Source: an uncultured Ignavibacteria bacterium
GTDB lineage: Bacteria > Zixibacteria > MSB-5A5 > JAABVY01
Direction: 5' to 3'
Length of the DNA: 64,000 bases
Assembly: GCA_964627935.1 (NCBI GenBank)
Contig: CAZVLB010000004.1
Span: 153,842-217,841 of the forward strand
Both the position numbers and the translations under genes were made by a program. Shown here one piece after another: positions 1 to 64,000 of this stretch (positions within the stretch are counted from its first letter, which is position 1; every line of letters starts with the position of its first letter). The notes beneath the pieces are model-generated. The model did no database searches and had not been told where the DNA came from. It worked only from the letters and a program-made list of their open reading frames with translations.

Positions 1-61
1 CGGGCTTTTGCGATAGCGTTCAAGGCGCAGTTGATCGGGGATTGTGATCGTACGGGTGATA

Positions 62-1150
62 CTAATCTTCTGCATATTCCAGCAACTCCCGGCACTTTGC
101 GGAGGCATATTCAAAATCGACTCCGCCGCCGATTTCATAAGTTCTTACATCCGAAAGCATCTCAAGATATGCTGCCGGAGAAAGCTCCGATTTGTCCAGA
201 CATTCGCCATCTTCATAGAATAATCCGGGCGATTTCATAACCGCATCCAGAAGATCGAGCCGTGCTTTCAGATCGACTTGCCTGATCACCGACGGCCCGG
301 CATTCAGCTGCCAGTTCAATATCACAAAACAGTCGATTCTGCTCTGCAGGCTATAACGTTCCGGACCAAACAGCTTATCGATCAATGCATCGTACTTTTG
401 CTCAAGCTCCCAGAGCTCCTTTTGCGGCAATTCCCGGGCCTGATCAAGCTCATCCTCGGGCATTATTTCATGCAGCTTGCGGTTGTTGATTATCGTGCCC
501 GGATTGATACGCGGGTGTTTCGCCACGCCGTACATCATTGTCGAGGCATGTTCTTGTCTGATCAGCAGACGGTCATTGCTTACAAATGTCAGGCCGTCGG
601 TTACCAGCCTGATCGCCAGAGTCGATTTGCCCATACCGGAAAAGCCGGCCAGGCCGAGGCCGTGACGGCCGTCATTGACGCCCGCGGCATGACACAGCAG
701 GCATCCGCGGTTAAGCATCCACTGGATATAACGGTTATTTATAAAATTCACCACCTGGTTGATATTGTTTTCGCAGGGCCCAATGCCCACATTGGTTCCC
801 TCGCCAAACATAAATGTCATTCCTGTCAGACGCTTGCGCACAATCCTGCCGTTTTGCAGGTTGACAAATTCTTCCTTGATTTTGGTCTTACCCGGATCGG
901 GAGATTTGATTGTGAAGTCAAAATCGAAAGCGGGAGGATCGGCCTGATAAGCGTATATCTCGATGTCGAAATTTTCGGTATCCTGCTTGAAAATTCGGAA
1001 ATACTGATTCAGCTCATCTTCAACTTTGGACGAATTTGTTTTGACCCTGATACGGCAATCACCGAATTTGAGACCGATTTGATATCGGGCTTCAAGCGAG
1101 GAGGCGACATCTCGTTTGACATCATCGAGGCTGACCTGATAATCGCTCAC
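62..1150 (-). CDS. HprK-related serine kinase-like P-loop protein (GAK/HprK-rel-B-like)
   Basis: 362-aa ORF with Walker A 'GFSGMGKSTLA' followed by 'VSNDRLLI', resembling the HPr kinase C-terminal catalytic domain. N-terminal region unrelated to HprK. Adjacent to an ATP-grasp gene with a 4-bp start/stop overlap. Confidence 0.55.
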   Translation of the reverse strand: MSDYQVSLDDVKRDVASSLEARYQIGLKFGDCRIRVKTNSSKVEDELNQYFRIFKQDTENFDIEIYAYQADPPAFDFDFTIKSPDPGKTKIKEEFVNLQNGRIVRKRLTGMTFMFGEGTNVGIGPCENNINQVVNFINNRYIQWMLNRGCLLCHAAGVNDGRHGLGLAGFSGMGKSTLAIRLVTDGLTFVSNDRLLIRQEHASTMMYGVAKHPRINPGTIINNRKLHEIMPEDELDQARELPQKELWELEQKYDALIDKLFGPERYSLQSRIDCFVILNWQLNAGPSVIRQVDLKARLDLLDAVMKSPGLFYEDGECLDKSELSPAAYLEMLSDVRTYEIGGGVDFEYASAKCRELLEYAED

Positions 1151-2040
1151 CTGTCAAGCGCCTCCAGCACATAATTGCAATACAGATCGGCGGCTTCGAT
1201 ATTATTGGCCTCCAGAAGGCCCCTGAATCCACCAAAGGCCGATACTTCGAAAATCATCGGGCCATCGGGAGTCTCGGCTAAATCGACACAGGTGAAATCC
1301 AGGCCGAACAATTGCTGGGCCTTGTGAGCCAATTCGATTATCTCAGGGTCAGGCTCATAGGACTGGTATTTGCCGCCAGATTGGGTGGTTGTATTCCAGG
1401 CATCATCGGCGATGACACGCGCATAGGTTGCCAGGTATTTACCGCCCAGGAATACTATTCCAAGATCTTTGCCGGGTAGTTCAATTTTTTTCTGTATATA
1501 CATCAGTGGATTGCCCTCATCACGAAATTCTCTGATTGAATCCCTGAGGCCGTTTTCGGCCCGCAGGAGCTTCATGCCTCGCGCTTTGGATGTATACAGG
1601 GGTTTCAGAACGGCTTCGCCGAAACGTTCAATGACCAAAACCGCCTCATCGACATTTTCGGTAATCACAGTGGGGGGCATGGGAATACCGCCCAGACGAA
1701 GAGTCGCTGTGCAACTAAGCCGATCGATTGCGCGGTAAATCTTTTCCGGGTCGGAGAAAATGCGCAGGCCCCGGGCCTTTAAAAAACGCAGTATTTCCAG
1801 TCGATCGAGCACATAGGGCGAGTATTTGGAACTGATTTTCTTGACTATCAGGCCATCCAACGCGGACAAATCGAAACCATTCTTACGCACGCATCCGGAA
1901 TGCAGATCGAGTATGATCTGGTTCATGTCGATCAGGATCCGTTCTCCAGTCATTTTTTTGACCGCATCAGCAAGGCGTTCCGAGGACCATCCGCCGGATA
2001 CTCCCACAACGCCGATTTTGTATTTCTTCCCTGAATTCAT
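1147..2040 (-). CDS. ATP-grasp enzyme (RimK/GAK-system ATP-grasp-like)
   Basis: 297-aa ORF with an N-terminal Rossmann-like 'KIGVVGVSGGWSSERL'. Central and C-terminal ATP-grasp fold signatures are present (…KPLYTSKARGMKLL…, …FEVSAFGGFRGL…). Co-directional with and overlapping the upstream kinase-like gene. Confidence 0.6.
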   Translation of the reverse strand: MNSGKKYKIGVVGVSGGWSSERLADAVKKMTGERILIDMNQIILDLHSGCVRKNGFDLSALDGLIVKKISSKYSPYVLDRLEILRFLKARGLRIFSDPEKIYRAIDRLSCTATLRLGGIPMPPTVITENVDEAVLVIERFGEAVLKPLYTSKARGMKLLRAENGLRDSIREFRDEGNPLMYIQKKIELPGKDLGIVFLGGKYLATYARVIADDAWNTTTQSGGKYQSYEPDPEIIELAHKAQQLFGLDFTCVDLAETPDGPMIFEVSAFGGFRGLLEANNIEAADLYCNYVLEALDR

Positions 2041-2057
2041 AGTAGTCTATTCCCGGA

Positions 2058-3698
2058 TTAGTTGACCAAGGTTTGCTTGGGAAGAGTGAATTCCTCCCAC
2101 GGTTTGCCCTCGTGGGCGAGCATTTTTTCGATCAGGAAGACCGCCCGCAGATACATCGACTTGGCAAATTCTTCCTTCAACTCGAAACGAGTGGAACTTG
2201 TGAAGGACCTGATCAGGCCCAATGTCAGGCGGGCCTCAAATGTGCTGTCATTTTTCGATTGCGCGAAATCATTGGCGAAATTGAAAAAGTTGTGAATGGC
2301 CCAGTCCAGCTGATTGCGCACCCGTGGATCGCCTATGGGTATACGGAAGGCCGAGACTATAAAGACCGAGACATCCTGAACATAGTCCTGCTCACGGGAG
2401 CGGTGCAGGTCGATGAAGTGGATTCTTCTCTCGCCACGGTTGTATATGATGTTGTCGATATTGAAATCGCCATGGATCAGCACTGTAAATGGCGCAAACA
2501 GGCTGTCGTCAATTTTGGAGATACCTTCCAGAAGATCGTTGTATGATGGTGTTTCCAGTGATCCGATTTGCTTGTCCTGGAATGTGTAATTGGGATGCAC
2601 CCGATGGACCTCTTCGATTCTTTCCAGGAGTTGATCGGAAAGCCCGGCATTGACCCGTTGATCTTTCTCGGTACGGCTCCAGATATCCAGCAGAGTATTT
2701 TTTACCAGCCCGAGCGCATCCTCCATTGCTTTACGATCATCCCCCAGGAGCAGTTCCTCGAGGGTTGCGCCGGCCAGGTATTCCAGAAGCAGAGAACCGT
2801 TCTGGCCATTCTCCTGGAATCCAAAAACACGCGGTGTCAGCCCGGGCGAGATGCGCTGCCATCTTTCGATATTCTCCTTTTCGCTCCTGAGCTTGCTGAC
2901 TCGCCCTTCTTTGAAGATGGCCGAGGTTGACAGGCTGCCGCTTTTTTTATTGCGAATTCTGGCTATGCGGCATCCGGACCTGGTTTCCCAGATCGACTCA
3001 AAAGCGAAATCGGAGATAGGCGCATCGATATCCATGCGCTGCAATGTCTGCTTGAGGGCCTGATATTGATGAATCTTCAGTTTTTCACCCACCGCGGCCG
3101 AGATTATAGATTCGCCTATATTCTGAAGGCAGTCACCGACACGTTCCAGGTAGCGGAAAATAAAAGTCGTGGTCAGAAGTTCGCCGATATTTTTGCCTTC
3201 CTGCAGTTGTCCCAGAATTTTTGTGAAGACATCGCGATAGATCTCATCCAGGCGGTATTCCGCCCGGCAGATTTCCACCGCCATATCCAGGTCGCGGGAA
3301 AATGTCGCCTCATAGATTTTATTCAGGGCATCTTCTATTTCATTGAAGCAGATTTCTGTCGGATAGCGGTTGATGAATGCTTTATCCTGATAATGCCCTG
3401 TCTGACTGACTATATTTACGAAGTAGTCGGCAATTCGCTCGAGATTGGAGGTGATATTTATAACCGCCTTCATCAGGTCAACCGTTTCCTTGTCCTCCTG
3501 GCTGACATGATAAATCTGCGAAAAGCACTTATTTTCGATTACCCCCTTTAAATTATCTATATAATCGTCGCGGGAATTAATCTTTTCGATAGATACCGCC
3601 CCGGCCTGGTTGATCAGTTTGCGGGTGCTCTGAAGCTGCGAGCGGACCTCGATAACCAGGAATCTGAGATTTTCGTCGATTTCCTTCCGAAAAGGCAA
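2058..3698 (-). CDS. PhoU-domain / aminoglycoside-phosphotransferase-like kinase fusion protein
   Basis: 546 aa. The N-terminal half has two PhoU-like helices ('LERIADYFVNIV', 'LERVGDCLQNIGE'). The C-terminal half has a protein-kinase/APH-type catalytic loop 'LIHGDFNIDNIIY' and a downstream 'IDLHRS'. Confidence 0.5.
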   Translation of the reverse strand: MPFRKEIDENLRFLVIEVRSQLQSTRKLINQAGAVSIEKINSRDDYIDNLKGVIENKCFSQIYHVSQEDKETVDLMKAVINITSNLERIADYFVNIVSQTGHYQDKAFINRYPTEICFNEIEDALNKIYEATFSRDLDMAVEICRAEYRLDEIYRDVFTKILGQLQEGKNIGELLTTTFIFRYLERVGDCLQNIGESIISAAVGEKLKIHQYQALKQTLQRMDIDAPISDFAFESIWETRSGCRIARIRNKKSGSLSTSAIFKEGRVSKLRSEKENIERWQRISPGLTPRVFGFQENGQNGSLLLEYLAGATLEELLLGDDRKAMEDALGLVKNTLLDIWSRTEKDQRVNAGLSDQLLERIEEVHRVHPNYTFQDKQIGSLETPSYNDLLEGISKIDDSLFAPFTVLIHGDFNIDNIIYNRGERRIHFIDLHRSREQDYVQDVSVFIVSAFRIPIGDPRVRNQLDWAIHNFFNFANDFAQSKNDSTFEARLTLGLIRSFTSSTRFELKEEFAKSMYLRAVFLIEKMLAHEGKPWEEFTLPKQTLVN

Positions 3699-3701
3699 GA
3701 A

Positions 3702-3989
3702 CTACTCACTCCTCTTTGGCTCGATTATGAGCGGGCGGGACTCTTCCTCGGAAAGGTCAGGTTTCTCTTTCCAGCTGATTTTGACACTCAGCTTGATTTT
3801 GCCATCTTTTCGGCGGGCCTTGAGATCAAGCTTGAGCATACCCCAGGGTTCCAGGACGATATCATTGCCGTTATTGCCGAGAACCAGATGCCCGTTCTGG
3901 AAACCCTCGCTGATGGCATTGATATACCTTACGATTGTTTCGCAATCCTGAAGAGACTCATGCCTGAAATCATCAATTTCTTCTGCCAT
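3702..3989 (-). CDS. small amphi-Trp-like domain protein
   Basis: 95-aa acidic/basic ORF. It has an alternating K/L/D beta-strand pattern and Trp residues near the C-terminal end ('EPWGMLKLDLKARRKDGKIKLSVKISWKEK'). It lies 3 bp downstream of the PhoU-kinase gene on the same strand. Confidence 0.4.
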   Translation of the reverse strand: MAEEIDDFRHESLQDCETIVRYINAISEGFQNGHLVLGNNGNDIVLEPWGMLKLDLKARRKDGKIKLSVKISWKEKPDLSEEESRPLIIEPKRSE

Positions 3990-4019
3990 TGTGTAGCACC
4001 TCCGGTGCCGCGCTTAAGA

Positions 4020-5180
4020 TTATTGCAATCTCTCTTTGTATTCGTTTATAACCGTCCGGCGGTCAATATCTCCCAGAATCAGACTTTTGCGAATTGCCGG
4101 ATCATCCCAGGGCGGCTGATAGCCGATCTGGCGGCTGGCCTTGTCAAAATCCTGGAAACGCGGTTCCTTGACCTTCTCGCCCATATGACAATCATCGCCC
4201 ATGAAAACCAGTATTCGTCTTTTATGGCCGCTCTGGCTGTTTTTGCGATGCACCACATCAATCAGGAACTTGGTATACTCCTGTGACTGCGGATTCCAGA
4301 CCTCATAGCCGTCAACATCATAATCCGCCAGTAGAATCGGCCAGAACTGTTCGGGATGCGGGATTACTATACCTCCGCCCAGTGAACGAATTTCCTCGAT
4401 CATCTCCGGCGTCTCGTAAAAATGTTTGAGCGAAAAATTGGCCTTGACGATCTTCTTTATAGCTTTCAGGAATATCTGCGCCCGGTTTATGAAATGTTCC
4501 TCGAAATGATCCCGCATCAGGTCGAGATAGTACTTGAGCAGCTTGTTTCTGATCATCTCCGGCGGTGTCTCTGAAAAATTCATCTCCAGGAGCTTTTTGA
4601 CCTTGGCGGTGCAGGCCCGGATAAAGCTGACCATTTCTGAATCCGCGCCGGTTTTTGCGGCCGCTCGGCTGAGCCTGTCCTCATATTTAATCTCGAGTAT
4701 CGTATCTATAAATTCATACAGCTGACCAGTGCGGTATTTGAAAGTATGCGAAAGCATATTCTTGAATACCGTGGCATCGGTCACCTTGTCCTCCTCGAAA
4801 TGCACCAGCAGCTGTACCTTGCGGTTGAACTCCCTTGAATAGCAATCGACCTCAACACCGGTATAGCCCTTGTGAGTCATGAGCACATTATGCTGTGTTG
4901 GGATCAGGAGCTCCAGGTCACTATTGGGGAACATCCTTTCCACACGCCTGGAGATTACCGGCATGGGTATGAATTCCGGGTGCCAGTGTACCGCCAGCAC
5001 GCTGTCCTGACGATAATGAACCTCCTCCGGGTTTTCGAGCATATGACGCATCTCATCGCTCAACTCAACCGTGACGAGCTTCCGGTATAGTTCCTGGTCA
5101 TACTCGGTAATTTCGGGAGCCAGCAAATCTGACGACAATCCTTCCGAGACCGATACTTTCTGCAAATTTCCTGATTTCAT
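4020..5180 (-). CDS. conserved hypothetical protein with DDCH motif (XXXCH-domain-like)
   Basis: 386-aa ORF with no recognisable catalytic domain apart from the C-terminal 'VFMGDDCHMGEK'. Same strand and cluster as the kinase/ATP-grasp genes. Confidence 0.4.
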   Translation of the reverse strand: MKSGNLQKVSVSEGLSSDLLAPEITEYDQELYRKLVTVELSDEMRHMLENPEEVHYRQDSVLAVHWHPEFIPMPVISRRVERMFPNSDLELLIPTQHNVLMTHKGYTGVEVDCYSREFNRKVQLLVHFEEDKVTDATVFKNMLSHTFKYRTGQLYEFIDTILEIKYEDRLSRAAAKTGADSEMVSFIRACTAKVKKLLEMNFSETPPEMIRNKLLKYYLDLMRDHFEEHFINRAQIFLKAIKKIVKANFSLKHFYETPEMIEEIRSLGGGIVIPHPEQFWPILLADYDVDGYEVWNPQSQEYTKFLIDVVHRKNSQSGHKRRILVFMGDDCHMGEKVKEPRFQDFDKASRQIGYQPPWDDPAIRKSLILGDIDRRTVINEYKERLQ

Positions 5181-5604
5181 AGGTTATGATCCACAAGGCA
5201 AATGACGCCTCAAAAATAACTTAATGGCCCGATTTTGTCAACATTAGCCCATGTTAGGATTTTGTTAGCGCCAGTTTGCCCGCCTTTTAAAGGTTTCCGG
5301 TTTTCGTTGGGTAAAACAATCCCAATCAGGCATGGTGCCCGAATTGCTTTAATTATCGGAATTTAACGGCTAATTTTGACAATTCCACTCTTTTATTGGG
5401 CGTTAAAAACTTCTATCCAGAGATCCTGCGGCTAATGAACATTGCGATTTAATCCGATCATATATATGTTAAATAAGAGTTAAAATATTTTCGCAACAAT
5501 GTCCGTACAACATTAGACAAGCAAAAAAGGGGTGCAAAAAAGCGGCTGTAACGGTTGCGGAGGATAGATTTATTAAAAGTCTAAGGCTTCACATAAATTG
5601 GATA

Positions 5605-8600
5605 TTGATGTTTCTGCTTACGGTGTTCCTGTCTCTTTGCATAAATCTTGCGGGCCAGATACCCGGAGAAGGGAAGCCGCTTAAAAATGTCCTTGTGATT
5701 CAGTCCTACAGCCACGGCTTTTCATGGACTGTCAATATAGATGAAGGAATCAGAGAGGGACTTCTCAGTGCCCCGGATTTCAATTTCGAAATCGATCATG
5801 AATTTTTGAATTCAAACCGCAGCCTCGATCCGCAGCACCTTGATCTTCTAAAAGATATTATGTCGCTCCGTTATTCGGCCGACCCTCCGGACTTACTGAT
5901 TATCTGCGATGATGTGGCCCTGCAGTTTATCCTCAATCACAGGCCATCTATTTTTGACAGCACCCCAATGGTATTTTGCGGGATCAATGACTATGATCCG
6001 CAGGTGTTGGAAAGCGGACTGAAAATAACCGGCGTTCTGCAAACCGAGGACCTGGCCGGGACCCTCGAACTGGCGCTTGGAATTCACAGAAATGTAAGCA
6101 AAGTTGCTGTGATTTCGGACCAGACAATGACCGGGCGGGCCCTGGAAAGGACCGCTCGTGAGCAGTTTGCTCAATTCAGTGACAGGCTTGAATTTGATTA
6201 TCTCTCTGATGTGGACTGGAACACCCTGCTGGGATATCTATCTGATCTGGATCAGAACAGCATCGTATTTTACCTGCTGTTTACCCGTGATGCCAATGGA
6301 CGTTCATTTTTATTTCAGAATGCGGTCCCGGCTATGTCCGGGATCTCGCCTGTGCCGGTCTACAGTCACCTGGGGAGCCTTGTCGGTATGGGAGTTGTGG
6401 GCGGATACATGGTCAGCGGGGAAGACCAGGGCAGGGCCGCAGCTGATATGGCTTTGAAGATATTTCGGGGAGAGGCAGCGGATCAGATTCGGGTACAGCC
6501 CGGCACCGTACATAGATACCTTTTCGATTATGATCAGATACAGAGATTTGATATTGAACAATTGACCCTGCCGGCCACGGCACAAATTGAGAACCGTCCG
6601 GAATCCTTTATAAGCAAAAACCGCTGGCCGTTGCTTCTGGCCGTTATGGTCATAATACTTCTGTTGCTCATCGTCCTGATACTTTCCAATACAATTATCA
6701 GCCGAAGAAAAGCCGACCGGGCCCTGCGCGAAAGTGAGGAAAGGCTGAATCTAAGCCTGGATGCTGCCAGTGATGGCGTCTGGGACTGGGATATCAAGAC
6801 TGATCATGTATACAGGAGCCCATCATGGTACGATATTCTCGGTTATGACCGGGTCAGGATCGATAATAATTTTGAAGTTCTGATGGACCTGATTCACGCG
6901 GATGACAAGGCCGGCATGCAGGCAGAGCTTAAAAGGCATTTTGCCGGCGAGACAGAAATCTTCCGGCGCGAATACAGATTGCGAAAATCTTCAGGAGAAT
7001 ATATCTGGATTCTCGGGCGGGGCAAAGTTGTCAGGCGCGATAATGATGGCAAGCCACTTCGTATGGTAGGTACCATAGCTGATATTACCTATCATAAAAA
7101 AATCGAACAGGAACTTCTCGACAGCGAGGAAACTTACCGCAACCTGTTCCATAATGCCCAGGTAGGGTTGTTCCGTACTCGAATATCGGATGGCAAGATC
7201 CTGGAATGCAATGATCAGCTGGCACGCATGTTCGGCTTTGATGGCCGGCAGGAAGCCATACAAAAATATATGACCAGCGGCAATTATATCGACCCGGACG
7301 CACGCAAGATGATGCTGGATATCCTTTCTAAATATGGAGAGGTGAAGAATTTTGAGGCGGAATTCCGTACTAAAGATGGCAGCACAGTGTGGATGCGCTA
7401 TTCTGCAAAAATATATGCTTCCAAAGGCTGGATCGAGGGGGTGGCCGAGGATATAACCGATCAGAAAAAAATTGAACAGAAGCTTAAGAAAAGCGAAAAA
7501 CGTTTCAAAGACCTAGCCAACCTGCTGCCCCAGACGATTTTTGAAATCGACGCTGAAGGGAAATTCACTTTTGTTAACAGTTCAGGCCTGAAGTTCAGCG
7601 GTTATGATATCAAGGACATAAAACAAGGGGTAACGATTTTTGATGTCCTGAAGGTTGATGATATCGAGCGTGTCCGCAAAAATTTCATGGCCAGTATGAA
7701 GGGCCAACCATCCAGCAACAGCGAGTACAGGCTCCAGAAAAAAGACGGTAGCATAGCAATCGTATCCATTTATACCAGCCCGATTCTTCAGGATGGCAAA
7801 CCTGTCGGCCTGCGCGGTATCGTGATCGACCTGACCGAGAAAAAGCGCCTGCAGGAATTTGCCGCCCGGGCTCAACGGCTGGAGACGGCAGGACGAATTG
7901 CCGGGCAGGTGGCGCATGATTTCAATAATCTGCTGGGACCCCTGGTAGCTTATCCCGATCTTATTATTGATGATCTGCCCCGTGATAACCCGGCCATAAA
8001 ATTCCTGAATGACATGAAAAAAGCGGCCGAACAGATATCCGAAATAAACCAGGAATTGCTGACACTGGGACGCAGAGGGCATTATAATCAGGAACCTGTC
8101 AACCTCAATGAAGTCGTCGAGCAGGTTTTAAGCAGAATCAGCCCATGCCCGGACTCACTGGTTATCGAAAAGGACCTCACTCCCGATTTGATGAATATCA
8201 TGGGCGGTTCCTCGCAGATTTTCAGATCGATATATAATCTGGTGGGCAATGCCCGCGATGCCATGCAGGACATTGGTACATTGACAATCAAAACCCGAAA
8301 CTACTATGTGGATGAAGAGACATACAGGTATGGCCGGATCCCGCAGGGCGAATATGTCAAGCTTAGCATCTCCGATACGGGAGCAGGTATCGACCCGGAT
8401 CATCTGAGCAGAATCTTTGATCCGTTCTTTACAACCAAGAAAGCGGGACGGAAAAAAGGCACCGGCCTGGGACTTAGCGTGGTGCATGCCGTCATGGAGG
8501 ATCACAACGGTTATATAGATTGTGAAAGCAAACCCGGCGAGGGTACCAGCATGTACCTGTATTTTCCGATTTCTCGAGATACTATCAGAAGTGAAGATAT

Positions 8601-8997
8601 AACCCAGATCTCCGGCGGTGATGAATCGATCCTTGTGGTTGATGATGATGCAACGCAACGGGATGTTACTCGTTTATTGCTCGAAAAACTCGGCTATAAA
8701 ACAGCCTCGGCCGAGAGCGGTGAAGAAGCGCTTGAGATTCTAAAGCAGAAAAATTTTGATCTGTTGATTCTTGATATGGTAATGCCGGGTGGTATGGATG
8801 GTACCGAGACTTACAGAAAGGCGCTTGAGATTGACCCTTCCCAGAGAGCATTGATAGTATCAGGATTCGCCGAAACCGATCGCGTTGCCGAGGCCCATGA
8901 TCTGGGAGTGGGCGCATTCCTGAAAAAACCGCTGACCCTGAAGCTGATTGCGGCCGCGGTTCGTCGTGAACTGGACAAGGTGACTCAATTGTCCTGA
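5605..8997 (+). CDS. hybrid sensor histidine kinase/response regulator (periplasmic sensor, multi-PAS, HisKA, HATPase, REC)
   Basis: 1130 aa. Signal/TM at the N-terminus, a roughly 300-aa periplasmic domain, and a second TM ('WPLLLAVMVIILLLLIVLIL'). At least three PAS repeats follow ('WDWDIKTDHVYRS…', 'FRTRISDGKILECN…'). HisKA is 'HDFNNLLGP', the HATPase has 'GTGLGLSVV', and the C-terminal receiver is 'ILVVDDDATQRD…DLLILDMVMPG'. Confidence 0.85.
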   Translation: MMFLLTVFLSLCINLAGQIPGEGKPLKNVLVIQSYSHGFSWTVNIDEGIREGLLSAPDFNFEIDHEFLNSNRSLDPQHLDLLKDIMSLRYSADPPDLLIICDDVALQFILNHRPSIFDSTPMVFCGINDYDPQVLESGLKITGVLQTEDLAGTLELALGIHRNVSKVAVISDQTMTGRALERTAREQFAQFSDRLEFDYLSDVDWNTLLGYLSDLDQNSIVFYLLFTRDANGRSFLFQNAVPAMSGISPVPVYSHLGSLVGMGVVGGYMVSGEDQGRAAADMALKIFRGEAADQIRVQPGTVHRYLFDYDQIQRFDIEQLTLPATAQIENRPESFISKNRWPLLLAVMVIILLLLIVLILSNTIISRRKADRALRESEERLNLSLDAASDGVWDWDIKTDHVYRSPSWYDILGYDRVRIDNNFEVLMDLIHADDKAGMQAELKRHFAGETEIFRREYRLRKSSGEYIWILGRGKVVRRDNDGKPLRMVGTIADITYHKKIEQELLDSEETYRNLFHNAQVGLFRTRISDGKILECNDQLARMFGFDGRQEAIQKYMTSGNYIDPDARKMMLDILSKYGEVKNFEAEFRTKDGSTVWMRYSAKIYASKGWIEGVAEDITDQKKIEQKLKKSEKRFKDLANLLPQTIFEIDAEGKFTFVNSSGLKFSGYDIKDIKQGVTIFDVLKVDDIERVRKNFMASMKGQPSSNSEYRLQKKDGSIAIVSIYTSPILQDGKPVGLRGIVIDLTEKKRLQEFAARAQRLETAGRIAGQVAHDFNNLLGPLVAYPDLIIDDLPRDNPAIKFLNDMKKAAEQISEINQELLTLGRRGHYNQEPVNLNEVVEQVLSRISPCPDSLVIEKDLTPDLMNIMGGSSQIFRSIYNLVGNARDAMQDIGTLTIKTRNYYVDEETYRYGRIPQGEYVKLSISDTGAGIDPDHLSRIFDPFFTTKKAGRKKGTGLGLSVVHAVMEDHNGYIDCESKPGEGTSMYLYFPISRDTIRSEDITQISGGDESILVVDDDATQRDVTRLLLEKLGYKTASAESGEEALEILKQKNFDLLILDMVMPGGMDGTETYRKALEIDPSQRALIVSGFAETDRVAEAHDLGVGAFLKKPLTLKLIAAAVRRELDKVTQLS

Positions 8998-10769
8998 GGC
9001 TGACGTTTGGCCCTGACTATCAACCCCAAAAAATCCAGAATCACTTTGTTATTCTCTTCAAATCTCAGACTATAACGTTCGCCAGTTTGGAAATTGTACC
9101 CGGCAAAAATCCCCTCAGCAACAGGCAGTAGCCGAAGCGGATCAATACTCTTTTCGGACATGCCCATACATTTTCCACGACTCCATGCGGTTTTTAAATG
9201 GAATGTCTGATTTTCGAACTCAGCCCTGAGAAATGTCTCGATGCCATCAGCCTTCCTCGTTCCAAGTATTTTCAAATCGATTAATTCCCCTTCGGGCTTG
9301 AGCGCTTGCCGATACTCTTTAAGCATTCCGGCGACATCATTATCCCCGAATGAATGCCAGTAGCCGGCGGCTTTATCGTAATCACCGGCAAACAGGGCAG
9401 TGGCCATTTCATATGTGAGCAGGTTGTATTTTTTCAGCATATGGCTCATATCCGAGGGATAGAAAATATCCAGTGCTTTCTGCCCTACAGGGATAATTTG
9501 CAAACAGCTATCGGCTGCCGATATTTCAAGGCCATTATCATTATTGACTGAATAAAGGCCCTCCAAATTGGGATTGAGGGGCAGGAGATCATCGTTCAAC
9601 CGGGGCGGGAATTCCAGGTCCTCTCCAAAAAGGATCATGGAAAGATACACGGCCAGGTGATCGACAGGCAGAAATCCCTCCACAGGTTTGTTTGAAAAGA
9701 CTATGAATAAAGCATCATCGGCGGCGTAATAGTAGACCGCGCAACTCCAGCCATGAGGCATTGCTCCCCCGTTATGCCAGATTACAGTGCTCTTCCTGCG
9801 GGTTGATTCCTGATTTACCCAGCCGTAGCCATAATAAGTGATGTCATCAGGATATTCGCGCACATGCGGAGTGAACATAAGTTGGCGGGCACTGTCGCTC
9901 AGCAAATCACCCTTATATAGCTCATTAAACCATTTGTGCATATCATCAGGCGTCGAAAGCATTCCGCCATTGCCGATAAGGTTCCAGCATTCTTTTGGGC
10001 GGTCGAGAGGCGAAACGTGGGACAGGTTCTTATTGTGAGAATGCGCCACAGGTTTGCCATGCATGCTGAACATGCCGGTGTTTATTATCTCCAGAGGGTT
10101 AAACAAGGAATCGATCAGGAAGCTTTCCCAGCTTTGATTGCCTACTTTTTCAATAATGGCCGCGAGCAGGGAATAGCCGGAATTGGAATAGGCATAGCCT
10201 GCTCCGGGACGATCCAGCAGTTCGCTTGTTAGTACTCGATGTACATATTCATCACGATTGACCGATTCATCATCCGAGGCGAAATCGGATTCCAGACCGG
10301 ATGTATGTGTCAGTAGATGATGTATGGTTATCGATCTTTTATCCGAGGGGACATTGTCAAAATAAACCGGCAGTGAATCAATGAGGTCCAATCTTCCGCG
10401 ATCATAGAGATACAGGATCGCTGTGGCTGTGAATTGCTTTGTTAGCGACCCTGTGCTGAACAGAGTCTCTTTTGTGTTCGCAATATTTTTTTCGGGATGA
10501 GCCAGTCCATAGGCATTATTACAAACCACATCTCCATTTTGTGCCACCAGAGCAGAGCCATGAAAGCCGAATTTCTCCAGCCTGTTCAGGTATTCATGCA
10601 TTCTTTCTCCGCTCGACATATCTGACAGGTCGATTTCCGGATCCTGCGCGACACCCGAACCGGAGACTAAAAAGCAGATGAACAGTACAAAAAGGGCTGC
10701 ACGAATGTAATGTTGAGCCTTCATAATCTGATTCCCCGCAAATAGTTTTATTCTTTTAGACGAAAACAA
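8985..10769 (-). CDS. serine hydrolase, beta-lactamase/PBP family, secreted
   Basis: 594 aa with an N-terminal signal peptide. The S-x-x-K active-site motif is 'STGSLTKQF', followed by a typical beta-lactamase-family fold and a roughly 200-aa C-terminal extension. The 3' end overlaps the convergent kinase gene by 13 bp. Confidence 0.75.
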   Translation of the reverse strand: MFSSKRIKLFAGNQIMKAQHYIRAALFVLFICFLVSGSGVAQDPEIDLSDMSSGERMHEYLNRLEKFGFHGSALVAQNGDVVCNNAYGLAHPEKNIANTKETLFSTGSLTKQFTATAILYLYDRGRLDLIDSLPVYFDNVPSDKRSITIHHLLTHTSGLESDFASDDESVNRDEYVHRVLTSELLDRPGAGYAYSNSGYSLLAAIIEKVGNQSWESFLIDSLFNPLEIINTGMFSMHGKPVAHSHNKNLSHVSPLDRPKECWNLIGNGGMLSTPDDMHKWFNELYKGDLLSDSARQLMFTPHVREYPDDITYYGYGWVNQESTRRKSTVIWHNGGAMPHGWSCAVYYYAADDALFIVFSNKPVEGFLPVDHLAVYLSMILFGEDLEFPPRLNDDLLPLNPNLEGLYSVNNDNGLEISAADSCLQIIPVGQKALDIFYPSDMSHMLKKYNLLTYEMATALFAGDYDKAAGYWHSFGDNDVAGMLKEYRQALKPEGELIDLKILGTRKADGIETFLRAEFENQTFHLKTAWSRGKCMGMSEKSIDPLRLLPVAEGIFAGYNFQTGERYSLRFEENNKVILDFLGLIVRAKRQPQDN

Positions 10770-10806
10770 AGAATGCAGGTTTCATTGAAGTGAGAATAGA
10801 ATGGGA

Positions 10807-11946
10807 TTAAACCTGAAGCACTTGCTTATTATTGTGAGGCACAGCATTTAACGGTAAACTGACCTCGAATCGCGCGCCGTCCTCCCAGCCCTCCGGTGGT
10901 GAAATGATGGAGATTTTGCCATTGTGAGCATCGATAGCCATTTTGCAGAAGGTCAATCCCAAACCGACTCCGCGCCGTGCGATTTCGGGGCGGTCGTCGA
11001 TCTGGGCAAACTTGCTGAATATCTTTGAAGCGTCTTCGGGTGGTATTACCGGGCCATGATTGCAGATACCAAACATTATGCTGTTATTGAGCTTCTTCCA
11101 GCCAATCAAAATCTCCCCGCCATCCGGTGAGAATTTGATTGCATTACCAAGCAGGTTCTGGATAACTCGTTTAATCAGATCATGATCACACTGGCAGACA
11201 AGCTCATTGCTACCTTCAGAACGAACAGTGATATTATGTTTTAAAAGCTCGGCATTATATAACTCGATTTCATGATTGATAAGTTCAGCCAGGTTGGTAT
11301 CGCGGGGATTTATTTTCAGTGTGCCCGATTCCAGTTTTTCCACGCCGAGCAGGTTGTCGATCAGCATCGAGGCGTCCTGAGCGGCATTCATCAGAGTATC
11401 GACCATGCCTTCCGTTTTTGATGACATTTCGGCCGTATGCTTCAAAAGATCAATATAGCCGATAATAGCGGACATGGGCGAACGAAGATCATGGACAATC
11501 ATGCGGGTAAGGTCCTTTTTGAGTTGATTTAAACGCAGGACCTCATCATTGAGCTTCTTGTTTCTGAGATATCCACGAACACGCGCCTTGAGTACAGTGG
11601 CATTGACCGGCTTGGTAATAAAATCATCCGCGCCCTCATCGATAGCATGCACATAATCATCTACATCATCCAGGGCGGTGACAATTATGACCGGGATGAA
11701 ACGCAAATGAGGATCGCTTTTTATCTTCCTGCAAACCTCGAAACCATCCATGCCCGGCATCATAACATCCAGAAGTATCAGATCGGGCGGTTCATCCTCG
11801 ATCATCTTCATGGCATCGGCACCATTCCCGGCCGAACGGATATTCAGGTAGCCTTCAGAATTCAGGATACTCCTGAGCAGACGGATATTGAATACCTCGT
11901 CATCAACGAGGAAAATCGAAGCGTCTTTTAAATCACAGTTATACAT
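10807..11946 (-). CDS. response-regulator receiver / histidine kinase fusion
   Basis: 379 aa. N-terminal REC ('IFLVDDEVFNIR…DLILLDVMMPGMDG'), HisKA H-box 'IVHDLRSPMSAIIGY', and HATPase 'GVGLGLTFCK'. Confidence 0.8.
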   Translation of the reverse strand: MYNCDLKDASIFLVDDEVFNIRLLRSILNSEGYLNIRSAGNGADAMKMIEDEPPDLILLDVMMPGMDGFEVCRKIKSDPHLRFIPVIIVTALDDVDDYVHAIDEGADDFITKPVNATVLKARVRGYLRNKKLNDEVLRLNQLKKDLTRMIVHDLRSPMSAIIGYIDLLKHTAEMSSKTEGMVDTLMNAAQDASMLIDNLLGVEKLESGTLKINPRDTNLAELINHEIELYNAELLKHNITVRSEGSNELVCQCDHDLIKRVIQNLLGNAIKFSPDGGEILIGWKKLNNSIMFGICNHGPVIPPEDASKIFSKFAQIDDRPEIARRGVGLGLTFCKMAIDAHNGKISIISPPEGWEDGARFEVSLPLNAVPHNNKQVLQV

Positions 11947-12019
11947 CTCTGTCTTTCATGAGCCCCTGAAGATTGTCTTACCTGATGTTTTTACCGCGGA
12001 GCTATTTGCATTAGTGTCG

Positions 12020-14482
12020 TCAGTTTTTATTAATAACTGTATCTTTTATTTTCAAGGGCAGTTCCTTTATATCAATCGGCTTACTAATATAGTCCGAGAA
12101 ACCGGCCACCAGAAATCGCTCACGATCCTCGGGCATGGCCTGGCCGGTTACGGCAATGACCGGGATATCTGTCGTGTTCTTGTTGGCTTTGAGCCTGTCC
12201 AGTGCGTCAAGGCCGTTCATGTCAGGCAACTGTATATCCAGCAATATTATATCAGGGCCATATTTTTGAGCGAATTCTATTCCTTCCATGGCTGAGGTGG
12301 CTGTCATTATACTGAAATCATGCTTCTGCAATGCTGATCGGATAAGCCTGAGATTGAACTCCTCATCATCGATTACCAGGATATTTATCGAGGAACCGTT
12401 TTTATTTTCGACGGAGTCATTCTCCGTTTTTTCCTGTTTTGATGATATTATCTGGCCTACAGGGAGGGCGATGAAGAAGTTGCTGCCCTGGCCCGGCTCG
12501 CTTTCCACCCAGATCCGTCCGCCATGCATTTCCACCAGGTTGCGGCTCAGGCTGAGCCCCAGCCCTGTTCCCTGGAATTTGCGCGCGAGGGAATGGTCTA
12601 CCTGCTGGAATTCGCCAAAGATCAGTTCCTGGTCCTCCTTTTTTATCCCGATACCGGTATCACTGACACAGATAATATATTCCTGCCCCTGTTCTTCCAG
12701 CGACAACTGGACTGATCCCTGGGCAGGCGTGAATTTTATGGCATTTGATAAAAGATTGTAAAGAATCTGCTTCAGTTTTTTGGCATCGGCCATTACCCGG
12801 CAGTCTTGATTAGCATCACATCCCAGCCTGACCTCGGCGCTGCGGGCCATGCCCTGAACCGTCTTGATTGAGTCTCGAACCAACTGACCCAGATTTACCT
12901 CGGCAATTTCCAGCACAGATTTGCCGGCCTCAATCTTTGCCAGGTCGAGGATATCGTTGATCAGGTCCATCAGGTGATGACCGCTCTGGGCAATTATGCG
13001 GATGTATTCCAGATGTTCCTGGCTGATTGTGTTCCGGTTCTCCTGTTCCAGCAGATCGGCAAAGCCTATGATCGAATTCAATGGTGTGCGCAATTCATGG
13101 CTCATGTTTGCCAGGAAAGAGCTTTTAGCCCGGCTGGCCGATTCAGCCGCGTCCTTGGCCGCCTGCAACTGCTCCTCCATATTGCGACGCTCGGTGAAAT
13201 CCACGAAGTTTCCGAATGTGCCTGTGTATTTTCCCGTTTCGTCGAAGCGGGGCGAGATCGAGGCCAGCACCACCCGGCGGTTGTTTTTTGCAGTTATAAT
13301 GTCAACCTCATACTGCGAAGACCTGTTCTGACGGCGGATTTCTGTCTGCGCCAGGATGAAATCATGAAAGTTCTCAGGGATGAAATCCAAAATGCTGCGT
13401 CCGATTAATTCACAGTGATTTTCGACTTCCAGTATCTTGCCGAAAGCCGGATTGCACATTACAATCAGCTCATTTTCATCAACAATCCCAAGGCCATCAA
13501 CAACGCAATTAAACAGTTCCTGGTAACGGCTTTCCGATTGACGAAGGGCGCTGTCGAAATTACGGCGTTCCAGGGCGCTGACGAATATCTCGCCCGCGAT
13601 TTTAATCAGTGTGATGAAATCATCGGGCCAGGTACGCTCCACCTGTATCGAATCGAAGCCCAGAAATCCGCGTAATTTGCCGCCGTAAAGCATGGGAATG
13701 AGCAATCGTGATTTTATCCCACGGGCTGTCATGCTGTCTTTCTCAAGTTGCGCTTCCGGCGGCATGGCATCGGTTGAGGGGATATAGATGTTCTCAAAAT
13801 TCTTCAGGCGCGACATAAACCAGGGGAACAGCTCGGTTCCAAATTCAGCCACACTTATTTTCTGCGCATCGATTTCGCCGTCAACCCATTCATAAGTGTT
13901 TAGCATACGGTTCAGGTCATCATTAAAAAGAAACAGGTAACTGCGATCAACGCCGGTAAAACATCCAATCTGACGCAGGGCTTCGCGGATTTCCGCATCG
14001 GTATTTTCCGGCCTGAGATTTATAAAGCGTGAGGATATGGTCGTAATAAGCCGCTCAAAATTCTGTCTGTACTGAAGTTCACTTTCGGTGTCGATTTGTT
14101 CGGAAATATCGCGGGCAATTCCGAAAATAACATCCGTGCCATTCCAGCGGCCGCGCGACAGGCGGGTTTCCACCGGTATTGTATTGCCCCTGCTGGTCAT
14201 AAGCGGGATAAAGCAGGAGGCCACATCCTGATTCTTCAACCGGGACAGCATTTCCCGGGCCCTGCTTTGCATTTCCGGGGGATGTAAATCGAGGATCGAC
14301 ATGTTTTGAAGCTCATGCCGGGTATAGCCCAGTTTCCTGACAAGGGTTTGATTGAAATGCAAAATTTTGCCGTCAAGACCGACAATTGCCAGGAAATCAT
14401 CAAGTGAATCCAAAAGAGCGCTGAAATCCTCAGGACTTGCGTGATTTTTGCTCTCGGCCTTTTGCGAGCCGGTGTTGATCAT
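12020..14482 (-). CDS. PAS/GAF sensor hybrid histidine kinase with C-terminal receiver
   Basis: 820 aa. PAS and GAF regions, H-box 'MSHELRTPLNSIIGFADLL', HATPase 'GTGLGLSLSRNLVEMHGG', and C-terminal REC 'ILVIDDEEFNLR…IILLDIQLPDMNG'. Confidence 0.8.
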   Translation of the reverse strand: MINTGSQKAESKNHASPEDFSALLDSLDDFLAIVGLDGKILHFNQTLVRKLGYTRHELQNMSILDLHPPEMQSRAREMLSRLKNQDVASCFIPLMTSRGNTIPVETRLSRGRWNGTDVIFGIARDISEQIDTESELQYRQNFERLITTISSRFINLRPENTDAEIREALRQIGCFTGVDRSYLFLFNDDLNRMLNTYEWVDGEIDAQKISVAEFGTELFPWFMSRLKNFENIYIPSTDAMPPEAQLEKDSMTARGIKSRLLIPMLYGGKLRGFLGFDSIQVERTWPDDFITLIKIAGEIFVSALERRNFDSALRQSESRYQELFNCVVDGLGIVDENELIVMCNPAFGKILEVENHCELIGRSILDFIPENFHDFILAQTEIRRQNRSSQYEVDIITAKNNRRVVLASISPRFDETGKYTGTFGNFVDFTERRNMEEQLQAAKDAAESASRAKSSFLANMSHELRTPLNSIIGFADLLEQENRNTISQEHLEYIRIIAQSGHHLMDLINDILDLAKIEAGKSVLEIAEVNLGQLVRDSIKTVQGMARSAEVRLGCDANQDCRVMADAKKLKQILYNLLSNAIKFTPAQGSVQLSLEEQGQEYIICVSDTGIGIKKEDQELIFGEFQQVDHSLARKFQGTGLGLSLSRNLVEMHGGRIWVESEPGQGSNFFIALPVGQIISSKQEKTENDSVENKNGSSINILVIDDEEFNLRLIRSALQKHDFSIMTATSAMEGIEFAQKYGPDIILLDIQLPDMNGLDALDRLKANKNTTDIPVIAVTGQAMPEDRERFLVAGFSDYISKPIDIKELPLKIKDTVINKN

Positions 14483-15037
14483 TTGGAATCAGCCCTCTTC
14501 CCAAGTTTATTTTAAATTCAATTAACTTTGCAGATATATTTTCATTATCGGAAAAAGAAAACCAGATTTAACTTAAATCTTTATTTGACTGTAATTTAGA
14601 CAACACTTCGACCATGCTGCCAAAGCTAATCCTATCCATCCCTCAGTGTCAATCCGATTAACCATTCTTTAACAGCTGCGCCCGGCATTAAATAAAAGAC
14701 CACTAAAATAGTCGTATATGTCCTTTATAAACCTTCGGAAAATGTTGATTAAAAATAAGTTAAGTCGAATAATTTACTTGACAGATGTCCAAAATTTGAA
14801 CATTTTAAAAGTACGTTTTGGGATAAATTTACAACTTTACATTTCTATTACTTCGTAACTGCGAAGCCTGTTTAAAAAAGAGCTTTGACAAAATTGATAA
14901 TGACCTGAAACAGGTCAAATGGAATCTGTGGCCAGTCCATTTGACAGTTATAGTGTGGGCCGTAATTGGATTTCATGGCGCACCGGGCCGCACCCTGAGT
15001 TGTAAAAAACATTTTCTACATAGGAATGGGAGATACT

Positions 15038-18000
15038 ATGAGAAAACCATTGATACTGCTACTCGTTTTGGGCTTCACTTTTCTTCTCACCTCACTTGCA
15101 ACCGCCGCCGAGGATGACTGGTGGGCGGATTCATTGTCGACCAAGCGCGGTTCGGGCGAACCGACCCTGCAGGAGATTTTTGATGACCTGGGCTATGATA
15201 TCGATGCTGATGCCGATGAGCTGGGAATCGAAACATTCTGCGCCCTGCCCGGACAGAACCTGGCGACAATTATAATAGAGGTTGCCGGATCATCAACAAC
15301 GGCAAATTCCGGATGGTATGTTGCCGGGGATTCGAGCACATTATACCAGATCTTTTCCGGTTCCAATGTGCCCGGTGATTCTACCACATTTACTATAACC
15401 GCCGGAGATTCAATCGGCTTCTACATGGAACCGAATCTTTCCACATATCATATCTGGTTTACCGAGAATTTCATGAATTCAGATAATTTCGATCATGCCC
15501 GGGTCTATTCAACATCTGTTCCGCATGAGTACCTGGTCTGTTTCGAGGACCTGAACAATGGCGGCGATATGGATTACAACGACCTGATTGTGAAGATCAA
15601 ATTCGCCAACCAGGAACCTACTATTGAATTGAGCGGCCTGACCGATTATTTCCTGTGTGCACCGGAGCAGATCTGTATCGATATTCTTGCCGAGGATGCC
15701 AACTGTGAAGGGGATACATTGACGGTCGAGATGGTTCAGGGCCCCGGCACATTTACCAGTATTGTGGGAGTCGGACCAATCAACGCCAGCCATTGTTTTA
15801 CACCCGCGAGCATGGATGATAGCTATCAGTTTATTTTCAAGGTTACCGATGAAGTCGGGGCCGAAGCTTATGATACAGTTACTATTAATGTAGAGATAAA
15901 TGATCCGCCAGTAATAACCTGCCCTGCAGATATTGCACTGCAATGCTCAGAGTCTACCGATCCATCCAATACGGGATCAGCCAGCGCGACCGATGATCAT
16001 GATGCCAATCCGGCTATCAGCTATACTGATACGGAAACCGCCGGATCATGCCCGCAGGAAAAGACAATTACAAGACGATGGAAGGCGGTCGATAGTTGCG
16101 GCGATTCGGCTGTCTGTATTCAGACGATTGTGGTTGAAGATACCACAATACCGGCAATAACCTGTCCTGCAGATATCACAATTGACTGCAATGGTTCAAC
16201 CGATCCATCAAATACCGGATCAGCCACAGCGACAGACAACTGCGATACGGCACCGGATATTACCTATGCCGATGTCACCAATGGCAATGTTATCACCAGA
16301 ACATGGACAGCCACCGATGACTGTGGCAATTCATCCAGCTGTGATCAGTTGATCACGATTGAGGATACAACTCCTCCGACTATCACATGTCCCGATGATG
16401 TCTCAGTTCAATGTATTGCCGATCTTCCACCTGTTGATATCAACGCCGTGACAGTTTCAGATGACTGCGATGCAAATCCGGCTGTGACCCATATCAGCGA
16501 TGTCTCTGATGGTAACAGCTGCCCGGAGATTATTACCAGAACCTACAGGGCAACAGATGCATCAGGTAATTATGCCGAATGTTCACAGTTGATTACCATA
16601 GATGATACAGAAGTACCTGTAATAACCTGTCCCGCAGATATCACAATTGACTGCAATGGTTCAAGCGATCCATCGAATACCGGATCAGCTACAGCAACGG
16701 ATAACTGCGATACAGCTCCTGATGTTACCTATGCCGATGTCACCAACGGCAATGTTATCACCAGAACCTGGACAGCTACCGATGACTGCGGAAATTCAGT
16801 CGGCTGTGACCAGTTGATCACGATAGAGGATACAGCTGCACCGACTATTGCATGCCCGGATGATGTTTCAGTGCAATGTATTGCCGATCTTCCGCCGTTT
16901 GATATCAACGCCGTGACAGTTTCAGATGACTGCGATGCAAATCCGGCTGTGACTCATATCAGCGATCTTTCAGACGGTAACAGCTGTCCGGAGATTATAA
17001 CCAGAACCTACAGGGCAACCGATGCCTCCGGCAACTATGCTGAATGTACTCAGTTGATTACGATAGATGACACAGAAGCTCCCGTGATAACCTGCCCTGC
17101 AGATATCACAATCGACTGCAATGGTTCAAGCGATCCATCGAATACCGGATCAGCTACAGCAACGGATAACTGCGATACAGCTCCTGATGTTACCTATGCC
17201 GATGTCACCAACGGCAATGTTATCACCAGGACCTGGACAGCTACCGATGACTGCGGTAATTCAGCCAGCTGTGACCAGTTGATCACGATAGAGGATACAA
17301 CTGCACCGACTATTGCATGCCCGGATGATGTCTCAGTGCAGTGTATTGCCGATCTTCCACCGGTTGATATCAATGCTGTTACGGTCACAGATGACTGCGA
17401 TACAAATCCTGTGGTGACTCATATCAGCGATGTCTCTGATGGTAACAGCTGCCCGGAGATTATAACCAGAACCTACAGGGCAACAGATGCATCAGGTAAT
17501 TATGCCGAATGTTCACAGTTGATTACCATAGATGATACAGAAGTACCTGTAATAACCTGTCCCGCAGATATCACAATTGACTGCAATGGTTCAAGCGATC
17601 CATCGAATACCGGATCAGCTACAGCAACGGATAACTGCGATACAGCTCCTGATGTTACCTATGCCGATGTCACCAACGGCAATGTTATCACCAGGACCTG
17701 GACAGCTACCGATGACTGCGGAAATTCAGCCAGCTGTGACCAGTTGATTGAATTCAATCCCAATACTGCGCCGGTTTGCGATATCCCTGAAGATACAACA
17801 ATTACCCAGTGTACACCGACCGAGGTCTGCCTGCCGGTTTCGGCCACCGACGCCGAGAATAATCTTGTCGGTTGTGAATTGACTGATGGTCCCGGCCAGT
17901 TAGCTAACGGCAACTGGTGCTATACTCCACAGGGTGATGAAAGTGTCATTGTAACGATAACATGTACTGATGAATGTGATGAGTTCTGCGAGGAAACATT

Positions 18001-20110
18001 TACGGTTACCTTCGAGATGAACAGTTCGCCGTCTATTACAGTTGCGGCTGATATGGATGAGTTCGTCTGTAATGCGGCAGAAGAAATCTGTTTCGCCAAT
18101 TCTGCCAATGATCCAGATCTGCCCAGTGACAATCTTACATTCTCACTGACAAATGCCCCGGCCGGTTCATCCATAAATGCCCAGACAGGCCAGGTATGTT
18201 TCTCACCCGGATCATCGGGGACATTCAACTTCACAGTTCGAGTCACTGATGATTGCGGTTCATATGCCGAAGATCAGGTGACCGTAAATATCGAAGAGAA
18301 CAATCCGCCGACAATATCGTCGGCGCAGAATAATTATTCATATACCTACTGTCCCGGCACATCACCGGTCGAGCGCTGTTTCAACAGCTTTGCTATCGAT
18401 GATCCCGATCCGCAGCATGATGCCGGCGACCTGACATTGAGCAAGATCGAGGGCCCGGGCACATTCGATCCGGTAACCATGAAAACCTGCTTCACGCCGG
18501 ATGTCATGGATGCTACTTATACATTTGTATATGAACTGACCGATCCATGCGGAGCCTCAGCTTATGACACAATCACGGTTGAGACAATAGTGCTCGATGA
18601 CTGCGATTCAACCACCTGTCTGGAGATTTCTTTGGGTGATACGACCTGCGTTTACAATGGCGTATATACTCTTGTTCCGGTCGAAATCCAGAACCACACA
18701 GGGGGCGGTATCGGGGGATTCGAATTCCTGATCAGCTACGATGCATCGGCTTTTACCTTTATCGAGGCATTTCAGGCCGAAGCGATCGAGGATTGGGAAT
18801 ACTTCACATATCGCACGGGACCGTTTGGAAATTGCGGTTCCCAGTGTCCCGGCGGCATGGTTCTGCTGGTTGGTTTGGCCGATATTAATAACGGCGCGCC
18901 TCATCCGCCGGAACCGGCATTCGATCCCAACGGTACCCTGGCATGGATGAAGTTCTATGTCACTTCCGACAGAAACTACGGCGGCCAGATTTTTCCGCTT
19001 GAATTCATCTGGCTGGATTGTACCAATAATCTCGTCTCAAACAGGACCGGCGACACGGTCTTTGTGGATAAATTAATTTATGGCCCGCTGGGTTATGTTG
19101 ATTGGGATGAGTTCGATGATGTAACTTATCCGGATGCCGACAGGCCATTTGGCCTCGGCGCTCCCGATCTATGTGTCGTGGGGGATAAGGTCGAGCCGCG
19201 CAGATGTATAATCTTCTATGAAGGATACATCAGTATCTGTCATCCCGATTCTATCGATGCGCGCGGCGATTTGAATCTCAATAATGTGCCCAATGAGATC
19301 GGTGATGGTGTGCTTTACACCAATTTCTTCATCTATGGCCCATCAGTATTTATCGTCAACCTGCCCGGCCAGATAGCGGCTTCGGATGTCAACGCTGACG
19401 GAAGAACCTTGACAGTTGGCGACCTTGTATACCTGATCAGGGTACTCAATGGTGATGCGGCTCCGTATCCAAAACTCAGCCCCTTTGCCAACAGCCTTGA
19501 ACTGACGACCAGTGTCACGCATGATGGCTTAACGGTACAGGCATTCTCGGATATCGACCTGGGTGCGATACGTCTGTCCTTTGAGGTCGAGCATGGTGTT
19601 GATGTCAATGTCAGCCTGGCTGATGATATCGAGAATATGAGCCTTAAATCCGATATTGTTAATAATCGTCTGAATGTGATAATCTACAATTTCGACAAAG
19701 CAAGTATCCCTGCGGGCAGATCGGAATTGATTAGCATTATCACCGATGGCAATCTGGAACTGGTTCAAGCCGAGGCTTCGGATTACGATGGCGCTCAGCT
19801 TGAAGTCAATCTCAGCAGAAAGCATCTGCCGACCGAGTTTGCGCTTGAGCAGAACTATCCGAACCCATTCAACCCGGAAACTGAAATCAGCCTGGCATTG
19901 CCACAGGCCGGTGACTGGAGTCTGGCGATTTACAACATCAAGGGCCAGCTTGTGAAGGAATTCAGCGGCTATTCGGATGCCGGAATCGTGATTGTGCGCT
20001 GGGATTCAAAAGATCACGGCGGCAATCCGGTTGCCTCCGGTATCTATTTCTACAAGGCGGAATACAACGGCGTGGCTTCCGAGACACGCAAGATGGTGCT
20101 GATTAAATAG
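15038..20110 (+). CDS. secreted HYR-repeat adhesin-like protein with cohesin and dockerin modules and T9SS C-terminal sorting domain
   Basis: Signal peptide 'MRKPLILLLVLGFTFLLTSLATA'. There are about 10 HYR-like modules ('ITCPADITIDC…ATDNCD…TRTWTATDDCGNS'). A cohesin-like module follows ('GIGGFEFLISYDASAFTFIEAF…GTLAWMKFYV'), then a dockerin repeat pair ('GDLNLNNVPNEIGDG…', 'DVNADGRTLTVGDLVYLIRVLNG'). The C-terminal T9SS CTD is 'LEQNYPNPFNPETEISL…GIYFYKAEY…KMVLIK'. RBS GGAG sits 5 nt upstream of the ATG at 15038; an alternative ATG is at 15026. Confidence 0.8.
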   Translation: MRKPLILLLVLGFTFLLTSLATAAEDDWWADSLSTKRGSGEPTLQEIFDDLGYDIDADADELGIETFCALPGQNLATIIIEVAGSSTTANSGWYVAGDSSTLYQIFSGSNVPGDSTTFTITAGDSIGFYMEPNLSTYHIWFTENFMNSDNFDHARVYSTSVPHEYLVCFEDLNNGGDMDYNDLIVKIKFANQEPTIELSGLTDYFLCAPEQICIDILAEDANCEGDTLTVEMVQGPGTFTSIVGVGPINASHCFTPASMDDSYQFIFKVTDEVGAEAYDTVTINVEINDPPVITCPADIALQCSESTDPSNTGSASATDDHDANPAISYTDTETAGSCPQEKTITRRWKAVDSCGDSAVCIQTIVVEDTTIPAITCPADITIDCNGSTDPSNTGSATATDNCDTAPDITYADVTNGNVITRTWTATDDCGNSSSCDQLITIEDTTPPTITCPDDVSVQCIADLPPVDINAVTVSDDCDANPAVTHISDVSDGNSCPEIITRTYRATDASGNYAECSQLITIDDTEVPVITCPADITIDCNGSSDPSNTGSATATDNCDTAPDVTYADVTNGNVITRTWTATDDCGNSVGCDQLITIEDTAAPTIACPDDVSVQCIADLPPFDINAVTVSDDCDANPAVTHISDLSDGNSCPEIITRTYRATDASGNYAECTQLITIDDTEAPVITCPADITIDCNGSSDPSNTGSATATDNCDTAPDVTYADVTNGNVITRTWTATDDCGNSASCDQLITIEDTTAPTIACPDDVSVQCIADLPPVDINAVTVTDDCDTNPVVTHISDVSDGNSCPEIITRTYRATDASGNYAECSQLITIDDTEVPVITCPADITIDCNGSSDPSNTGSATATDNCDTAPDVTYADVTNGNVITRTWTATDDCGNSASCDQLIEFNPNTAPVCDIPEDTTITQCTPTEVCLPVSATDAENNLVGCELTDGPGQLANGNWCYTPQGDESVIVTITCTDECDEFCEETFTVTFEMNSSPSITVAADMDEFVCNAAEEICFANSANDPDLPSDNLTFSLTNAPAGSSINAQTGQVCFSPGSSGTFNFTVRVTDDCGSYAEDQVTVNIEENNPPTISSAQNNYSYTYCPGTSPVERCFNSFAIDDPDPQHDAGDLTLSKIEGPGTFDPVTMKTCFTPDVMDATYTFVYELTDPCGASAYDTITVETIVLDDCDSTTCLEISLGDTTCVYNGVYTLVPVEIQNHTGGGIGGFEFLISYDASAFTFIEAFQAEAIEDWEYFTYRTGPFGNCGSQCPGGMVLLVGLADINNGAPHPPEPAFDPNGTLAWMKFYVTSDRNYGGQIFPLEFIWLDCTNNLVSNRTGDTVFVDKLIYGPLGYVDWDEFDDVTYPDADRPFGLGAPDLCVVGDKVEPRRCIIFYEGYISICHPDSIDARGDLNLNNVPNEIGDGVLYTNFFIYGPSVFIVNLPGQIAASDVNADGRTLTVGDLVYLIRVLNGDAAPYPKLSPFANSLELTTSVTHDGLTVQAFSDIDLGAIRLSFEVEHGVDVNVSLADDIENMSLKSDIVNNRLNVIIYNFDKASIPAGRSELISIITDGNLELVQAEASDYDGAQLEVNLSRKHLPTEFALEQNYPNPFNPETEISLALPQAGDWSLAIYNIKGQLVKEFSGYSDAGIVIVRWDSKDHGGNPVASGIYFYKAEYNGVASETRKMVLIK
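16141..17745 (+). repeat. 468-bp in-frame tandem repeat, about 3.4 near-identical copies, each encoding a pair of HYR modules
   Basis: Unit starts at about 16141, 16609, 17077 and 17545. Long stretches are identical at nucleotide level (for example 'acctgtcccgcagatatcacaattgactgcaatggttcaagcgatccatcgaataccggatcagctacagcaacggataactgcgatacagctcctgatgttacctatgccgatgtcaccaacggcaatgttatcacc'). Confidence 0.85.
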
Positions 20111-20136
20111 ACAACCTTTCGATCCTTTGAATGAAG

Positions 20137-20178
20137 CAGGCCCCGTCTGAAATAAAAGGCGGGGCCTGTAATTTTTTA
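20137..20178 (+). terminator. rho-independent terminator after HYR adhesin gene
   Basis: An 11-bp GC-rich stem ('caggccccgtc' … 'ggcggggcctg', one G·U) with a 10-nt loop, followed by 'taatttttta'. Confidence 0.7.
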
Positions 20179-20221
20179 TCATATGATTTGAATCCGAAAG
20201 CAGTTTTGTTATACTGAATTT

Positions 20222-20656
20222 ATGCGCAGGAATTCCAAACCATTCAGCAGCAAAACCGGCAGGAGTTCACGTCCTCATGGCAAGCGAACAAAACCTGATT
20301 TCCATTCGGGCGCAAAAATTGAAACCAGGTCCGGCATCAGTGTCCGATCACAATATGAGAAGATCTGCGTCGATTATCTTTATAAAAACGGTGTTGAGTT
20401 CTTGTATGAGCCATTGATGCTTCTGGGCGGACGGCAGTTTCGTCCCGATTTCTTTCTGCCAGAATATAATCTCTTTCTGGAAATCTGCGGCTTTAACCAT
20501 ATGCCCTACTACCGCAGCCGGGTGGAGCAAAAGAGAGCGACTTACGAAAAGCACAAACTCAATGTGGTGTTTATCAAGTGCAGTACCAAAGGCATGCTGA
20601 TAAAAGAGATCGAAAAAGCGATAGCAGCCAAAAGAGTAGATTGCAAACCGAATTAA
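20222..20656 (+). CDS. DUF559/Vsr-like (PD-(D/E)xK-fold) small basic protein
   Basis: 144 aa with a highly basic N-terminal region. The core 'YEP…RPDFFLPEYNLFLEICGFNHM…' matches the pattern of DUF559/very-short-patch-repair-like endonuclease domains (…DF…IE-DG…H). Cys replaces the usual Asp. Confidence 0.35.
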   Translation: MRRNSKPFSSKTGRSSRPHGKRTKPDFHSGAKIETRSGISVRSQYEKICVDYLYKNGVEFLYEPLMLLGGRQFRPDFFLPEYNLFLEICGFNHMPYYRSRVEQKRATYEKHKLNVVFIKCSTKGMLIKEIEKAIAAKRVDCKPN

Positions 20657-20671
20657 GCCAGCCCTAAAAAC

Positions 20672-21556
20672 CTACCAGATTTTTTCCAGCATGCTCCTTA
20701 GGATTTCATTGAATACCTCGGGCTTTTCCAGTTGAGGAAAATGGCCTGTCTCTGAAATAAATCCTATTTCAAAATGCCCGGCGATTTCTTTGTTGGCCTC
20801 AACGTTGGTCGGGAATCTCTCGGCATTGATGGCGTAAATGGGGATATCGAAATCAGCCAGCGCCTTCTTATAGTCATAAAGAACAGTGTTTCTGAGCGCC
20901 TCCACCGCGATTTCCGGCGGAGCGGAGGCCATATCCTCGGCAATCGGTTCAACTACCGCCGAATCCGATGCGGCAGGGAAGAGGGCCAGCACATAGTCGA
21001 ATGTATATTCCTTGAAATTCCTTTCGAAGTTGTCAACAAAACTGTCGACCTGAGCGTCAGTAAACTCAAGGCTGAAATCCTGATACATATCCACGCCGAT
21101 AATTGCACGCACCTTATCCGGGATCATTTTCGCAGTCTCTATAATCACAACCGCCCCCATGGAATGACCCACCAGCACAACATTATCAAGCTCGAGATAA
21201 TTTACCACGGCAACAACATCCCGGCCAAATGCTTCAACCGTCCAGGCCTCGCGATTCGTGCCGGATTGGCCATGCCCCGCCAGATCGATTGTGACAACTT
21301 TGTAATCTCTGGAAAACGGTCCCACCTGGTTGCGCCAGTAGCTCTCATCGCAGCTCCAGCAATGCAAAAAGACGAGTGTCTTTTCGGCTGAGCCGTAAAC
21401 TTGGTAGTGAATCTCAACGCTGTCGACGGAGAGTACGCTACCCTCCTCCGGGATTGCGACCTTATCTTCTCCCTGGCAGGCCAGGACAATGCAAACTAAA
21501 ACAAACAGCCCGCACAATGCCATATGTCGCATTACAATACAACTCCATTTCATCAA
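20672..21556 (-). CDS. alpha/beta-fold hydrolase, secreted/lipoprotein
   Basis: 294 aa. Signal peptide with 'LACQG'. Nucleophile elbow 'VLVGHSMGAVV', and 'HCWSCDESYW' upstream. Typical AB-hydrolase-1 layout. Confidence 0.75.
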   Translation of the reverse strand: MMKWSCIVMRHMALCGLFVLVCIVLACQGEDKVAIPEEGSVLSVDSVEIHYQVYGSAEKTLVFLHCWSCDESYWRNQVGPFSRDYKVVTIDLAGHGQSGTNREAWTVEAFGRDVVAVVNYLELDNVVLVGHSMGAVVIIETAKMIPDKVRAIIGVDMYQDFSLEFTDAQVDSFVDNFERNFKEYTFDYVLALFPAASDSAVVEPIAEDMASAPPEIAVEALRNTVLYDYKKALADFDIPIYAINAERFPTNVEANKEIAGHFEIGFISETGHFPQLEKPEVFNEILRSMLEKIW

Positions 21557-21639
21557 ATCATTCCTCCGCTGATCGGTTCAATGTTGAATATGGCGATTAT
21601 GTTTCTATTCGGCAATATCAAATTGCTAATAGTTGCGCT

Positions 21640-24552
21640 CTAACAATCCGAATTGCCGTCACCATCCGTGTCGCAGGGAGGATGCCCGCCCTGGAAAACA
21701 TATGTTATCATATAGACTGCATCAGTGAGATTGATCTTGCTGTCGCAGTTAACATCACCAGATTCAAATGGCACTGGCTCACTGCCATTCAGGAACAGGA
21801 AGTTGACGATGTATACCGCGTCAGTGATATTTACAGTCTGGTCTGCATTGGCATCACCGCATTCACCGCCGACACGGAAGGCGAAGATGTCCTCAGTTGT
21901 ATTGGGTTTTGTGGTATTAAACCTGACCACTGTGCCAAATTCCGGATGATCCAGCATGCCGCTGTAATCATTGAATAAAAGTCGTCCCAGATGAAAATCG
22001 TCATCCCATACATATCCCAGATCGCCCGCATTTGGGGGCAATGGTTCGGCGGGGTATTCTAACTCGCCGACATAAATCCTGTCGCCCCAGCTCCATCCGC
22101 CGGAACCGTCATCATCGATGATCCAGAATATGTCACGTTGGTCGGGGATCGTGTCATCCGCGGTGAAATGCCATATCTCGAACGGCGCCCTGTTTGGGAA
22201 CTTGAAATCGGTGGTCCAGTCGTAGTATTCACTGCCCTGGGCCGTGAAACGGAATTCCCAGGCTTCGTTTTCCATGTTTCCGCGCCAGTTGAACCTTTCA
22301 ATCGCTGCCTGATCCGAGCCTGTGAAATCCGAAGAAACATAATAATCACCGCTGGAGTTCATTGACCAGAAGACATTGTCAGGTTCAATCGGCCCTGCTG
22401 AAGTCTCAATCTCGAGTACCGAGGCTATCCCCGGATTTGAACCGATTACACGCGGCATAATGCCATCGATCACAGGGTAATCATAATCCCCTGACTGATT
22501 TTCCTGATTTGTCAGCAGAAACATCCCGTCACGCTCCAAATTCCATGTCTCATCGGGGTTTAATGTTACCGTATAGTAGCCCGTGTTTATAACATTAAAA
22601 TCCACATATTCGACAATGACCATTCCATCAGAATTTCCCTGAATATGATCCGCCGTATCGGACAGGGGAAATTCAGGATCGGCTTCGGGAACTACCGTAA
22701 ATGAGCTTTTGGAACTTTCCAGGTTGGCCATCTTGAATCCCAGGAAATTCAAACCTGCGAAAACCGAATCCTCGGAATGAACATCCTCAATATTGATAAG
22801 ATAAGGCGAGACCGCGAAGTAATAAGGGATACCGTTCATGAGCGGTCCGCCGGCGAGATGATCTTCGTTTATGACCAGGTGATTTTCGATACCGGAACCA
22901 TTGCCGGATTGCACGATCTTTAGTTCCAGTCCTCCAGATTGCTGATCGACGACCCAGTTATATATTAGATTGAAATCCCATGGGCGCGGTATGGTATCAC
23001 AGACTGTAGTCCCATTGTCGTCATAGCAATTGACCGTATTTTCGCCGGCCACAGACTCAAATGCCATCTGGGATTCCATTGCAGTCATATCGAATGTCAT
23101 TATTTTTGTCCAGGGCCCGTTTTCCGTTTCGCCCTGATAAATATTGTAGCCCTCGAAAACATAGAACTCACCATACTGATCCATGAAGTCCTGATAATGA
23201 GTCTCCACACCGCCGCCCCAGATCAGGTCAACTGCCTGATCCATGCCGCGGCCGTAGGCGTAGTAATTGTCATTCGGGAGTGGAACGCTGAAATCGCTCA
23301 AATATACTTCCTGAGCATGCTGGGCGACTTGCCTCAGATCTACTATGCTCTGCAGGTTGTTATTGCCCTGCCCGACAACTATCGCCATAATTACTTCCTG
23401 CGAATCCCCGGGCATCATATTGAATGGTCCGGCTGAGAGCATATAACGGCGGTCGGCAGAGGCATCGTCAATCCATCCCGTACCGGTAACAGGATCGCCG
23501 GCATGATAGAATGTGGTCGTATCGCCATTTGGATCGATGACCGGATTGCCAAAAATCTCCAGGCCCTGCATATAGTTATAGCTCTCCTGGGGAGAGTGGG
23601 GATCCGTTCCGTTTATATACTTATTAAATGATGACATGGGGAGATTTTTCCTGCCCGAATACCATTGCCCCATAAATTTGCCCGAATCATCCGGAAGGCC
23701 ATCAACAAGCGGTCCCTGCAAAAAAGTAAAACCGACAGCCGGCGCCTTCTCACCATAGATGTTATCCGTACCATCATTGTAGCAATAGCCCAGTGAAAGA
23801 CTTGTGTCGCATCCGATCAGGTCATCCCCGGAATGACCAATATCCGGGTCGGCCCACAACGATACATACATGTCCTCGAGCTGATTGCCGCCCTTGTTGA
23901 TAATCAGGAATTTCATGAAGATCGTGCGTCCAAGCGCGCCGACACGATTGAATGCTCCGCTGGTATGCTGAATTTCGATTCCCAGGGGTTCTGTGCTTCC
24001 GGCATCATTGTTATGGCTCAACGGATCGGCGTCATTATAGGCTGACCAGAGGGTTTGATCGCCGAAATGCAATGGATTGCCGTATTGATCTACCGGTGCG
24101 CCCTGATCGGTGGGCCAGTTTAAATAGTCTGGATTGGCATTATCATCGCCGCGATTGATTTTGTAGACCTTGAAATCTGGGCTGTCCGGCTGAAAAGTTC
24201 CGCCCGTCATCGGCCCGGGCACATATTCGCTGTTGTATTCCGCGACAGCTATACGAAGCTGGCCGTTGACCTTTGCACCAAGCCATAATCCGGCAGAATA
24301 GATAACGGTTTTTTCTGTGCCGCGTGGAAAATACAGCCCGGCAACATTACCCAGCACCATATCATTGTCATAGCAGAATGTACCGTCATTGTAGACAAAT
24401 CCCAGCAATGAATTGATATCTATATAAGTATCATGGTCCAGTATCTGAGATAAGTTCGCGTCAGATGTTTTCGATCGATTATCATCTGCTGCGATCAACA
24501 CGGATGCGACTAATAGTAAAATTATTGCGCTTAATAAGATAGATGCTTTCAT
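21640..24552 (-). CDS. large secreted protein with C-terminal dockerin repeat pair
   Basis: 970 aa. Signal peptide 'MKASILLSAIILLLVASVLIAA'. The C-terminus carries two dockerin-type Ca-binding repeats ('GDANADQTVNITDAVYIVNFLF…', 'GDVNCDSKINLTDAVYMITYVFQG'). The roughly 850-aa body is unrecognised. Confidence 0.65.
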   Translation of the reverse strand: MKASILLSAIILLLVASVLIAADDNRSKTSDANLSQILDHDTYIDINSLLGFVYNDGTFCYDNDMVLGNVAGLYFPRGTEKTVIYSAGLWLGAKVNGQLRIAVAEYNSEYVPGPMTGGTFQPDSPDFKVYKINRGDDNANPDYLNWPTDQGAPVDQYGNPLHFGDQTLWSAYNDADPLSHNNDAGSTEPLGIEIQHTSGAFNRVGALGRTIFMKFLIINKGGNQLEDMYVSLWADPDIGHSGDDLIGCDTSLSLGYCYNDGTDNIYGEKAPAVGFTFLQGPLVDGLPDDSGKFMGQWYSGRKNLPMSSFNKYINGTDPHSPQESYNYMQGLEIFGNPVIDPNGDTTTFYHAGDPVTGTGWIDDASADRRYMLSAGPFNMMPGDSQEVIMAIVVGQGNNNLQSIVDLRQVAQHAQEVYLSDFSVPLPNDNYYAYGRGMDQAVDLIWGGGVETHYQDFMDQYGEFYVFEGYNIYQGETENGPWTKIMTFDMTAMESQMAFESVAGENTVNCYDDNGTTVCDTIPRPWDFNLIYNWVVDQQSGGLELKIVQSGNGSGIENHLVINEDHLAGGPLMNGIPYYFAVSPYLINIEDVHSEDSVFAGLNFLGFKMANLESSKSSFTVVPEADPEFPLSDTADHIQGNSDGMVIVEYVDFNVINTGYYTVTLNPDETWNLERDGMFLLTNQENQSGDYDYPVIDGIMPRVIGSNPGIASVLEIETSAGPIEPDNVFWSMNSSGDYYVSSDFTGSDQAAIERFNWRGNMENEAWEFRFTAQGSEYYDWTTDFKFPNRAPFEIWHFTADDTIPDQRDIFWIIDDDGSGGWSWGDRIYVGELEYPAEPLPPNAGDLGYVWDDDFHLGRLLFNDYSGMLDHPEFGTVVRFNTTKPNTTEDIFAFRVGGECGDANADQTVNITDAVYIVNFLFLNGSEPVPFESGDVNCDSKINLTDAVYMITYVFQGGHPPCDTDGDGNSDC

Positions 24553-24704
24553 TTATGACCTCCCAAATGAAGCTGTTCCTCTGACTGGAACTGCACTTAT
24601 GTCCCCCGGGGCAAGTAAATCATCATATGCAGTTTTATATGCTATAAAGATAGTATAATTGTATACCTGTATTTGTCAATTAAAATGAACTGATTTAATA
24701 ATTA

Positions 24705-25691
24705 CTATTTGCTGAGTATGCTCCTGTGAATCCAGCCTTTTTTTGACGATTTATTCCGGCTTTCAAAGCTGATCAGGTTATCCGTTTCCCGTACAACAGT
24801 TTGCATGTTCACGGCAACCTCCTGTACCTCTGCTGTCGCATTTTCAGCCTCATCCAGCCATGTCTGTACATCCGAGATGCTAACAATAGGGCTCTGAGAT
24901 TCACCCTTAACAGCAACCGCCTCAATTGCCGCGGATTTGAGCAGTTTGTCAAATTGCATTTCAAACAGATCATGACTGCGGTATATATCCGCGCAGTTGA
25001 TTTCGCCGTTAATCACTACAACCATACCGACAGCATTATTATCCTCATCCATTTGCTCTTTTATTGCCTGTATATATGGTTGTTGCAGGTTTTGATGTTC
25101 CGCGCTGTCCATCATAAGAACCAGGCTGCCTGATCTTCCGCCCCTCATCATTATTTCGCCCGATTGCATTCTGGCGATATTGTCCCAGACCTTTTGCTGA
25201 TCGGCTTCCAGATTGACCGCAAGTTTTATATCCTTGCCGACAACCATGTTTTCCGATGACTCGAATTTCATTGCATCCGCGCCAGATCGCCCGCTCCAGC
25301 GTCCATGCTCGACGCAGAACGATTTCAGGGGCACCTCGCCGGCATTTGGCTCGAGCACGAGGTCATGACGCAATAACCTGTCCTGACGGCCGCCCTTGAC
25401 AAGATCGCCGGATTGAATGTAAATCCGATAATGTGAGTTGTTGCTGACAGTCAACTCGCCTACATTGCCGGTTTCATTGACCGTAACATAGCCCTTTTCC
25501 ATTGCATCTTTAAGTGAAATCAAATTCTCAGAATCCTCGGAAGAATTATCATGAACCAGGAAGATCGACAGATTTTCATGAACGTACGGGCCGGACAGTT
25601 TATGATCACTATCGTTTTGCTGGCTGACAGCCATTGCGGCGAGGGCCAGGAGCAAAAAAGCCGCTACTGTAATGATGAGTCTGGAAGGCAT
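24705..25691 (-). CDS. secreted hypothetical protein
   Basis: 328-aa ORF with an N-terminal signal peptide ('MPSRLIITVAAFLLLALAAMAVSQ'). No recognisable domain. Confidence 0.5.
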   Translation of the reverse strand: MPSRLIITVAAFLLLALAAMAVSQQNDSDHKLSGPYVHENLSIFLVHDNSSEDSENLISLKDAMEKGYVTVNETGNVGELTVSNNSHYRIYIQSGDLVKGGRQDRLLRHDLVLEPNAGEVPLKSFCVEHGRWSGRSGADAMKFESSENMVVGKDIKLAVNLEADQQKVWDNIARMQSGEIMMRGGRSGSLVLMMDSAEHQNLQQPYIQAIKEQMDEDNNAVGMVVVINGEINCADIYRSHDLFEMQFDKLLKSAAIEAVAVKGESQSPIVSISDVQTWLDEAENATAEVQEVAVNMQTVVRETDNLISFESRNKSSKKGWIHRSILSK

Positions 25692-25854
25692 AGCAGTCTC
25701 CTTTCATTTGGTCCCGATGTGGTGATCCCGATGCTGTGTTTGTAACAATGACGAGTTCCTCCACTATCCCGTTCATTATTTTCTAAAGCCATTACAGAGC
25801 CGTGCCCAAAAAATTCCCGGATATTTTGAAGAATTTATTATATTCGATACCGCT

Positions 25855-26613
25855 ATGATGATACCAAGTGATAAATACATATCAATAACGGCAAAACAGG
25901 ACAGCGACTTAGTCAATTATGCCTCCTCTATGATTGCCGATGAATGGCCCGAGTTTATGCTCTATGATCCGGCGGCGGATTATATGTCAAACTGCTACCG
26001 CGATCTGCCCGAATATCAATTTGTGATCGTTGGCGCCGATAAATCAAAACCACTGGCAATCGGCAATTCGATTCCGCTCGAATACAATGATGCTCTCGAC
26101 AACTTTCCGGAAACCGGATGGGACTGGGTCATCACAAAAGGGATTGAGGATCATAGCGCCGGAGCCAAGCCAAACATAATGTCTGCTTTGCAGGTGTTAG
26201 TTTTTGGTGAGAATAAGGGACAGGGAATTAGTTCATTCGCGGTTAAATCAATGATTGCAATCGGAAAATCAAATGGCTACAAAGGCATGATCGCGCCGGT
26301 TCGTCCCACATACAAGAGCCGCTATCCATTGACCCCGATTGAGGATTATATCAGGTGGCAGGATGATTCCGGGCTGCCGTTCGATCCATGGCTGCGGGTG
26401 CATAAAAGGCTGGGGGCGAAAATTATCAAGCCCTGCCACAAATCGATGCGCATAACCGGCACAGTGTCCGAATGGGAATCGCGCACCGGCATGAAATTTC
26501 CGCAAAGCGGTGAATATATTATCCCCGGCGCACTGGTACCGGTTACGATCAGCAGGGAAGAGGACAGGGGCGTATACATGGAACCGAATGTCTGGATGTG
26601 GCATGAGTTTTAG
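25855..26613 (+). CDS. hypothetical protein, possibly GNAT-like acyltransferase fold
   Basis: 252-aa ORF. Weak GNAT motif-A-like segment 'NKGQGISSFAVKSMIAIG'. No confident assignment. Confidence 0.35.
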   Translation: MMIPSDKYISITAKQDSDLVNYASSMIADEWPEFMLYDPAADYMSNCYRDLPEYQFVIVGADKSKPLAIGNSIPLEYNDALDNFPETGWDWVITKGIEDHSAGAKPNIMSALQVLVFGENKGQGISSFAVKSMIAIGKSNGYKGMIAPVRPTYKSRYPLTPIEDYIRWQDDSGLPFDPWLRVHKRLGAKIIKPCHKSMRITGTVSEWESRTGMKFPQSGEYIIPGALVPVTISREEDRGVYMEPNVWMWHEF

Positions 26614-26620
26614 AGACTGA

Positions 26621-27232
26621 TTAATCGTCTGCCTCATCGAGATTTAATCGTTTTCGAAACCTTTCCATAAGCTCCCATCTACAGCAAAACAACATTCTGA
26701 GATGGAAACTAAAGCGTATCAGTGATTCATTATCAAACCAAATCGGAAGATCATAATCATAAAATGGGAGGTTTGCTTCAGGTGGTGTTGAATGTGGTTT
26801 GCCAAATGTTTGAACACAGTTAATAAGATATTCCTCCATTATAACTTCAAGCGGATTTGGATAATCCTCAAGCATTGTAAAACCACCGCCAATAAAAAGC
26901 TGAAGATTTACTACCTTGTTATTCTTGAAAAACAAATATATGTTAGGTCTTATCTTGATCTCATACCTGTGGTCCTCCTTTGGAAATAGAGAAAAGTCCT
27001 CAAGCGCATCAATTTTGGGTTTATATATCTTGTAAATAGCCTCCCCCTTTTGACTGCCAGCAATTTTTCTCGATAGCCAGTTAAGCTTACTGATTTTGGC
27101 CTCGTCGAGCCACTTCTCAGTCAGGATGGACGAGCTACTATCAACCGCTTTTATGAACCCCTCTGGATCAATTTCTTCAGCCAGTTTCAATGGCACTTCA
27201 TTAATGCGCAGGTTAAGATCATGCATTACCAC
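26621..27232 (-). CDS. hypothetical protein
   Basis: 203-aa ORF with coding-like composition and no recognisable motifs. Confidence 0.4.
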   Translation of the reverse strand: MVMHDLNLRINEVPLKLAEEIDPEGFIKAVDSSSSILTEKWLDEAKISKLNWLSRKIAGSQKGEAIYKIYKPKIDALEDFSLFPKEDHRYEIKIRPNIYLFFKNNKVVNLQLFIGGGFTMLEDYPNPLEVIMEEYLINCVQTFGKPHSTPPEANLPFYDYDLPIWFDNESLIRFSFHLRMLFCCRWELMERFRKRLNLDEADD

Positions 27233-27327
27233 CCTCTTTTTCTATGGTTCATTTTTTAGTATAATTAATATCTGTTGAAATGTAAATATATAATAGCTAT
27301 GATGGTCTACTTAGCAGAATTAAAATA

Positions 27328-27361
27328 AAAAAAGCGCCCCCATATTTGAGAGCGCTTTTAT
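27328..27361 (-). terminator. possible rho-independent terminator after peroxiredoxin gene
   Basis: Palindrome AAAAGCGC…GCGCTTTT followed by a U-run on the minus-strand transcript, 13 nt after the stop. The stem is short. Confidence 0.35.
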
Positions 27362-27376
27362 GAAGAAGATTAATAT

Positions 27377-27985
27377 CTATTTTTCTTTGGGTTGCCAGAC
27401 TTTCCAGACTTTGCCGACAAGGTCGGGGCCCGGCTTGAGTGTCTGGTCGCCAGGTTCCCATCCGGCCGGAGTGGCCTCGGCACCCTTGGTTTTTCTGACA
27501 TGCTGGAAAGCGTGGATCTGGCGAAGGGTCTCGGCGAATTTCCGTCCCACAGGCGGAGTCAGGACCTCCATGGCCTGGATCACACCATCCGGATCGATCA
27601 GAAACCGTCCGCGAATATTCACGCCGTTCGGTTCATCATATACGCCATAGACCCGGCCCAGGTTACCGGCACCATCGGAAACCATCGGCCAGGGAATACC
27701 GTCCTTGGTCATTTTGGAAAGCTCATCTTCTACCCAGATTTTATGAACGAAAGCGCTGTCGGTTGAAACTGAAAGGACCTCGACACCGAGTTCCTTGAGT
27801 TTATCATGCTGAGCGGCGACCGCCGCTATCTCGGTCGGTCAGACAAAGGTAAAATCGCCCGGATAGAAGCATATCAGCACCCATTTGCCCAGGTAATCCG
27901 ATAGCTTGACATTGATAAATTCTCCCTTAAAATATGCGGGGGCCTCGAAATCGGGGGCCTTGCCGCCTACTCTTGCGGTTGCCAT
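27377..27985 (-). CDS. peroxiredoxin (AhpC/Prx1 subfamily) with in-frame UGA (putative selenocysteine) at the peroxidatic position
   Basis: The tracks 27839..28099 and 27377..27712 are in the same frame, separated only by TGA at 27839-27841. The joined translation is a canonical Prx: '[11 protein letters not shown]…[14 protein letters not shown][U][35 protein letters not shown]…[10 protein letters not shown]…[13 protein letters not shown]…[12 protein letters not shown]'. The TGA replaces the Cys of the FTFVCPTE motif. The likely start is the internal ATG at 27985 ([13 protein letters not shown]); the ORF could extend to 28099. Confidence 0.7.
27785..27835 (-). promoter_or_regulatory. bacterial SECIS-like stem-loop immediately 3' of the in-frame UGA
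   Basis: mRNA: UGA CCG ACCGAG AU AGCGGC-GGUC-GCCGCU CAGCAUGAUAAACUCAAGGAA CUCGGU. The upper 6-bp helix has apical loop GGUC, the same loop sequence as the E. coli fdhF SECIS minihelix. It starts 14 nt after UGA. A lower helix ACCGAG/CUCGGU is also present. Confidence 0.55.
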
Positions 27986-28285
27986 CTTTTTTTCACCCAC
28001 TTTCTCTTCTTGTACTGTTTTTTCTTCAGGTTCGGCTGTCTCGCCGATTACACTTCCGGTCGGCCTTGCACATCCGACAGGCTTATCCGACATAAGCACC
28101 TCCTGTGTGATTAAAAAAACTGAGTATAGCTATGCGCTTTATTTTCAATTTCTGATATGCCGTTTAACATATTCTTTAAATCAAGGTAAAAAAATCATAC
28201 TGCGCAATCAGAAAATGGAAATATCGGTGGGGTAAAACCGATCCATATTGTAAAGTATAAGTGCTGTTTTGCGGAAATCTGCGGC

Positions 28286-29524
28286 TTAATTTGCAGCGGA
28301 GACAGTTGCCACTCTGTCCAGCTCAGTTCTTACCGCTGTGGCTATGGTATGCTTGTTGAATGGCTTGCGGATAAATGTCCCGGCGCCGAGTTTCTGAGCC
28401 TGAAGTACGTGCTCAGTCTCCGCAAAGCCGGACACAATAATTGCCTTCTGTCCCGGTGTAATCTCGAGTACCCGCCTGTAGGTCTGCGCGCCGTTCATAC
28501 CGGGAGGCATGATCATATCCAGGATCAGAAGATCATATTGCTTTTTGCGAATATAACGAAGGGCGCTTTCCCCATTTTCAGCGGTTTCAACCTCGTACCC
28601 GAGAGTTTTCAGAATCTGCGAGGATACATCACGTTGCACCTCATCATCATCGATTATCAGGATACGTTCATGACCGCCCTTTACATCTCTTGAATGCGGA
28701 TGGTCCTTTGACATTCGTGTGACCGGAAAATAGATGAAGAATGATGTGCCCTCACCGACTTTTGTCGCAAGATCGATGTAACCATTATGATCTTTCACGA
28801 CCGCATCGACCACACTCATGCCGAGCCCTGATCCCCGGCGTTTATCGGCGATTTTCGAGGTGAAGAAGGGATCGAATATTTTATTTACGATCTCATCGGG
28901 AATTCCGCAACCGGTATCGCTGATTGTCAGCTTGACATATTCGCCCATCGGTACGCGGCTGTATTGCACCGATTCGCTATCTACGTAGCAGTTTTCTGTC
29001 TTGATGGTAATCGTGCCGATATCCTGCATGGCATCACGGGCATTGGCCACCAGGTTGCTGATAACTCGATGTATCTGCGCCCTGCCGCCCATGATATCCA
29101 TCAGATCGTCGAACAGGTCCAAATCAAATGCCAGAGTTCCGGAATTGAGATTGATTTCTGAAGTAACATGATATACTATCGTGTTAAGATTCAAAATTTC
29201 CTGATTGTAGTGTCCGCGCCTGCCCATTGTCAGAAGATCCTGGTTGATATCGGCGATCTTCCTGGCGGCCTGCTCGATCTGGTCAACATAGGCTAACACG
29301 GTATGATTTTTGGGAAGATCCTCACGGATTAAATCCGGGTAGGCCATTAAGGGCGCCAGCAGGTTATTGAAATCATGAGCCACCTGTCCAGCAATTGTGC
29401 CGGCTGTCTCCAGCCTTTCGGCACGAGACTCGAGAGCGCGCAGACGTTTTGTCTCGCTAATATCCGAACAGAATGCGAGATACAGGTCACCCTCGAGTTG
29501 CACGGCTTCCAGGTCCACCTCCAC
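28286..29524 (-). CDS. HisKA-HATPase-REC C-terminal portion of a hybrid sensor kinase (same frame as upstream multi-PAS ORF; no independent ATG)
   Basis: 412 aa. 'HDFNNLLAPLMAYPDL' H-box, HATPase 'GSGLGMSVVDAVVKDHNGYIDL', REC 'ILIIDDDEVQRD…DLLILDMIMPPGMNG'. It is paralogous to the C-terminus of the 5605..8997 kinase. The ORF-track 'M' is GTG, 6 codons after an in-frame TAA. Confidence 0.7.
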   Translation of the reverse strand: MEVDLEAVQLEGDLYLAFCSDISETKRLRALESRAERLETAGTIAGQVAHDFNNLLAPLMAYPDLIREDLPKNHTVLAYVDQIEQAARKIADINQDLLTMGRRGHYNQEILNLNTIVYHVTSEINLNSGTLAFDLDLFDDLMDIMGGRAQIHRVISNLVANARDAMQDIGTITIKTENCYVDSESVQYSRVPMGEYVKLTISDTGCGIPDEIVNKIFDPFFTSKIADKRRGSGLGMSVVDAVVKDHNGYIDLATKVGEGTSFFIYFPVTRMSKDHPHSRDVKGGHERILIIDDDEVQRDVSSQILKTLGYEVETAENGESALRYIRKKQYDLLILDMIMPPGMNGAQTYRRVLEITPGQKAIIVSGFAETEHVLQAQKLGAGTFIRKPFNKHTIATAVRTELDRVATVSAAN

Positions 29525-29542
29525 AGGACTGCCATCTTTACG

Positions 29543-32326
29543 TTAGAGGCGCATTTCACGGCGCAGGTAGCCTTGCTTTTTCAACTCTGCATATGCAACC
29601 ATGGCCGATCTGCCATGCTCAAGTACCGGAAGATCATTTATCGATTTGCCGATAATCTCATCACGGTCATAGCCGAGCATTTTGCAGGCGGAGCCATTGA
29701 CTTCGACATAACGGCCCTCGCTATCGGTCACCATAATGGCGATGGGAGAATTATTTATATATGTGCGATACTTGTTTTCACTTCTGCGAAGCTCATCCAG
29801 CAATCTGTCACGTTCAGTCAATGACCGGGCCAGCTTGATATTGCCATGGCTGAGAGATGAGATTAGCTCGCTCAGCTTGGAATAGAATTCCATCACAGCT
29901 TCAATTGTATCATTGTTCCAGCGCGGCATCTTTTCCAGGGCTTTAATATAATCGTCTTCATCGAATTTGTATTTGCGGGCCTGCTTCCTGAAAAGATCAT
30001 ATTCGATCTGTTCATCTTCGAGCAGGAACTGGCCCAGGAAAAGATTGCCCAGATGTTTCCCGCCCACCATAATCGGCATGGCAATATCGCGTAAACCATT
30101 CTTGCAACGATAGGATCTGAATGAGCCGGGTTCAACACCCTTTGAAAGAATCATATCGCTTTCGATGCAGTTTTTGTGGGTTTCCGGATGAGCCCTGTGG
30201 AATTTTGTGCAGATCTCCTGCCAGTCGGTTCCTATGAGCACATTGCCATCAAGATCGATTATTCCCACCCCTATTTTAGTCAGTTTATGGAAGCTTTCCA
30301 TCAATGACTGAACAGTATCTATATCAATAACATCCGCCAACTCCAGTTCACCGATATCGCCGTCGGGCTCCATAATCGCCGCGAGTTTTCTCCTGACCCG
30401 CTGCTCGCTTTCACGCAAGGCCCGCTCGGCTTCGATTCGGTCGGTGATATCAACATGAGTACCCATGGTTCTGACCGGATTGCCCCCTTCATTACATATG
30501 ACCGAAGCCTGCGACATGATCCAGCGGTAAGAACCGTCCTTGTGACGGAACCTGAATTCAACCTGGTAATTGGGAGTCTTACTGTTAATATAGTTGTTAA
30601 TTTTATTCAGAACATCAGGCAGATCGTCGGGATGAACGCGGCTTTCCCATTCATCATAGTTATCACCGATCTCATGATCCTCATAACCGATCTGGCTCTT
30701 CCATTCCTCAGAATAGTGAATCTTGTTGGTTTTCAGATCCCAGTCCCAGAGGCCCACATTACCCGCTTTGACTGCCGCTTCCTGGCGCAGAACAGCCTCG
30801 TGGATTTTTTCTTCCGCCTGCCGTTCATCAGTAATATCGCGATTCAGGCCGATCATCCTGACCGTATTGCCGGCATTATCACGAACCACCAGGCCATCGG
30901 CCTTGAGCAGTTTCACCGTGCCGTCAGGATGAAGGACCCTGAATTCGGTATCAAATTTGTCTTCCCCGCGCAGTGCGGCCTCACATAATGCAATAGCCTG
31001 TTCAGCATCATCCGGGTGAAGCCCGTTTTTCCAGACCTCCACATTGCCTGTAAACCGTTCCGGAGTGACACCGTAAAGTTCGAACATACGTTCATCCCAG
31101 ATCATCTTATTGTTGATGATATCCCAGTCCCAGACACCAAGTTTGGCCGATTCCGTGGCAAGTTGAAGTCGACGGATAGTATCCTTTAATTCCAGCTCCA
31201 TTTTCTTACGTGTGGTGGTTACCTCCGTGTAGGTAATAATTCCGCCGATTGAACCATCGGATTTATACCAGGGGCGGCATTCCCAGCGATTATATGTTAT
31301 TGAACCGTCCTGACGCACAAAGAAATCATCATCATTGCGCTCAATAGCTCCCTCAAGACAGTGTTGATGAATGTCTCTCCATTTTTGAGGCATCTCCGGG
31401 AAGACCTCATAATGATGCTTGCCGATGATATCCTTGTCCCTTACGCTGTAATCCTCAAGGTAACGATCACTTACGGCTATATAGTGAAGGTTATTATCGT
31501 AAACTGCAACGGCATTGGGATCATGCTTGAGTATGTATCGCGGATTTTCTTCGCTTTCGCGAAGAGCCCTGATAGAATTCTCCCGCTCGGTAGTATCATA
31601 GATTATTGAATATAGAAACTTCTTGCCGTTGGAAACAAATGGGCTGGAATGCACTTCGACATCGCGAATTTCCCCTGAGGCAAGACGATGGCAGAATTTA
31701 AACATGCCCTTTTTTTTATTTGCGGCCTTCTGCATTTCATCATGAACCGCAGATTCCTCCAGTGTATTGATTTCCTGAATTCGCTTGCTGATCAATTCAT
31801 CCCGGGGGTAGCCATAAAACTCTACCGCCGCCGAATTTGCATCCACTATCTCTCCGCTGGAGGGATCTATCAGGAGCTTGACCGTGCGGTTTTTCTCGAA
31901 CATCGCCCGATAACGATCTTCACTTTCCCTTAATGAATCCTCGGCCTTTTTATAATCTGTAAAATCGGTCAGGACCCCGTTCCAAACAATGGAACCATCC
32001 TCCTGACGATGCGGATTCGAGTTTCCCTTGATCCAGATAATCCCGTTATCCGGAGCAATAACTCTGAATTCAAGATTCCAGGTTGTGAGGTTTGAAGCAG
32101 ATTCACTGAAAGCCCGCTTGAAATATTCTAGGTCGTCCGGATGTATAAAATCAAAAATCCTATTCGCGTCCCGCATCAGATATTCTGCCTTGATACCCGT
32201 CGGTTCATCCAGCGCATTGCTCATATATGGAATGGAAATTGAACCATCAGCATGCTGCACGAATTGAAACACGCATCCGGGAACGGATTGTATGATGTCA
32301 AGCAGTTGATTCTTCGTTACCGACAC
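29543..32326 (-). CDS. multi-PAS/PAC sensor N-terminal portion (terminated by in-frame TAA at 29543-29545)
   Basis: 927 aa with at least six PAS/PAC repeats ('WDWDIINNKMIWDERMF…', 'WDWDLKTNKIHYSEEW…', 'FRHKDGSYRWI…'). No output domain of its own. It ends …EMRL* in the middle of a PAS fold that continues in the downstream ORF (RKDGSPVEVDL…). Confidence 0.7.
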   Translation of the reverse strand: MSVTKNQLLDIIQSVPGCVFQFVQHADGSISIPYMSNALDEPTGIKAEYLMRDANRIFDFIHPDDLEYFKRAFSESASNLTTWNLEFRVIAPDNGIIWIKGNSNPHRQEDGSIVWNGVLTDFTDYKKAEDSLRESEDRYRAMFEKNRTVKLLIDPSSGEIVDANSAAVEFYGYPRDELISKRIQEINTLEESAVHDEMQKAANKKKGMFKFCHRLASGEIRDVEVHSSPFVSNGKKFLYSIIYDTTERENSIRALRESEENPRYILKHDPNAVAVYDNNLHYIAVSDRYLEDYSVRDKDIIGKHHYEVFPEMPQKWRDIHQHCLEGAIERNDDDFFVRQDGSITYNRWECRPWYKSDGSIGGIITYTEVTTTRKKMELELKDTIRRLQLATESAKLGVWDWDIINNKMIWDERMFELYGVTPERFTGNVEVWKNGLHPDDAEQAIALCEAALRGEDKFDTEFRVLHPDGTVKLLKADGLVVRDNAGNTVRMIGLNRDITDERQAEEKIHEAVLRQEAAVKAGNVGLWDWDLKTNKIHYSEEWKSQIGYEDHEIGDNYDEWESRVHPDDLPDVLNKINNYINSKTPNYQVEFRFRHKDGSYRWIMSQASVICNEGGNPVRTMGTHVDITDRIEAERALRESEQRVRRKLAAIMEPDGDIGELELADVIDIDTVQSLMESFHKLTKIGVGIIDLDGNVLIGTDWQEICTKFHRAHPETHKNCIESDMILSKGVEPGSFRSYRCKNGLRDIAMPIMVGGKHLGNLFLGQFLLEDEQIEYDLFRKQARKYKFDEDDYIKALEKMPRWNNDTIEAVMEFYSKLSELISSLSHGNIKLARSLTERDRLLDELRRSENKYRTYINNSPIAIMVTDSEGRYVEVNGSACKMLGYDRDEIIGKSINDLPVLEHGRSAMVAYAELKKQGYLRREMRL

Positions 32327-32673
32327 AATCTAAATCCAAATTGAATAATTTATTGCCCTCTTTTTAGCTAACCGCTAGATAACACTATCAGTGTCGGCAA
32401 AATTGATGAAAATTTTCACAGCTGTGGATGAAGTTATCTGTTCTTTACGTATTTTTTATGCGCAATGCACGATATGAGACATAAAACCGCGGTTTTGAAA
32501 AAATACCGGATAAAAATTGTTTGGAATACTGAGATTTTTGTCTTATATAGAGGATTAACGGGGTTTTTCAATCAATACCCCTGATACATGAAGAGCTGAC
32601 AATGGCTGCTTCATAGATCAATACTGCTCGTTGCGCTTGCATTAAGAAATAATCTGAAGTTTGGAGGAGAGAT

Positions 32674-33783
32674 ATGCAAAAACTGTTAATGCTTTTAATT
32701 ACAGCCTTTTTTATTTGCCTGTTGATGCCGCATGCTGATGCCCAGATCGGGATCGAGAATGAATTCATGCCGCAGGGGGGAAGAATACTTGACCAGTATC
32801 TGGATGAGCAGTTTGAGGCCGTCATTTATAACGACGTGACCCTGCCATCCGGCGGTCCCCATGAATTCGATCTGTCGGATGCAAATTTTGAGCATGAGGC
32901 AATCGGGACTGTCGTGGATAAGTCTTCAGCGCCATTGAATAGTGAATTCTCCAGTGCCAACCTGGTGGTCAGATATGTACCCGCTACGGGTGAGGCAGAT
33001 ACAATCTACAGCTTTTCTGAATCAACCAACAGTATATTCCGCGACCTCGGTACGGTTTTTACCTCTTCGCGGGCCGGGATAATACTGCGCAAATATACAA
33101 GCGCCGATCCGCATTATAATTTCCCTATAAACTATGGTGATCAATGGATCGTGGAAAGAACGCTGGTTGAAGAATACTCGGCGGATAGTTACCAGGAAGT
33201 GAAAGACTCATTTTCCTATGATGTCGATGCCTGGGGATCGGCCAAATACAATGACAATATATTCCCCTGCCTGAGGCTCAGCTACACACGCAAATCTGTT
33301 AACAGCTTTTACAGCCAGGGTATGCTTATCAGCCAGACAGTAAATAATTCCGAGGGTGCGGAATTCATTGGGGAAGGTTTCCAGTTTCTGGCGGCGGTGG
33401 AGAAAACAACTTTTGGCAGAAGCACTACTTATACAGCCACTGCCAGCGGTGAATTTGCCGATATCGTGACCGGCATAAGGGAAAATCAAACCAGTACCTT
33501 GCCCGAAAACTATGAGCTTTCACAGAATTATCCGAATCCATTCAATCCCACCACCGAAATTCAGTTCAGCCTGCCAAAAAGCTCGGCAGTCGAGCTTGCG
33601 GTTTACAACATGCTTGGACAGAAGATAAATACGCTGGTCAAGCAGGCGCTCGATGCGGGCACATATACAGTTGACTGGAACGGTAACAATAGCGCCGGTA
33701 ATCCGGTAGCAACAGGAGTTTACTTTTATCGCCTGACTGTTGGTGAACACAGTGAAGCCAGGAAGATGCTGCTCCTGAAATAA
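32674..33783 (+). CDS. secreted protein with T9SS C-terminal sorting domain
   Basis: 369 aa. Signal peptide 'MQKLLMLLITAFFICLLMPHADA'. C-terminal 'LSQNYPNPFNPTTEIQFSLPKSS…GVYFYRLTVGEHSEARKMLLLK'. RBS GGAGGAG sits 7 nt upstream. Confidence 0.7.
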   Translation: MQKLLMLLITAFFICLLMPHADAQIGIENEFMPQGGRILDQYLDEQFEAVIYNDVTLPSGGPHEFDLSDANFEHEAIGTVVDKSSAPLNSEFSSANLVVRYVPATGEADTIYSFSESTNSIFRDLGTVFTSSRAGIILRKYTSADPHYNFPINYGDQWIVERTLVEEYSADSYQEVKDSFSYDVDAWGSAKYNDNIFPCLRLSYTRKSVNSFYSQGMLISQTVNNSEGAEFIGEGFQFLAAVEKTTFGRSTTYTATASGEFADIVTGIRENQTSTLPENYELSQNYPNPFNPTTEIQFSLPKSSAVELAVYNMLGQKINTLVKQALDAGTYTVDWNGNNSAGNPVATGVYFYRLTVGEHSEARKMLLLK

Positions 33784-33823
33784 AATCACATTGATCCATT
33801 ACTCGAAATCTTGAGGAGATAAT

Positions 33824-35227
33824 TTGATGTTTGATCAGAAAGTGATAGATTCTTTTTCACAGTTAATGCGCGGAAAGATACTGACGGCCAATGATTCGGA
33901 CTACGATTCCGCGCGCAAGATATGGAACGCGATGATCGATTGCAGGCCGGGCCTGATTGCACAATGTAAAGGCACCGCGGATATCGTGAATGCCGTTAAA
34001 TTTGCATGCGACAACAATGCCCTTGTTTCGATAAGGGGGGGAGGGCATGGCGTCGCCGGAAAAGCGGTATGCGATGACGGCCTGATGATCGATCTGTCGC
34101 AGATGAAAGCGGTACGGGTGGATCCGGTTGCCAAAACCGCACTGGTACAGGCCGGGGCCAGGCTTCGTGATCTCGATCATGAAAGCCAGGTATTCGGACT
34201 GGCCACAACCAGTGGCCTTGTCTCTGAAACAGGTTTGGCCGGATTGACGCTGGGCGGCGGATTCGGTTACCTGGCGCGTAAATACGGCCTGACCCTGGAT
34301 AACCTGGTTTCCGCAGATGTCATTACTGCCGATGGCAAATTACTGCGCGCAAGTGAAAACGAAAATCCTGATCTGTTCTGGGCCATACGCGGAGGCGGGG
34401 GGAATTTTGGAATCGTATCTTCATTTGAATTCCAGCTTCATGAGGTCGGTCCTGAGGTATATGTGGCACAGGTATTTTATCCCATGAGTGACGCCGGGAA
34501 TGTGCTTAAGTCATATCGAGAGATTATGGCCGATGCTCCCGATGAGTTCGCATGTTACGCCATGATTGCCAATGTCCCGCCTGTGGAACCGTTCCCGCAG
34601 GAATATCATGGCAAAACCACAATCGCCATGATCGCATGCTATACAGGCGCAATGGATAGGGGTGAGGCCCTGATGAAACCGTTGACCGAACTTGGATCAC
34701 CGATTCTGCAAGTGGTCGGTCCGATGCCCTACACTGCATTGCAACAAACTTTCGACGCCGGTGCGCCCAGCGGCGGACGCTATTACTGGAAAGCGCATTA
34801 TGCCAATCAAATCTCAGACGATGCCATAGAAAAAATCATCCGCCATTCCGATCCCTTGCCGGGACCATATTCGCTGGTCGGTATCGAACCGTTGGGCGGC
34901 GCAATCAGCAGGGTTGATCCTGATGCGACAGCATTTGCAAACCGGGATGCCATGTTTGGAATTGGATACTGGGCCGGATGGATCGATCCCTCCGATGATG
35001 ACCGCAGTATCGAATGGACCCGTGATTTCTACAATGCTATGTCGCCGCATTCGATTAATGGCGTCTATTCCAATTATCTCGACCAGGATGACGGCGAGAG
35101 GATTAAGGATTCATACGGAAGCCATTATGATCGTCTGCAAAAGATCAAAGCGAAATATGACCCGGATAATTTCTTCAGGCAAAATCAGAATATCAAACCG
35201 AAATCAAAGGTCGGAGCAACAGCCTGA
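33824..35227 (+). CDS. FAD-linked oxidoreductase (PCMH-type FAD-binding, berberine-bridge-enzyme-like)
   Basis: 467 aa. FAD_binding_4 signatures 'IRGGGHGVAGKAVCDDGLMIDLSQM' and 'RGGGGNFGIVSSFEF'. BBE-like C-terminus 'YSNYLDQDD…KAKYDPDNFFRQNQNI'. Confidence 0.8.
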   Translation: MMFDQKVIDSFSQLMRGKILTANDSDYDSARKIWNAMIDCRPGLIAQCKGTADIVNAVKFACDNNALVSIRGGGHGVAGKAVCDDGLMIDLSQMKAVRVDPVAKTALVQAGARLRDLDHESQVFGLATTSGLVSETGLAGLTLGGGFGYLARKYGLTLDNLVSADVITADGKLLRASENENPDLFWAIRGGGGNFGIVSSFEFQLHEVGPEVYVAQVFYPMSDAGNVLKSYREIMADAPDEFACYAMIANVPPVEPFPQEYHGKTTIAMIACYTGAMDRGEALMKPLTELGSPILQVVGPMPYTALQQTFDAGAPSGGRYYWKAHYANQISDDAIEKIIRHSDPLPGPYSLVGIEPLGGAISRVDPDATAFANRDAMFGIGYWAGWIDPSDDDRSIEWTRDFYNAMSPHSINGVYSNYLDQDDGERIKDSYGSHYDRLQKIKAKYDPDNFFRQNQNIKPKSKVGATA

Positions 35228-35244
35228 GGAGATGGGAATAATTC

Positions 35245-38200
35245 CTATTTTGCTGATGAGGTCGAGGGGGTAAATTTAATTGATAATTCTTTAAACTTAT
35301 CCAGAATTTTGTATAAGCTGATATAGGTAACAGGAATCAGTACCAGCGTAATCATGGTCGATACGAGCAGCCCGCCAATAACAGCGCGGGCCAATGCGGC
35401 CTGAATCTCGCCACCCGCTCCGCCTCCGAAACTTAGTGGCAGCATGCCCAGGATTGTCGTCGCCGATGTCATCAAAATCGGCCGCAAACGCATACGACCC
35501 GCCTGCACCACAGCCTGCATAATCGGCAGGTCCTTTTCACGGCGCATCAGGTTGATATAATCCACCAGCACGATAGCATTGTTGACCACGATCCCGATCA
35601 GCATGATAATACCCATCAGGCTCTGCATGTTTAGCGATGTTCCCGTAATCAGAAGAGTTGGCACAACACCGATAATAGCCATCGGAACAGCCACCATGAC
35701 GATCAATGGATCAAGAAAGCGTTCAAACTGCGCGGCCATAACCATGTAGATCAGTATCAGCGCCATAATAACCGACAACACGAAATCCGACTGGGCTTTC
35801 TGCTGTTCCTCGTATTCACCGCTGAATATCAGCGAAAAGCCCTCGGGCAGTGGGAGATCGTACAATTCATTCTGCAGTTTGTTGACAGCATCTCCCAGCG
35901 CCACGCCACTTTCCAGGTTGGCAGTGATATATGTCACACGCTGGCCATCGACTCTTTCTATTTCGGTTGGACTGCGCCGCCGGTCAGTCGATACCACAGA
36001 CGATACCGGAAGTACCTGCCCGCCGGGAGTCTTGACCGAGACATTGCGCAGATCATGAGTGCTCAGTCTGTCTTCGGGCTGCAGGCGCACCATGATCGGA
36101 TATTCCTCACCACCTTCACGAAATACACCTGCTCGTCCACCGCCTACATTAGTCTGGATAATTCGTGCAATCTGATTTACTGACAATCCCAGTTCGGCGA
36201 TTTTTTCACGGTCGATGATAAGATTCTGCTCCGGTCGTCCTTCGCGGCGGCTGATCCTGACATCCGCAATCTCCGGATATTCCTCCATTATGCTTTTGAT
36301 ATCCTGTGCGATCATATCTGCCAGTGCCAGGTCATAGCCACGCAATTCCATCTGCACCGCCTCGGCTCCACCCGAACCGAACAGCCTGCGTAACATCCAC
36401 AGTCCGGATTGCGCACTGACACGCACATTGGCCCCCGGAATTCTGCCGCTGACATGATTGCGAATTTCGTCCGCCAGTTCGAAGCTGTTGACCGAGCGCA
36501 CATCGGCATTTTTCAGCGATATCTCAACCTCAGCGTCACCGGGACGGATTTCGATCGAGAGATGCTCGACCTGATCCATGGGCAGAACCTCGCGTACAAT
36601 GCTGTCCATTTCATGCAGGTATTCATTTACGACTGCAATATTTGTCCCCTGGGCCATCTCCAGTTCAACATCAATTTCGTTGGCATCGGTCTGCGGCGCA
36701 AGTTCCACGGGCAGCAACTGCCACAAAAATATGGTCCCGATCAGAAGAGACACGGCAATTCCAAAAACGAATTTCTTTTTGGTAATAGCTTTCTCGATAA
36801 AACCCATATATTTGATTTCCAGATACTCGGTCCACCTGGCGAACCTGGACCGTTTCTGTTCCTGCTCCTTCTTCTTCACTGTCAGATAACGACTGGCCAG
36901 CATGGGCACCAGTGTCAGCGCAACCAGGAGCGAACAGAACAGGGCAAACACTACCACCAGGGCCAGCTCCTTGAAGAGCATGCCTGAAATAGTCTGCATG
37001 AACACCACCGGAAGGAAGATCACCGATGTGGTCAATGTCGAGGCGATAATCGCGCCGGTAACCTGCCTGGTTCCGGTTAGTGAACTTTCCTTGAGGGAAT
37101 TGCCCCGTTCACGTAACCTTACTATATTTTCCAGCACGACAATCGAGTTGTCCACAATCAATCCAATGCCCAGGGCCAGCCCTCCAAAACTCATCTGATT
37201 AAGCGAGATACCGTTAAAATAAAGCACCCCAAAGGTGGCGATAATGGAAATCGGAATTGATAGCGCTATAATAAATGTAGTCGAACCGTTTCGCAGAAAA
37301 ACATAAAGAACGAATATCGCCAGTAGTCCGCCCCATAATGTCGCCTGCTTTACGTTGTCAATGGCATTCTGGATAAAATCGCTCTGGTCGATAACCATCA
37401 TCAGGTCAATATCATCACGTTCGCGGTTGATCTGTGCCATTACAGCGCGCGCTTTTTCGGCCACTTCCACGGTATTTGCGCCCGACTGCTTGCGGATACC
37501 CAGCCTGATCATCGGCCGGCCGTCAATCTGCACCAGGCGATGAACATCCTGGTATCCATCAACAACCTCGGCCACATCGCCGACACGGATCGGTTTGCCA
37601 TCGACAACCGTGATAATCGTCGAAGCAATCTGCTCTATCGACTGGAATTCGCCCCGCGTGCGCACATACATGTCGGCGATGCCCTCGCGCATATCACCGC
37701 CCGGCAATGTGACATTCTCCTCAATCAACGCCTGCCGGACATCGGCCGCAGAAAGACGACTGGAGGCCAGCCTGTCCCGTTTCAACCGAATCTGGACTTC
37801 GCGATATATACCGCCCCATACATCAACTGAACCGACACCCTCAATCTGCTCGAATCGCTGAGAAATCTCACGTTCCAGGATTCGAGTCAGTTCCTCCATA
37901 CCGCGATCCGACTGTGCGCCCAGAATCACCACCGGGAAATTATCCGGATCGAACTTCCACAGCCGCGGCGGTTCAACCTCGGGCGGGAAGTCATCACGGA
38001 TGCGGTCCAGGGCGGCACGCACATCATTGGCCGCCGCATCAATATTTGTGCCCTGGGAGAATTCGAGTGTCACACGACTTCGGCCCTCGCTCGATGATGA
38101 CCGCACCTCCTCGATATTGGGTACGCTGGCAATAGCATTTTCAACTTTATCTGTAATAATCGTTTCGATCTCTTCCGGACCGACATTGGGATAGCTTGTC

Positions 38201-38343
38201 GAAATACTCAGGCGCGGATAATCGATAGGCGGCAACAGGTCAACCGGCAGGAAACGAAATCCCATAATGCCCAGCACAATGATAATCAGAAACACCATTG
38301 TAGTGGCAATGGGGCGATTTACGGCAACTTTGGTTATACTCAT
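35245..38343 (-). CDS. RND efflux transporter permease (AcrB/HAE1 family)
   Basis: 1032 aa. N-terminus 'MSITKVAVNRPIATTMVFLIIIVLGIMGFRFLPVDLLP', 12-TM architecture with two large periplasmic loops, and a conserved 'DNSIVVLENI'. Confidence 0.9.
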   Translation of the reverse strand: MSITKVAVNRPIATTMVFLIIIVLGIMGFRFLPVDLLPPIDYPRLSISTSYPNVGPEEIETIITDKVENAIASVPNIEEVRSSSSEGRSRVTLEFSQGTNIDAAANDVRAALDRIRDDFPPEVEPPRLWKFDPDNFPVVILGAQSDRGMEELTRILEREISQRFEQIEGVGSVDVWGGIYREVQIRLKRDRLASSRLSAADVRQALIEENVTLPGGDMREGIADMYVRTRGEFQSIEQIASTIITVVDGKPIRVGDVAEVVDGYQDVHRLVQIDGRPMIRLGIRKQSGANTVEVAEKARAVMAQINRERDDIDLMMVIDQSDFIQNAIDNVKQATLWGGLLAIFVLYVFLRNGSTTFIIALSIPISIIATFGVLYFNGISLNQMSFGGLALGIGLIVDNSIVVLENIVRLRERGNSLKESSLTGTRQVTGAIIASTLTTSVIFLPVVFMQTISGMLFKELALVVVFALFCSLLVALTLVPMLASRYLTVKKKEQEQKRSRFARWTEYLEIKYMGFIEKAITKKKFVFGIAVSLLIGTIFLWQLLPVELAPQTDANEIDVELEMAQGTNIAVVNEYLHEMDSIVREVLPMDQVEHLSIEIRPGDAEVEISLKNADVRSVNSFELADEIRNHVSGRIPGANVRVSAQSGLWMLRRLFGSGGAEAVQMELRGYDLALADMIAQDIKSIMEEYPEIADVRISRREGRPEQNLIIDREKIAELGLSVNQIARIIQTNVGGGRAGVFREGGEEYPIMVRLQPEDRLSTHDLRNVSVKTPGGQVLPVSSVVSTDRRRSPTEIERVDGQRVTYITANLESGVALGDAVNKLQNELYDLPLPEGFSLIFSGEYEEQQKAQSDFVLSVIMALILIYMVMAAQFERFLDPLIVMVAVPMAIIGVVPTLLITGTSLNMQSLMGIIMLIGIVVNNAIVLVDYINLMRREKDLPIMQAVVQAGRMRLRPILMTSATTILGMLPLSFGGGAGGEIQAALARAVIGGLLVSTMITLVLIPVTYISLYKILDKFKELSIKFTPSTSSAK

Positions 38344-38366
38344 AATCTGATCCTGATCTCAGGAGA

Positions 38367-39674
38367 TTATATGCCGGTGCCGGAGGTGTCTTTTCCGGCC
38401 GCCTGCTGTTCCTGCAAAACTTCCTGCAGGAGGTCCTCACGCTGTATTTTCTGGAGGCGTTCCACACGTTGCCAGTCGACCGGACGAACCCGTGCACGAC
38501 CCGCTTCGCCGCCGAAAAGGTCCTGGCCGATCGTGACCACCCAGTTGTCCGGCTCTACACCGCTGATACCGGCGCTCATACGACCGGTGGCGATCACATT
38601 GACCGGCACGAAATCAAACGGCACAGGCTCTGTCAGGCTTCCGGTTCCGCCTTCAGGTAACGGCTCCATGGGGATTCGGTTCAATGTGTCACGGCTGACA
38701 TAGACTCCCGTGGCGCCGCTTAATGGATTCTCGTACAATGCGCTGATCGGCACCAACGTGGCCTGTTCGCTTTCGCCATAGTAGATATCCACCGTTACGA
38801 ACATGCCCGATTTTAGATTATGGTCCGGATTGGCGAGATCGATTTCAGCATCGGTGCTGTGCGTTACCGGATGAAGAAACGGCGAGATGCGTGACAGAGG
38901 GGCCGACAATATTTTGCTGCCCGCGCTCGATGACCTGATTTCCGACCGCTGGCCCCTTTCAATATAAGTCAGCATTCTATCTGTTAATACTACTTCAATC
39001 CTGACCGTGTCGAGCTGGCCTATTGTAATCAATTTTGTTCCCGGGCTGACCATCATGCCGATTTCGGCATTGCGATTGCCAACCGTGCCATCAACAGGAG
39101 CACGTATGACCGTCTGCGTCAATGCCTCCTCGCGTTCAGCCACGGTTGCCCGGGCCTGCTCGACCCGCGCCTGTGCCAGCTCATAATCAGCCTCGGCCGA
39201 GATTGCCTGCGTTTCGATCGCTTCCAGCTCAGCATCGCTGGTCAGGTCCTTTTCCGCCAACGACCGGGCTCTTTTCAGTTCGGAGTTTATTTCGTTCAAC
39301 CGGGCCCGAGCCTGTTTTGCCTCCGCCCGGGCAATCTGTAAGGCCGCCCGCGCCTGCTTCAATCTTTCCTGGAATTCTTTGTCGCGCAACATGATCAATG
39401 GCTGGCCCTGCTCGACTTCATCACCGTTCTGGACATTCACAGATTCAATCAATGCAGAGATCTCCGGGTATATCTCAACCTGGTTTTTGGCCTTGACTAC
39501 ACCGCTCAAACGTTCTGTTAACGGCAATGATCCGTATTGAGCCTGAACCGCTTCCACGGCGGGAATCAGACGTTCACCGCCGCTGCGGGCATTTCCCTCA
39601 TCCCCGGAACATCCGGATAGCATCAGAAACACATAGATGAAAAAGGGAATAGCTGTATATCGTGGGAGTTTCAT
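38367..39674 (-). CDS. RND efflux membrane fusion protein (HlyD/AcrA family), lipoprotein
   Basis: 435 aa. Lipobox 'MLSGCSG', coiled-coil hairpin ('LQIARAEAKQARARLNEINSELKRARSLAE…'), and a beta-barrel/MP domain. Directly upstream of and co-directional with the RND permease. Confidence 0.85.
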   Translation of the reverse strand: MKLPRYTAIPFFIYVFLMLSGCSGDEGNARSGGERLIPAVEAVQAQYGSLPLTERLSGVVKAKNQVEIYPEISALIESVNVQNGDEVEQGQPLIMLRDKEFQERLKQARAALQIARAEAKQARARLNEINSELKRARSLAEKDLTSDAELEAIETQAISAEADYELAQARVEQARATVAEREEALTQTVIRAPVDGTVGNRNAEIGMMVSPGTKLITIGQLDTVRIEVVLTDRMLTYIERGQRSEIRSSSAGSKILSAPLSRISPFLHPVTHSTDAEIDLANPDHNLKSGMFVTVDIYYGESEQATLVPISALYENPLSGATGVYVSRDTLNRIPMEPLPEGGTGSLTEPVPFDFVPVNVIATGRMSAGISGVEPDNWVVTIGQDLFGGEAGRARVRPVDWQRVERLQKIQREDLLQEVLQEQQAAGKDTSGTGI

Positions 39675-39899
39675 TGTCGTTTTTCTGATTGTGTCAGCCT
39701 TATCAAGTAGGTTAATAGCATGCTCTTGTTTTTTGTCTTAACAAAGAAAGCCTGCATAAGTTTTTAATTATACAAAAAATAATGAAATGATGTTCCGAAG
39801 TACAGCCAAATCAAATGATTAAAAGGGTTTTATAAAAGATGGGTAAATGTGGTTAATCAATGCCGGGGCCGGGATTTAAGCTTGTGGATTAATATTATT

Positions 39900-40661
39900 T
39901 TACTCCGCCCTAAGTCGATAAACCAGCCCGGCACTTGCACCGAATTCCGTAACATCCAGGGTCCAGACGATCCGCCAGTTGATATCGAGTGCCAGGTTTC
40001 TGCTGATGGCAATCCGATTGCCCTGAACAAATCCGACATGATAATAGGGCCAGACACCCAAGCCCACGCTTGATCTGACTCTTTCTCCAAGAGGGGCCGA
40101 CATGACCAGCAATGTCTGCCCGCCGCCGGATGCCAGCGGTGTTGATTCCATCAGGCTGAACATAACATTGAAACCGGTCATCGAGCCAATCCGAATATGG
40201 CCCGAAACGTCACCCGTATGTTCAACCTGGCCATCTTTAAATCTGCGGGGCACATTGCCGAATATCACTCCCAGGCCCATACCCACGTATTCAGTTTCGA
40301 CAGCAATACAGGGATTGAAATAACTGTAGGAGTAATCCCGAAGGAGAATTGGATTGTTATAATCACCTGTCAGAAGATCGATATCACCATACCAGTAGCC
40401 TCCCCGCGCGCCGAGAATAAAGGGTGAATTGAAATTAAGCGGAAGCCTTAAATAAACTTCTCCGGCGACATCAATGAATTCACTGCCGACCGCCCGCTCG
40501 GCGCCGTCACATCCGGTAATCACCGAGGCTATTTGTCCACCTCCGCCGTGAATCCCGACCTGAAAATCGGTCGAATCAGGATCGTCCTGATACAAACCGA
40601 CCGGCAGTACCAGCGCCAGAACACAGCAGAAACATCCCCGAATAAACTTTTTAATCAGCAT
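39900..40661 (-). CDS. hypothetical secreted/outer-membrane protein
   Basis: 253-aa ORF with a signal peptide ('MLIKKFIRGCFCCVLALVLPVGLYQ'). It shows an alternating hydrophobic beta-strand pattern with Gly/Tyr-rich segments suggesting a small beta-barrel. Confidence 0.4.
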   Translation of the reverse strand: MLIKKFIRGCFCCVLALVLPVGLYQDDPDSTDFQVGIHGGGGQIASVITGCDGAERAVGSEFIDVAGEVYLRLPLNFNSPFILGARGGYWYGDIDLLTGDYNNPILLRDYSYSYFNPCIAVETEYVGMGLGVIFGNVPRRFKDGQVEHTGDVSGHIRIGSMTGFNVMFSLMESTPLASGGGQTLLVMSAPLGERVRSSVGLGVWPYYHVGFVQGNRIAISRNLALDINWRIVWTLDVTEFGASAGLVYRLRAE

Positions 40662-40948
40662 AATACGTTCACTTAATAATAATTAGCGCAGAGGGGAGTT
40701 AAAAGTCAATGTTTTAATATTTCTGAATAAAGAAGACAAAAATGCCGGCATTAAAGGCCTGTTTGGCCCGGACTCCACTGCGTCAAAATTTGCTCTTTTG
40801 CATAATGAGTGAGTTTAGTATTCGTCCACAACGAAATAATAAACTCAAGTAATTCTATAAACTATCCGATTCTATCTATGATTACAACAGTGGGAATTAG
40901 GGAGGAAAAATCATAAAAAAAACTACTACCATAGTATATGTAATCTGC

Positions 40949-42331
40949 TTGTTTCTGGGGCTCACGGCACAGGTTTTTGCGGTTCAATATTTTGAATCAT
41001 CAATGGGTTATTCAGTAGGAGCATGGCCCATGGGTGCAACCGCGGCGGACTTCAATGGTGATGGCTACCTGGATCTGGCCGTGGCAAATAATCCCGGCAG
41101 TAATATTTCTGTCTTGATCAATGACGGTGATGGGACCTTTGCAACCCAGGTATTTTATGCCACAAATCCGTCACAGTATCCATATAATGTCACCGCAGGT
41201 GATATGGATAAGGATGGAAATGTAGATATCGTTACAGGCGGAAGCATGGGGTTTGTGATATTTTACGGTAATGGCGACGGTACTTTCGCGGCCGCTGACA
41301 ATCACTACTTTGTCGAAACTGTACAAGATGTCGTAGTTGCCGATTTTAACAATGATACCTATCTGGATATTGCCACATCCCATGCGGTCCGTGATTCTGT
41401 TGGCATTCATATCAATAACCACGATTCGACCTATACAACTCATTTAGTTCCAACAGGGCAGGGAACCATCTCTCTTTCCGCCGCCCACTTGGATGGAGAC
41501 AGTTATATCGATCTGCTGGTGGGATGTAACAAGGGCGTGGTATGGAACCTGAAAAATGATCAGAGCGGCAGCTTTACCGGAACCGAGGTACATCTCGGTA
41601 TTCTGGATGATCCGGCCAGGATCGATGTGACCGATCTGGATGGCGACAATATCGGCGATTTCGTTGTGATTCATGCCGTTAATGATTTCCTGTTTCCATA
41701 CTTCAATAATGGAGATGGTACATATACGGTTGGCAGCGGCCATGTTACTACCGATAATCCCATCGCTGTTCGATTTGCTGATGTCAATGGCGACAGCAAT
41801 GAGGATATCCTTGTCGGCTACGGTACCTCTGACAGCGTGGAGCTTTATCTGAATCTCGGGTCAAATACATTCAGCCGCGATTCAGCCTATGATGTGGGCG
41901 GTACTCCGAAAGATATCGTGTATGCCGATCTGGATAATGACGGTTACAAAGATATGGCTGTGACAGCATACAATGGCGATAAAATCGAGGTCTTTCTGAG
42001 CAGGCTTTCTTTGATCGTTTCTGTCGATGATGTCACCACCGGTGCAGTACCGGATAAATATTCGCTGGAGCAGAACTACCCCAACCCCTTCAACCCGGAA
42101 ACCCATATCAGGTTCGCATTGCCGAAATCATCATATGTCAAGGTCGAGGTGTTCAATATGCTGGGCCGGTCGGTGGCGGTTCTGGTTGATGATTATCTGG
42201 AAGCGGGGATCAAGGAAGTCACCTGGAACGGCGTAAACAATTCCGGCCGGAAAGTCGCATCGGGAATTTACATGTACCGCGTCACAACCGACCAGTTCAC
42301 CGATTCAAAGACAATGCTGCTCCTGAAATAA
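40949..42331 (+). CDS. FG-GAP/VCBS-repeat secreted protein with T9SS C-terminal sorting domain
   Basis: 460 aa with a signal peptide. Repeated FG-GAP Ca-binding motifs ('DFNGDGYLDLAV', 'DMDKDGNVDIV', 'DLDGDNIGDFVV', 'DVNGDSNEDILV', 'DLDNDGYKDMAV'). C-terminal 'LEQNYPNPFNPETHIRFALPKSS…GIYMYRV…KTMLLLK'. Confidence 0.75.
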   Translation: MFLGLTAQVFAVQYFESSMGYSVGAWPMGATAADFNGDGYLDLAVANNPGSNISVLINDGDGTFATQVFYATNPSQYPYNVTAGDMDKDGNVDIVTGGSMGFVIFYGNGDGTFAAADNHYFVETVQDVVVADFNNDTYLDIATSHAVRDSVGIHINNHDSTYTTHLVPTGQGTISLSAAHLDGDSYIDLLVGCNKGVVWNLKNDQSGSFTGTEVHLGILDDPARIDVTDLDGDNIGDFVVIHAVNDFLFPYFNNGDGTYTVGSGHVTTDNPIAVRFADVNGDSNEDILVGYGTSDSVELYLNLGSNTFSRDSAYDVGGTPKDIVYADLDNDGYKDMAVTAYNGDKIEVFLSRLSLIVSVDDVTTGAVPDKYSLEQNYPNPFNPETHIRFALPKSSYVKVEVFNMLGRSVAVLVDDYLEAGIKEVTWNGVNNSGRKVASGIYMYRVTTDQFTDSKTMLLLK

Positions 42332-42360
42332 GATTTTAACACTCGAATCAAATCATGCAA

Positions 42361-42394
42361 ATCCTGTCGGCTTAAAACCGGCAGGATTTTTTTC
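42361..42394 (+). terminator. rho-independent terminator after FG-GAP T9SS gene
   Basis: A 10-bp stem (atcctgtcgg / ccggcaggat, one G·U), a 7-nt loop, then TTTTTTT. Confidence 0.7.
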
Positions 42395-42577
42395 TGAAAG
42401 CCCTTGTAATGTTCCGGTTATTAAATTCCATCAAACCTATCCGATTATTCCCAGGTTACCGGGAGCAAAAGACCAGCATATATGTTAATATATAAATTCC
42501 CACAGCTAAAACTTAATTGCCTGAAAAAAAGATATGGCTTATATTCGGCTGAATTTGTCTGAACGAATCTAAAACAG

Positions 42578-44323
42578 TTGTCCGAATCCGGGCCGACATT
42601 TGTACAACGGAGCACTGACATGAAATTTATTCCCTCGCAAATCCTGTACTTTGCCCGCAGCCGCACCACCAAGCAGAATGTCAAGCTTTTGATGCGCTTT
42701 CTGATTTCGCTGGCTGTGCTGGTTACGATATACAGTATTCTGTTTCATTTCATCATGCTTCACGAAGACAAAGAGTATTCCTGGATAACCGGCCTGTACT
42801 GGACCCTGACTGTCATGTCTACCCTGGGTTTTGGCGATATCACTTTCGCAAGCGACCTGGGCAAGGCTTTTTCGCTGGTGGTACTGCTTTCCGGTATCCT
42901 GTTCCTGCTGGTCATGCTGCCATTTACGTTCATTCAGTTTTTCTATGCTCCATGGCTCGAAGCGCAGTCGCGGGCCAAAACACCCCGCGAGTTGCCATCA
43001 ACAACATCGGGGCATATAATCCTGACCAGTTTTGACAGCCTGACTGTCAACCTTGTGTATAAGCTGGCAAAATATAATTACGAGTATGTTATCGTCGCTC
43101 CTGACCTGCAACGGGCACGGGAGCTGTATGAAATGGAATTTAAGGTCGTGGTAGGCGATCTGGGCGATGCGGATACGTTTCGCCGGCTCAGGGTGGAAAA
43201 CGCCGCCATGATAGTAGCAAACAATGAGGACACACTCAATACCAATATTGCCTTTACAGTGCGCGAAATAACCAAAGATGTTCCCGTGGTTACCAACGCC
43301 AACTCGAATGATTCCATAGATATCCTCGAACTGGCCGGGAGCACATATGTCTTCCAATTCATGAAGATGCTCGGTGAATCGCTGGCGCGGCGGACGCTTG
43401 GCATGAGCATCGGGGCAAATGTGATCGGACGCTTCGATCAGCTGATTATTGCCGAGGCCTCGGCGATGAGGACGCCACTGGAAGGAAAAACACTGATTGA
43501 TAACCGTATCCGCGAAAAAACCGGAACAACTGTGGTCGGCCTTTGGAAACGCGGTGAATTCCGGGTCCCGCGCCCCGATTCCCGCATCGATTCAACCACC
43601 GTGCTTGTGCTCGCCGGCACTTCAGAACAACTTGAAAATTTCGAAAAGACCTTTTACACGGACAGTTCCCGACCCTCCAACCAATCCCTGGTTCTTATTC
43701 TGGGAGGCGGACGGGTCGGGCAGGCGGCGGCTAATGTCCTGAAGGAGCGGGGAATTAATTATCGCATAGTGGAGAAGAATCCCAGGTTTATTCGGGGCGA
43801 AAACTATATTGAAGGGGATGCCGCCGATATTAACACTCTCTATGAGGCCGGTATACGCGAGGCGACCTCGGTGCTTGTCACCACGCATGATGATTCCGTA
43901 AATGTCTACCTCACCATATATTGCCGTAAGCTGCGATCTGATGTGCAGATTATCAGCCGGGCCAATATCGATCGCAATATCTCCAAGCTCCATAGCGCCG
44001 GCGCAGATCTTGTCATGTCACATGCCTCGATCGGGGCAAATACGATAATAAATCTGCTTTTGCCGAACAGGATAATGATGGTGTCCGAGGGTCTCAATGT
44101 CTTTCGGGTTCCGGTTCACAAATCGTTTGCCGGAAAAACTCTGGCCGAGATCCCGATCAGGCAGCAAACCGGCTGCAGCGTAATAGCTATCGGCAAAGAA
44201 GACGATTTGAATATCAATCCCGGACCTTCGGCTGTCCTTGACGCTGACGATGAAATAGTACTCATCGGCACTGGAGAGGCCGAGAAACGTCTGATGGACA
44301 TCTACCTGCAATCTCCCAAATAG
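42578..44323 (+). CDS. potassium channel with tandem RCK (TrkA-N/TrkA-C) domains
   Basis: 581 aa with two TM helices flanking a pore helix. The selectivity filter 'MSTLGFGDITF' is a variant of TxGYGD. Two Rossmann RCK modules ('IILTSFDSLTVNLVY…', 'VLILGGGRVGQAAANVLKERG') each carry a TrkA-C. Confidence 0.8.
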   Translation: MSESGPTFVQRSTDMKFIPSQILYFARSRTTKQNVKLLMRFLISLAVLVTIYSILFHFIMLHEDKEYSWITGLYWTLTVMSTLGFGDITFASDLGKAFSLVVLLSGILFLLVMLPFTFIQFFYAPWLEAQSRAKTPRELPSTTSGHIILTSFDSLTVNLVYKLAKYNYEYVIVAPDLQRARELYEMEFKVVVGDLGDADTFRRLRVENAAMIVANNEDTLNTNIAFTVREITKDVPVVTNANSNDSIDILELAGSTYVFQFMKMLGESLARRTLGMSIGANVIGRFDQLIIAEASAMRTPLEGKTLIDNRIREKTGTTVVGLWKRGEFRVPRPDSRIDSTTVLVLAGTSEQLENFEKTFYTDSSRPSNQSLVLILGGGRVGQAAANVLKERGINYRIVEKNPRFIRGENYIEGDAADINTLYEAGIREATSVLVTTHDDSVNVYLTIYCRKLRSDVQIISRANIDRNISKLHSAGADLVMSHASIGANTIINLLLPNRIMMVSEGLNVFRVPVHKSFAGKTLAEIPIRQQTGCSVIAIGKEDDLNINPGPSAVLDADDEIVLIGTGEAEKRLMDIYLQSPK

Positions 44324-44547
44324 CCGAAATCCCGGCCATTGCAGATAAAGCAAACCAATCCCCAGGTTTCCATCCAGCTCCCATCAGCGACTATTTCAAA
44401 ATGAAATGACTATGATTACATAATGATAGGGTAAATGTCAGGCTGAAATTTCCTGCTTCTTATTGTCACAAAAAGTACAACGTTAACTATTTACAAATCA
44501 ATAGATTAAAATCAACCACGGGTATTTTGTAAGGTGGATTGATTTGT

Positions 44548-44564
44548 CCGGCATTGCCATTGCT
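44548..44564 (+). promoter_or_regulatory. candidate sigma-54 (-24/-12) promoter upstream of NifX-like/malic-enzyme genes
   Basis: 'cGGCATtgccatTGCTt': GG-N10-GC spacing, with a GGCA -24 core and a TTGC -12 core. It lies about 70 nt upstream of the ATG at 44633. Confidence 0.3.
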
Positions 44565-44632
44565 TATGTGTTAATCAGGAAAAATACAATTGAACTCTTT
44601 CAGCAATCAAACACTCATGAAAGGAGTGCAAA

Positions 44633-45001
44633 ATGGTAATCGCAATCGCGGCAAACTCAAAAGACCCTGAAAGCCTGGTCGGTTCGCGTTTCTGTACGGC
44701 GAAATATTTTCATCTCATCGATTCAACCACACATGAAGTCAAAGTGATAGAGAATAGTCTCTGCAGCGGCGATCTGAGCGATGTCGAAAAACGTGCCGCC
44801 GATTTGATTATCGGCAACGGGGTCGGTCTGGTACTGGCAGGTCAGTGCGGGCCATTGGCGTTTCAGTCGTTAAGCACAGCCGGTGTACATGTAATCGCGG
44901 CCGTGGACGGCATGGTCAAAGACGCTGCCAAAGATTACTGCTTCTGGGATGATGACAATGAGTATTCAATGAAAGCCGAACCGTGGTGGCACTGGAGATA
45001 G
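44633..45001 (+). CDS. NifX/NifB-like dinitrogenase FeMo-cofactor-family small protein
   Basis: 122 aa. 'MVIAIAAN…[13 protein letters not shown]…[31 protein letters not shown]' matches the fold pattern of the NifB/NifX/NafY family (PF02579). RBS AAAGGAG sits 7 nt upstream. Confidence 0.65.
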
Positions 45002-45003
45002 AT

Positions 45004-46722
45004 ATGGCAACGGTATATACGTCTTTAAAACAGGAGGACAGCATCGAGGTCGCCTGTACCGGCGAAAGGCTTCTTAATAATCCCCGCTTTAACAAGGGTT
45101 CCGCTTTCACCCTTGAAGAACGTCGAATGTTTGGACTGAAAGGTCTCTTGCCGGCGCATGTCGTGAATATGGAGGATCAGGTTGCCATCGAATACGAGCA
45201 TCTGCAGTCAAAGCGCGATGATCTTGAACGGCTTATCGGCTTAATGGCGCTCCAGGATCGCAATGAAACGCTGTTCTATCGATTAATAATTGAAAATCTT
45301 GAGGAGACATTGCCTATTGTATATACCCCGACTATAGGCCAGGCCTGCCAGCAGTACAGCCACATTTTCAGGCGCCCACGGGGAATCTGGATCACCCCGG
45401 ATGATATTGATTCGATTCCGCGTATTCTTGGCAATCTGAATTGTGATGAGATCAGGTTGATTGTGGCGACCGATAATGAACGTATACTCGGGCTTGGCGA
45501 TCTGGGTGCGGGCGGAATTGGTATTCCCTGCGGAAAAATCGCACTGTATTGTGCCGCCGCCGGAATTCCTCCGGCTTCCTGTCTGCCGGTAAGCCTGGAT
45601 GTCGGTACAAACAATATCGATCTGCTGGAAGATCCCTATTATCTTGGATACAGGCGACGTCGACTGCAGGGAGACCGCTATTATGAGTTCATTGAGGCCT
45701 TTGTCGAGGCCGTAAAGGACGTCTTGCCAAAAGCTCTCTTGCAGTTTGAAGATTTCAAAAAAGAAAATGCCATGATCCTGCTCGATCGTTACCGGCATCG
45801 TATCGCCTGCTTCAATGATGATATCCAGGGTACGGCAGCTGTTGGTGTGGCCGGGATACTTTCCGCGCTGCGGATCACCGGCAGTCAGCTGTCCGACCAG
45901 AAAATAGTCTTTGCCGGGGCAGGAGCAGCCGGCATTGGTATCGGCAAGATGCTTGAAATGGCTATGATCGAGGATGGCTGCAGCCCCCAGACCATAAAAA
46001 ATTCCATGCTGTATGTTGACAGTCGCGGGTTATTGACCCAAAATTCGCCGCGCCGGGAAGCATATAAGCAGGAAGTGGCCGTGACCCCGGAAACGGTTCA
46101 TCAACTCGGCTTTTCCGGCAGCGAACCGTTTAGCCTGCTGGATGTGGTAAAGGCTGTGCATCCAACAATTCTAATCGGGACCTCAACAGTCAGCGGCCTG
46201 TTTACGAAAGAAATAGTGCGGGAGATGGCCAAACACTGCGATCGGCCGATTATTATGCCCCTCAGCAATCCATCGTCGAAAGCCGAATGTACACCGGCCC
46301 AGGCCATAAAATGGACAGAAGGAAAGGCGATAGTCGCCACCGGCAGCCCATTCGATCCGGTTGAATATAACGGCCGGACCCATGTTGTGGGCCAGGGTAA
46401 CAATGTATTTATCTTTCCGGGAATTGGATTGGGCTGCATTCTCAGCGAAGTTCGTGAGGTTACAGATGACCTGTTCCTGACAGCGGCGCGAGCCCTGGCG
46501 GAAATGGTCCCCGAAAAAAGACTGTGCCAGGGAGCAATCTATCCCCGGATTAATAATCTTCGTCGGGTTAGCGCAAAAGTGGCTGTTTCAGTCATGAAAA
46601 AAGCGCGGGATATGAAACTCGGCCGCTTCCTGACTGATGGCGAAATAATAGAATTAGTGGAAAATTCCATGTGGTTCCCCGAGTATCGTCAATACCGATT
46701 GCCGCAACGCAATGGGTTTTAA
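45004..46722 (+). CDS. maeA: NAD(P)-dependent malic enzyme
   Basis: Classic malic-enzyme N-terminus '[28 protein letters not shown]' and dinucleotide site '[13 protein letters not shown]'. The ATG is 3 nt after the upstream stop, with GGAG upstream. I chose the internal ATG rather than the ORF-track start 44983. Confidence 0.85.
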
Positions 46723-46757
46723 TGTATTAGGTGAATCTGCATGGTTGGTTCGAACAG

Positions 46758-46808
46758 GGCCGGATATCTTTTGTGTTAAAGAGCTAAAATCCGGCCTTAT
46801 TTATTATT
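46758..46808 (+). terminator. possible terminator after malic enzyme gene
   Basis: An 8-bp stem ggccggat/atccggcc with a long 23-nt loop, followed by ttatttattatt. Confidence 0.3.
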
Positions 46809-46939
46809 GCTCGCTTTTTCAGATTTCTTCCTGATTCCATAGATTCTCAGTTGTTTCAAACAATAAAAATCAAATACTTGACAACCGGGTATGGTATTTT
46901 ATATTGAAATATGGTATTTCAAAATGAAAGGTATTTCGC

Positions 46940-48559
46940 GTGAGAGCTGAGGATCTTAATATTCAGGATCTGATTTCGGTCAAAAACGGCGAAATCAATC
47001 TGCGCGGCCGACGATTAGTGCTTCACTCAATACATGCATTCAGCCAGTTTCGCTATGATCTGCTCAAAATGCTCGGCGAAGACGATGCCAGACGGTTATT
47101 TACCAGATTCGGTTTTTTCTGGGGCCAGGCGGATGCCGCCGCTCTGCAGCGGCTCTTTAAATGGCCGACTGTCGAAGAATGGCTTAAGGCCGGTATTAAG
47201 CTATATGCGCTCGAGGGGGCCGGGCAGGCCAAAATTTCGGAGCTGTTTATAGATAAGCAAAATAAAAAGTTTAAGATGGATGTCTCCTGGCACAATTCGG
47301 TCGAGGTCGAGGAGCATGTGATGAATATGGGGGCCGATGACAAGGCCGTGTGCTGGAAATATATTGGCTATGTTAGCGGCATGACCTCATACTGCATGGG
47401 TCAGAGCATTTACTTCATTGAATCCCTTTGCCAGGGCAGGCGAGATGGTTTCTGCCGGGCAATTGGAAAGGATCTCGAATCATGGGGCGATGAAATAACT
47501 CCGCACCTGAAGTATTTCGAGGCGGAAGACATCAAGGGAAAAGTCAAACGATTGACGGAGGAACTGAAGGAGAAGACCAGGGCCCTTGAAAAACATAAAA
47601 GGGAATTAAAAAGACTGCGGCATCGTTCGGTTCCCTATCTGGCAGAGGGAAGAAGCAGGAAAATGCAGGACGTGCTGAATCTGGCCAGCAAGGTTGCCAG
47701 ATATGATTCCTCGGTGCTGATAACGGGTGAAACCGGAACCGGAAAAGAAGTCCTGGCCAGATATATTCATGATATGTCGCAGCGCTTTAAGGGCCCTTTC
47801 GTTGTAATCAACTGCCTGGCCATGCCCGAGTCCCTTTTGGACAGCGAACTGTTTGGCCATAAGGCCGGAAGTTTCACGGGAGCGGCTCAAAACAGAAGGG
47901 GATTATTTGAGGAGGCTTCCAACGGCACTGTATTTTTGGATGAAATCGGTGAATTAAGTCAGGCAACCCAGTTGAAATTGCTGCGGGTCCTGCAGGAGAA
48001 AGAGATTCTCAGGATCGGCGAGAACAAGCCCCGCAAATCGAATGTCCGAGTCATTGCGGCAACCAATAAGGACCTCGACCAGGCGGTTAAGGACCGTGAG
48101 TTCAGAGAGGACCTGCTTTATCGTTTGAAGGTCATCGAAATCAAGGTGCCCTCACTGCGAGAAAGAAAACAGGACATTTTGCCGATTTCGCAGTTTTTAA
48201 TCCAGAGAATCTCAAGGAAACTTGGAATAGAATCCCTGCGCCTTGATTCAGAGTGTGCTGAATCTCTCGAGGCCTATGATTGGCCGGGAAATATCAGGGA
48301 GCTGGAAAATGCCCTGGAAAGGGCCGCAGTTGTTTCCACCGATGGAGTAATCACTCAGAAACATCTCCCGTCAAGAATAGTATACCAGTCCCGCATGCAT
48401 GATAAAATCCAGGAGGGCTCCGATGCGTCTTTGAAACAGGTTGAACAGGCCCATATCAAACGCATTTTGAATTTTGCAGAGGGCAATAAAACCAAAGCGG
48501 CCAAAATCCTGGGCATAAGCGGAGCTACCCTGTGGCGCAAATTGAAAGAAATCGACTGA
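46940..48559 (+). CDS. sigma-54-dependent transcriptional activator with XylR-N/V4R sensory domain
   Basis: 539 aa. N-terminal XylR_N/V4R-like region ('CWKYIGYVSGMTSYCMGQSIYFIESLCQGRRDGFCR'). AAA+ sigma-54 interaction domain ('GETGTGKEVLARYIH', 'GSFTGA', 'ESELFGH'). C-terminal Fis-type HTH ('NKTKAAKILGISGATLWRKL'). GTG start. Confidence 0.85.
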   Translation: MRAEDLNIQDLISVKNGEINLRGRRLVLHSIHAFSQFRYDLLKMLGEDDARRLFTRFGFFWGQADAAALQRLFKWPTVEEWLKAGIKLYALEGAGQAKISELFIDKQNKKFKMDVSWHNSVEVEEHVMNMGADDKAVCWKYIGYVSGMTSYCMGQSIYFIESLCQGRRDGFCRAIGKDLESWGDEITPHLKYFEAEDIKGKVKRLTEELKEKTRALEKHKRELKRLRHRSVPYLAEGRSRKMQDVLNLASKVARYDSSVLITGETGTGKEVLARYIHDMSQRFKGPFVVINCLAMPESLLDSELFGHKAGSFTGAAQNRRGLFEEASNGTVFLDEIGELSQATQLKLLRVLQEKEILRIGENKPRKSNVRVIAATNKDLDQAVKDREFREDLLYRLKVIEIKVPSLRERKQDILPISQFLIQRISRKLGIESLRLDSECAESLEAYDWPGNIRELENALERAAVVSTDGVITQKHLPSRIVYQSRMHDKIQEGSDASLKQVEQAHIKRILNFAEGNKTKAAKILGISGATLWRKLKEID

Positions 48560-48856
48560 ACCGGAAGTCTCTCGTGCCATAAAACAGTATACAATCATAT
48601 CAGTCTGTGACTCTTAATGGCATCAGCGTCTTCCGTAAATGCCAATCTGTATAACTTAAGTTATAATCTCCTGCGAAAAGAATCTAAATCCGGCCCCACA
48701 ATGAATATCGACCGATAACTTCCCATTACCACGGCGAGCAAAGACTATCTAACTACCTAACAATAAGTTAAGTGGCTGTAAAAGCCCTCAAGAAATTTGC
48801 GCATATGTCGATATATAACTCGATGGGGCAAGGAGAAAGCTTTGCTAAAATATACC

Positions 48857-51800
48857 ATGAAAATAGCAGTTATGCTGCTATTGCTGGCCACAAATGTCGC
48901 ATTGCCTGTAAACTATTATGTTTCAACTACAGGTAATGACGATCTGGAGGGGACAACAGAGGAAACCGCCTGGGCATCGATCGATAATGGCGATCAGAAG
49001 GGCATCCTGTTGCCCGGAGATACGGTTAATATCCTGAACGGCACTTACACAATTACCTCGAAGATCGATTTGACCAGCAATGGCGCCCCGCATGCGCCGA
49101 TTGTCTATCTGAATTACGAGGATAAGGCGGTTGTACTCGATGCTGACAGTGCCGGCCTGGTGATAATCGAAAGCAATGGAAATCATGTCGTAATCAAAGG
49201 CCTTCAATTACAGCATACCAGCGATCAGGGAATCCATGTCAAGGGCGATTCAACCAGAATCATTGGCTGCTATGTTCATCATACAGGCAATGAAGGCTAC
49301 CGCAATGACGGCAACTACAACCTTTTTCTGCGAAATGTGGCCGCTAATTGCGGTGAAGAAGGATTCAAGAATGTAGGCGGTGAAGAAGGAGACAAGGATG
49401 GAGGGGGAGCAGATTTTGCAATATATCATCATAATGTGGCATACTCATGCCTTAAAGCAGGATTTGACCTGAATTTTAATAATTCTCGTGTTATAAATAG
49501 CATCTCTGTTCTAAATGATACAGGTATTAAAGGTGGCTCAAACAATCTTTGCGCCTATAATAATGTCTGGGGTAACCTTATGGAGGATTACGACGGTGGT
49601 GTGACTGATTCAGCCGGGGGTATGTCCGATAATCCCGGTTTTATAAATCCTGTCCTGAATAACTTTGGATTAAAGGGCAATTCATCCGTTATCGACAAGG
49701 GCATGTATCTTGGATACTCGTATCTGGGTACGGCTCCGGATATGGGCATATCTGAATTTGTGCCGGTCAATCTGCCGCCGAAGATTTCCAATATTTCTGC
49801 AAAAACCGTGTACCAGGGTGAGAGTTTAAACTTTGAGGTTTCAGCCACAGATGCCAATGGCACAATACCTTCACTAAGTGCAGAGAATCTACCCGCCAAT
49901 GCGGGCTTCATTGATAATGCTGATGGTACCGGCATGTTTGATTTTAATCCCGACTATTCTCAGTCGGGAGTATATGAGGTTCTGTTTATCGCCTCGGACG
50001 GAGAATTGGCAGATTCCGAATATGTCGAAATAACAGTCAATCTCGATCCGATCAGCTATATAGTCGTCAGCCCCGATTCGGCAATCATCTCCGCCGATTC
50101 GACACTACAATATACAGTTACAGGATTCAGCGCATCCGCACAGCCCCGTGATCCCGGAAATATCACCTGGGAATTAACAGAGGATATAGGCACAATCGAT
50201 TCAGAAGGCCTTTTCTCTGCCGAAATGACTGGAACCACAAGAGTGGTAGCAATCTCTGATTTGGGCCCGGTTGATACCAGCGCATATCTTGAAGTTGTCG
50301 CCGGTCAGCTGGATTCAATTGTCATCAGTCCACAGATTGACACACTTTCGGCCGATTCATCAGTGCAGTTCAGTGTATCAGGTTTCGATGCGGATGGTAA
50401 TGATGTTGTCGCCATGGGGAATTTGACCTGGGAAGTCATCAGGGGTATCGGCACAATAGATAATTCGGGCCTGTTCGAAGCTACCAAAGCCGACTATGGC
50501 TACATAAAAGTCACCAGCGATCTGGGACCGACCTCCACATCCGAGAAAATAGTCGTGATTCCCGGAAGGGCGGTGTATCTCAATGTGCTGCCTGAGGAAA
50601 ATCTGGCCGAGCAGGGTTCATCCACACAATACAGTGCAAAAGCCTATGATGTGGACAGCAATTTTGTCAGCGACACATCTTCATTCGTTACCTGGATAGT
50701 CACTGATCCCTCAGGTTCGATAACAGATGATGGCTTATACACTGCCGGGAGTGACCCCTCACCGCCGGTATATCATGTCATCGCCGATCTTGCTTCGATA
50801 CGTGATTCAGGGCAGGTAACGGTGATCTCCGATGGCAGCCTGGATTATATTCAGATCGAGTGGTTGGATGGCACTCCTGTTGAAGACAGCTCATTTACGA
50901 CCGATGATGACTCCCTCAAGATTTACTGCCGGGGATATGATTCGGATGATAATCTGCTTGGCAATATCCCCGTGACATGGAACCTGCAAAGTTCCGAACC
51001 GATAGGCCTCCTGCTCGAAAATTCAACATATTATACCAGACTAAATCTCGACACTCCCGGAAACGGACGGATTACAGCGCAGTATTCTGCGGATATTGTC
51101 GATACATCAGGCCTGATAACCTGTCAGACGGGTAACGCCACCAAGATTGTAATCAGCCCGGACACAATCACGGTCAGCGCAGACAGCACGATTCAATTTG
51201 CTGCAGATGCCTATGATAGTGATGGCAACTTAACCGGGCCGGTTGCGATCGATTCCTGGAATGTGATTGGTGATATCGGGCAAATAAGCAGCATTGGTAT
51301 ATTTAATCCGGACAGCGTCGGCATCGGCCAGATCACCTGCAGAAGCGGAATTCTGGAAGACACAAGCGGCACTATTACAGTTGTTGCAGGAGTACTGAGC
51401 AGATTGGAGATTTCGCCCGATTCACTCGAGCTGACACCTGGAAGTGGCTATGCCTTCGAGATTTCCGGCATGGATCAGGATGGAAATGACACGGAAACCG
51501 GCGGCCTGGCCTGGGAGGTGATCGGTGAAATCGGCACAATCGATAATTCGGGTTTATTCACGGCCATAAACGAGGGAAGTGGAAGAATTGCTGTTACAAG
51601 CAGTATAAACGGAATCGCCGACACGAATGAAATAGTGAGTGTAATTTCCGCAAACCTGGAGATGCTTGTCATAACCCCGGACACGGCCTCATTGATGACA
51701 AATGAATCTCTGCAATTTCAGGCATTCGGCTTTGATGCCGGGTACCAGCCTATCAATACAGGCGAGCTGACCTGGGAGGTTATTGGAGATATCGGCACGA

Positions 51801-54800
51801 TCGATTCCGAGGGTAATTTTGTGGCGAATGCAAAAGGGGTATGCAAAATCGCCGTAAGCAGCAGTATAAACTCACTTGCTGACACAACCAACCTCATAGT
51901 GGTGGAGGTGCCCACTATTAGTGAACTTCCGCTTGGCAACCAGATCATAATGCCCAATCAATCGCTGGCTCCTGTTCTGGCTTTTAAAATATCGAATGCA
52001 TTTGAAGAAACCAAATACCTTTCAGAAATCAGCCTCCGCAGCGCCTGCCGGGGGACCGGCAATTCATCCCAGCTTCTATCAAATATTGCCTCGCTGGCTG
52101 TTCACCAGGACCTGAACAATAACAGCATGCTCGATCAAGGTGATCTGACTGTGGGCACAACCTCGCAAATCGGGAACCTGGTCAATATAGTCCTGGATCC
52201 GGTTGCTATTCCCCAGGCCTCGAGCGCTAAATTCTTTATCTCGTTAAGGACATCGCTTTATCCGCATGATGGAGATTCACTTGATTTTTACATGCTGACT
52301 GCCTCTGATCTGAGTTTTACAAGCGGCACAGTACTGGCCGGACCGGACAGCGTAAATTCGCTTGGCTATTGCATTGTTGACGGTATGTCATCGGAACAGG
52401 TTCAGATAATTTCTTCCGGTAATCGAAGTGTAAATCCCGAATCAGGAATTGCGAAATGCCTGACACTGGATCTTCCACGTAATGGATATGAAGCTGATAC
52501 CTTAAATATTATCAGCCTGTTCAATGATGGTAATGCCACAACCATGGATATCGATTCATTCATGCTGTTCGGGGATGATGGTGATGGATCCTGGGAGAAC
52601 GCCTCTTCCGAAATATATTATGGAAAGATAACTTTCACCGGGCACCATTGGAGTTTAAGTGGCATAAATGTACCGCTGACAGCGCAAAACAATAGATTCT
52701 ACGTGTGTGCGGCACTTTCTGACTATCCAACTGATGGCAGAAAAATAGCGCTTGGTATTCCCAAAAGGGGAATCGAAATGGCATCCGAAAATGATGGCCC
52801 GCTTGATGCTCCTGTAAATCCGGTTGATACAATTACCATACTGGCATCCTCCGCCCTGACATTTGCTTCAGCTGATTTGCCGGCAGCCGAGCTTGTTCCG
52901 GGAGCACATTCCATGCCTCTTACAGTGATTGAGATAGGCAATGGCACGACCATGGATGTGCAACTGGACAGCTTGCGGATCAGACTCTATGCCAGCGATC
53001 CTGACGGTGCCCAGCAGGCCGAACTGAACAGCCAGATCGACAGCGTCATTTTATGGCTGAATAATGATGACGATCCCGGCACGCGAACTTCAGCCGACAG
53101 CATCATCGACCGGCGTGCCTTTTCAGGCTCCTCCATATTATTTGATACGCGTGGATTGACATTGTCGGCAAGCGGGGGTTCGGCCGAATTATTTGTTACC
53201 TCCGTATTGGATCCATATTTAAGCAAGAATGGAAATACAATCAATTTTGGATTGAATGATTCCATAGATATTTATATAGATCAATCAGTTGAAATTGCGG
53301 GGTCATTCCCGATTTCAAATCCGGAAGCTCACACGATTAATGCTTTCCCCTCAGGGGCAGTTGAGATTCATCCGGTTGAAGGTCAGAATTTATTCGGCGG
53401 TCAGAAGAACCAGATCTTTCTGGACTTCTCGCTTCCGGGTGATGGCTATCGTGATGCCCAGCTGAATACTCTCAGGGTTATTAACAGGGGAACGACCAAT
53501 AGCAATCAGGCCCTTGGAATAGTGAGATTGTGGGAGGATGTTGACTTCAACGGCCTTACCGCTAATGATATTTATCTGGGTCAGTTATACAATAACAATG
53601 GTTACTGGACTGTAAATGACCTGAGACATTCATTTGAACGCGCTAATAACAGGTTTATAGTTTCCGCCGACATTGCCAATACGGAATTTGCGGGGGGCAC
53701 GCTTCGTTTTGAGATTCCGGTGGGTGGCGTTGAATTTGCGGGAGGCACGACCGGCCCGGATGATGAACCGGCCGGAAATCCCGAATCACATTTCCTTTTG
53801 CCCGCCAACCGGGTCACAGCCATCTCTATTCCTCAGGAGCTGATCATAGCCAGGCCGGGAAGCAAAAATGTCCAGATTCTTACATTCGCTCTCTATAACG
53901 GTTATCTTGAAAATGAACATACACTCCGGTCAATCAGGTTTTTAAACAAAACATCCACTATTTCAGATGACGGCTATGCCGACTATGAGCTGGGCCAGGT
54001 ATCGCTCTACATCGACAAGAATGGAAACAGGAGCTTCGATGATGATTCCCTTCTGGCGGTGGGATATTTCAGCAATGGCGCCCTGACACTTAATGGTATA
54101 AATGCAGAACTGCTTCCGGAAGAATTGGCCTATTTCTTTGTGCTTTCCGATTTGCCGTTAAATCTGATCGATAATGATACGCTGGCAATTTCGATTGAGT
54201 CCACCTCAGACTTCATTTTTGAGCAGACAGTCAATCTCAATGGTGATCTACCGCTCATGCGCGGAGGGAAAGTCGTTTTGGATGGTTCGGTTAGTGAGCA
54301 GTATCAGCAATACGGCCTGTCAAACCGCACGCTTTCTCCCGGCGACATTAATGTCTGTCTGTTTGCGTTTAAACCGGCAATAAATGGCAATCTTGATGAT
54401 CTCTTACATGAAATCACACTTGAAAATAGGGGTGATGCAGATCAAAATGATATAAAATCGCTGGAACTGTGGACAGATAGCAATGGCGACGGGCTGTTTC
54501 AGGAAGGTGATTTATATCAGGGTGAATTTTTGTTCACGGATCCCGGCTGGACCTATTCCGGCATGGGATTGACGATTAATGGTAACTCGCCGGCATTATT
54601 CGTGGTGGCTGATATTTCCACAACTGCTGCAACCGGCAGGAGCATTCAATTAAAATTGCCCTTAAATGGCTGCCAGTATACATCAGGCAATGATGGTCCT
54701 CTTGACGATGCGGTTATTGCCGAACAGATATTTCTGATTTCCGCTTCCGGTCTCAGGATCAGCTTTGAGGCCCTGAACTCTGAATACACGGTAGGTGAGA

Positions 54801-57388
54801 AGTTTTGCACAATTGCCACAATCACGAATTTAACCCAGGATGCGGTACAGGATATAAAATGCGATATATCACTGTTTGATAATTCAGGCGCGCTGGCCGG
54901 GGATAGCAGTTATCTGGGGCCGGTCACTATTGCACCGGGCGAAAGCGAAGAATTTTATCACTGCTATACTGCCGTCAAATCCGGAAGCGTGCACTGGGAA
55001 ATTCAGGCATACTCACTGGTGGGGCCGGATTCAACCGGATTATTGATCAGCGATACGGTCCTGATACAGAGCATACCGCAGGATCTGAAAATAAATCTCA
55101 TCAGCTCAATTCCGGCTTCAGTGATAAGGGGCCAGACCCATGTTTATCCATTGAGCATAAGCTATAATTACCCTGACGGCGAGGACAATTCCGCTCCCCT
55201 GCGTCTCGATAGCCTGCGGATTCGGGTTACAGATGGCAGCGGCAATCCGCGTATCGCCGACGAGACATTCTCCAGGATGGTATTAAGCAGTGGATACAGC
55301 AATTTGGCCGTGCTCGAAGATTTAGCGGCAGAATCATCGGTACTGATCGAATTTGATACGCCTGATGTCATGTATCCGGGTGAAAAGAGAGCATTGTCGC
55401 TGATGGTTGATATTGACAGTTCTGCTGAGACCGGAGATTTTCGGGTGCTGATAGAAAATCCCGGGCATATCGCATTTGTCGAGTACAATACCGGCCTGCC
55501 TATAACATTCGATGAATCCGTCCAGTTTCCATTACAGACCGCCTCATGCAGAATTGACAATCCCTCCCGGTATATGGCGGTGTCATATGTTCCTGCACTG
55601 GGAGAGTATATAAATTACGGGCAGAATGATGTCAGTTTCTTGAACCTAATTCTGCGTCACCCGGGAGAAGCGCAAAGCTCCCAGATCCAGCTTACAGGAC
55701 TGTCATTTGAGTTTGTAAATTCACTGGGCGAGAGCATGCCCGTCTATGAATTCCTGGATGAGATAAAAGTATTGAGACAGGATATGTTGATTGGATACCT
55801 TGATAATTTCAGTTTAATGAATGATAGTGTCTGGATTCAACTCAATGCCCCGCCCGTGCTCAGTCCGGGAGAAATCGATACGATTTCGCTCAAATGTTCA
55901 ATGCATGATAATGTAGCCTTCGAGGAAATCGGGCTCAGAATCAATGACAGCACTGCTTTTACATTCAGGGATGTAAGCTCAGGTCTTCAATTGAGTGCTG
56001 TAAGCGATAAGGATTCCCTTTCGGCGGATGAAATCTTCCCGATGTTTTCAGGGCTTGCCAGTTTTAAACAACCCGCTGAAGCTGTGGAAATATGTATCAA
56101 CCCTGCATTGCAATCATCCGTTGTTGGAGGAGCAGATTCAGTGGCGCTATTTGATATCTTACTCGGTTATCCGGTATCCGGACAATATTCTTCTATAAAC
56201 ATAAGCTCTATCGAAATAAGTGTCCTGGATACCCTCGAAAGAGCTCTCGATCCATCCCGGGTATTCAACCGCATAGGCTATCGACTGCAGGAGAACCCTG
56301 TAGAATATCAATCTTATGTAAGGCTGCATGAGGGCAGGGCGGTATTTGACTTCAATTCGAATGCAATTGTCCTGGCCCCGGACGAACAACTCAACCTGCG
56401 GCTTGTGGCCGATCTGGAATCGGATGCGCCCTATGATCATTTTATGGTCGTGATACAAGGTTGGAATCATATTAAGGCCGTTGATGCGACTGATACGACT
56501 CATGAGCCCGACTATCTTGATTTCGGCAGTTGCAATATGGTATTCCCCTGCGTATCTGGGGCCGCACAGATTTTCCTTCCCGCCGCCAAACCATCCCTGA
56601 ATATCAGTGACCAGCCGGTGCAAATCGGTTATCCGGGACAATCGGGAGTAACACTGTTTTCGGCTGAAATCGATTACCACAGTACTGGTTTTGTTGGTGA
56701 CCTGCTCCTGCTGGGAGTAAATGGCGAGGTTAGACAGCGTACCCAAAATGGCCTGGAATATGTCCGGGACAAAACTATTTTCGATCGGATTAAATTGTTT
56801 ATTAACGACAGCCTGATTGCCGGTGACAGCATTCTTACAGACGGCATTTTGGATTTGGAACCGATATCTGATTATATAATCTCGCGAGACAATGAATATG
56901 AGCTGAGCTTAGTCGCTGATATCTCACCCGAAGCTGATTTGGGAAATTATACACTGAGATTTATTGATTCCACATTTTTGCCATTTGCCGACAAGAATCT
57001 CAATACGGAGATCTTTGCGAATATAGCAAGCAGAAGCTATCCGATCACCGGTGCCGAGCTGTCTCTTGACGAGGCCTCATTGGAGGGATCTTTCACAAAT
57101 TACCCCAATCCATTCAATCCAAACATGGATAAATTCACGAGAATTGCTTTCAGCCTCGATCAGGATGCTCGCATCGATATCGAGATATTTACCATTACCG
57201 GAGAACGGATCAGGGTACTGGCCGAAAACTCGCTAAGATCAGCCGGCACTTATACAGATGATCAATGGAATGGCCTGAACGATTTGAACCTGATGGTTCT
57301 GCCGGGTACATATTTCTGCCGCATAACTGCCCGTTATGATTCCGGCAGGACGGAGACGCTCAGGAGAAAGATCGCGGTAATAAGATGA
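48857..57388 (+). CDS. giant secreted adhesin-like protein (beta-helix N-terminal domain, multiple Big_2 Ig-like repeats, T9SS C-terminal sorting domain)
   Basis: About 2843 aa from the ATG at 48857, following AGGAGA (the track ORF begins 48797). Signal peptide 'MKIAVMLLLLATNVALP'. Parallel-beta-helix repeats ('VVIKGLQLQHTSDQGIHVKGDSTRIIGCYVHHTGNEGY'). At least 10 Big_2-like repeats ('…SADSTLQYTVTGF…TWELTEDIGTIDSEGLFSA'). C-terminal 'FTNYPNPFNPNMDKFTRIAFSLDQDARIDIEIF…GTYFCRITARYD…KIAVIR'. Confidence 0.8.
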   Translation: MKIAVMLLLLATNVALPVNYYVSTTGNDDLEGTTEETAWASIDNGDQKGILLPGDTVNILNGTYTITSKIDLTSNGAPHAPIVYLNYEDKAVVLDADSAGLVIIESNGNHVVIKGLQLQHTSDQGIHVKGDSTRIIGCYVHHTGNEGYRNDGNYNLFLRNVAANCGEEGFKNVGGEEGDKDGGGADFAIYHHNVAYSCLKAGFDLNFNNSRVINSISVLNDTGIKGGSNNLCAYNNVWGNLMEDYDGGVTDSAGGMSDNPGFINPVLNNFGLKGNSSVIDKGMYLGYSYLGTAPDMGISEFVPVNLPPKISNISAKTVYQGESLNFEVSATDANGTIPSLSAENLPANAGFIDNADGTGMFDFNPDYSQSGVYEVLFIASDGELADSEYVEITVNLDPISYIVVSPDSAIISADSTLQYTVTGFSASAQPRDPGNITWELTEDIGTIDSEGLFSAEMTGTTRVVAISDLGPVDTSAYLEVVAGQLDSIVISPQIDTLSADSSVQFSVSGFDADGNDVVAMGNLTWEVIRGIGTIDNSGLFEATKADYGYIKVTSDLGPTSTSEKIVVIPGRAVYLNVLPEENLAEQGSSTQYSAKAYDVDSNFVSDTSSFVTWIVTDPSGSITDDGLYTAGSDPSPPVYHVIADLASIRDSGQVTVISDGSLDYIQIEWLDGTPVEDSSFTTDDDSLKIYCRGYDSDDNLLGNIPVTWNLQSSEPIGLLLENSTYYTRLNLDTPGNGRITAQYSADIVDTSGLITCQTGNATKIVISPDTITVSADSTIQFAADAYDSDGNLTGPVAIDSWNVIGDIGQISSIGIFNPDSVGIGQITCRSGILEDTSGTITVVAGVLSRLEISPDSLELTPGSGYAFEISGMDQDGNDTETGGLAWEVIGEIGTIDNSGLFTAINEGSGRIAVTSSINGIADTNEIVSVISANLEMLVITPDTASLMTNESLQFQAFGFDAGYQPINTGELTWEVIGDIGTIDSEGNFVANAKGVCKIAVSSSINSLADTTNLIVVEVPTISELPLGNQIIMPNQSLAPVLAFKISNAFEETKYLSEISLRSACRGTGNSSQLLSNIASLAVHQDLNNNSMLDQGDLTVGTTSQIGNLVNIVLDPVAIPQASSAKFFISLRTSLYPHDGDSLDFYMLTASDLSFTSGTVLAGPDSVNSLGYCIVDGMSSEQVQIISSGNRSVNPESGIAKCLTLDLPRNGYEADTLNIISLFNDGNATTMDIDSFMLFGDDGDGSWENASSEIYYGKITFTGHHWSLSGINVPLTAQNNRFYVCAALSDYPTDGRKIALGIPKRGIEMASENDGPLDAPVNPVDTITILASSALTFASADLPAAELVPGAHSMPLTVIEIGNGTTMDVQLDSLRIRLYASDPDGAQQAELNSQIDSVILWLNNDDDPGTRTSADSIIDRRAFSGSSILFDTRGLTLSASGGSAELFVTSVLDPYLSKNGNTINFGLNDSIDIYIDQSVEIAGSFPISNPEAHTINAFPSGAVEIHPVEGQNLFGGQKNQIFLDFSLPGDGYRDAQLNTLRVINRGTTNSNQALGIVRLWEDVDFNGLTANDIYLGQLYNNNGYWTVNDLRHSFERANNRFIVSADIANTEFAGGTLRFEIPVGGVEFAGGTTGPDDEPAGNPESHFLLPANRVTAISIPQELIIARPGSKNVQILTFALYNGYLENEHTLRSIRFLNKTSTISDDGYADYELGQVSLYIDKNGNRSFDDDSLLAVGYFSNGALTLNGINAELLPEELAYFFVLSDLPLNLIDNDTLAISIESTSDFIFEQTVNLNGDLPLMRGGKVVLDGSVSEQYQQYGLSNRTLSPGDINVCLFAFKPAINGNLDDLLHEITLENRGDADQNDIKSLELWTDSNGDGLFQEGDLYQGEFLFTDPGWTYSGMGLTINGNSPALFVVADISTTAATGRSIQLKLPLNGCQYTSGNDGPLDDAVIAEQIFLISASGLRISFEALNSEYTVGEKFCTIATITNLTQDAVQDIKCDISLFDNSGALAGDSSYLGPVTIAPGESEEFYHCYTAVKSGSVHWEIQAYSLVGPDSTGLLISDTVLIQSIPQDLKINLISSIPASVIRGQTHVYPLSISYNYPDGEDNSAPLRLDSLRIRVTDGSGNPRIADETFSRMVLSSGYSNLAVLEDLAAESSVLIEFDTPDVMYPGEKRALSLMVDIDSSAETGDFRVLIENPGHIAFVEYNTGLPITFDESVQFPLQTASCRIDNPSRYMAVSYVPALGEYINYGQNDVSFLNLILRHPGEAQSSQIQLTGLSFEFVNSLGESMPVYEFLDEIKVLRQDMLIGYLDNFSLMNDSVWIQLNAPPVLSPGEIDTISLKCSMHDNVAFEEIGLRINDSTAFTFRDVSSGLQLSAVSDKDSLSADEIFPMFSGLASFKQPAEAVEICINPALQSSVVGGADSVALFDILLGYPVSGQYSSINISSIEISVLDTLERALDPSRVFNRIGYRLQENPVEYQSYVRLHEGRAVFDFNSNAIVLAPDEQLNLRLVADLESDAPYDHFMVVIQGWNHIKAVDATDTTHEPDYLDFGSCNMVFPCVSGAAQIFLPAAKPSLNISDQPVQIGYPGQSGVTLFSAEIDYHSTGFVGDLLLLGVNGEVRQRTQNGLEYVRDKTIFDRIKLFINDSLIAGDSILTDGILDLEPISDYIISRDNEYELSLVADISPEADLGNYTLRFIDSTFLPFADKNLNTEIFANIASRSYPITGAELSLDEASLEGSFTNYPNPFNPNMDKFTRIAFSLDQDARIDIEIFTITGERIRVLAENSLRSAGTYTDDQWNGLNDLNLMVLPGTYFCRITARYDSGRTETLRRKIAVIR

Positions 57389-59409
57389 TGAGTCGGCTTA
57401 CCATAAAATTCATGGTTATTTTGATGGCCCTTGCATTTTGCAATAAGGCATCATCAGATCCCGGATTGGACTCCCCATTCAGCATGGGGGCGGGCGCGAG
57501 AGAACTGGCCCTGAGCGGTTCATCATCGGCCGTTTGTGACCCGGTTTATGCGGCATACTGGAATCCTTCTGTCCTGGCGCGGGCTCAACAGTTCTCATTG
57601 ACCGCCTTTCACACAACCTTGTACGATCCGGATGTAACCTATCAATATTTCGGATTGACATATCCTACTCTGGACTATGGTAGCTTTGGTGTCGCTGTGC
57701 TTCGACTGGGCATAAATGGAATTGAGCAAAGGGATGCGAACAACCTGCTTCTGGGCAGCTTTGATGACAGCCGTATGGCGCTCAATGTGGCCTATGCAAG
57801 GAAATTCGCAGGTTATGATCTGGGCCTGGCAGTAACCTTAGAAAGACATTCACTCGAATCATACTCCGCCACATCCTCACCGGGTTTAAATCTGTCAATA
57901 AGCCGCAGGTTCAATTCGGGCATGCCCTGGCTGCCGCAGATAACGGCCGGCATAAACGCCAAAAACCTGATCCGGCCCAGCATTAAAATATTAAATGAGA
58001 ATATCAAATATCCCTATACATTTGACGCCTCTATGGCAGTGCGGTTGAATCCGATGCAGGATTGGAATCAAAATATTCTGCTTACCACCGGCATCGTCAA
58101 GGAGGATATGGTAGATCCGCATTTCACCGCCGGGCTGGAGTACGGTCTTTATGACCTGATTCATCTGCGCACATCGATTAACGGAGAACACCCCTCATTT
58201 GGTGTGGGGGTCAGTTATAAATCCATGAAATTCGATTATGCCTTAGTCGAGCGTGACCTCGGCAGCCTGCACATGTTTGGCATAACTACATCCCTGGGAG
58301 CATCAGTTGATGAGCGGCGAATTCAACGCGAGAACAGGCGTGAAGAACGGTTTAATGACCTGATGGCCAAAAGCCTGCAGGATAGAAATGTGTTAATAAT
58401 CTCTGATCTGTTCAGGCAGGCGGAAAACCGCATGATCGAGAATCAATACAATGAAGCGGCAGGTTTATATGAAAGAGGGCTATTTCTTGCACGAACCAGT
58501 GGCCTTGATTCATCAGAGATGTACCATAATGCGGTAGAGTCAAACAAGCTGCTAAATGAAATTATATTAAAGCAGTCATTCGAAGTGATGATGGATTCCG
58601 CCTTTGCAAATTATTCTGAGGGCAGGCTTTTGAAAGCACGCTACTATGCCGACCGCGCGCTGGAAAAAATTCCTGAATCGAGAGATGCAAACAACCTTCT
58701 GGCCGAGATTGAGACAAAGATCGATAAGACCACATCAACCGAATACCTGATAGAAAACCAGCTGGCCATGGCCGATTCATTGCTGCATTATGGAAAAATT
58801 GATCAGGCCATTACAGCTTTGCACAAGATTCAGTCTCATGCCGATAAGGATGGACGTATCTCTTCAGCTCTGAAAAGAGCGAGTTTCGAAAAATGGCGCA
58901 ATTCCGCGCAAAGTTTCTTTGAAAGCGGGAACTACCAGACTGCCGGGGACGCACTGGATTCAGCGGCAAGATTATACCCCGATCATCCCTGGTGCGCGGA
59001 TTTGAACCTGAAAATTAAGGCTCAAAGGGCCAGGCAGGCGGCATCGCCAAAAGTCTCTTCTATTGCCGGAAGCACGAATGACCTGGATGATGATCTTTTG
59101 CGTGAGGTCAAGGATTCCTATGAAAAAGGCAGAAATCTCTTTAAAGATGGTAAGCTTGAAGGCGCTATCAGCCAGTGGGAGAAAGTGGAAAAGCTGGCCC
59201 CGGGCTATCTGTCGGTAAGGGAATATCTGGTAAATGCCTACAAATATCTTGGTGTGGAATTATATGGCAAAAACAGGCTGGCTGATGCGGTTTCCATATG
59301 GAAAAAGGCCATTTCACTGGATCCATCAAACAATGAGATCGGCAGTTATTTAAGACGCACAGAAGCCGAAATGAACCGCTTGCAGGAGTTAACATATGAA
59401 ACCGAATAA
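57385..59409 (+). CDS. PorV/PorQ-like (FadL-superfamily) outer-membrane beta-barrel fused to C-terminal TPR repeats
   Basis: 674 aa with a signal peptide. N-terminal 'GARELALSGSSSAVCDPVYAAYWNPSVLA' matches the GAR…G…A…D…A.YWNPAGLA signature of PorV/PorQ/UPF0164 barrels. The C-terminal roughly 330 aa hold TPR-like helical repeats. Its start overlaps the giant adhesin stop (ATGATGA). Confidence 0.55.
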   Translation: MMSRLTIKFMVILMALAFCNKASSDPGLDSPFSMGAGARELALSGSSSAVCDPVYAAYWNPSVLARAQQFSLTAFHTTLYDPDVTYQYFGLTYPTLDYGSFGVAVLRLGINGIEQRDANNLLLGSFDDSRMALNVAYARKFAGYDLGLAVTLERHSLESYSATSSPGLNLSISRRFNSGMPWLPQITAGINAKNLIRPSIKILNENIKYPYTFDASMAVRLNPMQDWNQNILLTTGIVKEDMVDPHFTAGLEYGLYDLIHLRTSINGEHPSFGVGVSYKSMKFDYALVERDLGSLHMFGITTSLGASVDERRIQRENRREERFNDLMAKSLQDRNVLIISDLFRQAENRMIENQYNEAAGLYERGLFLARTSGLDSSEMYHNAVESNKLLNEIILKQSFEVMMDSAFANYSEGRLLKARYYADRALEKIPESRDANNLLAEIETKIDKTTSTEYLIENQLAMADSLLHYGKIDQAITALHKIQSHADKDGRISSALKRASFEKWRNSAQSFFESGNYQTAGDALDSAARLYPDHPWCADLNLKIKAQRARQAASPKVSSIAGSTNDLDDDLLREVKDSYEKGRNLFKDGKLEGAISQWEKVEKLAPGYLSVREYLVNAYKYLGVELYGKNRLADAVSIWKKAISLDPSNNEIGSYLRRTEAEMNRLQELTYETE

Positions 59410-61003
59410 AAGTGACTTTGGCAAAGGCTGGCCAAAGGCCTCGAATTTTAAACGCTCAATTCGGTTTGAAGTTACATTGTTCGTATCGGCCATTATTCTG
59501 GCGCTTATGCTGATTACCGGCTATGTCATGTCCGATCGCTATGTTGATACAGTAACCAGGGGCATCGCGGAAAAAATGCTCATACAGGCCAGGTCATACT
59601 CGGGTCCGGCCGGGAAGCTTATAATTTCAATGGATGGCCCGGATGCTTTGTTGTTGAATAACATTTGCAAGAAACTGGCAGCCGATAATGCGGATATCTA
59701 CTGGGCCGGAATCACCAATTCCGAAAGCGAATTTCTGGCACATACTGATCTGCAGAAAGTGATTTCATCAGAGCGAATGAAAGATATCCGGGCAAATCAC
59801 CTCGCAGAAATATTGCGCCCCGATGAAATTTTTAATCTCGGTGATGATACCCTGTATGTTTCTGTTCCCATTACGGAAAACGAGATTTTGCTTGGAAGAC
59901 TGCATGTCGCCGCTTCTACGTCATCAATCGAAAAGGCCCGAAAAGACTCGACGGTGACTGTGGCCTCAATAACTATCCTGATGATAATCTTCGGTCTGCC
60001 GCTTACTATGCTGGTCCTGCATGTCAGGCTCAAGCCGATTCGGACCATTACCAGCCACTTGAAAAATATCGATTTTGATCGAATCTCCCTCGACATCCCA
60101 TTGAAAAAGAAGGATGATTTCGGTTATCTGGCGGAAACCTTGAAAGTTATGGGAGTAAAGCTGCAGGCTGCCCAGCGTGAACAGATCGAAAAAGAGAGGA
60201 TCGCACGCGAACTTGAAATTGCCAGGGAGATTCAAAACAGCCTTCTTCCAAAGAGCAATCCCTCCGCGGCGGAGCTTGATTTCGCATGCGCCTACAGCAG
60301 CGCCAAAGAGGTTGGCGGCGACTATTACGATTTCATTGAATTTGACCCGGATCATCTGGGCATAATCGTGGCAGATGTCTCTGGTAAATCACTTCCGGGC
60401 ATGCTGGTCATGTTGATGACCAGAGATATTGTCAAGGCCGCTACTCACAGCTATGATAATCCCGGCAAAATACTGAGCGCCATTAACAGAAAACTGAAAG
60501 AGAATATCAGGCCGGGCATGTTCGTTACGATGTTTTTGGGGATCTTTGAAAAATCCACTTCGAAATTCATATTTGCATCAGCCGGACATAATCCTCTGGT
60601 ATGGTTTGATTCAGTGGCGAATGAATGCAGGCTCATAAAAACCAAAGGATATCCACTTGGGATGATGCCAGATAAGGTCTTCTTGGAGCGAATAGAATCA
60701 GATGAAATCAGGCTGTCTGCAAATGATTTGATTGTTCAATATACGGATGGAGTTAACGAGGCGCAAAATCCCGAGGGCGCTGAGTTCGGGTTGGACAGGT
60801 TTGTTGATTTGATTAAGGATCATGCCGCTTGCGATGTTAACAGCATAAGCGACCGTGTTCTCGATGGCCTGAACGAGTTTGTCAGAAATGCGGAGCAGTA
60901 TGACGATATAACACTCCTGGCCGTAAAATGGCTGGGATCTGCTGATATGGAATCCATGAAACACAGTGAAGAGGCGAAGATAATTGATGCTTACAATGAG
61001 TGA
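59396..61003 (+). CDS. membrane-bound HAMP-PP2C (SpoIIE/RsbU-like) serine phosphatase
   Basis: 535 aa. TM1, a roughly 150-aa periplasmic domain, TM2 ('ITILMIIFGLPLTMLVL'), then HAMP. The PP2C/SpoIIE domain has 'EIAREIQNSLLP', 'EVGGDYYDF', 'IIVADVSGKSLPG' and 'DGVNEA'. Confidence 0.8.
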   Translation: MKPNKSDFGKGWPKASNFKRSIRFEVTLFVSAIILALMLITGYVMSDRYVDTVTRGIAEKMLIQARSYSGPAGKLIISMDGPDALLLNNICKKLAADNADIYWAGITNSESEFLAHTDLQKVISSERMKDIRANHLAEILRPDEIFNLGDDTLYVSVPITENEILLGRLHVAASTSSIEKARKDSTVTVASITILMIIFGLPLTMLVLHVRLKPIRTITSHLKNIDFDRISLDIPLKKKDDFGYLAETLKVMGVKLQAAQREQIEKERIARELEIAREIQNSLLPKSNPSAAELDFACAYSSAKEVGGDYYDFIEFDPDHLGIIVADVSGKSLPGMLVMLMTRDIVKAATHSYDNPGKILSAINRKLKENIRPGMFVTMFLGIFEKSTSKFIFASAGHNPLVWFDSVANECRLIKTKGYPLGMMPDKVFLERIESDEIRLSANDLIVQYTDGVNEAQNPEGAEFGLDRFVDLIKDHAACDVNSISDRVLDGLNEFVRNAEQYDDITLLAVKWLGSADMESMKHSEEAKIIDAYNE

Positions 61004-61787
61004 TTCCAAATGCATTATTGTAATTCCAGAGTGTCTTGATCCGGATATTCTGGATACATTCTATAGCGATCTGGATCGTATTGCGAATTCGCAGATAAAG
61101 CAGATCAGAGTGGATTGCTCAAATATTACCGAGGTCTCGGGAAGAAACCTGGTAATTATCTGGCAACTTTATGATAGATTGCGTGCAGTGGGTGTCGATA
61201 TCGAATTTAAATCAGTTCCCCAAAAACTCGAGCATATTCTCAAGAGACATGTCTTCAATGGTTCCAACGCAAGGCATGTTTATGAAGCCGAGTCAACTCG
61301 GCAGCGGGAGGCGCTCGCGCCAGATAGTTCGCAGAAAATGATAGAATTGAGCTTCAGGCCGACCCGGGATGAAATCGATAATACAGTCAACCTGCTCAAG
61401 GATTTCCTGCATGATAAAAGAGTCATTGATCTCGAGGTTTTCGAGCTCATGACCGTATTTTATGAGGCCGCGACAAATATCCGCCTGCATGCAGATCTTA
61501 ATCCCGATTCCTGGATCGATTTCACAGCACTGGTCTCGGGGGAAAACGTCTTTATGCGAATAGAGGATCGTGGAATTGCATTTGACCCGACGTTGATGCT
61601 GAAAACATTTGATCCAACCCAGGCCATGAAAAGCCGGAAAAAGCGGGGGCTTGGTATCATATTGATGGCGAGGTTGGTAGATTCAATGACATATCTAAGA
61701 AGTATGGATGGAAAAAACATTCTGTATTTAAATAAATCTCTAACCAGGGGAGAGAAAAAATATGTTGTCGCATCAAGTTATAAATGA
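60984..61787 (+). CDS. STAS domain fused to RsbW-like anti-sigma-factor serine kinase (GHKL)
   Basis: 267 aa. The N-terminal roughly 95 aa are STAS-like ('IIVIPECLD…VDCSNITEVSGRNLVIIWQLYDRL'). The C-terminal roughly 150 aa are an HATPase_c_2/RsbW-like kinase ('ELMTVFYEAATNIRLHA', 'RIEDRGIAFDP', 'RGLGIILMARLVDS'). Confidence 0.55.
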   Translation: MMLTMSDSKCIIVIPECLDPDILDTFYSDLDRIANSQIKQIRVDCSNITEVSGRNLVIIWQLYDRLRAVGVDIEFKSVPQKLEHILKRHVFNGSNARHVYEAESTRQREALAPDSSQKMIELSFRPTRDEIDNTVNLLKDFLHDKRVIDLEVFELMTVFYEAATNIRLHADLNPDSWIDFTALVSGENVFMRIEDRGIAFDPTLMLKTFDPTQAMKSRKKRGLGIILMARLVDSMTYLRSMDGKNILYLNKSLTRGEKKYVVASSYK

Positions 61788-62106
61788 TGAGGCGGCCTTA
61801 ATCAACACCGGACGTGAACTTGATAATAATAATGCTCATGAAATGGTTGAATTGATTACGGAGCTTCAAAGTAAGCAATATAAGTATGTCTTTTTGGACT
61901 TTACCGAGCTGGAGTTTCTTTCTTCAGCCGGTGTCGGGTCTATTCTTGGCACAATCGAAATACTGAGAGAGGCCGGTGGAGATATTGTTATCTGCAATGC
62001 CTCGGAGAAGATTCTGCATATCCTGGATGTGCTCGATCTGACCGATTATCTTACTATCAAGAAATCTGTCGAAGAAGCCAGAAAAACATATGTAGATGCC
62101 AATTGA
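61762..62106 (+). CDS. STAS-domain anti-sigma-factor antagonist (RsbV/SpoIIAA-like)
   Basis: 114 aa. 'VFLDFTELEFLSSAGVGSILG' carries the canonical phosphorylatable Ser-containing loop of anti-anti-sigma factors. Confidence 0.75.
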   Translation: MLSHQVINDEAALINTGRELDNNNAHEMVELITELQSKQYKYVFLDFTELEFLSSAGVGSILGTIEILREAGGDIVICNASEKILHILDVLDLTDYLTIKKSVEEARKTYVDAN

Positions 62107-63757
62107 TCGGAAGTTTGAGATGGATACGTCCGCCAAAAGCAATATGATCATAAATACAAATCGACGGGAATTTGAAAAACAGCTAATGGCTCTTGATGCT
62201 CTTTCCAAGCTTACCGCGAAATTTTCAAAGAGCACCGATTTTGGGCACTTGATTCAGGTTCTGCTCTGGACACTATCCGGTCAATTCTCCATTGCAAACT
62301 CATTTGCCATTGTTAAAAGGCCAGGCGCGAGGGATGATAGCTTTTTATATCTTGGCACAGGCAAGCTGATGAATTCCAATGCACTAAAAGAATTTGAGCT
62401 TAGCCGGGAATACCAGGAGTATTTTGTTGATAATCAATCGATCAGAAACGTGTTTGAACTTGAGTTGCCAAGCCATCTGGCAGGCTTTGTCTTCATTGCA
62501 AGCGAATGCGGCCTGGAACTGATATGTCCACTGGTTAATAATAAACGCTTTTTAGGTGTAATCGGGCTGGGCAAGAAGGTAACCAAAGAAGCTATCGATA
62601 AGCAGGAAATCGAGCTTATCTCGACCCTCATACAAACTGTCACTCCATTCCTGGTTAACAGCTATTTATTCTGGGAAATGGCCACACTCAAAGCATGGTA
62701 TGTTGATATTCTGGACAGTATCAATCAGGGAATTTATGTCTTTGATGAGAACAACAAGCTGAAAAAGATGAACCTGGCGGGATTTGCGATTCTGAAGAGC
62801 ATGAAGCCGACTTTGCCGGATATCAATATGATGCAGGGCGCGCCACTGGAACTGATTTTTCCCGATGATATATTTTCGGGCTGGAACAAAAGATTGATGG
62901 CGCTGAAAAATAAAAATAAACGAGCCCTGATTGAAAATATGATCGCCAGAAGCGATGAAATCAAAAAGATATTTAATGTCCGCCTGAGTCTTTCCATAAA
63001 TGAATCCCAATCGTGCAAGGATATGATCATTACTCTGGATGATGTTACTCAGCAGAAGGAAAATGAGGAAATGATGTTCAATCTGGAGAAACTGGCCGAT
63101 AAGGGGTCCATGGCCTCCTCTATAGCGCATGAGCTGAATAACTTCCTGGGCATGATAATGGGTGGAGCTGAGATAACCGAGGTTGCTCTTAAAAGAGATC
63201 AATATGACAAGGCGGAAAATACACTGGAAAAGGTCAAGGACAATATCATGAATATGAAGAGATATACCGCCGGCCTGATGGACTATGAAAAGCTTAAACC
63301 CAGCAAAAGCATCGCTGACATCAACAAAATTATATCCGATGTGATTTCTTTTGTGTCTGTACAGAAAAAATATAGAAATCTAAAGATCAATTCAGAGTTC
63401 GATCGAAATATTATTAAATTTGAGATGGATAAGGACCAGATTGCCCAGGTGATATTGAACTTCATGAGTAATGCGGCCGATGCGATTGGGGAAGCCAACA
63501 GAACGGATGGTATAATCTCAATCCGAACAGAAGCGGATGCGGACAATGTTGTTTTGATTATCTCCGACAATGGCTGCGGTATGCCGGATGAAGTCAAATC
63601 CGAGCTCTTTGAAAATAGGCTCACAACAAAAGAGAGTGGACATGGTCATGGACTTCTGACGTGCGGAAAAATACTGAAATATCATAATGCAAACGTTGAG
63701 GTGGATTCAGCTCCCGGCAAAGGCACAATCTTTAAGATTACATTTACTATCCAGTGA
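62096..63757 (+). CDS. cytoplasmic GAF/PAS sensor histidine kinase
   Basis: 553 aa. GAF-like N-terminus, PAS, H-box 'SIAHELNNFLGMIMGG', and HATPase 'ISDNGCGMP…GHGHGLLTCGKIL…GKGTIFKITF'. No receiver domain. Confidence 0.8.
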   Translation: MPIDRKFEMDTSAKSNMIINTNRREFEKQLMALDALSKLTAKFSKSTDFGHLIQVLLWTLSGQFSIANSFAIVKRPGARDDSFLYLGTGKLMNSNALKEFELSREYQEYFVDNQSIRNVFELELPSHLAGFVFIASECGLELICPLVNNKRFLGVIGLGKKVTKEAIDKQEIELISTLIQTVTPFLVNSYLFWEMATLKAWYVDILDSINQGIYVFDENNKLKKMNLAGFAILKSMKPTLPDINMMQGAPLELIFPDDIFSGWNKRLMALKNKNKRALIENMIARSDEIKKIFNVRLSLSINESQSCKDMIITLDDVTQQKENEEMMFNLEKLADKGSMASSIAHELNNFLGMIMGGAEITEVALKRDQYDKAENTLEKVKDNIMNMKRYTAGLMDYEKLKPSKSIADINKIISDVISFVSVQKKYRNLKINSEFDRNIIKFEMDKDQIAQVILNFMSNAADAIGEANRTDGIISIRTEADADNVVLIISDNGCGMPDEVKSELFENRLTTKESGHGHGLLTCGKILKYHNANVEVDSAPGKGTIFKITFTIQ

Positions 63758-64000
63758 TTTGGCCTGAGAATACTTTTAAGACAAGCTTGTTTAAATCTAC
63801 CGGTTACTGCCCCCATTAGCATTTAAAACCGCTATTTCAAATGTCATTATCTCCTGCGACATGGCCTGGTCGACATAATTTCAGAGTTGAGTTCATGGAT
63901 TGCTTTTCAATAATTCTGATACTATCCGATAGGCATGGGCCACCGCCGGAAAACAGACGGTCATTGGTATGTCTGAATTCATGAGTTTTTCGGGATCGTC

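Follow-up and report, generated by a model that had tools for sequence, protein, structure and literature searches.

What do five co-directional minus-strand genes at the beginning of a 64,000-nucleotide stretch of DNA from an uncultured Ignavibacteria bacterium (the window) encode, and what could they do together? A first-pass annotation had compared them with the GAK system (NCBIfam/TIGRFAMs TIGR04354-TIGR04358), whose definition is computational only and for which we found no experimental literature. We confirm that the five reading frames are real and had been placed exactly (Table 1, genes A to E): family E-values down to 2e-141, 3e-134 and 5e-17, the homologues of the 386-residue protein A and the recurring gene order indicate that these are genes and not chance reading frames. 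The motifs quoted for them are also present, GFSGMGKST in E, HGDFNIDN in C and DDCH at residues 329-332 of A.

Table 1 Features of the operon within the window.
Feature	Position	Strand	Description
Gene A	4020..5180	-	386 aa, PHP-fold phosphoesterase candidate (YciV/TrpH/RNase AM/Cv1693 branch)
Gene B	3702..3989	-	95-aa amphi-Trp protein, B-type
Gene C	2058..3698	-	546-aa fusion, two PhoU repeats and APH/ePK-like kinase domain
Gene D	1147..2040	-	297-aa GAK-system ATP-grasp enzyme, RimK/MptN alpha-L-glutamate-ligase family
Gene E	62..1150	-	362-aa HprK-related kinase B
Gene F, first 25 codons	1..75	-	GAK-system CofD-like (YvcK-like) protein; remainder past the window edge
Sigma-70-like promoter candidate	5213..5241	-	TTGACA, 17-nt spacer, TATTTT; consensus scan, 10/12 matches

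Positions 1-5241, read on the minus strand, almost certainly carry the first five-and-a-bit genes of a GAK-system operon with seven genes in the arrangement seen most often, namely a PHP-type phosphoesterase (A), an amphi-Trp protein (B), a PhoU-APH kinase (C), an ATP-grasp ligase (D), the HprK-related kinase B (E), a YvcK/CofD-like protein (F) and a second amphi-Trp protein (G). The intergenic gaps measure 30 nt (A-B), 3 nt (B-C) and 17 nt (C-D), and the start of E overlaps the stop of D by 4 nt. The promoter candidate, a pattern match only, lies about 33 nt upstream of A. The cluster continues past position 62, where E ends: F starts at position 75, overlapping E, and runs off the edge. We read the rest of F (L001:11076-12269) and G (L001:12338-12652, 104 aa) on the overlapping contig L001, which is identical to the window across the shared region; the first 25 residues of F match window positions 75-1 with 100% identity (tblastn). 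A terminator-like hairpin follows G, a scan of 62-5180 found no terminator-like site on the minus strand, and no Rfam family matched in 1-6000.

The assignment to the GAK system had been tied to family scores above cut-off and to co-occurrence of the genes in other genomes. The results show high scores, exceeding the curated NCBIfam cut-offs by wide margins, and a strongly conserved gene neighbourhood. D reaches 446.5 bits against TIGR04356 over its full length (cut-off 300, E 3.4e-134), E 470.9 bits against TIGR04355 (cut-off 200, E 2.4e-141, model positions 5-351 of 351), and B and G 62.0 and 61.8 bits against TIGR04354 (cut-off 31). The CofD-like partner predicted to lie just outside the window is indeed found immediately beyond its edge, F scoring 554.3 bits against TIGR04357 (cut-off 340). 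The locus thus represents the GAK system in typical form, as a conserved bacterial operon of seven genes.

Genes A-B-C-D-E, in some cases with F-G, keep this order in 61 of the 80 reference-genome loci; at least eight phyla are represented, and the groups include Zixibacteria, Ignavibacteria, Planctomycetota, Thermodesulfobacteriota, Nitrospinota, Atribacteria, Spirochaetia, Gemmatimonadota and SAR324. Across 160 loci the most frequent adjacent pair is D-E (130), followed by C-D (116), B-C (109), A-B (107) and E-F (77). When loci were sampled independently from E, D was adjacent in 37/37, C in 33/37 and A in 30/37, with A elsewhere in two more. The PhoU-kinase fusion, noted at first as not a described member, is therefore no oddity of this locus but a regular partner of the ATP-grasp/HprK-B pair, and it is found in the divergent Rhodobacterales variant as well. 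A and C are near-universal members of the GAK system without family models, labelled by PGAP as 'hypothetical protein' and 'phosphotransferase'. F is the least constant enzyme, adjoining E in 32 of the 46 loci with enough downstream sequence and missing from many Phycisphaerae loci. Overall the system occurs in 473 of 185,579 species genomes, patchily over distant phyla. Since loci with A-B-C only and with D-E only exist, the operon appears to be built from a sub-module (H)-A-B-C and a sub-module D-E-(F)-(G), in both of which a kinase is accompanied by an amphi-Trp protein.

Loci in Rhodobacterales, where the copies sit on non-mobilizable megaplasmids, keep C-D-E and an amphi-Trp gene and carry His_Phos_1 and Metallophos proteins in place of A. 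Qingshengfaniella has a NUDIX hydrolase in addition and is the only Rhodobacterales case with an adjacent CofD-like gene. The phosphoesterase role is thus integral yet replaceable, by non-orthologous replacement. The flanks of the sampled loci are not conserved. Among 148 flanking genes we observed a faint phosphate theme (PIN-PhoH 7, inositol-monophosphatase family 4, PHO4 2).

Two further partners had been expected. The 386-residue DDCH protein, proposed as the XXXCH-domain protein, has no TIGR04358 match even at E<=10 and its cysteine is not conserved. The true TIGR04358 protein is a distinct protein of about 188 residues encoded upstream of A in other genomes; one such member (L077:9389-9955) reaches 122 bits, the cut-off being 40. 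It is optional, adjoining A in 29 of the 160 loci as compared with 107 showing adjacent A-B, and a tblastn search of the whole window detects none. No GNAT partner was found among the recurrent flank clusters of 160 related loci, beside the cluster in the window, or among the 25 Pfam families that recur most (each with at least two members) in the 148 immediately flanking genes. GAK may stand for Grasp / Amphi-Trp / Kinase rather than GNAT/ATP-grasp/kinase.

Gene A turns out to encode a predicted, cryptic metal-dependent phosphoesterase of the PHP (distorted TIM-barrel) fold. DDCH is far from its only conserved feature: 42 homologues share 70 invariant columns, and the motif has the consensus GDDTH, with G328, D329, D330 and H332 invariant and the cysteine variable. 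There are 1578 homologues, the best 120 at 54-68% identity, and mean column identity across phyla is 63%. The protein itself does not match PF02811 at E<=10, the Pfam gathering score not being reached, nor does its family profile match the PDB. Searched against 1.84 billion proteins, however, the profile finds P0241 at E 3.3e-5, a bona fide PHP protein (PF02811 55.9 bits, cut-off 26.4), and hhalign aligns the two over 218 columns (probability 96.8%, E 2.8e-10).

In this alignment H97, E110, H275, D330 and H332 fall on PHP metal ligands, and most ligand positions are invariant in A. H65-x-H67 follows predicted strand 1 as in PHP proteins, though outside the aligned region. Relative to the nine ligands of the PHP canon (HxH, D/H, H, E, H, H, DxH), the third in motif I has no sure counterpart (possibly E69), the IHLL histidine position is an invariant Q123 with H127 four residues on, and the EVYH histidine position of the subfamily is an invariant Asn296. 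A helical insertion occupies residues 130-256 approximately. Structurally, A comes closest to nucleotide phosphoesterases, one of which, Cv1693, was solved with Mn, AMP and phosphate.

C combines two PhoU repeats (residues 5-205 approximately; 82.7 bits, cut-off 23.5) with an APH/ePK-like kinase domain (about residues 230-546; PF01636, 34.7 bits, cut-off 23.2). Its PhoU part matches the PhoU structures 1t72 and 1xwm. Both E-x-x-x-D motifs of PhoU and the full ePK catalytic set (K263, E273, H409-G-D411, N416 and D430) are invariant, and the Rhodobacterales orthologue aligns at an hhalign E of 1e-91. C is neither PhoU itself (TIGR02135 equivalog, 78.7 bits against 130.25) nor an aminoglycoside kinase, as no APH(3') resistance model was reached. 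Kinases of the APH family act mostly on small molecules.

The only detectable relatives of E are HPr kinase/phosphorylase, HprK-related kinase A and ScmC. Its family profile aligns to the HPr kinase/phosphorylase structures 2qmh and 1jb1 at E 2e-5, with the catalytic His, the P-loop and the Asp kept. As HprK/P itself E scores 22.2 bits on TIGR00679 against a required 240, in an alignment limited to the P-loop region of about 50 residues, and is a relative only; against HprK-related kinase A it scores 29 bits (cut-off 200). The HprK-family enzymes with known substrates act on a serine of a protein or peptide.

After its own family, D scores best against MptN (151 bits), the RimK family (110) and LysX (90), all below cut-off, and CofF is matched as well. 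F belongs to the CofD superfamily (Pfam CofD), whose members bind nucleotide-diphospho ligands (PMC7525490, PMC10128056), and its solved relatives are all UPF0052/YvcK proteins. It resembles YvcK more than true CofD, scoring 102.9 bits on the YvcK subfamily TIGR01826 (cut-off 196); TIGR04357 and TIGR01826 were its only matches and no TIGR01819-type match was seen, so that F is not an authentic CofD. YvcK/GlmR proteins are targets of Ser/Thr kinases and switch partners in response to UDP-GlcNAc (PMC7525490, PMC13046274).

The amphi-Trp proteins have no structural relative in the PDB. One to three of their genes are present per operon, and every variant examined in detail keeps at least one of these non-enzymatic genes. 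B carries an N-terminal motif F-x-H-E-S12-L-Q-D and an invariant W73; the motif persists in the Rhodobacterales variant, and its serine, conserved in at least 90% of 73 loci, precedes helix 1 in a stretch of low confidence. Neither B nor G has a conserved C-terminus, which argues against C-terminal ligation in the style of RimK or LysX. The Atribacteria-type variant (A-C-D-E-G) has no B, indicating that Ser12 of B is not a universal acceptor. We found no convincing fusion of an amphi-Trp domain to a kinase.

The first-pass guess of a peptide/protein-modification or signalling cassette is plausible. As a best guess we infer, tentatively, that the operon runs a phosphate-gated modification cycle on its own amphi-Trp proteins and possibly also on F, which is the best explanation overall. 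The writers would be the two kinases, C, whose PhoU repeats may couple the APH/ePK-type activity to phosphate status, and E, whose characterised relatives all phosphorylate serine on proteins or peptides. D, as a RimK/MptN-type ligase, would add glutamate, and F might act on a nucleotide-diphospho-linked group by binding or transferring it. The phosphoesterase, A here and others in Rhodobacterales, would serve as eraser or remove a nucleotide by-product. The best acceptor candidate is the conserved Ser12 in the presumably flexible N-terminal motif of B. The enzymes look active, as judged by the catalytic set and PhoU motifs of C, the His, P-loop and Asp of E and most of the PHP ligand positions of A. 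The relatives of E, the constancy of the amphi-Trp genes, the serine motif of B and the role of YvcK/GlmR as kinase targets all point to action on proteins.

Rather unlikely in our view is a pathway in which these enzymes build or recycle a small molecule, a phosphodiester-linked, glutamylated metabolite like the F420 or methanopterin side chain. The kinases would then supply phosphorylated precursors, the CofD-like protein would use a nucleotide-diphospho donor to form the phosphodiester, an alpha-glutamate would come from the ATP-grasp enzyme and the PHP protein (or, in the variant, NUDIX or metallophosphoesterase) would clear nucleotide by-products, with the amphi-Trp proteins as chaperones, scaffolds or regulators, not substrates. 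The structural relatives of A act on nucleotides (pAp, short RNA) and not on phosphoproteins, and the nearest characterised relative of D by score is the cofactor ligase MptN, with CofF also matched. Together with the NUDIX hydrolase of Qingshengfaniella and the usual small-molecule substrates of APH-type kinases, these facts favour such a pathway, against which stand the protein or peptide substrates known for the HprK family. The superfamily of F and its nucleotide-diphospho ligands also fit, yet F is nearer YvcK than true CofD, and the CofC-type nucleotidyltransferase required for the donor is not conserved in the flanks. The persistence of one to three amphi-Trp genes in every examined variant would be left unexplained.

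Doubtful, and bolder, is the idea that the amphi-Trp proteins are dedicated acceptors or carriers of an undescribed covalent modification, a phosphodiester-linked and possibly glutamylated group on a conserved serine (Ser12 in the B-type). The group would be installed by the CofD/YvcK-like transferase and the MptN/CofF-like glutamate ligase, both borrowed from cofactor side-chain assembly, at a site primed by the HprK-type and PhoU-gated kinases. Interchangeable phosphoesterases (PHP here; histidine phosphatase, metallophosphoesterase and NUDIX in Rhodobacterales) would reset it. If true, this would constitute a new protein-borne prosthetic group or PTM system, akin to carriers of the LysW or CitD type.

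Still more doubtful is a metabolic checkpoint without a dedicated product, an elaborated YvcK/GlmR-type switch in which F would act as the nucleotide-sugar sensor, its phosphorylation would be adjusted to phosphate and energy status by the kinases and the phosphatase (through PhoU and the HprK-type kinase/phosphorylase), and the amphi-Trp proteins would serve as adaptors that switch partners. The intact PhoU module of C and the solved relatives of F agree with this, as does the regulation of GlmR, which responds to phosphorylation and chooses its partners depending on UDP-GlcNAc (PMC7525490, PMC13046274, PMC6171935). But F is the least constant enzyme of the operon, and the ATP-grasp ligase, the most constant partner of E, would have no role. 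The phosphate theme of the neighbours would suit a checkpoint too, although each such family occurs in fewer than 7% of loci. An anti-phage defence or other mobile accessory system is very improbable: the patchy distribution, unconserved flanks and megaplasmid location would suit one, but none of the seven proteins matches any PADLOC model, phage genomes and viral contigs hold no copies, the flanks show no recurrent integrases, transposases or other defence genes, the megaplasmids are non-mobilizable, and the unusually high conservation (as in A) and rigid gene order are unlike fast-evolving defence loci.

The GAK operon thus surrounds small proteins with four phosphate-handling enzymes and a ligase, rigidly conserved with seven or more genes in hundreds of species of at least nine phyla, and its hosts include cultured sulfate reducers and marine Rhodobacterales. 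Our analysis leaves its function unsolved and corrects its parts list: a PHP phosphoesterase and a PhoU-gated kinase belong to the core, the XXXCH protein is optional and GNAT is absent. The replacement of the phosphoesterase role, a candidate acceptor residue and cultured, genetically approachable hosts sharpen the problem further. Should the amphi-Trp proteins turn out to be modified, the system would represent a new chemistry of protein modification that includes its own phosphate sensor.

Compared with known systems, the locus has the signature proteins of the GAK system and the gene order of most loci, and differs from it as defined in having no XXXCH protein and in the unmodelled members A and C. 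A shares only 13-16% identity with the YciV/TrpH (RNase AM) and Cv1693-type PHP proteins (PDB 9etk, 3o0f, 2yb1; PMC7261194, PMC11528712), is about 100 residues longer, and is encoded in a kinase/ligase operon, whereas those are stand-alone RNA or pAp enzymes. D has the fold and, over its full length, the family signature of the RimK, LysX, MptN and CofF ligases, yet stays below the cut-off of each. LysX and RimK ligate amino acids to small proteins, which fits a protein-directed reading of D, though their targets LysW and S6 have a conserved acidic C-terminal acceptor that the amphi-Trp proteins do not have.

E shares the P-loop with flanking catalytic His and Asp with HprK/P and with the lasso-peptide-associated HprK-related kinase A, but differs from both in its N- and C-terminal regions and has amphi-Trp proteins as small partners, in place of HPr or a PqqD-like protein. 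Finally, YvcK/GlmR (UPF0052) is kinase-regulated and paired with the P-loop NTPase gene yvcJ (PMC7525490, PMC13046274), while F is paired instead with an HprK-type kinase, the two genes overlapping.

The five co-directional minus-strand ORFs of the first-pass annotation were recovered exactly at the positions it had given, and its identification of a GAK system is borne out by three of the products, which exceed their NCBIfam cut-offs: E is an HprK-related kinase B (470.9 bits against a cut-off of 200), D the GAK ATP-grasp enzyme (446.5 against 300) and B an amphi-Trp protein (62 against 31). Gaps of 30, 3 and 17 nt separate A-B, B-C and C-D, D and E overlap by 4 nt, and no terminator-like site was found on the minus strand within the A-E run. 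A sigma-70-like promoter candidate precedes A. A riboswitch or leader RNA 5' of A was rejected, as the leader has no Rfam match at E<=1 and its short hairpin is unremarkable (z -0.98).

Beyond position 1 we used Logan contigs that encode these five gene products in unchanged order, with E serving for an exact-sequence look-up. In these contigs E is followed, with an overlap of 14 nt, by F, a GAK CofD-like protein of 397 aa (554 bits, cut-off 340) whose first 25 codons still lie in the window; the CofD-like partner predicted just outside is therefore present. The next gene, G, encodes a second amphi-Trp protein (104 aa, 61.8 bits), after which come a terminator-like hairpin and an unrelated secreted-protein gene. 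Since F and G are found past the window edge and are closed by this hairpin, the unit is a seven-gene operon, A-B-C-D-E-F-G.

Genes and sites of the GAK operon and of the adjoining region (window positions)
Feature	Position	Strand	Length	Description
A	5180-4020	minus	386 aa	predicted PHP-type protein
B	3989-3702	minus	95 aa	amphi-Trp protein
C	3698-2058	minus	546 aa	PhoU-APH protein
D	2040-1147	minus	297 aa	GAK ATP-grasp enzyme
E	1150-62	minus	362 aa	HprK-related kinase B
F, first 25 codons	75-1	minus	397 aa (whole protein)	GAK CofD-like protein
Promoter candidate	5241-5213	minus		upstream of A; TTGACA, 17-nt spacer, TATTTT
Histidine kinase gene	5605-8997	plus	1130 aa	hybrid sensor histidine kinase/response regulator
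Hydrolase gene	8985-10769	minus	594 aa	beta-lactamase-family (PF00144) serine hydrolase

The secreted protein past the hairpin (L001:12893-13168, on a contig that overlaps the window; the ORF is partial at the contig end) carries the motif GGTCWAFGA, reminiscent of the motif around the catalytic Cys in papain-family (C1) peptidases. At the other end, a 425-nt AT-rich intergenic region separates the operon from the divergent histidine kinase gene, whose product combines an N-terminal periplasmic-type domain, a TM segment, several PAS domains, HisKA/HATPase and a receiver. The hydrolase gene, encoding a signal-like N-terminus, is convergent with it, with a 13-nt overlap at the 3' end of the kinase gene.

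The remaining assignments suggest that the enzymes C to F are catalytically active, as judged from their conserved residues and profile matches. The family profile of E matches the HPr kinase/phosphorylase structures 2qmh and 1jb1 (E 2e-5) over a stretch that takes in the P-loop as well as the catalytic His and the Asp, although E scores far under the cut-offs of both the HprK/P and HprK-A families. The nearest relatives of D are MptN (151 bits), the RimK family (110) and LysX (90), each under its own cut-off. C falls under every NCBIfam equivalog cut-off and contains PhoU (82.7 bits) and APH (34.7 bits) domains by Pfam; in 18 diverse orthologues the full ePK/APH catalytic set (K263, E273, H409-G-D411, N416, D430) and both PhoU E-x-x-x-D motifs are invariant. 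The only solved relatives of F are UPF0052/YvcK proteins, authentic CofD not being among them.

The first-pass annotation took the 386-aa protein A for the XXXCH-domain protein, with 'DDCH' as its sole conserved feature, and neither statement held. A has no NCBIfam or Pfam match even at E<=10 and none in a profile search of the PDB, the true XXXCH protein is distinct, and an alignment of 42 homologues contains 70 invariant columns that do not include the Cys of 'DDCH' (consensus GDDTH). The invariant residues instead recall the metal-binding motifs of PHP proteins (H65-W-H67, H97, E110, H127, H275, E293, D330-x-H332). An AlphaFold model built from the alignment is confident (pLDDT 90.9, pTM 0.86), and its top Foldseek ranks are 3e0f, 3o0f, 9etk and 2yb1, the last being the structure of Cv1693 with Mn, AMP and phosphate.

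When 1.84 billion representatives were searched exhaustively with the A profile, only 106 clusters were reached at E<=1e-3, so that the family is tight and isolated. One outlier, P0241, is a bona fide PF02811 protein (55.9 bits, cut-off 26.4), and hhalign aligns it with the A family over 218 columns (probability 96.8%, E 2.8e-10), pairing TQH97N with TDHN, GVE110 with GIE, PH275P with AHP, YE293V with IEV and D330-C-H332 with D-F-H. A departs from canonical PHP proteins at two positions invariant in its own family: the IHLL histidine corresponds to Q123, with H127 four residues on, and the EVYH histidine to N296. A helical insertion at residues ~130-256 of A matches that of the YciV/TrpH branch, which includes a characterised 3',5'-bisphosphonucleotide phosphatase. 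Another characterised member of this branch is a 5'-to-3' exoribonuclease/diribonuclease (PMC7261194, PMC11528712). A, whose family members are labelled 'hypothetical protein' in public sources, is thus predicted to be a cryptic PHP phosphoesterase, an identity reached only by structure search and by the exhaustive profile search with hhalign, the Pfam, NCBIfam and PDB profile searches being uninformative.

The true XXXCH protein, which exceeds the TIGR04358 cut-off of 40 with 122 bits, is a recurrent ORF of ~188 aa that other genomes have directly 5' of A; it is absent from the window. It is an optional member, being next to A in 29 loci (L077:9389-9955 and 28 others, about a quarter) as against 107 with adjacent A and B. 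Its N-terminal half is amphi-Trp-like, and its C-terminal domain ends in A-H-C-H (...AHCHSRYK). A role resembling single-Cys heme attachment can only be guessed at, since the protein has no obvious signal peptide.

The two amphi-Trp types differ in their motifs. B-type proteins carry an N-terminal F-x-[HYF]-E-S-L-Q-D, whose Ser is at least 90% conserved (73 loci) and which precedes helix 1, where model confidence is lower; they also keep the signature ...K-L-x-x-K-x-S-W-K-E and a 'P-L-x-I' tail. G-type proteins are without the Ser motif and show '...S-W...L-x-I-S-x-x-E-P' followed by an acidic Pro-rich tail. The C-termini are variable in both types, which argues against a C-terminal ligation site of the LysW/S6 style on B or G. 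As a lead only, the amphi-Trp protein DITHS69_2464 is listed in the top 20 proteins by abundance in Dissulfuribacter thermophilus (PMC13490349).

The conservation of the neighbourhood across genomes was confirmed. Members of the A family were found in 473 of 185,579 species genomes, the best match being from Zixibacteria (73% identity), a relative of which is the probable source of the window; other hosts are Ignavibacteria, Phycisphaerae and further Planctomycetota, Nitrospinota, Atribacteria, Spirochaetia, Gemmatimonadota, SAR324, Desulfovibrionaceae, Desulfarculaceae and Desulfobacteraceae. Maridesulfovibrio sp. FT414 and Desulfatibacillum alkenivorans DSM 16219 are among the hosts available in culture. 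A-B-C-D-E are collinear on one strand in 61 of the 80 best loci, most others being cut by contig ends, and F and/or G usually come next. Independent metagenome sampling starting from E, counted over loci with enough sequence, found D adjacent in 37/37, C in 33/37, A in 30/37 (and elsewhere in two more) and F in 32/46. By these counts A and C, both without a family model, are near-core members.

The GNAT partner that the first-pass annotation had considered possible does not recur: it is absent from the recurrent blastp clusters of flanking ORFs and from the 25 most recurrent Pfam families of 148 genes that directly flank the clusters. The commonest flanking cluster, sensor kinases (16 of 80 loci), is generic and not conserved in position. 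Among the 148 genes are CBS (9), PIN-PhoH (7), GGDEF (7), EAL (6), inositol-monophosphatase/CysQ family (4), MgtE (3) and PHO4 (2) proteins, a faint phosphate/nucleotide theme among otherwise unconserved neighbours that may be chance, each accounting for <7% of loci. No paper was found that mentions 'GAK system' or 'HprK-related kinase', 'XXXCH' matches concern cytochrome c, and a search on DVU155x locus tags found nothing.

A variant occurs on PGAP-annotated megaplasmids of Rhodobacterales, where the HprK-related kinase B gene lies beside a histidine-phosphatase gene (Tritonibacter mobilis, Pseudooceanicola algae, Qingshengfaniella alkalisoli). We examined the loci of two cultured aerobes, Q. 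alkalisoli (NZ_CP042262.1) and T. mobilis F1926 (NZ_CP015232.1), which share the order phosphotransferase, GAK ATP-grasp, HprK-related kinase B, histidine-phosphatase-family protein, metallophosphoesterase and amphi-Trp; in Qingshengfaniella there are, besides, a NUDIX gene and, in divergent orientation, a gene for a GAK CofD-like protein. Over its full length the phosphotransferase is orthologous to the PhoU-APH protein C (hhalign E 1e-91), and the single amphi-Trp gene is B-type, keeping F-x-H-[EN]-S-L-Q-D. Neither locus has a PHP gene, and His_Phos_1 and Metallophos proteins are found instead; the phosphoesterase role is thus kept, although different proteins perform it. This exchange supports the phosphoesterase assignment of A and indicates that phosphoester hydrolysis is integral to the GAK system. 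In Tritonibacter, a KAS-III/ACP/acyl-CoA-dehydrogenase gene set follows the locus.

Split architectures suggest two separable sub-modules. Some Planctomycetota have A-B-C without D-E nearby, and elsewhere D-E occur without A-B-C, with F 4 kb off and Prx, Pta and AckA between E and F; Atribacteria have A-C-D-E-G and no B. Split loci (L014, L015, L044 and L055 from Planctomycetota; L139, L146 and L161 from metagenomes) comprise A alone, A-B with a PhoU-only C, A-B-C without nearby D-E, and the converse D-E. A Spirochaetia MAG (L040:568-7874; L115 of the metagenome set is the same contig) reads A-B-B-C-D-E-F-G-G, both small proteins being tandemly duplicated. Apparent fusions were rejected: the 641-aa B-C ORFs of L038 and L046 are artefacts, with a stop codon between B and C, and the E-G read-through of L018 has a junk-like linker. 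In-frame junctions number 0/109 for B-C, 1/15 for E-G and 1/77 for E-F, and amphi-Trp-kinase Rosetta-stone fusions were given no weight as evidence.

We regard as established which genes make up the set and that they are conserved, that the enzymes look catalytically competent and that the phosphoesterase is replaceable; the substrates we infer. Our tentative preference is for a protein-directed, phosphate-gated modification cycle acting on the amphi-Trp proteins and possibly also on F. This is favoured because all characterised HprK relatives, to our knowledge, phosphorylate proteins or peptides, because at least one non-enzymatic amphi-Trp gene is kept in every variant examined in detail, and because the flexible motif of B contains a conserved Ser. 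RimK and LysX, moreover, act as ligases on proteins. Kinases also regulate YvcK/GlmR proteins, which switch partners (PMC7525490, PMC13046274), and this argues in the same direction.

The main rival, a small-molecule pathway akin to the assembly of cofactor side chains, draws on the similarity of D to MptN and CofF, the superfamily of F, the nucleotide-type PHP relatives of A and the NUDIX gene of Qingshengfaniella; we consider it somewhat less likely. A hybrid may also be envisaged, with the amphi-Trp protein as the carrier of a phosphodiester-linked glutamylated group. A regulatory switch centred on the YvcK-like F is unlikely. A defence system is highly improbable, with no PADLOC match and no copies in phage or viral sequences.

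Compared with what has been described, the locus is an ordinary member, of majority architecture, of a computationally known, functionally uncharacterised system, to which our analysis adds a corrected parts list, a predicted hidden PHP enzyme and testable hypotheses.

Follow-up and report, generated by a model that had tools for sequence, protein, structure and literature searches.

Cohesin and dockerin modules on T9SS-sorted proteins of Zixibacteria suggest a non-cellulolytic surface assembly

Two genes in a 64-kb stretch of DNA (64,000 nucleotides, hereafter the window), from a genome that is probably zixibacterial, appear somewhat more probably than otherwise to encode components of a non-cellulolytic cohesin-dockerin surface assembly that is coupled to T9SS and spans a phylum, Zixibacteria, together with some neighbours. 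One of them, P1, is a T9SS substrate whose modules run from a signal peptide through a DUF4114 domain and HYR/Ig-like repeats to a C-terminal cassette of cohesin, internal dockerin (docA), X module and CTD (Coh-docA-X-CTD). The other, P2, is a secreted protein that ends in a dockerin of a different type (docB). The two genes run towards each other, 1.5 kb separating their stop codons, and their coordinates and lengths agree with the preliminary description of this DNA (Table 1).

Table 1. Positions of P1, P2 and their modules in the window.
Feature	Coordinates	Strand	Residues	Basis or remark
P1, T9SS substrate	15026..20110	+	1694 aa	ORF
DUF4114 domain of P1	15398..15604	+	125-193	PF13448, 33.6 bits (GA 27)
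HYR_4C-type repeat array inside P1	16149..17748	+		Tandem Repeats Finder
Cohesin of P1	18611..19240	+	1196-1405	AF2 (pLDDT ~90); Foldseek; phmmer relatives
docA, non-canonical dockerin of P1	19241..19480	+	1406-1485	Profile matches, AF2
X module of P1, beta-sandwich between docA and CTD	19493..19819	+	1490-1598	AF2
T9SS type A CTD of P1	19856..20107	+	1611-1694	TIGR04183; also PF13860, PF18962
alpha/beta hydrolase gene	20672..21556	-		PF12697, PF00561; 84 bp downstream of P2
P2, secreted all-beta protein with C-terminal dockerin	21640..24552	-	970 aa	ORF
docB, four-cysteine dockerin of P2	21643..21864	-	897-970	PF00404, alignment, AF2
P2 body	21883..24432	-	41-890	Multi-domain beta protein

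P1 is a giant HYR/Ig-repeat adhesin whose last ~500 residues form a conserved stalk cassette. Its tandem array comprises 3.4 copies of a 465-bp unit with 91% identity (Tandem Repeats Finder), and the Pfam family HYR_4C matches the protein with 64.3 bits spread over five stretches. Local HMMs for the cohesin, docA, X module and CTD all match P1 (E 1e-31 to 1e-74), and AF2 modelled residues 1196-1694 with a pLDDT of 91.9 and, for the four-domain chain, a pTM of 0.66. The T9SS CTD, already recognised in the preliminary description, scores 35.5 bits against TIGR04183 (cut-off 23) over residues 1611-1691 and was modelled as a beta-sandwich with pLDDT >90. The strands of the X module, at positions 295-403 of the modelled segment, reach the same confidence (pLDDT >90); this module matched no Pfam family and is kept together with the rest of the cassette in homologues.

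Of the two signs by which the cohesin-like module of P1 had been proposed for checking, the cohesin jelly-roll is predicted, while the profile match to PF00963 remains below threshold (21.1 bits against a GA of 24.1, E 3.9e-4) and is limited to residues 1217-1248, corresponding to profile positions 18-49 of 139. The AF2 model contains a nine-stranded jelly-roll on which type I cohesins superpose (Foldseek; 3ul4_A, TM 0.82, E 2.5e-8; 1aoh_A, TM 0.81; 4uyq_A, 0.80; 5nrm_A, 0.76), with E values for solved cohesins between 1e-7 and 1e-8, and it carries insertions of ~65 aa that include a conserved WEYFTYR...GNCGxxCP loop. A single-sequence phmmer search of the PDB with the Coh-docA region returned only a marginal match to 3ul4_A (E 0.1). 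Close relatives pass the PF00963 threshold (P0365 with 82 bits, P0361 with 61, P0102 with 47.5, and likewise P0103, P0363 and P0366), and phmmer from the P1 cohesin reaches P0361 with E 1e-98 and P0365 with E 7e-76. Judged by sequence comparison, homology of the P1 module to proteins that pass PF00963 is unambiguous, and the cohesin-like module can be retained. Its capacity to bind a dockerin is putative, and docA may already engage the module within the same chain.

The dockerin repeat pair that had been claimed for P1 is upheld by profile homology, although P1's own copy gives no match to PF00404 even at E<=10. PF00404 is matched at E<=1 by 28 of 36 members of the docA family (best 7e-5), and a search of 177,635 PDB sequences with the family profile ranked the dockerin 3ul4_B first (E 0.0019), followed by 4fl4_A and 4uyq_B. 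Alignment of docA to the P2-type dockerins by hhalign gave a probability of 94.8% (E 4.9e-8); at the level of profiles, docA and docB are homologous dockerins. In the AF2 model, docA forms a loop-helix-short helix-loop-helix unit with its helices (230-246, 251-257 and 269-280 of the modelled segment) placed as in dockerins. Its Ca-type loops depart from the canonical 12 residues: each is 13 residues long, one more than in docB (hhalign), with an acidic residue at position 13.

On P2, the second, distinct dockerin is readily recognised. docB passes the PF00404 threshold (31.2 bits, GA 22.9, residues 899-952), and two canonical 12-residue DxNxDxxxNxxD loops, GDANADQTVNITD and GDVNCDSKINLTD, can be read directly from it, followed by the C-terminal tail PCDTDGDGNSDC. 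AF2 places its helices at residues 909-921 and 942-954, and four cysteines (C4, C42, C66 and C76) are conserved in the alignment. As previously described, P2 has no CTD: none was matched in Pfam, NCBIfam (TIGR04183) or local HMM scans. Its export signal is a Sec-type signal peptide only, although display on a diderm would require passage through the outer membrane as well; this counts against the proposed assembly. The protein as a whole was modelled with a pLDDT of 89.2 and has more than 1596 homologues, those named being from Zixibacteria. The P2 body matched no Pfam or NCBIfam family and no catalytic domain was recognised in it; its N-terminal ~400 aa form a beta-supersandwich that partially matches, in Foldseek, the non-catalytic N-domains of GH116, GH94 and GH15-like enzymes (E ~6e-6, TM ~0.2).

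The P1-type cohesin is widespread, with 1026 cluster representatives found by phmmer at E<=1e-3, mostly in Zixibacteria. Coh-docA-X-CTD is present in 110 of the 120 top homologues, and the cassette ends many unrelated T9SS substrates with hundreds of different N-terminal regions. Among the best 147 cohesin relatives, 90 carry a single cassette and ~45 are multi-cohesin proteins with two to five cohesins each. docA always lies immediately behind a cohesin, and 38 of 309 P1-type cohesins, all within multi-cohesin proteins, have no docA after them; on sequence grounds, these are candidate open sockets.

A comparison of C-terminal ends showed that docB and a CTD-type tail replace one another. Within the P2 family, docB ends P2 itself and 25 of the 120 listed homologues, while 89 of the 120 carry a CTD-type tail, the two kinds of ending starting from one and the same column of the alignment. 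The family's main CTD-type tail reaches 19.1 and 16.4 bits where TIGR04183 requires 23, a point against the proposed assembly. Coh-Coh-docA-X proteins likewise finish in either a CTD or docB (P0102, P0103 and at least five more), and docB thus takes the place of a T9SS-type tail in two unrelated families. As a homologue search with the docB profile gave only fragments shorter than 145 aa, cargo was instead read from related loci, where docB-tagged proteins include subtilases (Peptidase_S8, twice), Peptidase_M28, a metallophosphoesterase, a GSDH dehydrogenase and BNR repeats. Together with the multi-cohesin relatives, the tag swap and these tagged enzymes support the general arrangement envisaged in the preliminary description, namely a T9SS-sorted cohesin protein alongside CTD-less dockerin proteins.

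It is established for T9SS that substrates are exported by virtue of the CTD and trade it for a covalent bond to lipopolysaccharide of the outer membrane. By analogy, the P1 CTD would bring about export and attachment to lipopolysaccharide, and would thereby place the X module, docA and the cohesin beside the cell surface. docB would offer another means of surface attachment by fitting into cohesins of the P1 type, carried either by CTD-anchored proteins like P1 or by multi-cohesin scaffoldins and adaptors. P2-like proteins and adaptor scaffoldins, as well as peptidases and phosphatases, would be held on the cell in this manner. We infer the binding and the specificity of docB for these cohesins; the observed folds, homologies, cassette conservation, multi-cohesin relatives, tag swap and cargo diversity point in this direction. 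Against it stands P1 itself, whose single cohesin directly precedes docA in a unit that relatives repeat as a block: this repetition fits a Coh-docA pair closed in cis, with which P1 would have no socket to offer.

The narrower proposal that P1 is the scaffold and P2 its cargo fared less well. A 144-aa ORF and the alpha/beta-hydrolase gene lie between the two genes; the latter is on the same strand as P2 and is possibly co-transcribed with it. The P2-hydrolase order is repeated at two loci, L001 and L002, both from one organism. The window encodes five T9SS-CTD proteins, a point in favour of the wider assembly, and the cohesin of P1 is its sole cohesin. At six independent loci with orthologues of the P2 dockerin, no cohesin gene was found within up to 10 kb; P1-P2 synteny is not conserved at these loci, and the specific local pairing is unsupported. 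Enrichment of dockerin genes near cassette genes was also considered as evidence of pairing and discarded (4 of 8 cassette loci against 3 of 6 other Zixibacteria loci), dockerin genes being common across Zixibacteria loci generally. That P1 in particular binds P2 is doubtful.

The same observations on docA bear on how the cassette works. docA may bind the neighbouring cohesin and form with it a rigid, Ca-stabilised base for T9SS-anchored proteins, in which case P1 would recruit nothing, docB would bind docA-less scaffoldin cohesins encoded elsewhere, and the adjacency of P1 and P2 would be coincidental. We consider this a real possibility, though we lean against it. The two modules are joined with essentially no linker, at a junction that is confident in the AF2 model, and docA directly follows 271 of the 309 P1-type cohesins, with the Coh-docA-X block repeated two to three times in tandem in relatives. 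In addition, no other part of the cassette is as conserved as docA (mean column conservation 0.75 versus 0.54 for the cohesin), several cohesin positions (the C74/C78 loop, N118, K192 and P195) are conserved only where docA lies behind, and both the pTM of the four-domain chain and the lack of conserved P1-P2 adjacency fit such a closed pair. However, cohesins with and without a following docA do not fall into distinct clades (of the docA-free cohesins, 21 are closest to a docA-linked one and 17 to another free one), and the very short linker may itself keep docA off the canonical 8-3-6-5 face, leaving that face free. A position-by-position comparison of docA-linked and docA-free cohesins at the sequence level yielded a few differential positions but no coherent surface. 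Should docA instead bind the cohesin of another cassette protein, the surface would carry a lattice or chains joined head to tail, with docB proteins as a separate layer. Cassettes on hundreds of different N-terminal regions and a docA that is highly conserved on many different carriers, as expected for a common partner, would suit such a network, as would the precedent of cohesin and dockerin on one polypeptide: Peer et al. reportedly described in 2009 the non-cellulosomal AF2375 and AF2376 of Archaeoglobus fulgidus, which is non-cellulolytic, as carrying both. The 13-residue loops and the missing linker nevertheless argue for a structural role of docA, and we regard the network as quite improbable. 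The Archaeoglobus proteins are also said to differ from P1 in being archaeal, in having no T9SS CTD, and in module order and dockerin type; to our knowledge, no conserved C-terminal cassette has been demonstrated for them.

It is very improbable, in our view, that there is no partnership at all, with the dockerin-like modules acting as Ca-binding stabilisers or spacers, the cohesin as a generic beta-sandwich spacer, and the likeness to cellulosomes reflecting ancestry only. Proteins with a dockerin and a CTD and no cohesin are common in other phyla (Gemmatimonadota L013, for example, and the further loci L038, L053 and L057), so dockerin-like modules need not always have a cohesin partner, and the P1 copies of cohesin and docA both fall below Pfam thresholds. 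Yet multi-cohesin proteins, the repeated swap of docB for a sorting or anchoring domain, and the appearance of docB on many unrelated enzymes are not easily accounted for unless the modules dock. A more specific idea, which we think unlikely, makes docB a hitch-hiker signal for T9SS, by which a CTD-less, Sec-exported protein would be co-exported with a CTD-bearing carrier. P2 would fold and form its disulfides in the periplasm and dock on the cohesin of a carrier such as P1; the pair would then leave through the T9SS translocon, and the same contact would tether P2 to the surface. The translocon is wide and handles folded cargo. Such a route would explain why, in each of two unrelated families, one position accepts either docB or a T9SS-type tail, and why the cohesin sits right beside the CTD. 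Among the titles and abstract openings returned by our literature search, none pointed to a T9SS piggyback mechanism; if true, it would be the first such route described for T9SS.

The surface-assembly reading, with docB as an attachment tag, can be set against known systems. Shared with clostridial type I pairs (C. thermocellum CipA and OlpA-Doc918; PDB 1aoh, 1ohz and 3ul4) are the cohesin jelly-roll (TM 0.8) and the duplicated EF-hand-like dockerin, with canonical 12-residue loops in docB; chains of 3ul4 are the best sequence-profile matches for both P1 modules, cohesin and docA, and relatives of the P1 cohesin likewise include tandem cohesins and adaptor-like Coh...Doc proteins. In contrast to these pairs, the host is a diderm that uses a T9SS CTD, not SLH or sortase, as the anchor; P1 contains one cohesin, with ~65 aa of insertions, and a fused internal dockerin with 13-residue loops; and docB has four conserved cysteines. 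Glycoside hydrolases and CBMs are absent, the observed cargo being peptidases, a phosphatase, a dehydrogenase and functionally unassigned beta-proteins. With one cohesin in P1 and no GH or CBM in P1, P2 or the scanned ORFs of the window, a true cellulosome was rejected; the earlier label "cellulosome-like" holds for the architecture and not for the content, as the window has no glycoside hydrolase, CBM or tandem cohesins.

A further parallel is a putative cellulosome-like complex proposed in silico for the Cloacimonadota "Ca. Stygibacter" (Williams et al. 2021, PMC8542988), with a scaffoldin of 3755 aa that has tandem cohesins, CBM2/CBM3 and a T9SS-type CTD, and with signal-peptide enzymes bearing C-terminal dockerins, including S8 and C25 peptidases. 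A T9SS-CTD scaffoldin as such is thus not new, having already been inferred for Cloacimonadota. Both cases involve related uncultured phyla, CTD-type sorting, a CTD-bearing cohesin protein and dockerin-tagged enzymes. They differ in that here the cohesin lies within a Coh-docA-X-CTD cassette on many unrelated substrates, and in the presence of a second, internal dockerin type and of CTD/docB swapping. Our literature search found no paper linking Zixibacteria with cohesin, dockerin or T9SS. The CohI9-X-DocII end of CipA (PDB 3kcp and 4fl4), chains of which are among the Foldseek matches, likewise clusters a cohesin, an X beta-module and a dockerin cell-proximally; however, the modules run Coh-Doc-X in P1 and Coh-X-Doc in CipA, the structures superpose poorly outside the cohesin (rmsd 12-13 A, TM 0.4), and the final anchor is a CTD in P1 and a dockerin in CipA.

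Nearly all that is understood about cohesin-dockerin assembly comes from Gram-positive cellulolytic Firmicutes. The present analysis indicates that an uncultured diderm phylum joins cohesin and dockerin modules to T9SS in three ways: through a cassette on hundreds of surface proteins, through multi-cohesin scaffoldins and adaptors, and through a dockerin tag that is interchangeable with a secretion or anchoring domain and is found on proteases and phosphatases, not on cellulases. Should binding be confirmed, the tag would represent a second, independent attachment route to the T9SS-decorated outer membrane, and an entire class of Zixibacteria surface proteins now called "hypothetical" would find an explanation. 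Confirmation would also supply new orthogonal pairs for Gram-negative surface display, including a disulfide-stabilised dockerin, and would make the outer-membrane crossing of CTD-less dockerin proteins a testable question.

The two large convergent ORFs of the preliminary description were both recovered, with stops 1.5 kb apart: P1, a protein of 1694 aa, and P2, a secreted protein of 970 aa. Both carry Sec-type signal peptides at their N-termini, and their nearest named homologues belong to candidate division Zixibacteria. Public assemblies of the same organism contain a protein with 100% identity to P2, on two contigs that end inside the P1 repeats; the 465-bp repeat of P1 is probably the cause of these breaks. 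The Pfam content of P1 consists of DUF4114, five HYR_4C stretches and Big_9/PKD-like Ig domains, and its C-terminus is a T9SS type A C-terminal sorting domain, or CTD (TIGR04183, 35.5 bits against a cut-off of 23), which bears out its earlier assignment as a T9SS substrate.

The cohesin described in P1 fell short of the Pfam threshold (PF00963, 21.1 bits against a GA of 24.1), with just 32 residues covered; taken strictly, the refuting condition set in the preliminary description (no significant cohesin HMM match) thus went against it. However, in an AF2 model of P1 residues 1196-1694, made with an alignment (A1) of 88 homologues (pLDDT 91.9, pTM 0.66), the first ~210 residues superpose on the type I cohesins 3ul4_A (TM 0.82) and 1aoh (0.81), as well as 4uyq (TM 0.80) and 5nrm (0.76), with E in the range 1e-7 to 1e-8. 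Close relatives clearly pass PF00963 (P0365, 82 bits; P0361, 61; P0102, 47.5), and insertions make up about 65 residues of the P1 region. The region of residues ~1196-1405 is therefore predicted to be a cohesin, with clear support beyond its own Pfam score. The dockerin pair of P1 (docA, residues 1406-1485) likewise has no Pfam match in the window copy, but PF00404 matches 28 of 36 docA family members at E<=1, and a family profile (A3) searched against all PDB sequences ranked the dockerin 3ul4_B first (E 0.0019), with two further dockerins within the top four. Additionally, hhalign related docA to the P2-type dockerins (94.8% probability, E 4.9e-8), and its modelled fold is loop-helix-short helix-loop-helix, as expected of a dockerin. 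docA is non-canonical, having 13 residues per Ca-type loop instead of the usual 12, and is joined to the cohesin without a linker. The model places X, a beta-sandwich of ~110 aa without a family, between docA and the CTD.

This cassette (Coh-docA-X-CTD, where Coh is the cohesin) is a family feature rather than peculiar to the window. A search with P1 residues 1196-1609 returned 294 proteins. Among the top 120, a T9SS CTD closes almost every sequence, the named members are mostly Zixibacteria, and HMMs built locally for the individual modules identified the full cassette in 110. An exhaustive phmmer search of 1.84 billion cluster representatives with the P1 cohesin yielded 1026 matches at E<=1e-3 (743 at E<=1e-10). 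Among the best 147 of these 1026, 90 have a single cassette, located some 500 residues before the C-terminal end, in proteins of up to 3626 aa, and about 45 have multiple cohesins, arranged as (Coh-docA-X)x2-3-CTD, Coh-Coh-docA-X-CTD, Coh-Coh-docA-X-docB (docB being the P2-type dockerin) or Cohx4-docA-X-docB (P0365), with five cohesins in the 2189-aa P0361. Among the 80 best loci that were fetched, eight species-representative genomes contain the complete cassette; they comprise Zixibacteria, one Calditrichaeota and MAGs carrying an Ignavibacteria label. Mean column conservation within the cassette is highest in docA (0.75), followed by the CTD (0.61), cohesin (0.54) and X (0.40).

Elsewhere, a Zixibacteria MAG (JAUUYJ010000067.1; locus L005, 6864-9482, plus strand) encodes a protein with He_PIG/Big_9, a cohesin, a docB-type dockerin and a T9SS CTD. 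Its cohesin passes PF00963 (25.3 bits) yet is missed by the P1-type cohesin HMM, so at least two cohesin lineages are coupled to CTDs in Zixibacteria. In Gemmatimonadota CP070758.1 (locus L013), the products of four tandem genes at 7271..19793 all combine a docB-like dockerin with a T9SS CTD and lack a cohesin. Architectures that join a dockerin to a CTD reach well past Zixibacteria.

The sole family match of P2 is Dockerin_1 (residues 899-952, 31.2 bits against a GA of 22.9), and both loops have the canonical DxNxDxxxNxxD form, confirming the C-terminal dockerin reported earlier. Across 23 relatives (alignment A4), four cysteines of docB are conserved, and a PCDxDGDGxPDC tail is frequent. The AF2 model of P2 (pLDDT 89.2) shows an all-beta, multi-domain body followed by a three-helix dockerin. 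Against the PDB, Foldseek gave nothing beyond weak matches over part of the chain (E about 6e-6, TM about 0.2): the N-terminal ~420 residues align with the beta-supersandwich N-domains, which are non-catalytic, of GH116, GH94 and GH15-like enzymes, and a catalytic barrel is absent. P2 more probably has a binding or structural role than an enzymatic one. The term cellulosome-like, used previously, fits the architecture only: nothing cellulolytic was found in P1, P2 or the scanned window ORFs, and a cellulolytic reading was dropped on that ground.

The P2 family comprises more than 1596 matches, and its ~880-aa body stops at one alignment column, after which either of two tails follows. Among 120 listed homologues, 25 (in addition to P2 itself) have docB and 89 have a ~105-aa 'VPNPYYN...FTEVEQLNTY' tail. 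The latter is matched by the local CTD HMM, scores 19.1 and 16.4 bits with TIGR04183 (below 23) and is, judging by sequence, related to the type A CTD; in relatives whose N-domain is duplicated, the CTD is canonical (P0214, 39 bits). The 'VPNPYYN' tail also has an extra conserved C-terminal extension with an aromatic last residue (Y or F; for example P0130 and P0163), and could represent a separate subtype of sorting domain. Independently of this family, Coh-Coh-docA-X proteins have a CTD in some cases and docB in others as their last module (seen directly in P0102 and P0103, with further examples). Because two unrelated families swap a sorting or anchoring domain for docB, docB itself would appear to be a surface-attachment device, and this double swap is the strongest argument for such a role. 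Other docB cargo at fetched Zixibacteria loci includes two subtilases, a glucose/sorbosone dehydrogenase, a metallophosphoesterase, a BNR-repeat protein, an M28 peptidase and small proteins of ~200 aa; a DUF7948/SBBP/TSP_3 protein at L084, whose gene runs past the locus end, has a Pfam Dockerin_1 match.

Recruitment of P2 by P1, as proposed in the preliminary description, had proximity as its sole basis, and this adjacency is absent at six independent P2-docB orthologue loci (L083-L088), where no cohesin was found up to 10 kb away. A dockerin gene neighbours the cassette gene at 4 of 8 cassette loci and also occurs at 3 of 6 other Zixibacteria loci, so the proximity of P1 and P2 is not informative, and we consider a specific pairing of the two unlikely. 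P1 has one cohesin, the only one in the window, and it is fused to docA, which might pair in cis with this neighbour and occupy its socket. Such a cis pair would suit the observations that docA directly follows 271 of 309 cohesins of the P1 type and that Coh-docA-X recurs as a unit in relatives; we hold it to be less likely than not. The 38 cohesins without docA, which belong to multi-cohesin proteins, are by their architecture the more obvious candidate docB receptors. docA-linked and free cohesins differ at a few positions (the C74/C78 loop, N118, K192 and P195) and do not form separate clades. P2 carries a Sec signal only and, in a diderm, must still cross the outer membrane. That docB is a hitch-hiker tag, binding in the periplasm to a carrier with both cohesin and CTD and being co-exported with it through the T9SS, seems quite improbable.

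Around P2, the ARPP-1 gene, P2 and the alpha/beta hydrolase gene may form one operon, an order that is absent where P2 orthologues occur in other genomes. The 144-aa ORF has no Pfam family. Four CTD proteins lie within the 64 kb, P1 and three others (Pfam confirms two of the three), and neither cohesin nor dockerin was found in these three. The window also has an unusual density of hybrid histidine kinases rich in PAS domains and of response-regulator fusions; a PocR sensory domain is present in one of these proteins.

Features of the P1-P2 region and its surroundings, in window positions
Feature	Position	Strand	Remarks
PAS-rich hybrid kinase or response-regulator fusion	5605..8997	+	
PAS-rich hybrid kinase or response-regulator fusion	12020..14482	-	
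P1	15026..20110	+	ORF, 1694 aa
Tandem array in P1	16149..17748	+	465-bp unit, 3.4 copies, 91% identical; codes for HYR_4C units in pairs
Putative ORF, 144 aa	20222..20656	+	Between P1 and P2, just 3' of P1; very basic N-terminus
Alpha/beta hydrolase gene	20672..21556	-	P2 strand, 84 bp downstream of P2
P2	21640..24552	-	ORF, 970 aa
ARPP-1 family gene	24705..25691	-	P2 strand, upstream of P2, 153-bp gap
PAS-rich hybrid kinase or response-regulator fusion	28286..29524	-	
PAS-rich hybrid kinase or response-regulator fusion	29543..32326	-	
T9SS CTD protein	32674..33783	+	369 aa; CTD HMM
T9SS CTD protein	40949..42331	+	460 aa, FG-GAP x5; CTD HMM
Sigma-54 activator	46940..48559		
T9SS CTD protein	48797..57388	+	2863 aa, Big_2 giant; CTD HMM
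SpoIIE phosphatase	59396..61003		
PAS-rich hybrid kinase or response-regulator fusion	62096..63757	+	

The modules of P1 and P2 share their folds with clostridial type I cohesin-dockerin pairs. Among published proposals, the closest is the 'cellulosome-like' complex of Cloacimonadota, put forward in silico, with a tandem-cohesin scaffoldin bearing a T9SS-type CTD and with dockerin-tagged peptidases and GHs (PMC8542988). A search of the available literature for Zixibacteria together with cohesin, dockerin or T9SS found no paper. Apparently new are the Coh-docA-X-CTD cassette, the internal dockerin with 13-residue loops, the four-cysteine docB, the CTD/docB swap and the occurrence in Zixibacteria. 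By analogy with the established Bacteroidota pathway, P1 would be exported by the T9SS and anchored via its CTD, leaving the Coh-docA-X stalk adjoining the membrane. Proteins tagged with docB, P2 included, would tether to cohesins of the P1 family; the receptors may be scaffoldins and adaptors with multiple cohesins or, provided that their socket is unoccupied, cassettes of the P1 type. At the level of the system, we lean slightly towards this reading, in which docB proteins would be tethered to the cohesins of this T9SS-linked family.

Follow-up and report, generated by a model that had tools for sequence, protein, structure and literature searches.

An intact prxU gene with a conserved in-frame UGA at the peroxidatic position and a covarying, predicted SECIS hairpin in an uncultured, probably Zixibacteria-like bacterium

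The minus strand of the window (the whole 64-kb stretch of DNA that was analysed) carries a reading frame that runs from position 28099 to position 27377 and whose sole interruption is a TGA triplet at 27841..27839. The initial annotation had described a single frame broken only by the TGA at 27839-27841, and direct reading of the strand confirms this. An AGGAGG sequence lies 5 nt before an ATG at 28093, so the gene is most likely 238 codons long, with the TGA as codon 85. The gene, here called prxU, and the elements within and around it are as follows.

28194..28221, minus strand: weak sigma-70-like promoter match (TTTCCA-16-TATGAT, 9/12, a match to the consensus only), about 100 nt upstream of the ATG
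28099..28104, minus strand: Shine-Dalgarno sequence AGGAGG, 5 nt before the ATG, read from the sequence
28093..28091, minus strand: likely start codon ATG, placed by the AGGAGG 5 nt upstream
27377..28093, minus strand: prxU coding sequence, 238 codons including the predicted Sec85; one open frame with a single TGA, matching NF040737 and Pfam models
27986..28093, minus strand: N-terminal extension, residues 1-36, reading V-G-C8-A-R-P-T-G and then a Glu/Lys-rich linker, supported by the family model and by the invariance of Cys8
28070..28072, minus strand: Cys8 codon, invariant in 84 aligned family members and in 81/81 genomic relatives
27869..27871, minus strand: Cys75 codon within CFYPGD, invariant in the family alignment; the solved structures 5zte and 4fh8 show FFYP
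27839..27841, minus strand: UGA codon, predicted peroxidatic Sec85 of P78-x3-T82-x2-U85, with a homologous TGA in relatives and aligned to the peroxidatic Cys (Cp) of solved 2-Cys peroxiredoxins
27812..27827, minus strand: predicted SECIS apical hairpin, 6-bp stem AGCGGC/GCCGCU with a GGUC tetraloop at 27821..27818, identified by comparative conservation
27470..27472, minus strand: Thr208 codon ACT at the classical C-terminal resolving-Cys position, by alignment to 5zte and 4fh8
27379..27377, minus strand: stop codon TAG, read from the sequence
27330..27359, minus strand: strong intrinsic-terminator-like hairpin and U-run, 18 nt past the stop; 13 pairs, including 6 G-C, followed by TTTATTTT

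A second terminator-like site is found between prxU and the upstream histidine-kinase gene, and with such sites both there and after its stop codon prxU looks monocistronic. Standard ORF calling breaks the gene into fragments of 86 and 111 amino acids. The neighbours are unrelated to redox chemistry and encode a hybrid histidine kinase/response regulator, PAS sensor kinases and an ARPP-1 domain protein; further neighbours are two proteins without a Pfam match, a protein with a type IX secretion sorting domain and an FAD/BBE oxidase. There is essentially no synteny with related loci, save for a histidine kinase that is 58% identical in a Zixibacteria locus (L019), and the species representatives did not include a close genome. 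Taken together, the type IX secretion domain, the 81% identity of the closest PrxU and the 58% identity of the kinase suggest that the host is a Zixibacteria-like member of the FCB group.

The protein was compared with curated family models after U85 had been entered as C for scoring. It matches NF040737 (peroxi_PrxU), a curated equivalog model of NCBIfam, at 397.6 bits against a cut-off of 270, over profile positions 2-232 of 233, while the next family, AhpC (TIGR03137), reaches 192.6 bits and falls short of its cut-off of 272. When residues 1-36 are left out, the NF040737 score drops to 376.3 bits; the N-terminal extension, which adds 21 bits, therefore belongs to the curated family model. 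The Pfam domains found are AhpC-TSA (1.6e-37) and 1-cysPrx_C. The TGA stands between FYPGDFTFV and PTEIAA, where AhpC/Prx1 peroxiredoxins have their peroxidatic Cys, and in alignments with the solved 2-Cys peroxiredoxins 5zte (E = 4e-48) and 4fh8 (E = 2e-46) the UGA codon falls on the Cys of FTFVCPTEI. Both these alignments and the NF040737 match bear out the proposal of the initial annotation that the TGA occupies the peroxidatic Cys of FTFVCPTE in an AhpC/Prx1-type fold, and the comparison of the UGA and Cys columns that it had recommended places the codon on the Cp of the solved enzymes, within FTFV[C/S]PTEI. The active-site residues P78, T82 and R161 are all present; R161 aligns with the catalytic Arg of 5zte, and the PxxxTxxU motif reads P78-G-D-F-T82-F-V-U85. 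An AF2 model was made on the homologue P0003, a Cys form 62% identical to the window protein, and its peroxiredoxin core has a pLDDT above 90.

Judged by its sequence, the gene is a full-length member of the PrxU family, ordinary for that family and of an already known kind. A peroxiredoxin with a TxxU motif is placed among the experimentally verified prokaryotic selenoproteins in two reviews that cite Sohling et al. 2001 (PMC13188914; PMC9312934), and the same reviews trace the founding PrxU, from Eubacterium acidaminophilum, to that work; one of them also names peroxiredoxin among the prominent selenoproteins of marine metagenomes (PMC9312934). The window protein shares with the PrxU family the NF040737 match including the N-terminal extension, the predicted peroxidatic Sec in a TxxU or PxxxTxxU motif and the AhpC/Prx1-type fold. 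No defining feature differs, and the window copy has a Thr where about half of its relatives have the resolving Cys. The founding PrxU comes from a Firmicute, whereas the lineage of the window copy is uncultured and probably belongs to Zixibacteria or to a relative within the FCB group. The E. acidaminophilum peroxiredoxin is reportedly about 203 amino acids long. Similarity to typical 2-Cys peroxiredoxins (Arabidopsis BAS1, 5zte; human PRDX2, 1qmv; Salmonella AhpC) spans residues ~37-226 with E = 1e-40 to 4e-48, and the active-site Pro, Thr and Arg and the C-terminal PAGW region are common to these enzymes and the window PrxU. The window protein differs from them in the predicted Sec at Cp, in Thr208 at the place of the resolving Cys, in the extra 36-residue N-terminal tail with Cys8, and in Cys75 where 5zte and 4fh8 have Phe.

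Among the GTDB representative genomes, one per species, a scan recovered 546 relatives, and the best 80 of them were examined. These 80 are 65-81% identical to the window protein over residues 1-238, a span that covers both sides of the UGA, and every one of them has TGA at the homologous codon (80/80; 81/81 with the window gene included). About ten phyla are represented overall in these best 80: Zixibacteria (closest, 81%), Ignavibacteria, Calditrichota, Chloroflexota/Anaerolineae, Acidobacteriota, KSB1, Marinimicrobia, Thiobacillus and other Gammaproteobacteria, Desulfobacterota, and others. In the 120 nearest database proteins, the residue recorded at the Sec position is W in 92, C in 24 and G, S, R or L in the remaining four. 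For one of the W entries, P0021, the DNA shows a TGA codon followed by the same hairpin, and the stored protein is not obtained under code 11; the Trp thus arose artificially, when genes were called under a table in which UGA means Trp. The initial annotation had considered Sec-containing peroxiredoxins rare in bacteria. This does not hold among the close relatives of the window gene, in which predicted Sec is the dominant state (W in 92/120 database proteins, TGA in 80/80 genes). It had also pointed to decayed orthologues as a possible warning sign; the best 80 of the 546 relatives all carry the UGA, are similar to the window protein on both sides of it, and nearly all keep the hairpin.

The hairpin AGCGGC-GGUC-GCCGCU that the initial annotation had seen behind the UGA is present at 27827..27812 and is conserved in relatives. 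It occupies nt 15-30 counted from the U of the UGA and has a folding energy of -10.5 kcal/mol. The distance of 14 nt originally given for it is counted from that U; the spacer between codon and stem is 11 nt. Of 81 sequences, 79 have the loop GGUC and 2 have AGUU, the central G-U being invariant, and each of the four core stem pairs can form in 80 or more of them. The pair formed by positions 18 and 27 is G-C in 43 sequences, A-U in 32, C-G in 4 and U-A in 2, with no mismatches (0 of 81). Both are third codon positions, in a Ser/Ala codon and in an Ala codon, and because the sites are synonymous the covariation is not explained by the protein. In 30 diverse sequences, the covariation score was 0.195 compared to a shuffled mean of 0.087; none of 500 shuffles reached this value, which also lay well above all slid controls. 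The stability of the single sequence relative to shuffled sequence is unremarkable (z = -0.35 for 71 nt and -1.57 for 34 nt). Considering these weak z-scores, and that the hairpin is not the minimum free energy (MFE) fold, folding energy alone cannot validate it, and comparison was used for this purpose. Rfam at gathering thresholds gave no match anywhere in the window.

Seven relatives whose codon at this site is TGC served, at the DNA level, as Cys controls. The core stem and the loop G-U are kept in 80 of 82 UGA forms versus one of the seven Cys forms (Fisher p = 3e-7). That one Cys form keeps the 4-bp core and the loop G-U; another keeps the stem but has GAUC, a third has GGUC with three of the four core pairs, and the remaining four are without the stem, one of them also without the G-U. 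Likewise, GCG-GTC is fixed at the nucleotide level in the UGA forms and not in the Cys forms. The loss of the hairpin in Cys forms indicates that the element is tied to the UGA, and the partial hairpins that persist in some of them look like relics of Sec-to-Cys conversion.

The minimal E. coli SECIS is a 17-nt stem-loop at nt 15-31, located 11 nt from the UGA, in which U17, G23 and U24 are conserved, U17 and G23 are SelB contacts, and the loop nucleotides G23/U24 are essential (PMC8659212). The loop of the window hairpin had been noted in the initial annotation to be the same as in the E. coli fdhF SECIS, and this is correct: fdhF has GGUC between GCA and UGC, within a sequence (TGACACGGCCCATCGGTTGCAGGTCTGCACC...) that is present in fdhF of 5419/5426 complete E. 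coli genomes. The two elements also share the start at nt 15, the 11-nt spacer, the G-U within the loop and the location inside the coding sequence directly 3' of the UGA. In contrast to the fdhF element, the window hairpin has no bulged U like U17, so that its G-U falls at nt 22-23 and not at 23-24, and it has a perfect, G+C-rich 6-bp stem and no conserved lower helix. In 24 of 81 relatives U16 faces C29 as a mismatch, the window hairpin itself being without a bulge. The bulged U17 is a requirement of E. coli SelB and is not known as a universal one.

In the 64-kb window, ARAGORN found no tRNA gene and tblastn with SelA, SelB and SelD from related loci found no match, in agreement with the earlier statement that sel genes are missing from this stretch. 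Identical sequence is present in runs SRR7048220, SRR7048224, SRR7048225 and SRR7048227 and on a contig of 0.2-1 Mb, and the ~3 kb that identical contigs add beyond the left end of the window hold CofD-like and Amphi-Trp genes and no sel genes; for the protein at the right end of the window no record was found. No sel genes lie within 10 kb of prxU in any of the Zixibacteria loci compared. A SelB-like tblastn match in one of these loci (L004) was rejected, its N-terminal GTPase sequence looking BipA/TypA-type and not like SelB. In six proteobacterial loci (L038, L049, L053, L060, L065 and L071), prxU is followed directly by selA-selB, with selA at 589 bits and selB at 458 bits in L053; tRNA-Sec is found in L053 and L060, and selD in L065. 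This adjacency of prxU to selA-selB offers indirect support for Sec decoding. A search of the window for a second selenoprotein gene gave 31 TGA-joined ORF pairs, among which prxU alone is credible. By their coordinates, all of the other pairs except 20187..20600 are contained in long ORFs of a different frame or of the opposite strand, and the translation of 20187..20600 does not look like a protein by eye.

Several other explanations of the locus were weighed. In one, the gene is a real Sec gene but its RNA signal is something other than a simple apical hairpin, either a two-tier structure with a lower helix or a switch that sequesters the UGA. The initial annotation had included a lower helix, ACCGAG/CUCGGU, and such a helix can form in the window sequence; among relatives, however, pairing is seen in just 61.7% of its cells, most sequences cannot form three of the six base pairs, and it was rejected for this reason. 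As for sequestration of the UGA, the MFE structure of the 34-mer is an alternative fold (fold B) that pairs GACCG.CCG with CGG.CGGUC, the UGA region being paired with CGGCGGUC. At -13.0 versus -10.5 kcal/mol for the hairpin, it is 2.5 kcal/mol more stable in isolation, and it is 82% paired across relatives. Nevertheless, three fold-B pairs do not form in 11 to 17 of 30 sequences, the majority of the others are fixed by the codons, and position 27 covaries with position 18 of the apical hairpin and not with the invariant A3 of the UGA. Fold B was accordingly rejected as poorly conserved, and we consider it very unlikely that a two-tier or UGA-sequestering structure takes the place of the apical hairpin as the signal in this gene.

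The remaining explanations deny that UGA85 encodes Sec at all. A mutation or sequencing error might have turned TGC or TGT into TGA in an ordinary Cys peroxiredoxin, leaving a pseudogene (real or apparent) in which the hairpin is a by-product of the Ala-Ala-Val-Ala-Ala codons. In favour of this, the hairpin is by itself not significantly stabler than shuffled sequence, and the window holds no sel machinery; but the same TGA recurs in 80/80 of the best 80 of 546 relatives, across phyla, the frame stays intact over the 153 downstream codons and fits the family model up to its last positions, the stem covaries at synonymous third positions, and GCG-GTC is nucleotide-fixed in the UGA forms only. 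A decayed or misread gene is thus extremely improbable, and the initial annotation had likewise considered it very unlikely that a nonsense mutation would land on the catalytic codon and be followed by such a hairpin. Alternatively, UGA could have been reassigned to Trp or Gly (genetic code 4 or 25), a reading in keeping with the W at this site in 92, and the G in one, of the 120 nearest database proteins. Against this, the W of P0021 is a gene-calling artefact over a TGA codon and the same hairpin, an enzyme with Trp or Gly as its peroxidatic residue would be catalytically inactive, and no other credible gene with an in-frame TGA is found in the window, where TGA ends 10 of the 30 long ORFs, indicating that the standard code applies. 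We give reassignment practically no chance of being correct. The selenoprotein reading of the initial annotation is instead supported by the NF040737 match, the UGA in 80/80 relatives, the covariation of the hairpin, its loss in Cys forms and the use of TGA as a stop elsewhere. We are therefore highly confident that the locus is an intact, monocistronic prxU encoding a thioredoxin-dependent AhpC/Prx1-type peroxiredoxin with a peroxidatic selenocysteine, U85.

By analogy with characterized systems, we infer that Sec is inserted at UGA85 in the source organism. Following the E. coli paradigm, the GGUC hairpin 11 nt past the UGA would be bound by the C-terminal domain of a SelB loaded with GTP and Sec-tRNA(Sec), and SelB, competing with RF2, would bring Sec to the A site, after which translation would proceed through the 153 codons that remain after Sec85. 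As expected from the family, the U85 selenolate, placed by P78, T82 and R161, would attack a hydroperoxide and be converted to a selenenic acid; a thiol would then resolve the selenenic acid, and thioredoxin would regenerate the enzyme.

The C-terminal region of the window protein reads E-A-T-P-A-G-W, compared to E-V-C-P-A-G-W in typical 2-Cys peroxiredoxins, and the Thr208 in this motif implies that the window protein is not a typical 2-Cys enzyme in mechanism. At the resolving-Cys position, 41 of 81 sequences have C, 31 have T and 3 have M; the motif was not found in the other 6. Since the window protein lacks the classical resolving Cys, the thiol that resolves Sec85 is most likely C8, in the flexible tail, or C75, or else thioredoxin would act on Sec85 directly. 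Cys8 lies at the tip of the 36-residue tail, in a motif that across relatives reads G-C-(A/G)-(R/K)-(P/T/V). Solved peroxiredoxin structures align from about residue 37 only and have no counterpart to this extension, and in the AF2 model of P0003 the tail has a pLDDT of 41-65, which is consistent with a flexible arm. We tentatively suggest that the N-terminal tail may be the physiological resolving arm of PrxU, with Cys8 forming a selenenyl-sulfide with Sec85 of the same or the partner subunit, although we hold this to be rather doubtful; Cys75 is the alternative candidate for the role. No biochemical characterisation of such an N-terminal-arm mechanism was found in the literature.

Sec-containing peroxiredoxins have been known since 2001 and a curated model exists for them; the window gene is a typical member, and its discovery value is little. 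It carries a lesson for annotation, in that most relatives in the large public protein collections are stored with a false Trp as catalytic residue, from UGA translated with code 4. The natural sequences assembled around it illustrate SECIS covariation at synonymous codon positions with unusual clarity, and they also include what appear to be relic SECIS hairpins in Cys-converted relatives. For the source organism, the gene marks a probable selenium user. For the family, if the proposed Cys8 arm is real, the classical C-terminal resolving Cys would be dispensable, as in the window copy with its Thr, and PrxU would represent an N-terminal-arm variant of the 2-Cys mechanism that is specific to a selenoenzyme clade.

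Among the 120 closest homologues of the predicted selenocysteine peroxiredoxin PrxU in the database (P0001-P0120), 92 have a W recorded at the catalytic position and one has a G. The catalytic codon of one homologue, P0021, was confirmed on DNA to be TGA (L090:135-857), indicating that behind the W and G entries stands a UGA that metagenome gene callers read with code 4, and perhaps also with code 25. Selenocysteine in PrxU homologues is thus systematically misannotated. Three other entries have S, R or L at this position, each a single-nucleotide change from TGA.

Relic SECIS features persist in some relatives that encode Cys at this position, which suggests that these are recent Sec-to-Cys conversions:

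L084:1321-1368, Cys form, stem intact, loop GAUC
L091, Cys form, loop GGUC, 4-bp stem
L083, Cys form, loop GGUC, 3-bp stem

The window sequence can also form an alternative hairpin at the UGA:

27808-27841, minus strand, UGA codon region GACCG.CCG paired with CGG.CGGUC

In isolation, this structure exceeds the SECIS hairpin in stability by 2.5 kcal/mol. Bases that are fixed by the codons keep part of it among relatives, but it does not pass covariation checks; a regulatory role is possible.

The tail of the protein, its two invariant cysteines and Thr208 are encoded as follows:

27986-28093, minus strand, N-terminal tail of ~36 residues, with the motif V-G-C-A-R-P-T-G and its invariant Cys
28070-28072, minus strand, codon of Cys8, the invariant tail Cys
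27869-27871, minus strand, codon of Cys75 ("CFYP"), invariant across PrxU proteins
27470-27472, minus strand, codon of Thr208, which replaces the classical resolving Cys

In contrast to PrxU, the 2-Cys peroxiredoxins of solved structure that we aligned lack both the Cys-bearing tail and Cys75. The classical resolving Cys is absent from the window copy; among 81 compared sequences (the window gene and the best 80 of 546 genomic relatives), at least 34 carry Thr or Met in its place, and its motif was undetected in six more. A literature search for a role of the PrxU tail found nothing.

Other genes in the window include three directly downstream of prxU:

24705-25691, minus strand, ARPP-1 domain protein (PF20208, 5.6e-57)
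25855-26613, plus strand, 252-aa ORF without a Pfam match
26621-27232, minus strand, 203-aa ORF without a Pfam match

and three elsewhere:

48797-57388, plus strand, very large ORF (2863 aa)
15026-20110, plus strand, very large ORF (1694 aa)
32674-33783, plus strand, 369-aa protein, whose C-terminal sorting domain for type IX secretion is indicative of a host from the FCB group (Zixibacteria-like)

In six relatives' loci (L038, L049, L053, L060, L065, and L071), from metagenome-assembled genomes of Thiobacillus and other Gammaproteobacteria/Pseudomonadota, selA and selB lie directly 3' of prxU. selD follows in L065, and tRNA-Sec in two others:

L053:10001-15522, prxU-selA-selB, then tRNA-Sec
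L060:10001-15533, prxU-selA-selB, then tRNA-Sec

This arrangement suggests that, in those metagenome-assembled genomes, the Sec machinery may have prxU among its principal clients.

Follow-up and report, generated by a model that had tools for sequence, protein, structure and literature searches.

The window analysed here, a stretch of 64,000 nucleotides from an uncultured bacterium of the Zixibacteria, carries a cluster of six genes at 48857-63757, all on the + strand, whose ORFs overlap their neighbours by 4 to 26 nt. The features of the cluster are:

48560..48856, no strand assigned: intergenic region of ~300 bp 5' of the giant gene, presumed to hold the promoter (sequence read)
48857..57388, +: gene 1, giant surface protein of 2843 aa (ORF from ATG 48857)
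49817..51946, +: Big_2-like repeat region of gene 1, aa ~321-1030, period ~90 aa (fragment self-comparison; Pfam Big_2, E 2.7e-12)
52004..57046, +: conserved stalk of gene 1, ~10 β-sandwich modules of ~160 aa, aa ~1050-2730 (repeats spaced ~160/320 aa)
57089..57385, +: C-terminal sorting domain of gene 1, T9SS type A/FlgD-Ig-like (profile matches, orthologous tails)
57385..59409, +: gene 2, PorV-like outer membrane barrel (aa ~27-305), long helix and TPR domain (aa ~353-674) (profiles, AF2)
59396..61003, +: gene 3, inner-membrane sensor phosphatase with TM1, periplasmic domain, TM2, HAMP-like linker and PP2C/SpoIIE domain (profiles, translation)
59531..59950, +: periplasmic domain of gene 3, aa 46-185
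60281..60955, +: PP2C/SpoIIE domain of gene 3, aa 296-520 (SpoIIE, 152 bits)
60984..61787, +: gene 4, STAS-like N-terminal domain and RsbW/SpoIIAB-type serine kinase (aa ~131-255) (profiles)
61762..62106, +: gene 5, single-domain STAS protein of the RsbV/SpoIIAA type with a phosphorylatable serine (STAS, 61.3 bits)
62096..63757, +: gene 6, soluble histidine kinase with GAF-like N-terminal domain, PAS, DHp and catalytic domains (profiles)

The overlaps of 4, 14, 20, 26 and 11 nt claimed in a sequence-only reading of this DNA are all present when the longest ORFs are taken. At the first junction, AGATGATGAGT, the giant gene with its TGA stop at 57386-57388 shares 4 nt with gene 2, which starts at ATG 57385. 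The 20-nt overlap of genes 3 and 4 shortens to 17 nt with the gene caller's choice of ATG 60987 as the start of gene 4, and with the following ATG as the start of the histidine kinase its 11-nt overlap with gene 5 may become a gap of ~10 nt. Across 33-40 related loci the median junctions are -4, -14, -11, -12 and +4 nt, and this recurrence of tight junctions indicates that the gene packing is non-random. The six genes may be co-transcribed. Promoter and terminator scans of the cluster gave matches no more often than expected by chance; the upstream gap holds a single sigma-70-like match (48639-48667), and no sigma-54 -24/-12 site was found between 48560 and 48856. A gene for a sigma-54 activator ends at 48559, just before this gap, and is not kept beside the cluster in relatives.

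The length of the giant protein depends on the start chosen: the 2863 aa originally claimed belong to the longest ORF, from TTG 48797, whereas the claimed ATG at 48857 yields 2843 aa and the gene caller's start 2848 aa. The signal peptide MKIAVMLLLLATNVALP begins at ATG 48857 and is followed by a β-helix head (on record as Pel9A-like for the same protein), the Big_2-like repeats, two blocks of ~160-aa Ig-like modules and the C-terminal sorting domain (CTD). The stalk has no match among PDB sequences; an AF2 model of the last 814 aa is all-β (pLDDT 88), and the folds most similar to it are Ig-like domains from adhesins, from integrin legs and from one S-layer protein. The CTD scores 20.1 bits against the T9SS CTD model TIGR04183, below its cut-off of 23; its best PDB sequence match is the CTD of PorU, and it also matches that of an M6-like T9SS protein. 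The orthologous tails are recognized by the FlgD_ig (20/32), Por_Secre_tail (14/32) and CHU_C (8/32) models, and the giant protein is predicted to depend on the T9SS. Orthologues share ~38% identity in all related loci and distant homologues 23-27%, the CTD being the most conserved part of the protein (mean pairwise identity among orthologues 0.58, versus 0.40 for the stalk). The head is not conserved: distant homologues either lack a β-helix or have CLIPPER/CARDB domains in its place, and what they keep is the stalk and CTD together with the barrel and the sensor.

Gene 2 belongs to the PorV/PorQ HMM superfamily. It covers positions 9-325 of the 326 in the NCBIfam PorV_fam model (E 2.7e-20; 73.2 bits against a cut-off of 90) and does not come near the PorV and PorQ equivalog cut-offs, and TPR families are detected in its C-terminal part. 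The AF2 model (pLDDT 84) shows 14 strands followed by an all-helical region, and the best PDB folds for the barrel are PorV chains from SprA translocon complexes (8gl6_F and 6h3i_F; TM 0.66-0.68), which score above the FadL transporters that are also matched (TM 0.39-0.50). Like PorV, the protein has an N-terminal plug region and a FadL-like barrel of 14 strands, and it is encoded beside a protein with a T9SS-type CTD. It differs from PorV in its extra C-terminal TPR domain of ~370 aa and its sub-cut-off family score; furthermore, PorV is a general shuttle, whereas gene linkage suggests that gene 2 is dedicated to a single giant protein. Given that a 14-strand barrel has both ends on one side, the TPR domain should be periplasmic. 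The PorV-TPR family comprises 501 clusters at E<=1e-30, nearly all of 630-700 aa, and some distant members carry the NCBI name 'PorV/PorQ family protein'. The last TPR block has a mean pairwise identity of 0.53 among orthologues.

In gene 3 the SpoIIE/PP2C assignment is above the curated threshold, SiaA is the best NCBIfam match, and the translation contains the PP2C metal-binding motifs GGDYYD, DVSGKS, TDG and DDITLL. In its N-terminal half the protein resembles WalK, CreC and AtoS over their sensor/HAMP regions. Pfam yields no HAMP match in the window's protein, and an HMM built from aa 1-285 finds the sCache_3_2-HAMP regions of all the distant relatives, in which both domains are confirmed by Pfam. 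The periplasmic domain has a mean pairwise identity of 0.51 among orthologues, close to the 0.57 of the protein's catalytic domain. The conservation of the CTD, the last TPR block and this periplasmic domain fits the presence of conserved protein partners in the periplasm. The ligand of the Cache domain could equally be a small molecule, e.g. a product released by the pectate-lyase-like β-helix; the FadL/PorV-like barrel would then serve as its entry channel and the TPR domain as a scaffold. The sCache_3_2 domains of the sensor's relatives, the Pel9A-like head and the FadL-like folds among the barrel matches speak for such ligand sensing; however, the head is the part that is lost while stalk, CTD, barrel and sensor persist, and the barrel is closer to PorV than to FadL. 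We therefore consider it improbable.

With the PorV-TPR protein as anchor, a genome scan recovered 38 Zixibacteria-type loci, and tblastn searches were run with the six window proteins; all organisms carrying the cluster are represented by uncultured MAGs. In the 38 loci the genes have identical order and strand wherever the contig has room, and the sole two apparent breaks fall at 100-N scaffold gaps. The arrangement is also kept in Latescibacterota, Krumholzibacteriota, Gemmatimonadales and two further lineages, where the giant protein has 23-27% and PorV-TPR ~25% identity, and in 16 metagenome loci. The sequence-only reading had treated the six genes as one unit and had named a lack of synteny in relatives as a possible refutation; synteny is conserved in all these sets, with order, strand and tight junctions kept in every related locus with room. 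That the surface protein with its barrel and the signalling genes are two independent modules lying side by side is consistent with one distant locus (L044), which has a giant protein and PorV-TPR, the latter divergently transcribed, and no sensor. Against this, the genes stay adjacent, tightly joined and in the same order in at least four named phyla, at identities that range from ~70% to ~25%, and the flanking genes turn over completely between relatives while the signalling domains fuse, split and swap; chance neighbourhood is thus highly improbable. As the PorV-TPR of L044 has a full TPR domain, the role of this domain cannot be solely to contact the sensor. We regard it as very probable that the six genes, whose order, packing, domain identities, intact motifs, cross-phyla conservation, fusions and exchanged outputs are direct observations, are functionally linked as one conserved unit in the FCB group and related phyla (Zixibacteria, Latescibacterota, Krumholzibacteriota and Gemmatimonadales).

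Together with gene 3, the remaining genes of the cluster share with the RsbU/V/W and SpoIIE/AA/AB systems the set of PP2C phosphatase, serine kinase of the RsbW type and STAS protein, the last with its conserved serine. Gene 4 matches HATPase_c_2 above threshold (45.3 bits), STAS_2 (25.7 bits) and STAS (20.2 bits) below the cut-off, and SpoIIAB and RsbW weakly. Its kinase motifs (N-box E..tN..H, D.G and G.G) are kept in 29 orthologues, and its STAS-like N-terminus has a Gly at a position that is Ser in at least 80% of orthologues. Gene 5 is above threshold for both TIGR00377 (64.8 bits; cut-off 53.45) and STAS, and its SSAGVG motif is invariant in 33 orthologues; the conserved serine aligns with what we take to be Ser58 of SpoIIAA and Ser56 of RsbV. 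Gene 6 is AtoS-like (E 6.5e-47), with HATPase_c above threshold (76.8 bits), HisKA (22.3 bits) and a weak PAS_7 match below it, and an H-box reading SIAHELNN. Pfam detects no GAF domain in the window's protein and does so in a relative's kinase; in the distant loci an HMM of the N-terminal domain finds solely the cluster's own kinase and not neighbouring kinases. The catalytic motifs are thus conserved throughout, i.e. the PP2C metal sites, the kinase N- and G-boxes, the STAS serine and the histidine kinase H-box. The domain assignments of the initial reading all hold, the weak ones (PorV_fam, CTD, the gene 4 STAS, HisKA and PAS) being rescued by orthologues and structure models.

In a classical arrangement the RsbW-like kinase would hold a distant sigma factor, which dephosphorylated STAS would free to drive transcription, perhaps of this operon, with the histidine kinase as an input or output of its own. 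All three components of such a switch are present, gene 4 has its weak matches to SpoIIAB and RsbW, and tethering to the membrane need not prevent an RsbW-like kinase from holding a sigma factor encoded elsewhere. However, no sigma factor was found among the window ORFs of at least 150 aa, as already observed in the first reading, or inside any related cluster examined; the sole locus with ECF sigma/anti-sigma genes nearby is L044, which lacks the sensor and the switch module. Moreover, conservation within the set is lowest for this kinase (~28% identity), which in most of the distant lineages is joined to the membrane sensor as a single sCache-HAMP-PP2C-RsbW protein. Some relatives have an RsbW-STAS fusion, and in others (L046, L048 and L052) a GAF-HisKA-HATPase-STAS protein occurs and the free STAS gene is absent. 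Control of a sigma factor is, with these fusions and the replacement of the entire switch by HD-GYP in other lineages (see below), distinctly unlikely. Partner switches are also known to control secretion, and those that act on something other than a sigma factor comprise, among others, HenR of Anabaena (PMC13555669), SiaABCD and HsbR/HsbA of Pseudomonas, SypE/SypA of Vibrio and BtrU/V/W of Bordetella type III secretion; SiaA is a membrane HAMP-PP2C like gene 3. Unlike these, the switch described here has an additional STAS-like domain on its kinase, and its likely output, backed by the kinase-STAS fusions, is the GAF-PAS histidine kinase. We hold with moderate confidence that the STAS protein acts on this kinase. 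A Gemmatimonadales cluster has no histidine kinase, which is therefore not an obligatory output.

In several loci (L047, L053/L054 and L056) the same sensor-HAMP module, following PorV-TPR, carries HD-GYP in place of PP2C, and the switch module is absent. As the sensor can carry either enzyme, the constant core consists of the giant protein, PorV-TPR and the Cache/HAMP sensor; judging from these gene contents, the periplasmic sensor is the constant partner of the other two. The direction of signalling could be from the inside outwards, such that cytoplasmic or envelope signals passing through PP2C and the partner switch control secretion, surface retention or activity of the giant protein post-translationally, much as the initial reading suggested, with the periplasmic domain of the sensor acting on PorV-TPR. 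The linkage of the regulators to the cargo in every lineage examined is consistent with this, as are the conserved periplasmic domain adjoining a barrel with a TPR domain expected in the periplasm and the HD-GYP variant, which recalls the c-di-GMP control of LapA retention (LapADG). In the LapA/LapE/LapD/LapG system of Pseudomonas fluorescens a giant repetitive adhesin is held at an outer membrane pore and coupled to an inner-membrane protein with a periplasmic domain and HAMP, and the present cluster has counterparts of all three components. However, the Lap system relies on type I secretion, on a degenerate c-di-GMP receptor with inside-out signalling and on a protease in the periplasm, and the cluster shows none of them: the cytoplasmic domains are intact enzymes, the cluster encodes no periplasmic protease or other effector for the giant protein, and its last gene is a histidine kinase, sometimes fused to STAS, so that the output points into the cell. 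Inside-out control is hence rather unlikely. The intact enzymes, the interchangeable outputs and the STAS-histidine kinase fusions lean instead towards outside-in signalling, which we tentatively favour.

Among known systems, SprB/SprF of Flavobacterium, to which the cluster had initially been likened, also pairs a giant surface adhesin gene with that of its own outer membrane β-barrel partner. To our knowledge sprB and sprF have no attached signalling genes. SprF belongs to the PorP family, and type B CTD cargo pairs with such PorP-like barrels (PMC9143113), whereas a PorV-like barrel and a type A/FlgD-Ig-like CTD are found here; the precedent is therefore an analogy only. The closest precedent is PorA of Porphyromonas gingivalis, a T9SS cargo whose CTD binds the sensor kinase PorY and activates PorXY-SigP (PMC7712824, PMC12152298). 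In this system a PorV-bound T9SS cargo acts as a signal, its CTD meeting an inner-membrane sensor in the periplasm to trigger a cytoplasmic cascade. It differs in that PorY is a histidine kinase of the classical type and that an ECF sigma factor stands at the end of its cascade; PorA, moreover, is a small protein, and the system's genes do not share an operon with a PorV paralogue. In the present cluster the sensor is a Cache-HAMP-PP2C (or HD-GYP) protein followed by a kinase/STAS switch, and a CTD-sensor contact is putative. The novelty claimed at the outset for regulation tied to a T9SS cargo thus stands for the cluster, which is absent from the literature searched, and falls for cargo-linked signalling as such, which is not wholly unprecedented. 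A further parallel is the TonB-dependent transducer system FecA-FecR-FecI, in which an N-terminal signalling domain on the barrel feeds an anti-sigma/ECF output. As in FecA, the outer membrane barrel of the cluster carries an extension, predicted to lie in the periplasm, through which it would reach a transducer in the inner membrane; it differs in barrel family, in having a C-terminal TPR in place of the N-terminal signalling domain, and in lacking the anti-sigma/ECF pair as output.

Taken together, the best overall explanation, in which we place middling confidence, is that the cargo/barrel complex is monitored by the sensor, which signals through the switch to the histidine kinase. The giant surface protein, stalk-like and bearing a T9SS-type CTD, would be made together with its own PorV-like barrel, and the periplasmic domain of the sensor would read the state of their complex, possibly through contact with the TPR domain at its conserved end or, in parallel to PorA CTD-PorY, with the giant protein's CTD, which is unusually conserved. 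The signal would pass via HAMP to alter PP2C activity, and the phosphatase and the RsbW-like kinase would jointly set phosphorylation of the conserved STAS serine. The state of STAS would then control not a sigma factor but the GAF-PAS histidine kinase, which may signal to a response regulator encoded elsewhere. We infer every physical contact in this scheme.

Searches of the literature for the cluster found no paper on it, and none on a partner switch linked to a T9SS-type cargo and a PorV-like barrel. As the cluster is real, conserved in order across at least four phyla and absent from the literature searched, monitoring of the surface protein and its barrel by the sensor would, if this reading is true, look like an unstudied way of linking a surface structure to signalling.

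The six plus-strand open reading frames of the cluster (window 48857–63757) lie where the sequence-only reading had placed them, encoding a giant surface protein (gene 1), a PorV-TPR protein (gene 2), a sensor-HAMP-PP2C protein (gene 3), a STAS-like domain joined to an RsbW-like kinase (gene 4), a STAS protein (gene 5) and a histidine kinase (gene 6). The length of 2863 aa first given for the giant protein holds for the longest open reading frame (48797–57388), whereas translation from the ATG of the signal peptide at 48857 yields 2843 aa; the gene caller picked a TTG at 48842, giving 2848 aa. At the junction of genes 1 and 2 (AGATGATGAGT) the TGA stop of the giant gene, as read from the sequence, shares 4 nt with the ATG of gene 2. 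The overlaps of 14, 20, 26 and 11 nt reported for the other four junctions are present on the sequence, that of 20 nt being alternatively 17 nt. Because the N-terminus of the histidine kinase is not conserved, genes 5 and 6 could be separated by about 10 nt rather than overlap by 11 nt. AGGAG-like motifs are found upstream of genes 2, 3 and 5. Scans for promoters and terminators within and after the cluster performed no better than chance and were uninformative; it is therefore the tight packing of the six genes that suggests their co-transcription. Another gene lies immediately upstream:

Window 46940–48559: sigma-54 activator of the XylR type, with XylR_N and V4R sensor domains, ending 300 bp upstream of the giant gene.

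Sigma-54 control of the cluster was considered and rejected, as the 300-bp gap lacks a -24/-12 site and the activator is not kept as a neighbor in relatives.

The sequence-only reading had staked the linkage of these genes on conserved synteny, and the gene order is indeed kept in relatives. Full-length homologues of the PorV-TPR protein number about 90, at 40–72% identity and mainly in Zixibacteria MAGs, and a genome scan seeded with an 8-sequence PorV-TPR alignment recovered 38 loci. In tblastn searches with all six proteins, order and strand were identical in every one of these loci where the contig has room, while the flanking genes vary from locus to locus. Typical identities between orthologues are 38% for the giant protein, 42% for PorV-TPR, 53% for the PP2C protein, 28% for the kinase, 55% for STAS and 43% for the histidine kinase, and the median junctions among related loci are -4, -14, -11, -12 and +4 nt. 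Two loci that might pass for truncated clusters, L035 and L036, were rejected as such, the breaks being assembly artefacts at scaffold joins in the MAG 'chromosomes' CP070756.1 and CP070766.1:

L035, 13246–13345: 100-N scaffold join inside the cluster.
L036, 9888–9987 and 13170–13269: two such 100-N joins within the cluster.

The arrangement is shared by more distant homologues of the giant protein (23–27% identity) in Latescibacterota and other lineages. A metagenome scan with distant PorV-TPR proteins added 16 loci, in which the giant gene is followed by PorV-TPR and then the sensor wherever there is room. Named members of the PorV-TPR family occur in Krumholzibacteriota, Gemmatimonadales and Eisenbacteria, and the gene context was confirmed in Krumholzibacteriota, Gemmatimonadales and one further genome. 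Complete genomes with the cluster include CP070677.1, OY969724.1 and JAWLBI010000001.1. The nearest genome (72% identity) and several other TPA MAGs (L005 and other loci of the genome scan) are labelled Ignavibacteria or Ignavibacteriales, most relatives being labelled Zixibacteria; the former labels may be loose, since the cluster proteins of these MAGs group with the Zixibacteria ones. The window is taken here to come from a Zixibacteria-related bacterium within the FCB group.

The giant protein contains, in order, a signal peptide, a Pel9A-like β-helix head, about 8 Big_2-like repeats, two blocks of ~160-aa modules and a C-terminal sorting domain (CTD; window 57089–57385). The internal repeats were mapped by comparing fragment against fragment, as blastp of the whole protein against itself gave the identity match alone. 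The ~160-aa modules are modelled as tandem Ig-like β-sandwiches (AF2, pLDDT 88), and structure comparison of this model pointed to adhesin stalks, integrin legs and an S-layer protein; sequence searches of the giant protein against PDB gave no useful match. The label 'adhesin' is one suggested by architecture. The CTD, comprising the last ~100 aa, falls just under the cut-off of TIGR04183 (20.1 versus 23 bits) and has no match in Pfam (including PF18962). It does match the CTD of PorU, which is also its closest PDB sequence match (E 0.013), and that of an M6-like T9SS protein; the AF2 model terminates in a β-sandwich. Among 32 orthologous giant tails, Pfam matches were obtained to FlgD_ig in 20, Por_Secre_tail in 14 and CHU_C in 8. 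The giant protein may be a T9SS cargo of type A. No T9SS machinery (SprA/Sov, PorK/L/M/N, PorU or PorV) was recognised within the 64-kb window; a putative T9SS elsewhere in the genome has indirect support from three further window proteins with CTDs that pass or approach thresholds:

Window 15026–20110, the first of the three: 1694-aa repeat protein with LapB_rpt_80 and tandem-95 repeats and a T9SS-type CTD (TIGR04183, 35.5 bits).
Window 32674–33783: 369-aa protein with a T9SS-type CTD.
Window 40949–42331: FG-GAP repeat protein with a T9SS-type CTD.

Elsewhere, the window is unusually dense in multi-PAS hybrid histidine kinases and response-regulator fusions (5605–14482 and 28286–32326; 1130, 820, 379, 927 and 412 aa). 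Its minus strand encodes a 970-aa protein for which Pfam finds nothing but a dockerin type I domain at the C-terminus (21640–24552), and a protein with the ARPP-1 (ARG and Rhodanese-Phosphatase-superfamily-associated) domain (24705–25691; E 5.6e-57).

Gene 2 matches the PorV/PorQ family model NF033709 over its full length with 73.2 bits, below the cut-off of 90, and is also below the equivalog models for PorV (16.8 versus 250), PorQ (35.7 versus 220) and PorV2 (57 versus 325). Its AF2 model (pLDDT 84) displays a barrel of 14 main strands that a long helix joins to an all-helical TPR domain. The closest PDB folds for the barrel are PorV chains from SprA translocon complexes, 8gl6_F (E 5.7e-11, TM 0.66) and 6h3i_F (TM 0.68), which outrank FadL. 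As modelled, then, the protein has a FadL-like barrel of 14 strands whose fold comes closest to PorV, but it scores below the curated family cut-off and carries an added TPR domain. As the number of strands is even, the TPR domain should be periplasmic. The fused family comprises 501 clusters at E<=1e-30 (50% identity clusters), nearly all of 630–700 aa, and some of its distant members carry the NCBI name PorV/PorQ. The SprB/SprF pair previously invoked as precedent serves as an analogy only, as SprF is a PorP protein and belongs to another barrel family.

Gene 3 encodes two transmembrane segments flanking a periplasmic domain of ~140 aa (aa 46–185); a HAMP-like linker then leads to a PP2C domain (PF07228, 152 bits) that is intact, with the metal-binding motifs GGDYYD, DVSGKS, TDG and DDITLL. 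The N-terminal half shares homology with sCache_3_2-HAMP modules found in distant relatives. Conservation in the first three proteins was compared as mean pairwise identity among orthologues. The CTD is the best-conserved section of the giant protein (0.58, versus 0.40 for the stalk) and has 17 invariant positions, among them the cysteine in GTYFCRI, an unusual feature for a domain that served in secretion alone. The periplasmic domain of the sensor (0.51) comes close to its catalytic domain (0.57), and in gene 2 conservation is highest in the barrel plug region (0.56) and the last TPR block (0.53). This pattern agrees with fixed periplasmic protein partners, as might be expected if the sensor read the complex of giant cargo and barrel via the TPR domain or the CTD. 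Sensing of a small molecule by the same sensor is a further alternative.

Gene 4 encodes a kinase of the RsbW/SpoIIAB type (PF13581, 45.3 bits versus a cut-off of 27.4) with conserved N-box and G-boxes and weak matches to the SpoIIAB and RsbW equivalog models, preceded by a weak STAS-like domain. In at least 80% of orthologues this N-terminal domain (window 60984–61283) has the motif V[ST]S.H, its second serine being conserved; at that position the VSGRN of the window protein has Gly. The STAS protein of gene 5 exceeds the cut-off of TIGR00377 (64.8 versus 53.45 bits), and its SSAGVG motif is invariant in orthologues; the motif aligns with the phospho-serine of SpoIIAA (Ser58) and of RsbV. Gene 6 encodes a soluble, AtoS-like protein (E 6.5e-47) with a cluster-specific GAF-like/PAS N-terminal domain, an HATPase_c domain (76.8 bits), a HisKA match below the cut-off (22.3 versus 26.9 bits) and the H-box SIAHELNN; by its DHp histidine and ATPase domain it is a predicted sensor histidine kinase. 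No cognate response regulator is encoded in the cluster of the window, which ends 243 bp past the kinase. In some relatives a receiver domain forms part of a hybrid kinase, or a receiver gene lies behind a second kinase. With the PP2C phosphatase, the RsbW-type kinase and a serine-bearing STAS protein all present, genes 3–5 constitute a predicted switch-like module with a non-sigma output rather than a classical anti-sigma circuit. A hidden sigma factor as the target of the switch is a further alternative; the window contains none among open reading frames of at least 150 aa, in agreement with the sequence-only reading, and none was found within any related cluster.

The genes that follow the giant and PorV-TPR genes differ between lineages and between individual loci from the genome and metagenome scans (L-numbers):

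Zixibacteria: sensor-PP2C; STAS-like domain plus kinase; STAS; histidine kinase.
Latescibacterota: HAMP-PP2C; fused kinase and STAS; histidine kinase.
Krumholzibacteriota, L045, L055, L057 and L066: sCache-HAMP-PP2C fused to the kinase; STAS; histidine kinase.
L046, L048 and L052: sCache-HAMP-PP2C fused to the kinase; histidine kinase-STAS fusion; second kinase, with a receiver gene next in L046.
L060 and L061: every gene separate.
Gemmatimonadales: cluster without the histidine kinase.
L047 (~19599–20690), L053 (9677–11248), L054 (11805–13262) and L056 (6356–8005): sCache-HAMP-HD-GYP (HD_5) behind PorV-TPR.
L044 (2986–24250): giant and PorV-TPR genes only, transcribed divergently, with no Cache sensor.

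The histidine kinases with a C-terminal STAS domain retain the phosphorylatable serine:

L046, 18562–20358: histidine kinase-STAS fusion.
L048, 12875–14620: histidine kinase-STAS fusion.
L052, 3744–5489: histidine kinase-STAS fusion.

None of these three loci has a free STAS gene. The fusion argues that STAS would act on the histidine kinase, and it is because of this evidence that we favor the histidine kinase, instead of a sigma factor, as the candidate partner of the switch. In L047, L053/L054 and L056 there is no kinase/STAS switch module, and HD-GYP stands in place of PP2C. Taken together, the variants show a constant core of giant protein, PorV-TPR and predicted periplasmic Cache/HAMP sensor, with a modular cytoplasmic output.

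Some of these loci have further peculiarities. The HD-GYP sensor gene of L047 is apparently split by a frameshift, and L044 has as neighbors two genes for ECF-type sigma factors, one for a zf-HC2 anti-sigma factor and several for other CTD proteins. Just upstream of the L046 cluster (3154–7367, minus strand), a UPF0164/PorV-like barrel gene adjoins one for a Peptidase_M6/FG-GAP protein, a pair that looks like the PorV2 and inactivated M6 metalloprotease of the NCBIfam models NF052325 and NF052323.

The sequence-only reading had proposed that the switch controls secretion or function of the giant protein in response to envelope signals. Synteny and fusions strongly support the gene linkage that it recognised; the direction of signalling that it proposed is not supported. 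Such control from the inside outwards is less probable and fits less well: the enzymes of the cluster are intact, their outputs are directed towards the cytoplasm, and the cluster lacks a gene for a periplasmic effector. The best reading is that the cluster would signal from the outside inwards: the sensor would read the complex of cargo and barrel, and the PP2C phosphatase and the RsbW-like kinase would together set the phosphorylation of STAS, the state of which would then control the histidine kinase. The switch can be placed alongside the non-sigma partner-switching systems SiaABCD, HsbR/A, SypE/A, BtrUVW and HenR, with all three of its enzymatic or STAS parts and no sigma target. On the envelope side, the CTD of PorA binds PorY (PMC7712824, PMC12152298), and this pair is the nearest conceptual precedent for the cluster. 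Literature searches returned nothing relevant on this cluster, on T9SS with partner switching or STAS, or on T9SS in Zixibacteria or Latescibacteria; the cluster combines known parts in a new way, is widely conserved and is unstudied in the literature searched.

What is known of T9SS biology comes almost entirely from Bacteroidota, and of T9SS regulation almost entirely from PorXY-SigP. The module described here is conserved in at least four named phyla and links a cargo of T9SS type, together with a PorV paralogue, directly to enzymes of signal transduction. Tentatively, and with more doubt than conviction, we suggest that a giant filament delivered by T9SS and held at the surface by its dedicated PorV-TPR barrel might inform a Cache-HAMP sensor, by way of its TPR or CTD contact, of touching a surface, of load or of the status of its own export. 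This sensor would have interchangeable outputs, either c-di-GMP hydrolysis or a serine-phosphorylation switch that acts on a histidine kinase, and the whole would represent a previously unrecognised trans-envelope surface-sensing organ built from T9SS parts in bacteria of the FCB group and phyla related to it. Should the linkage prove functional, PorV-like barrels may serve beyond shuttling, and partner-switching modules can draw their input from an outer-membrane complex and send their output to a histidine kinase. It would also offer concrete pairs through which a cell might sense its own surface, namely TPR/Cache, CTD/Cache and STAS/kinase, and a way into the function of a gene set conserved in large uncultured soil and sediment phyla.
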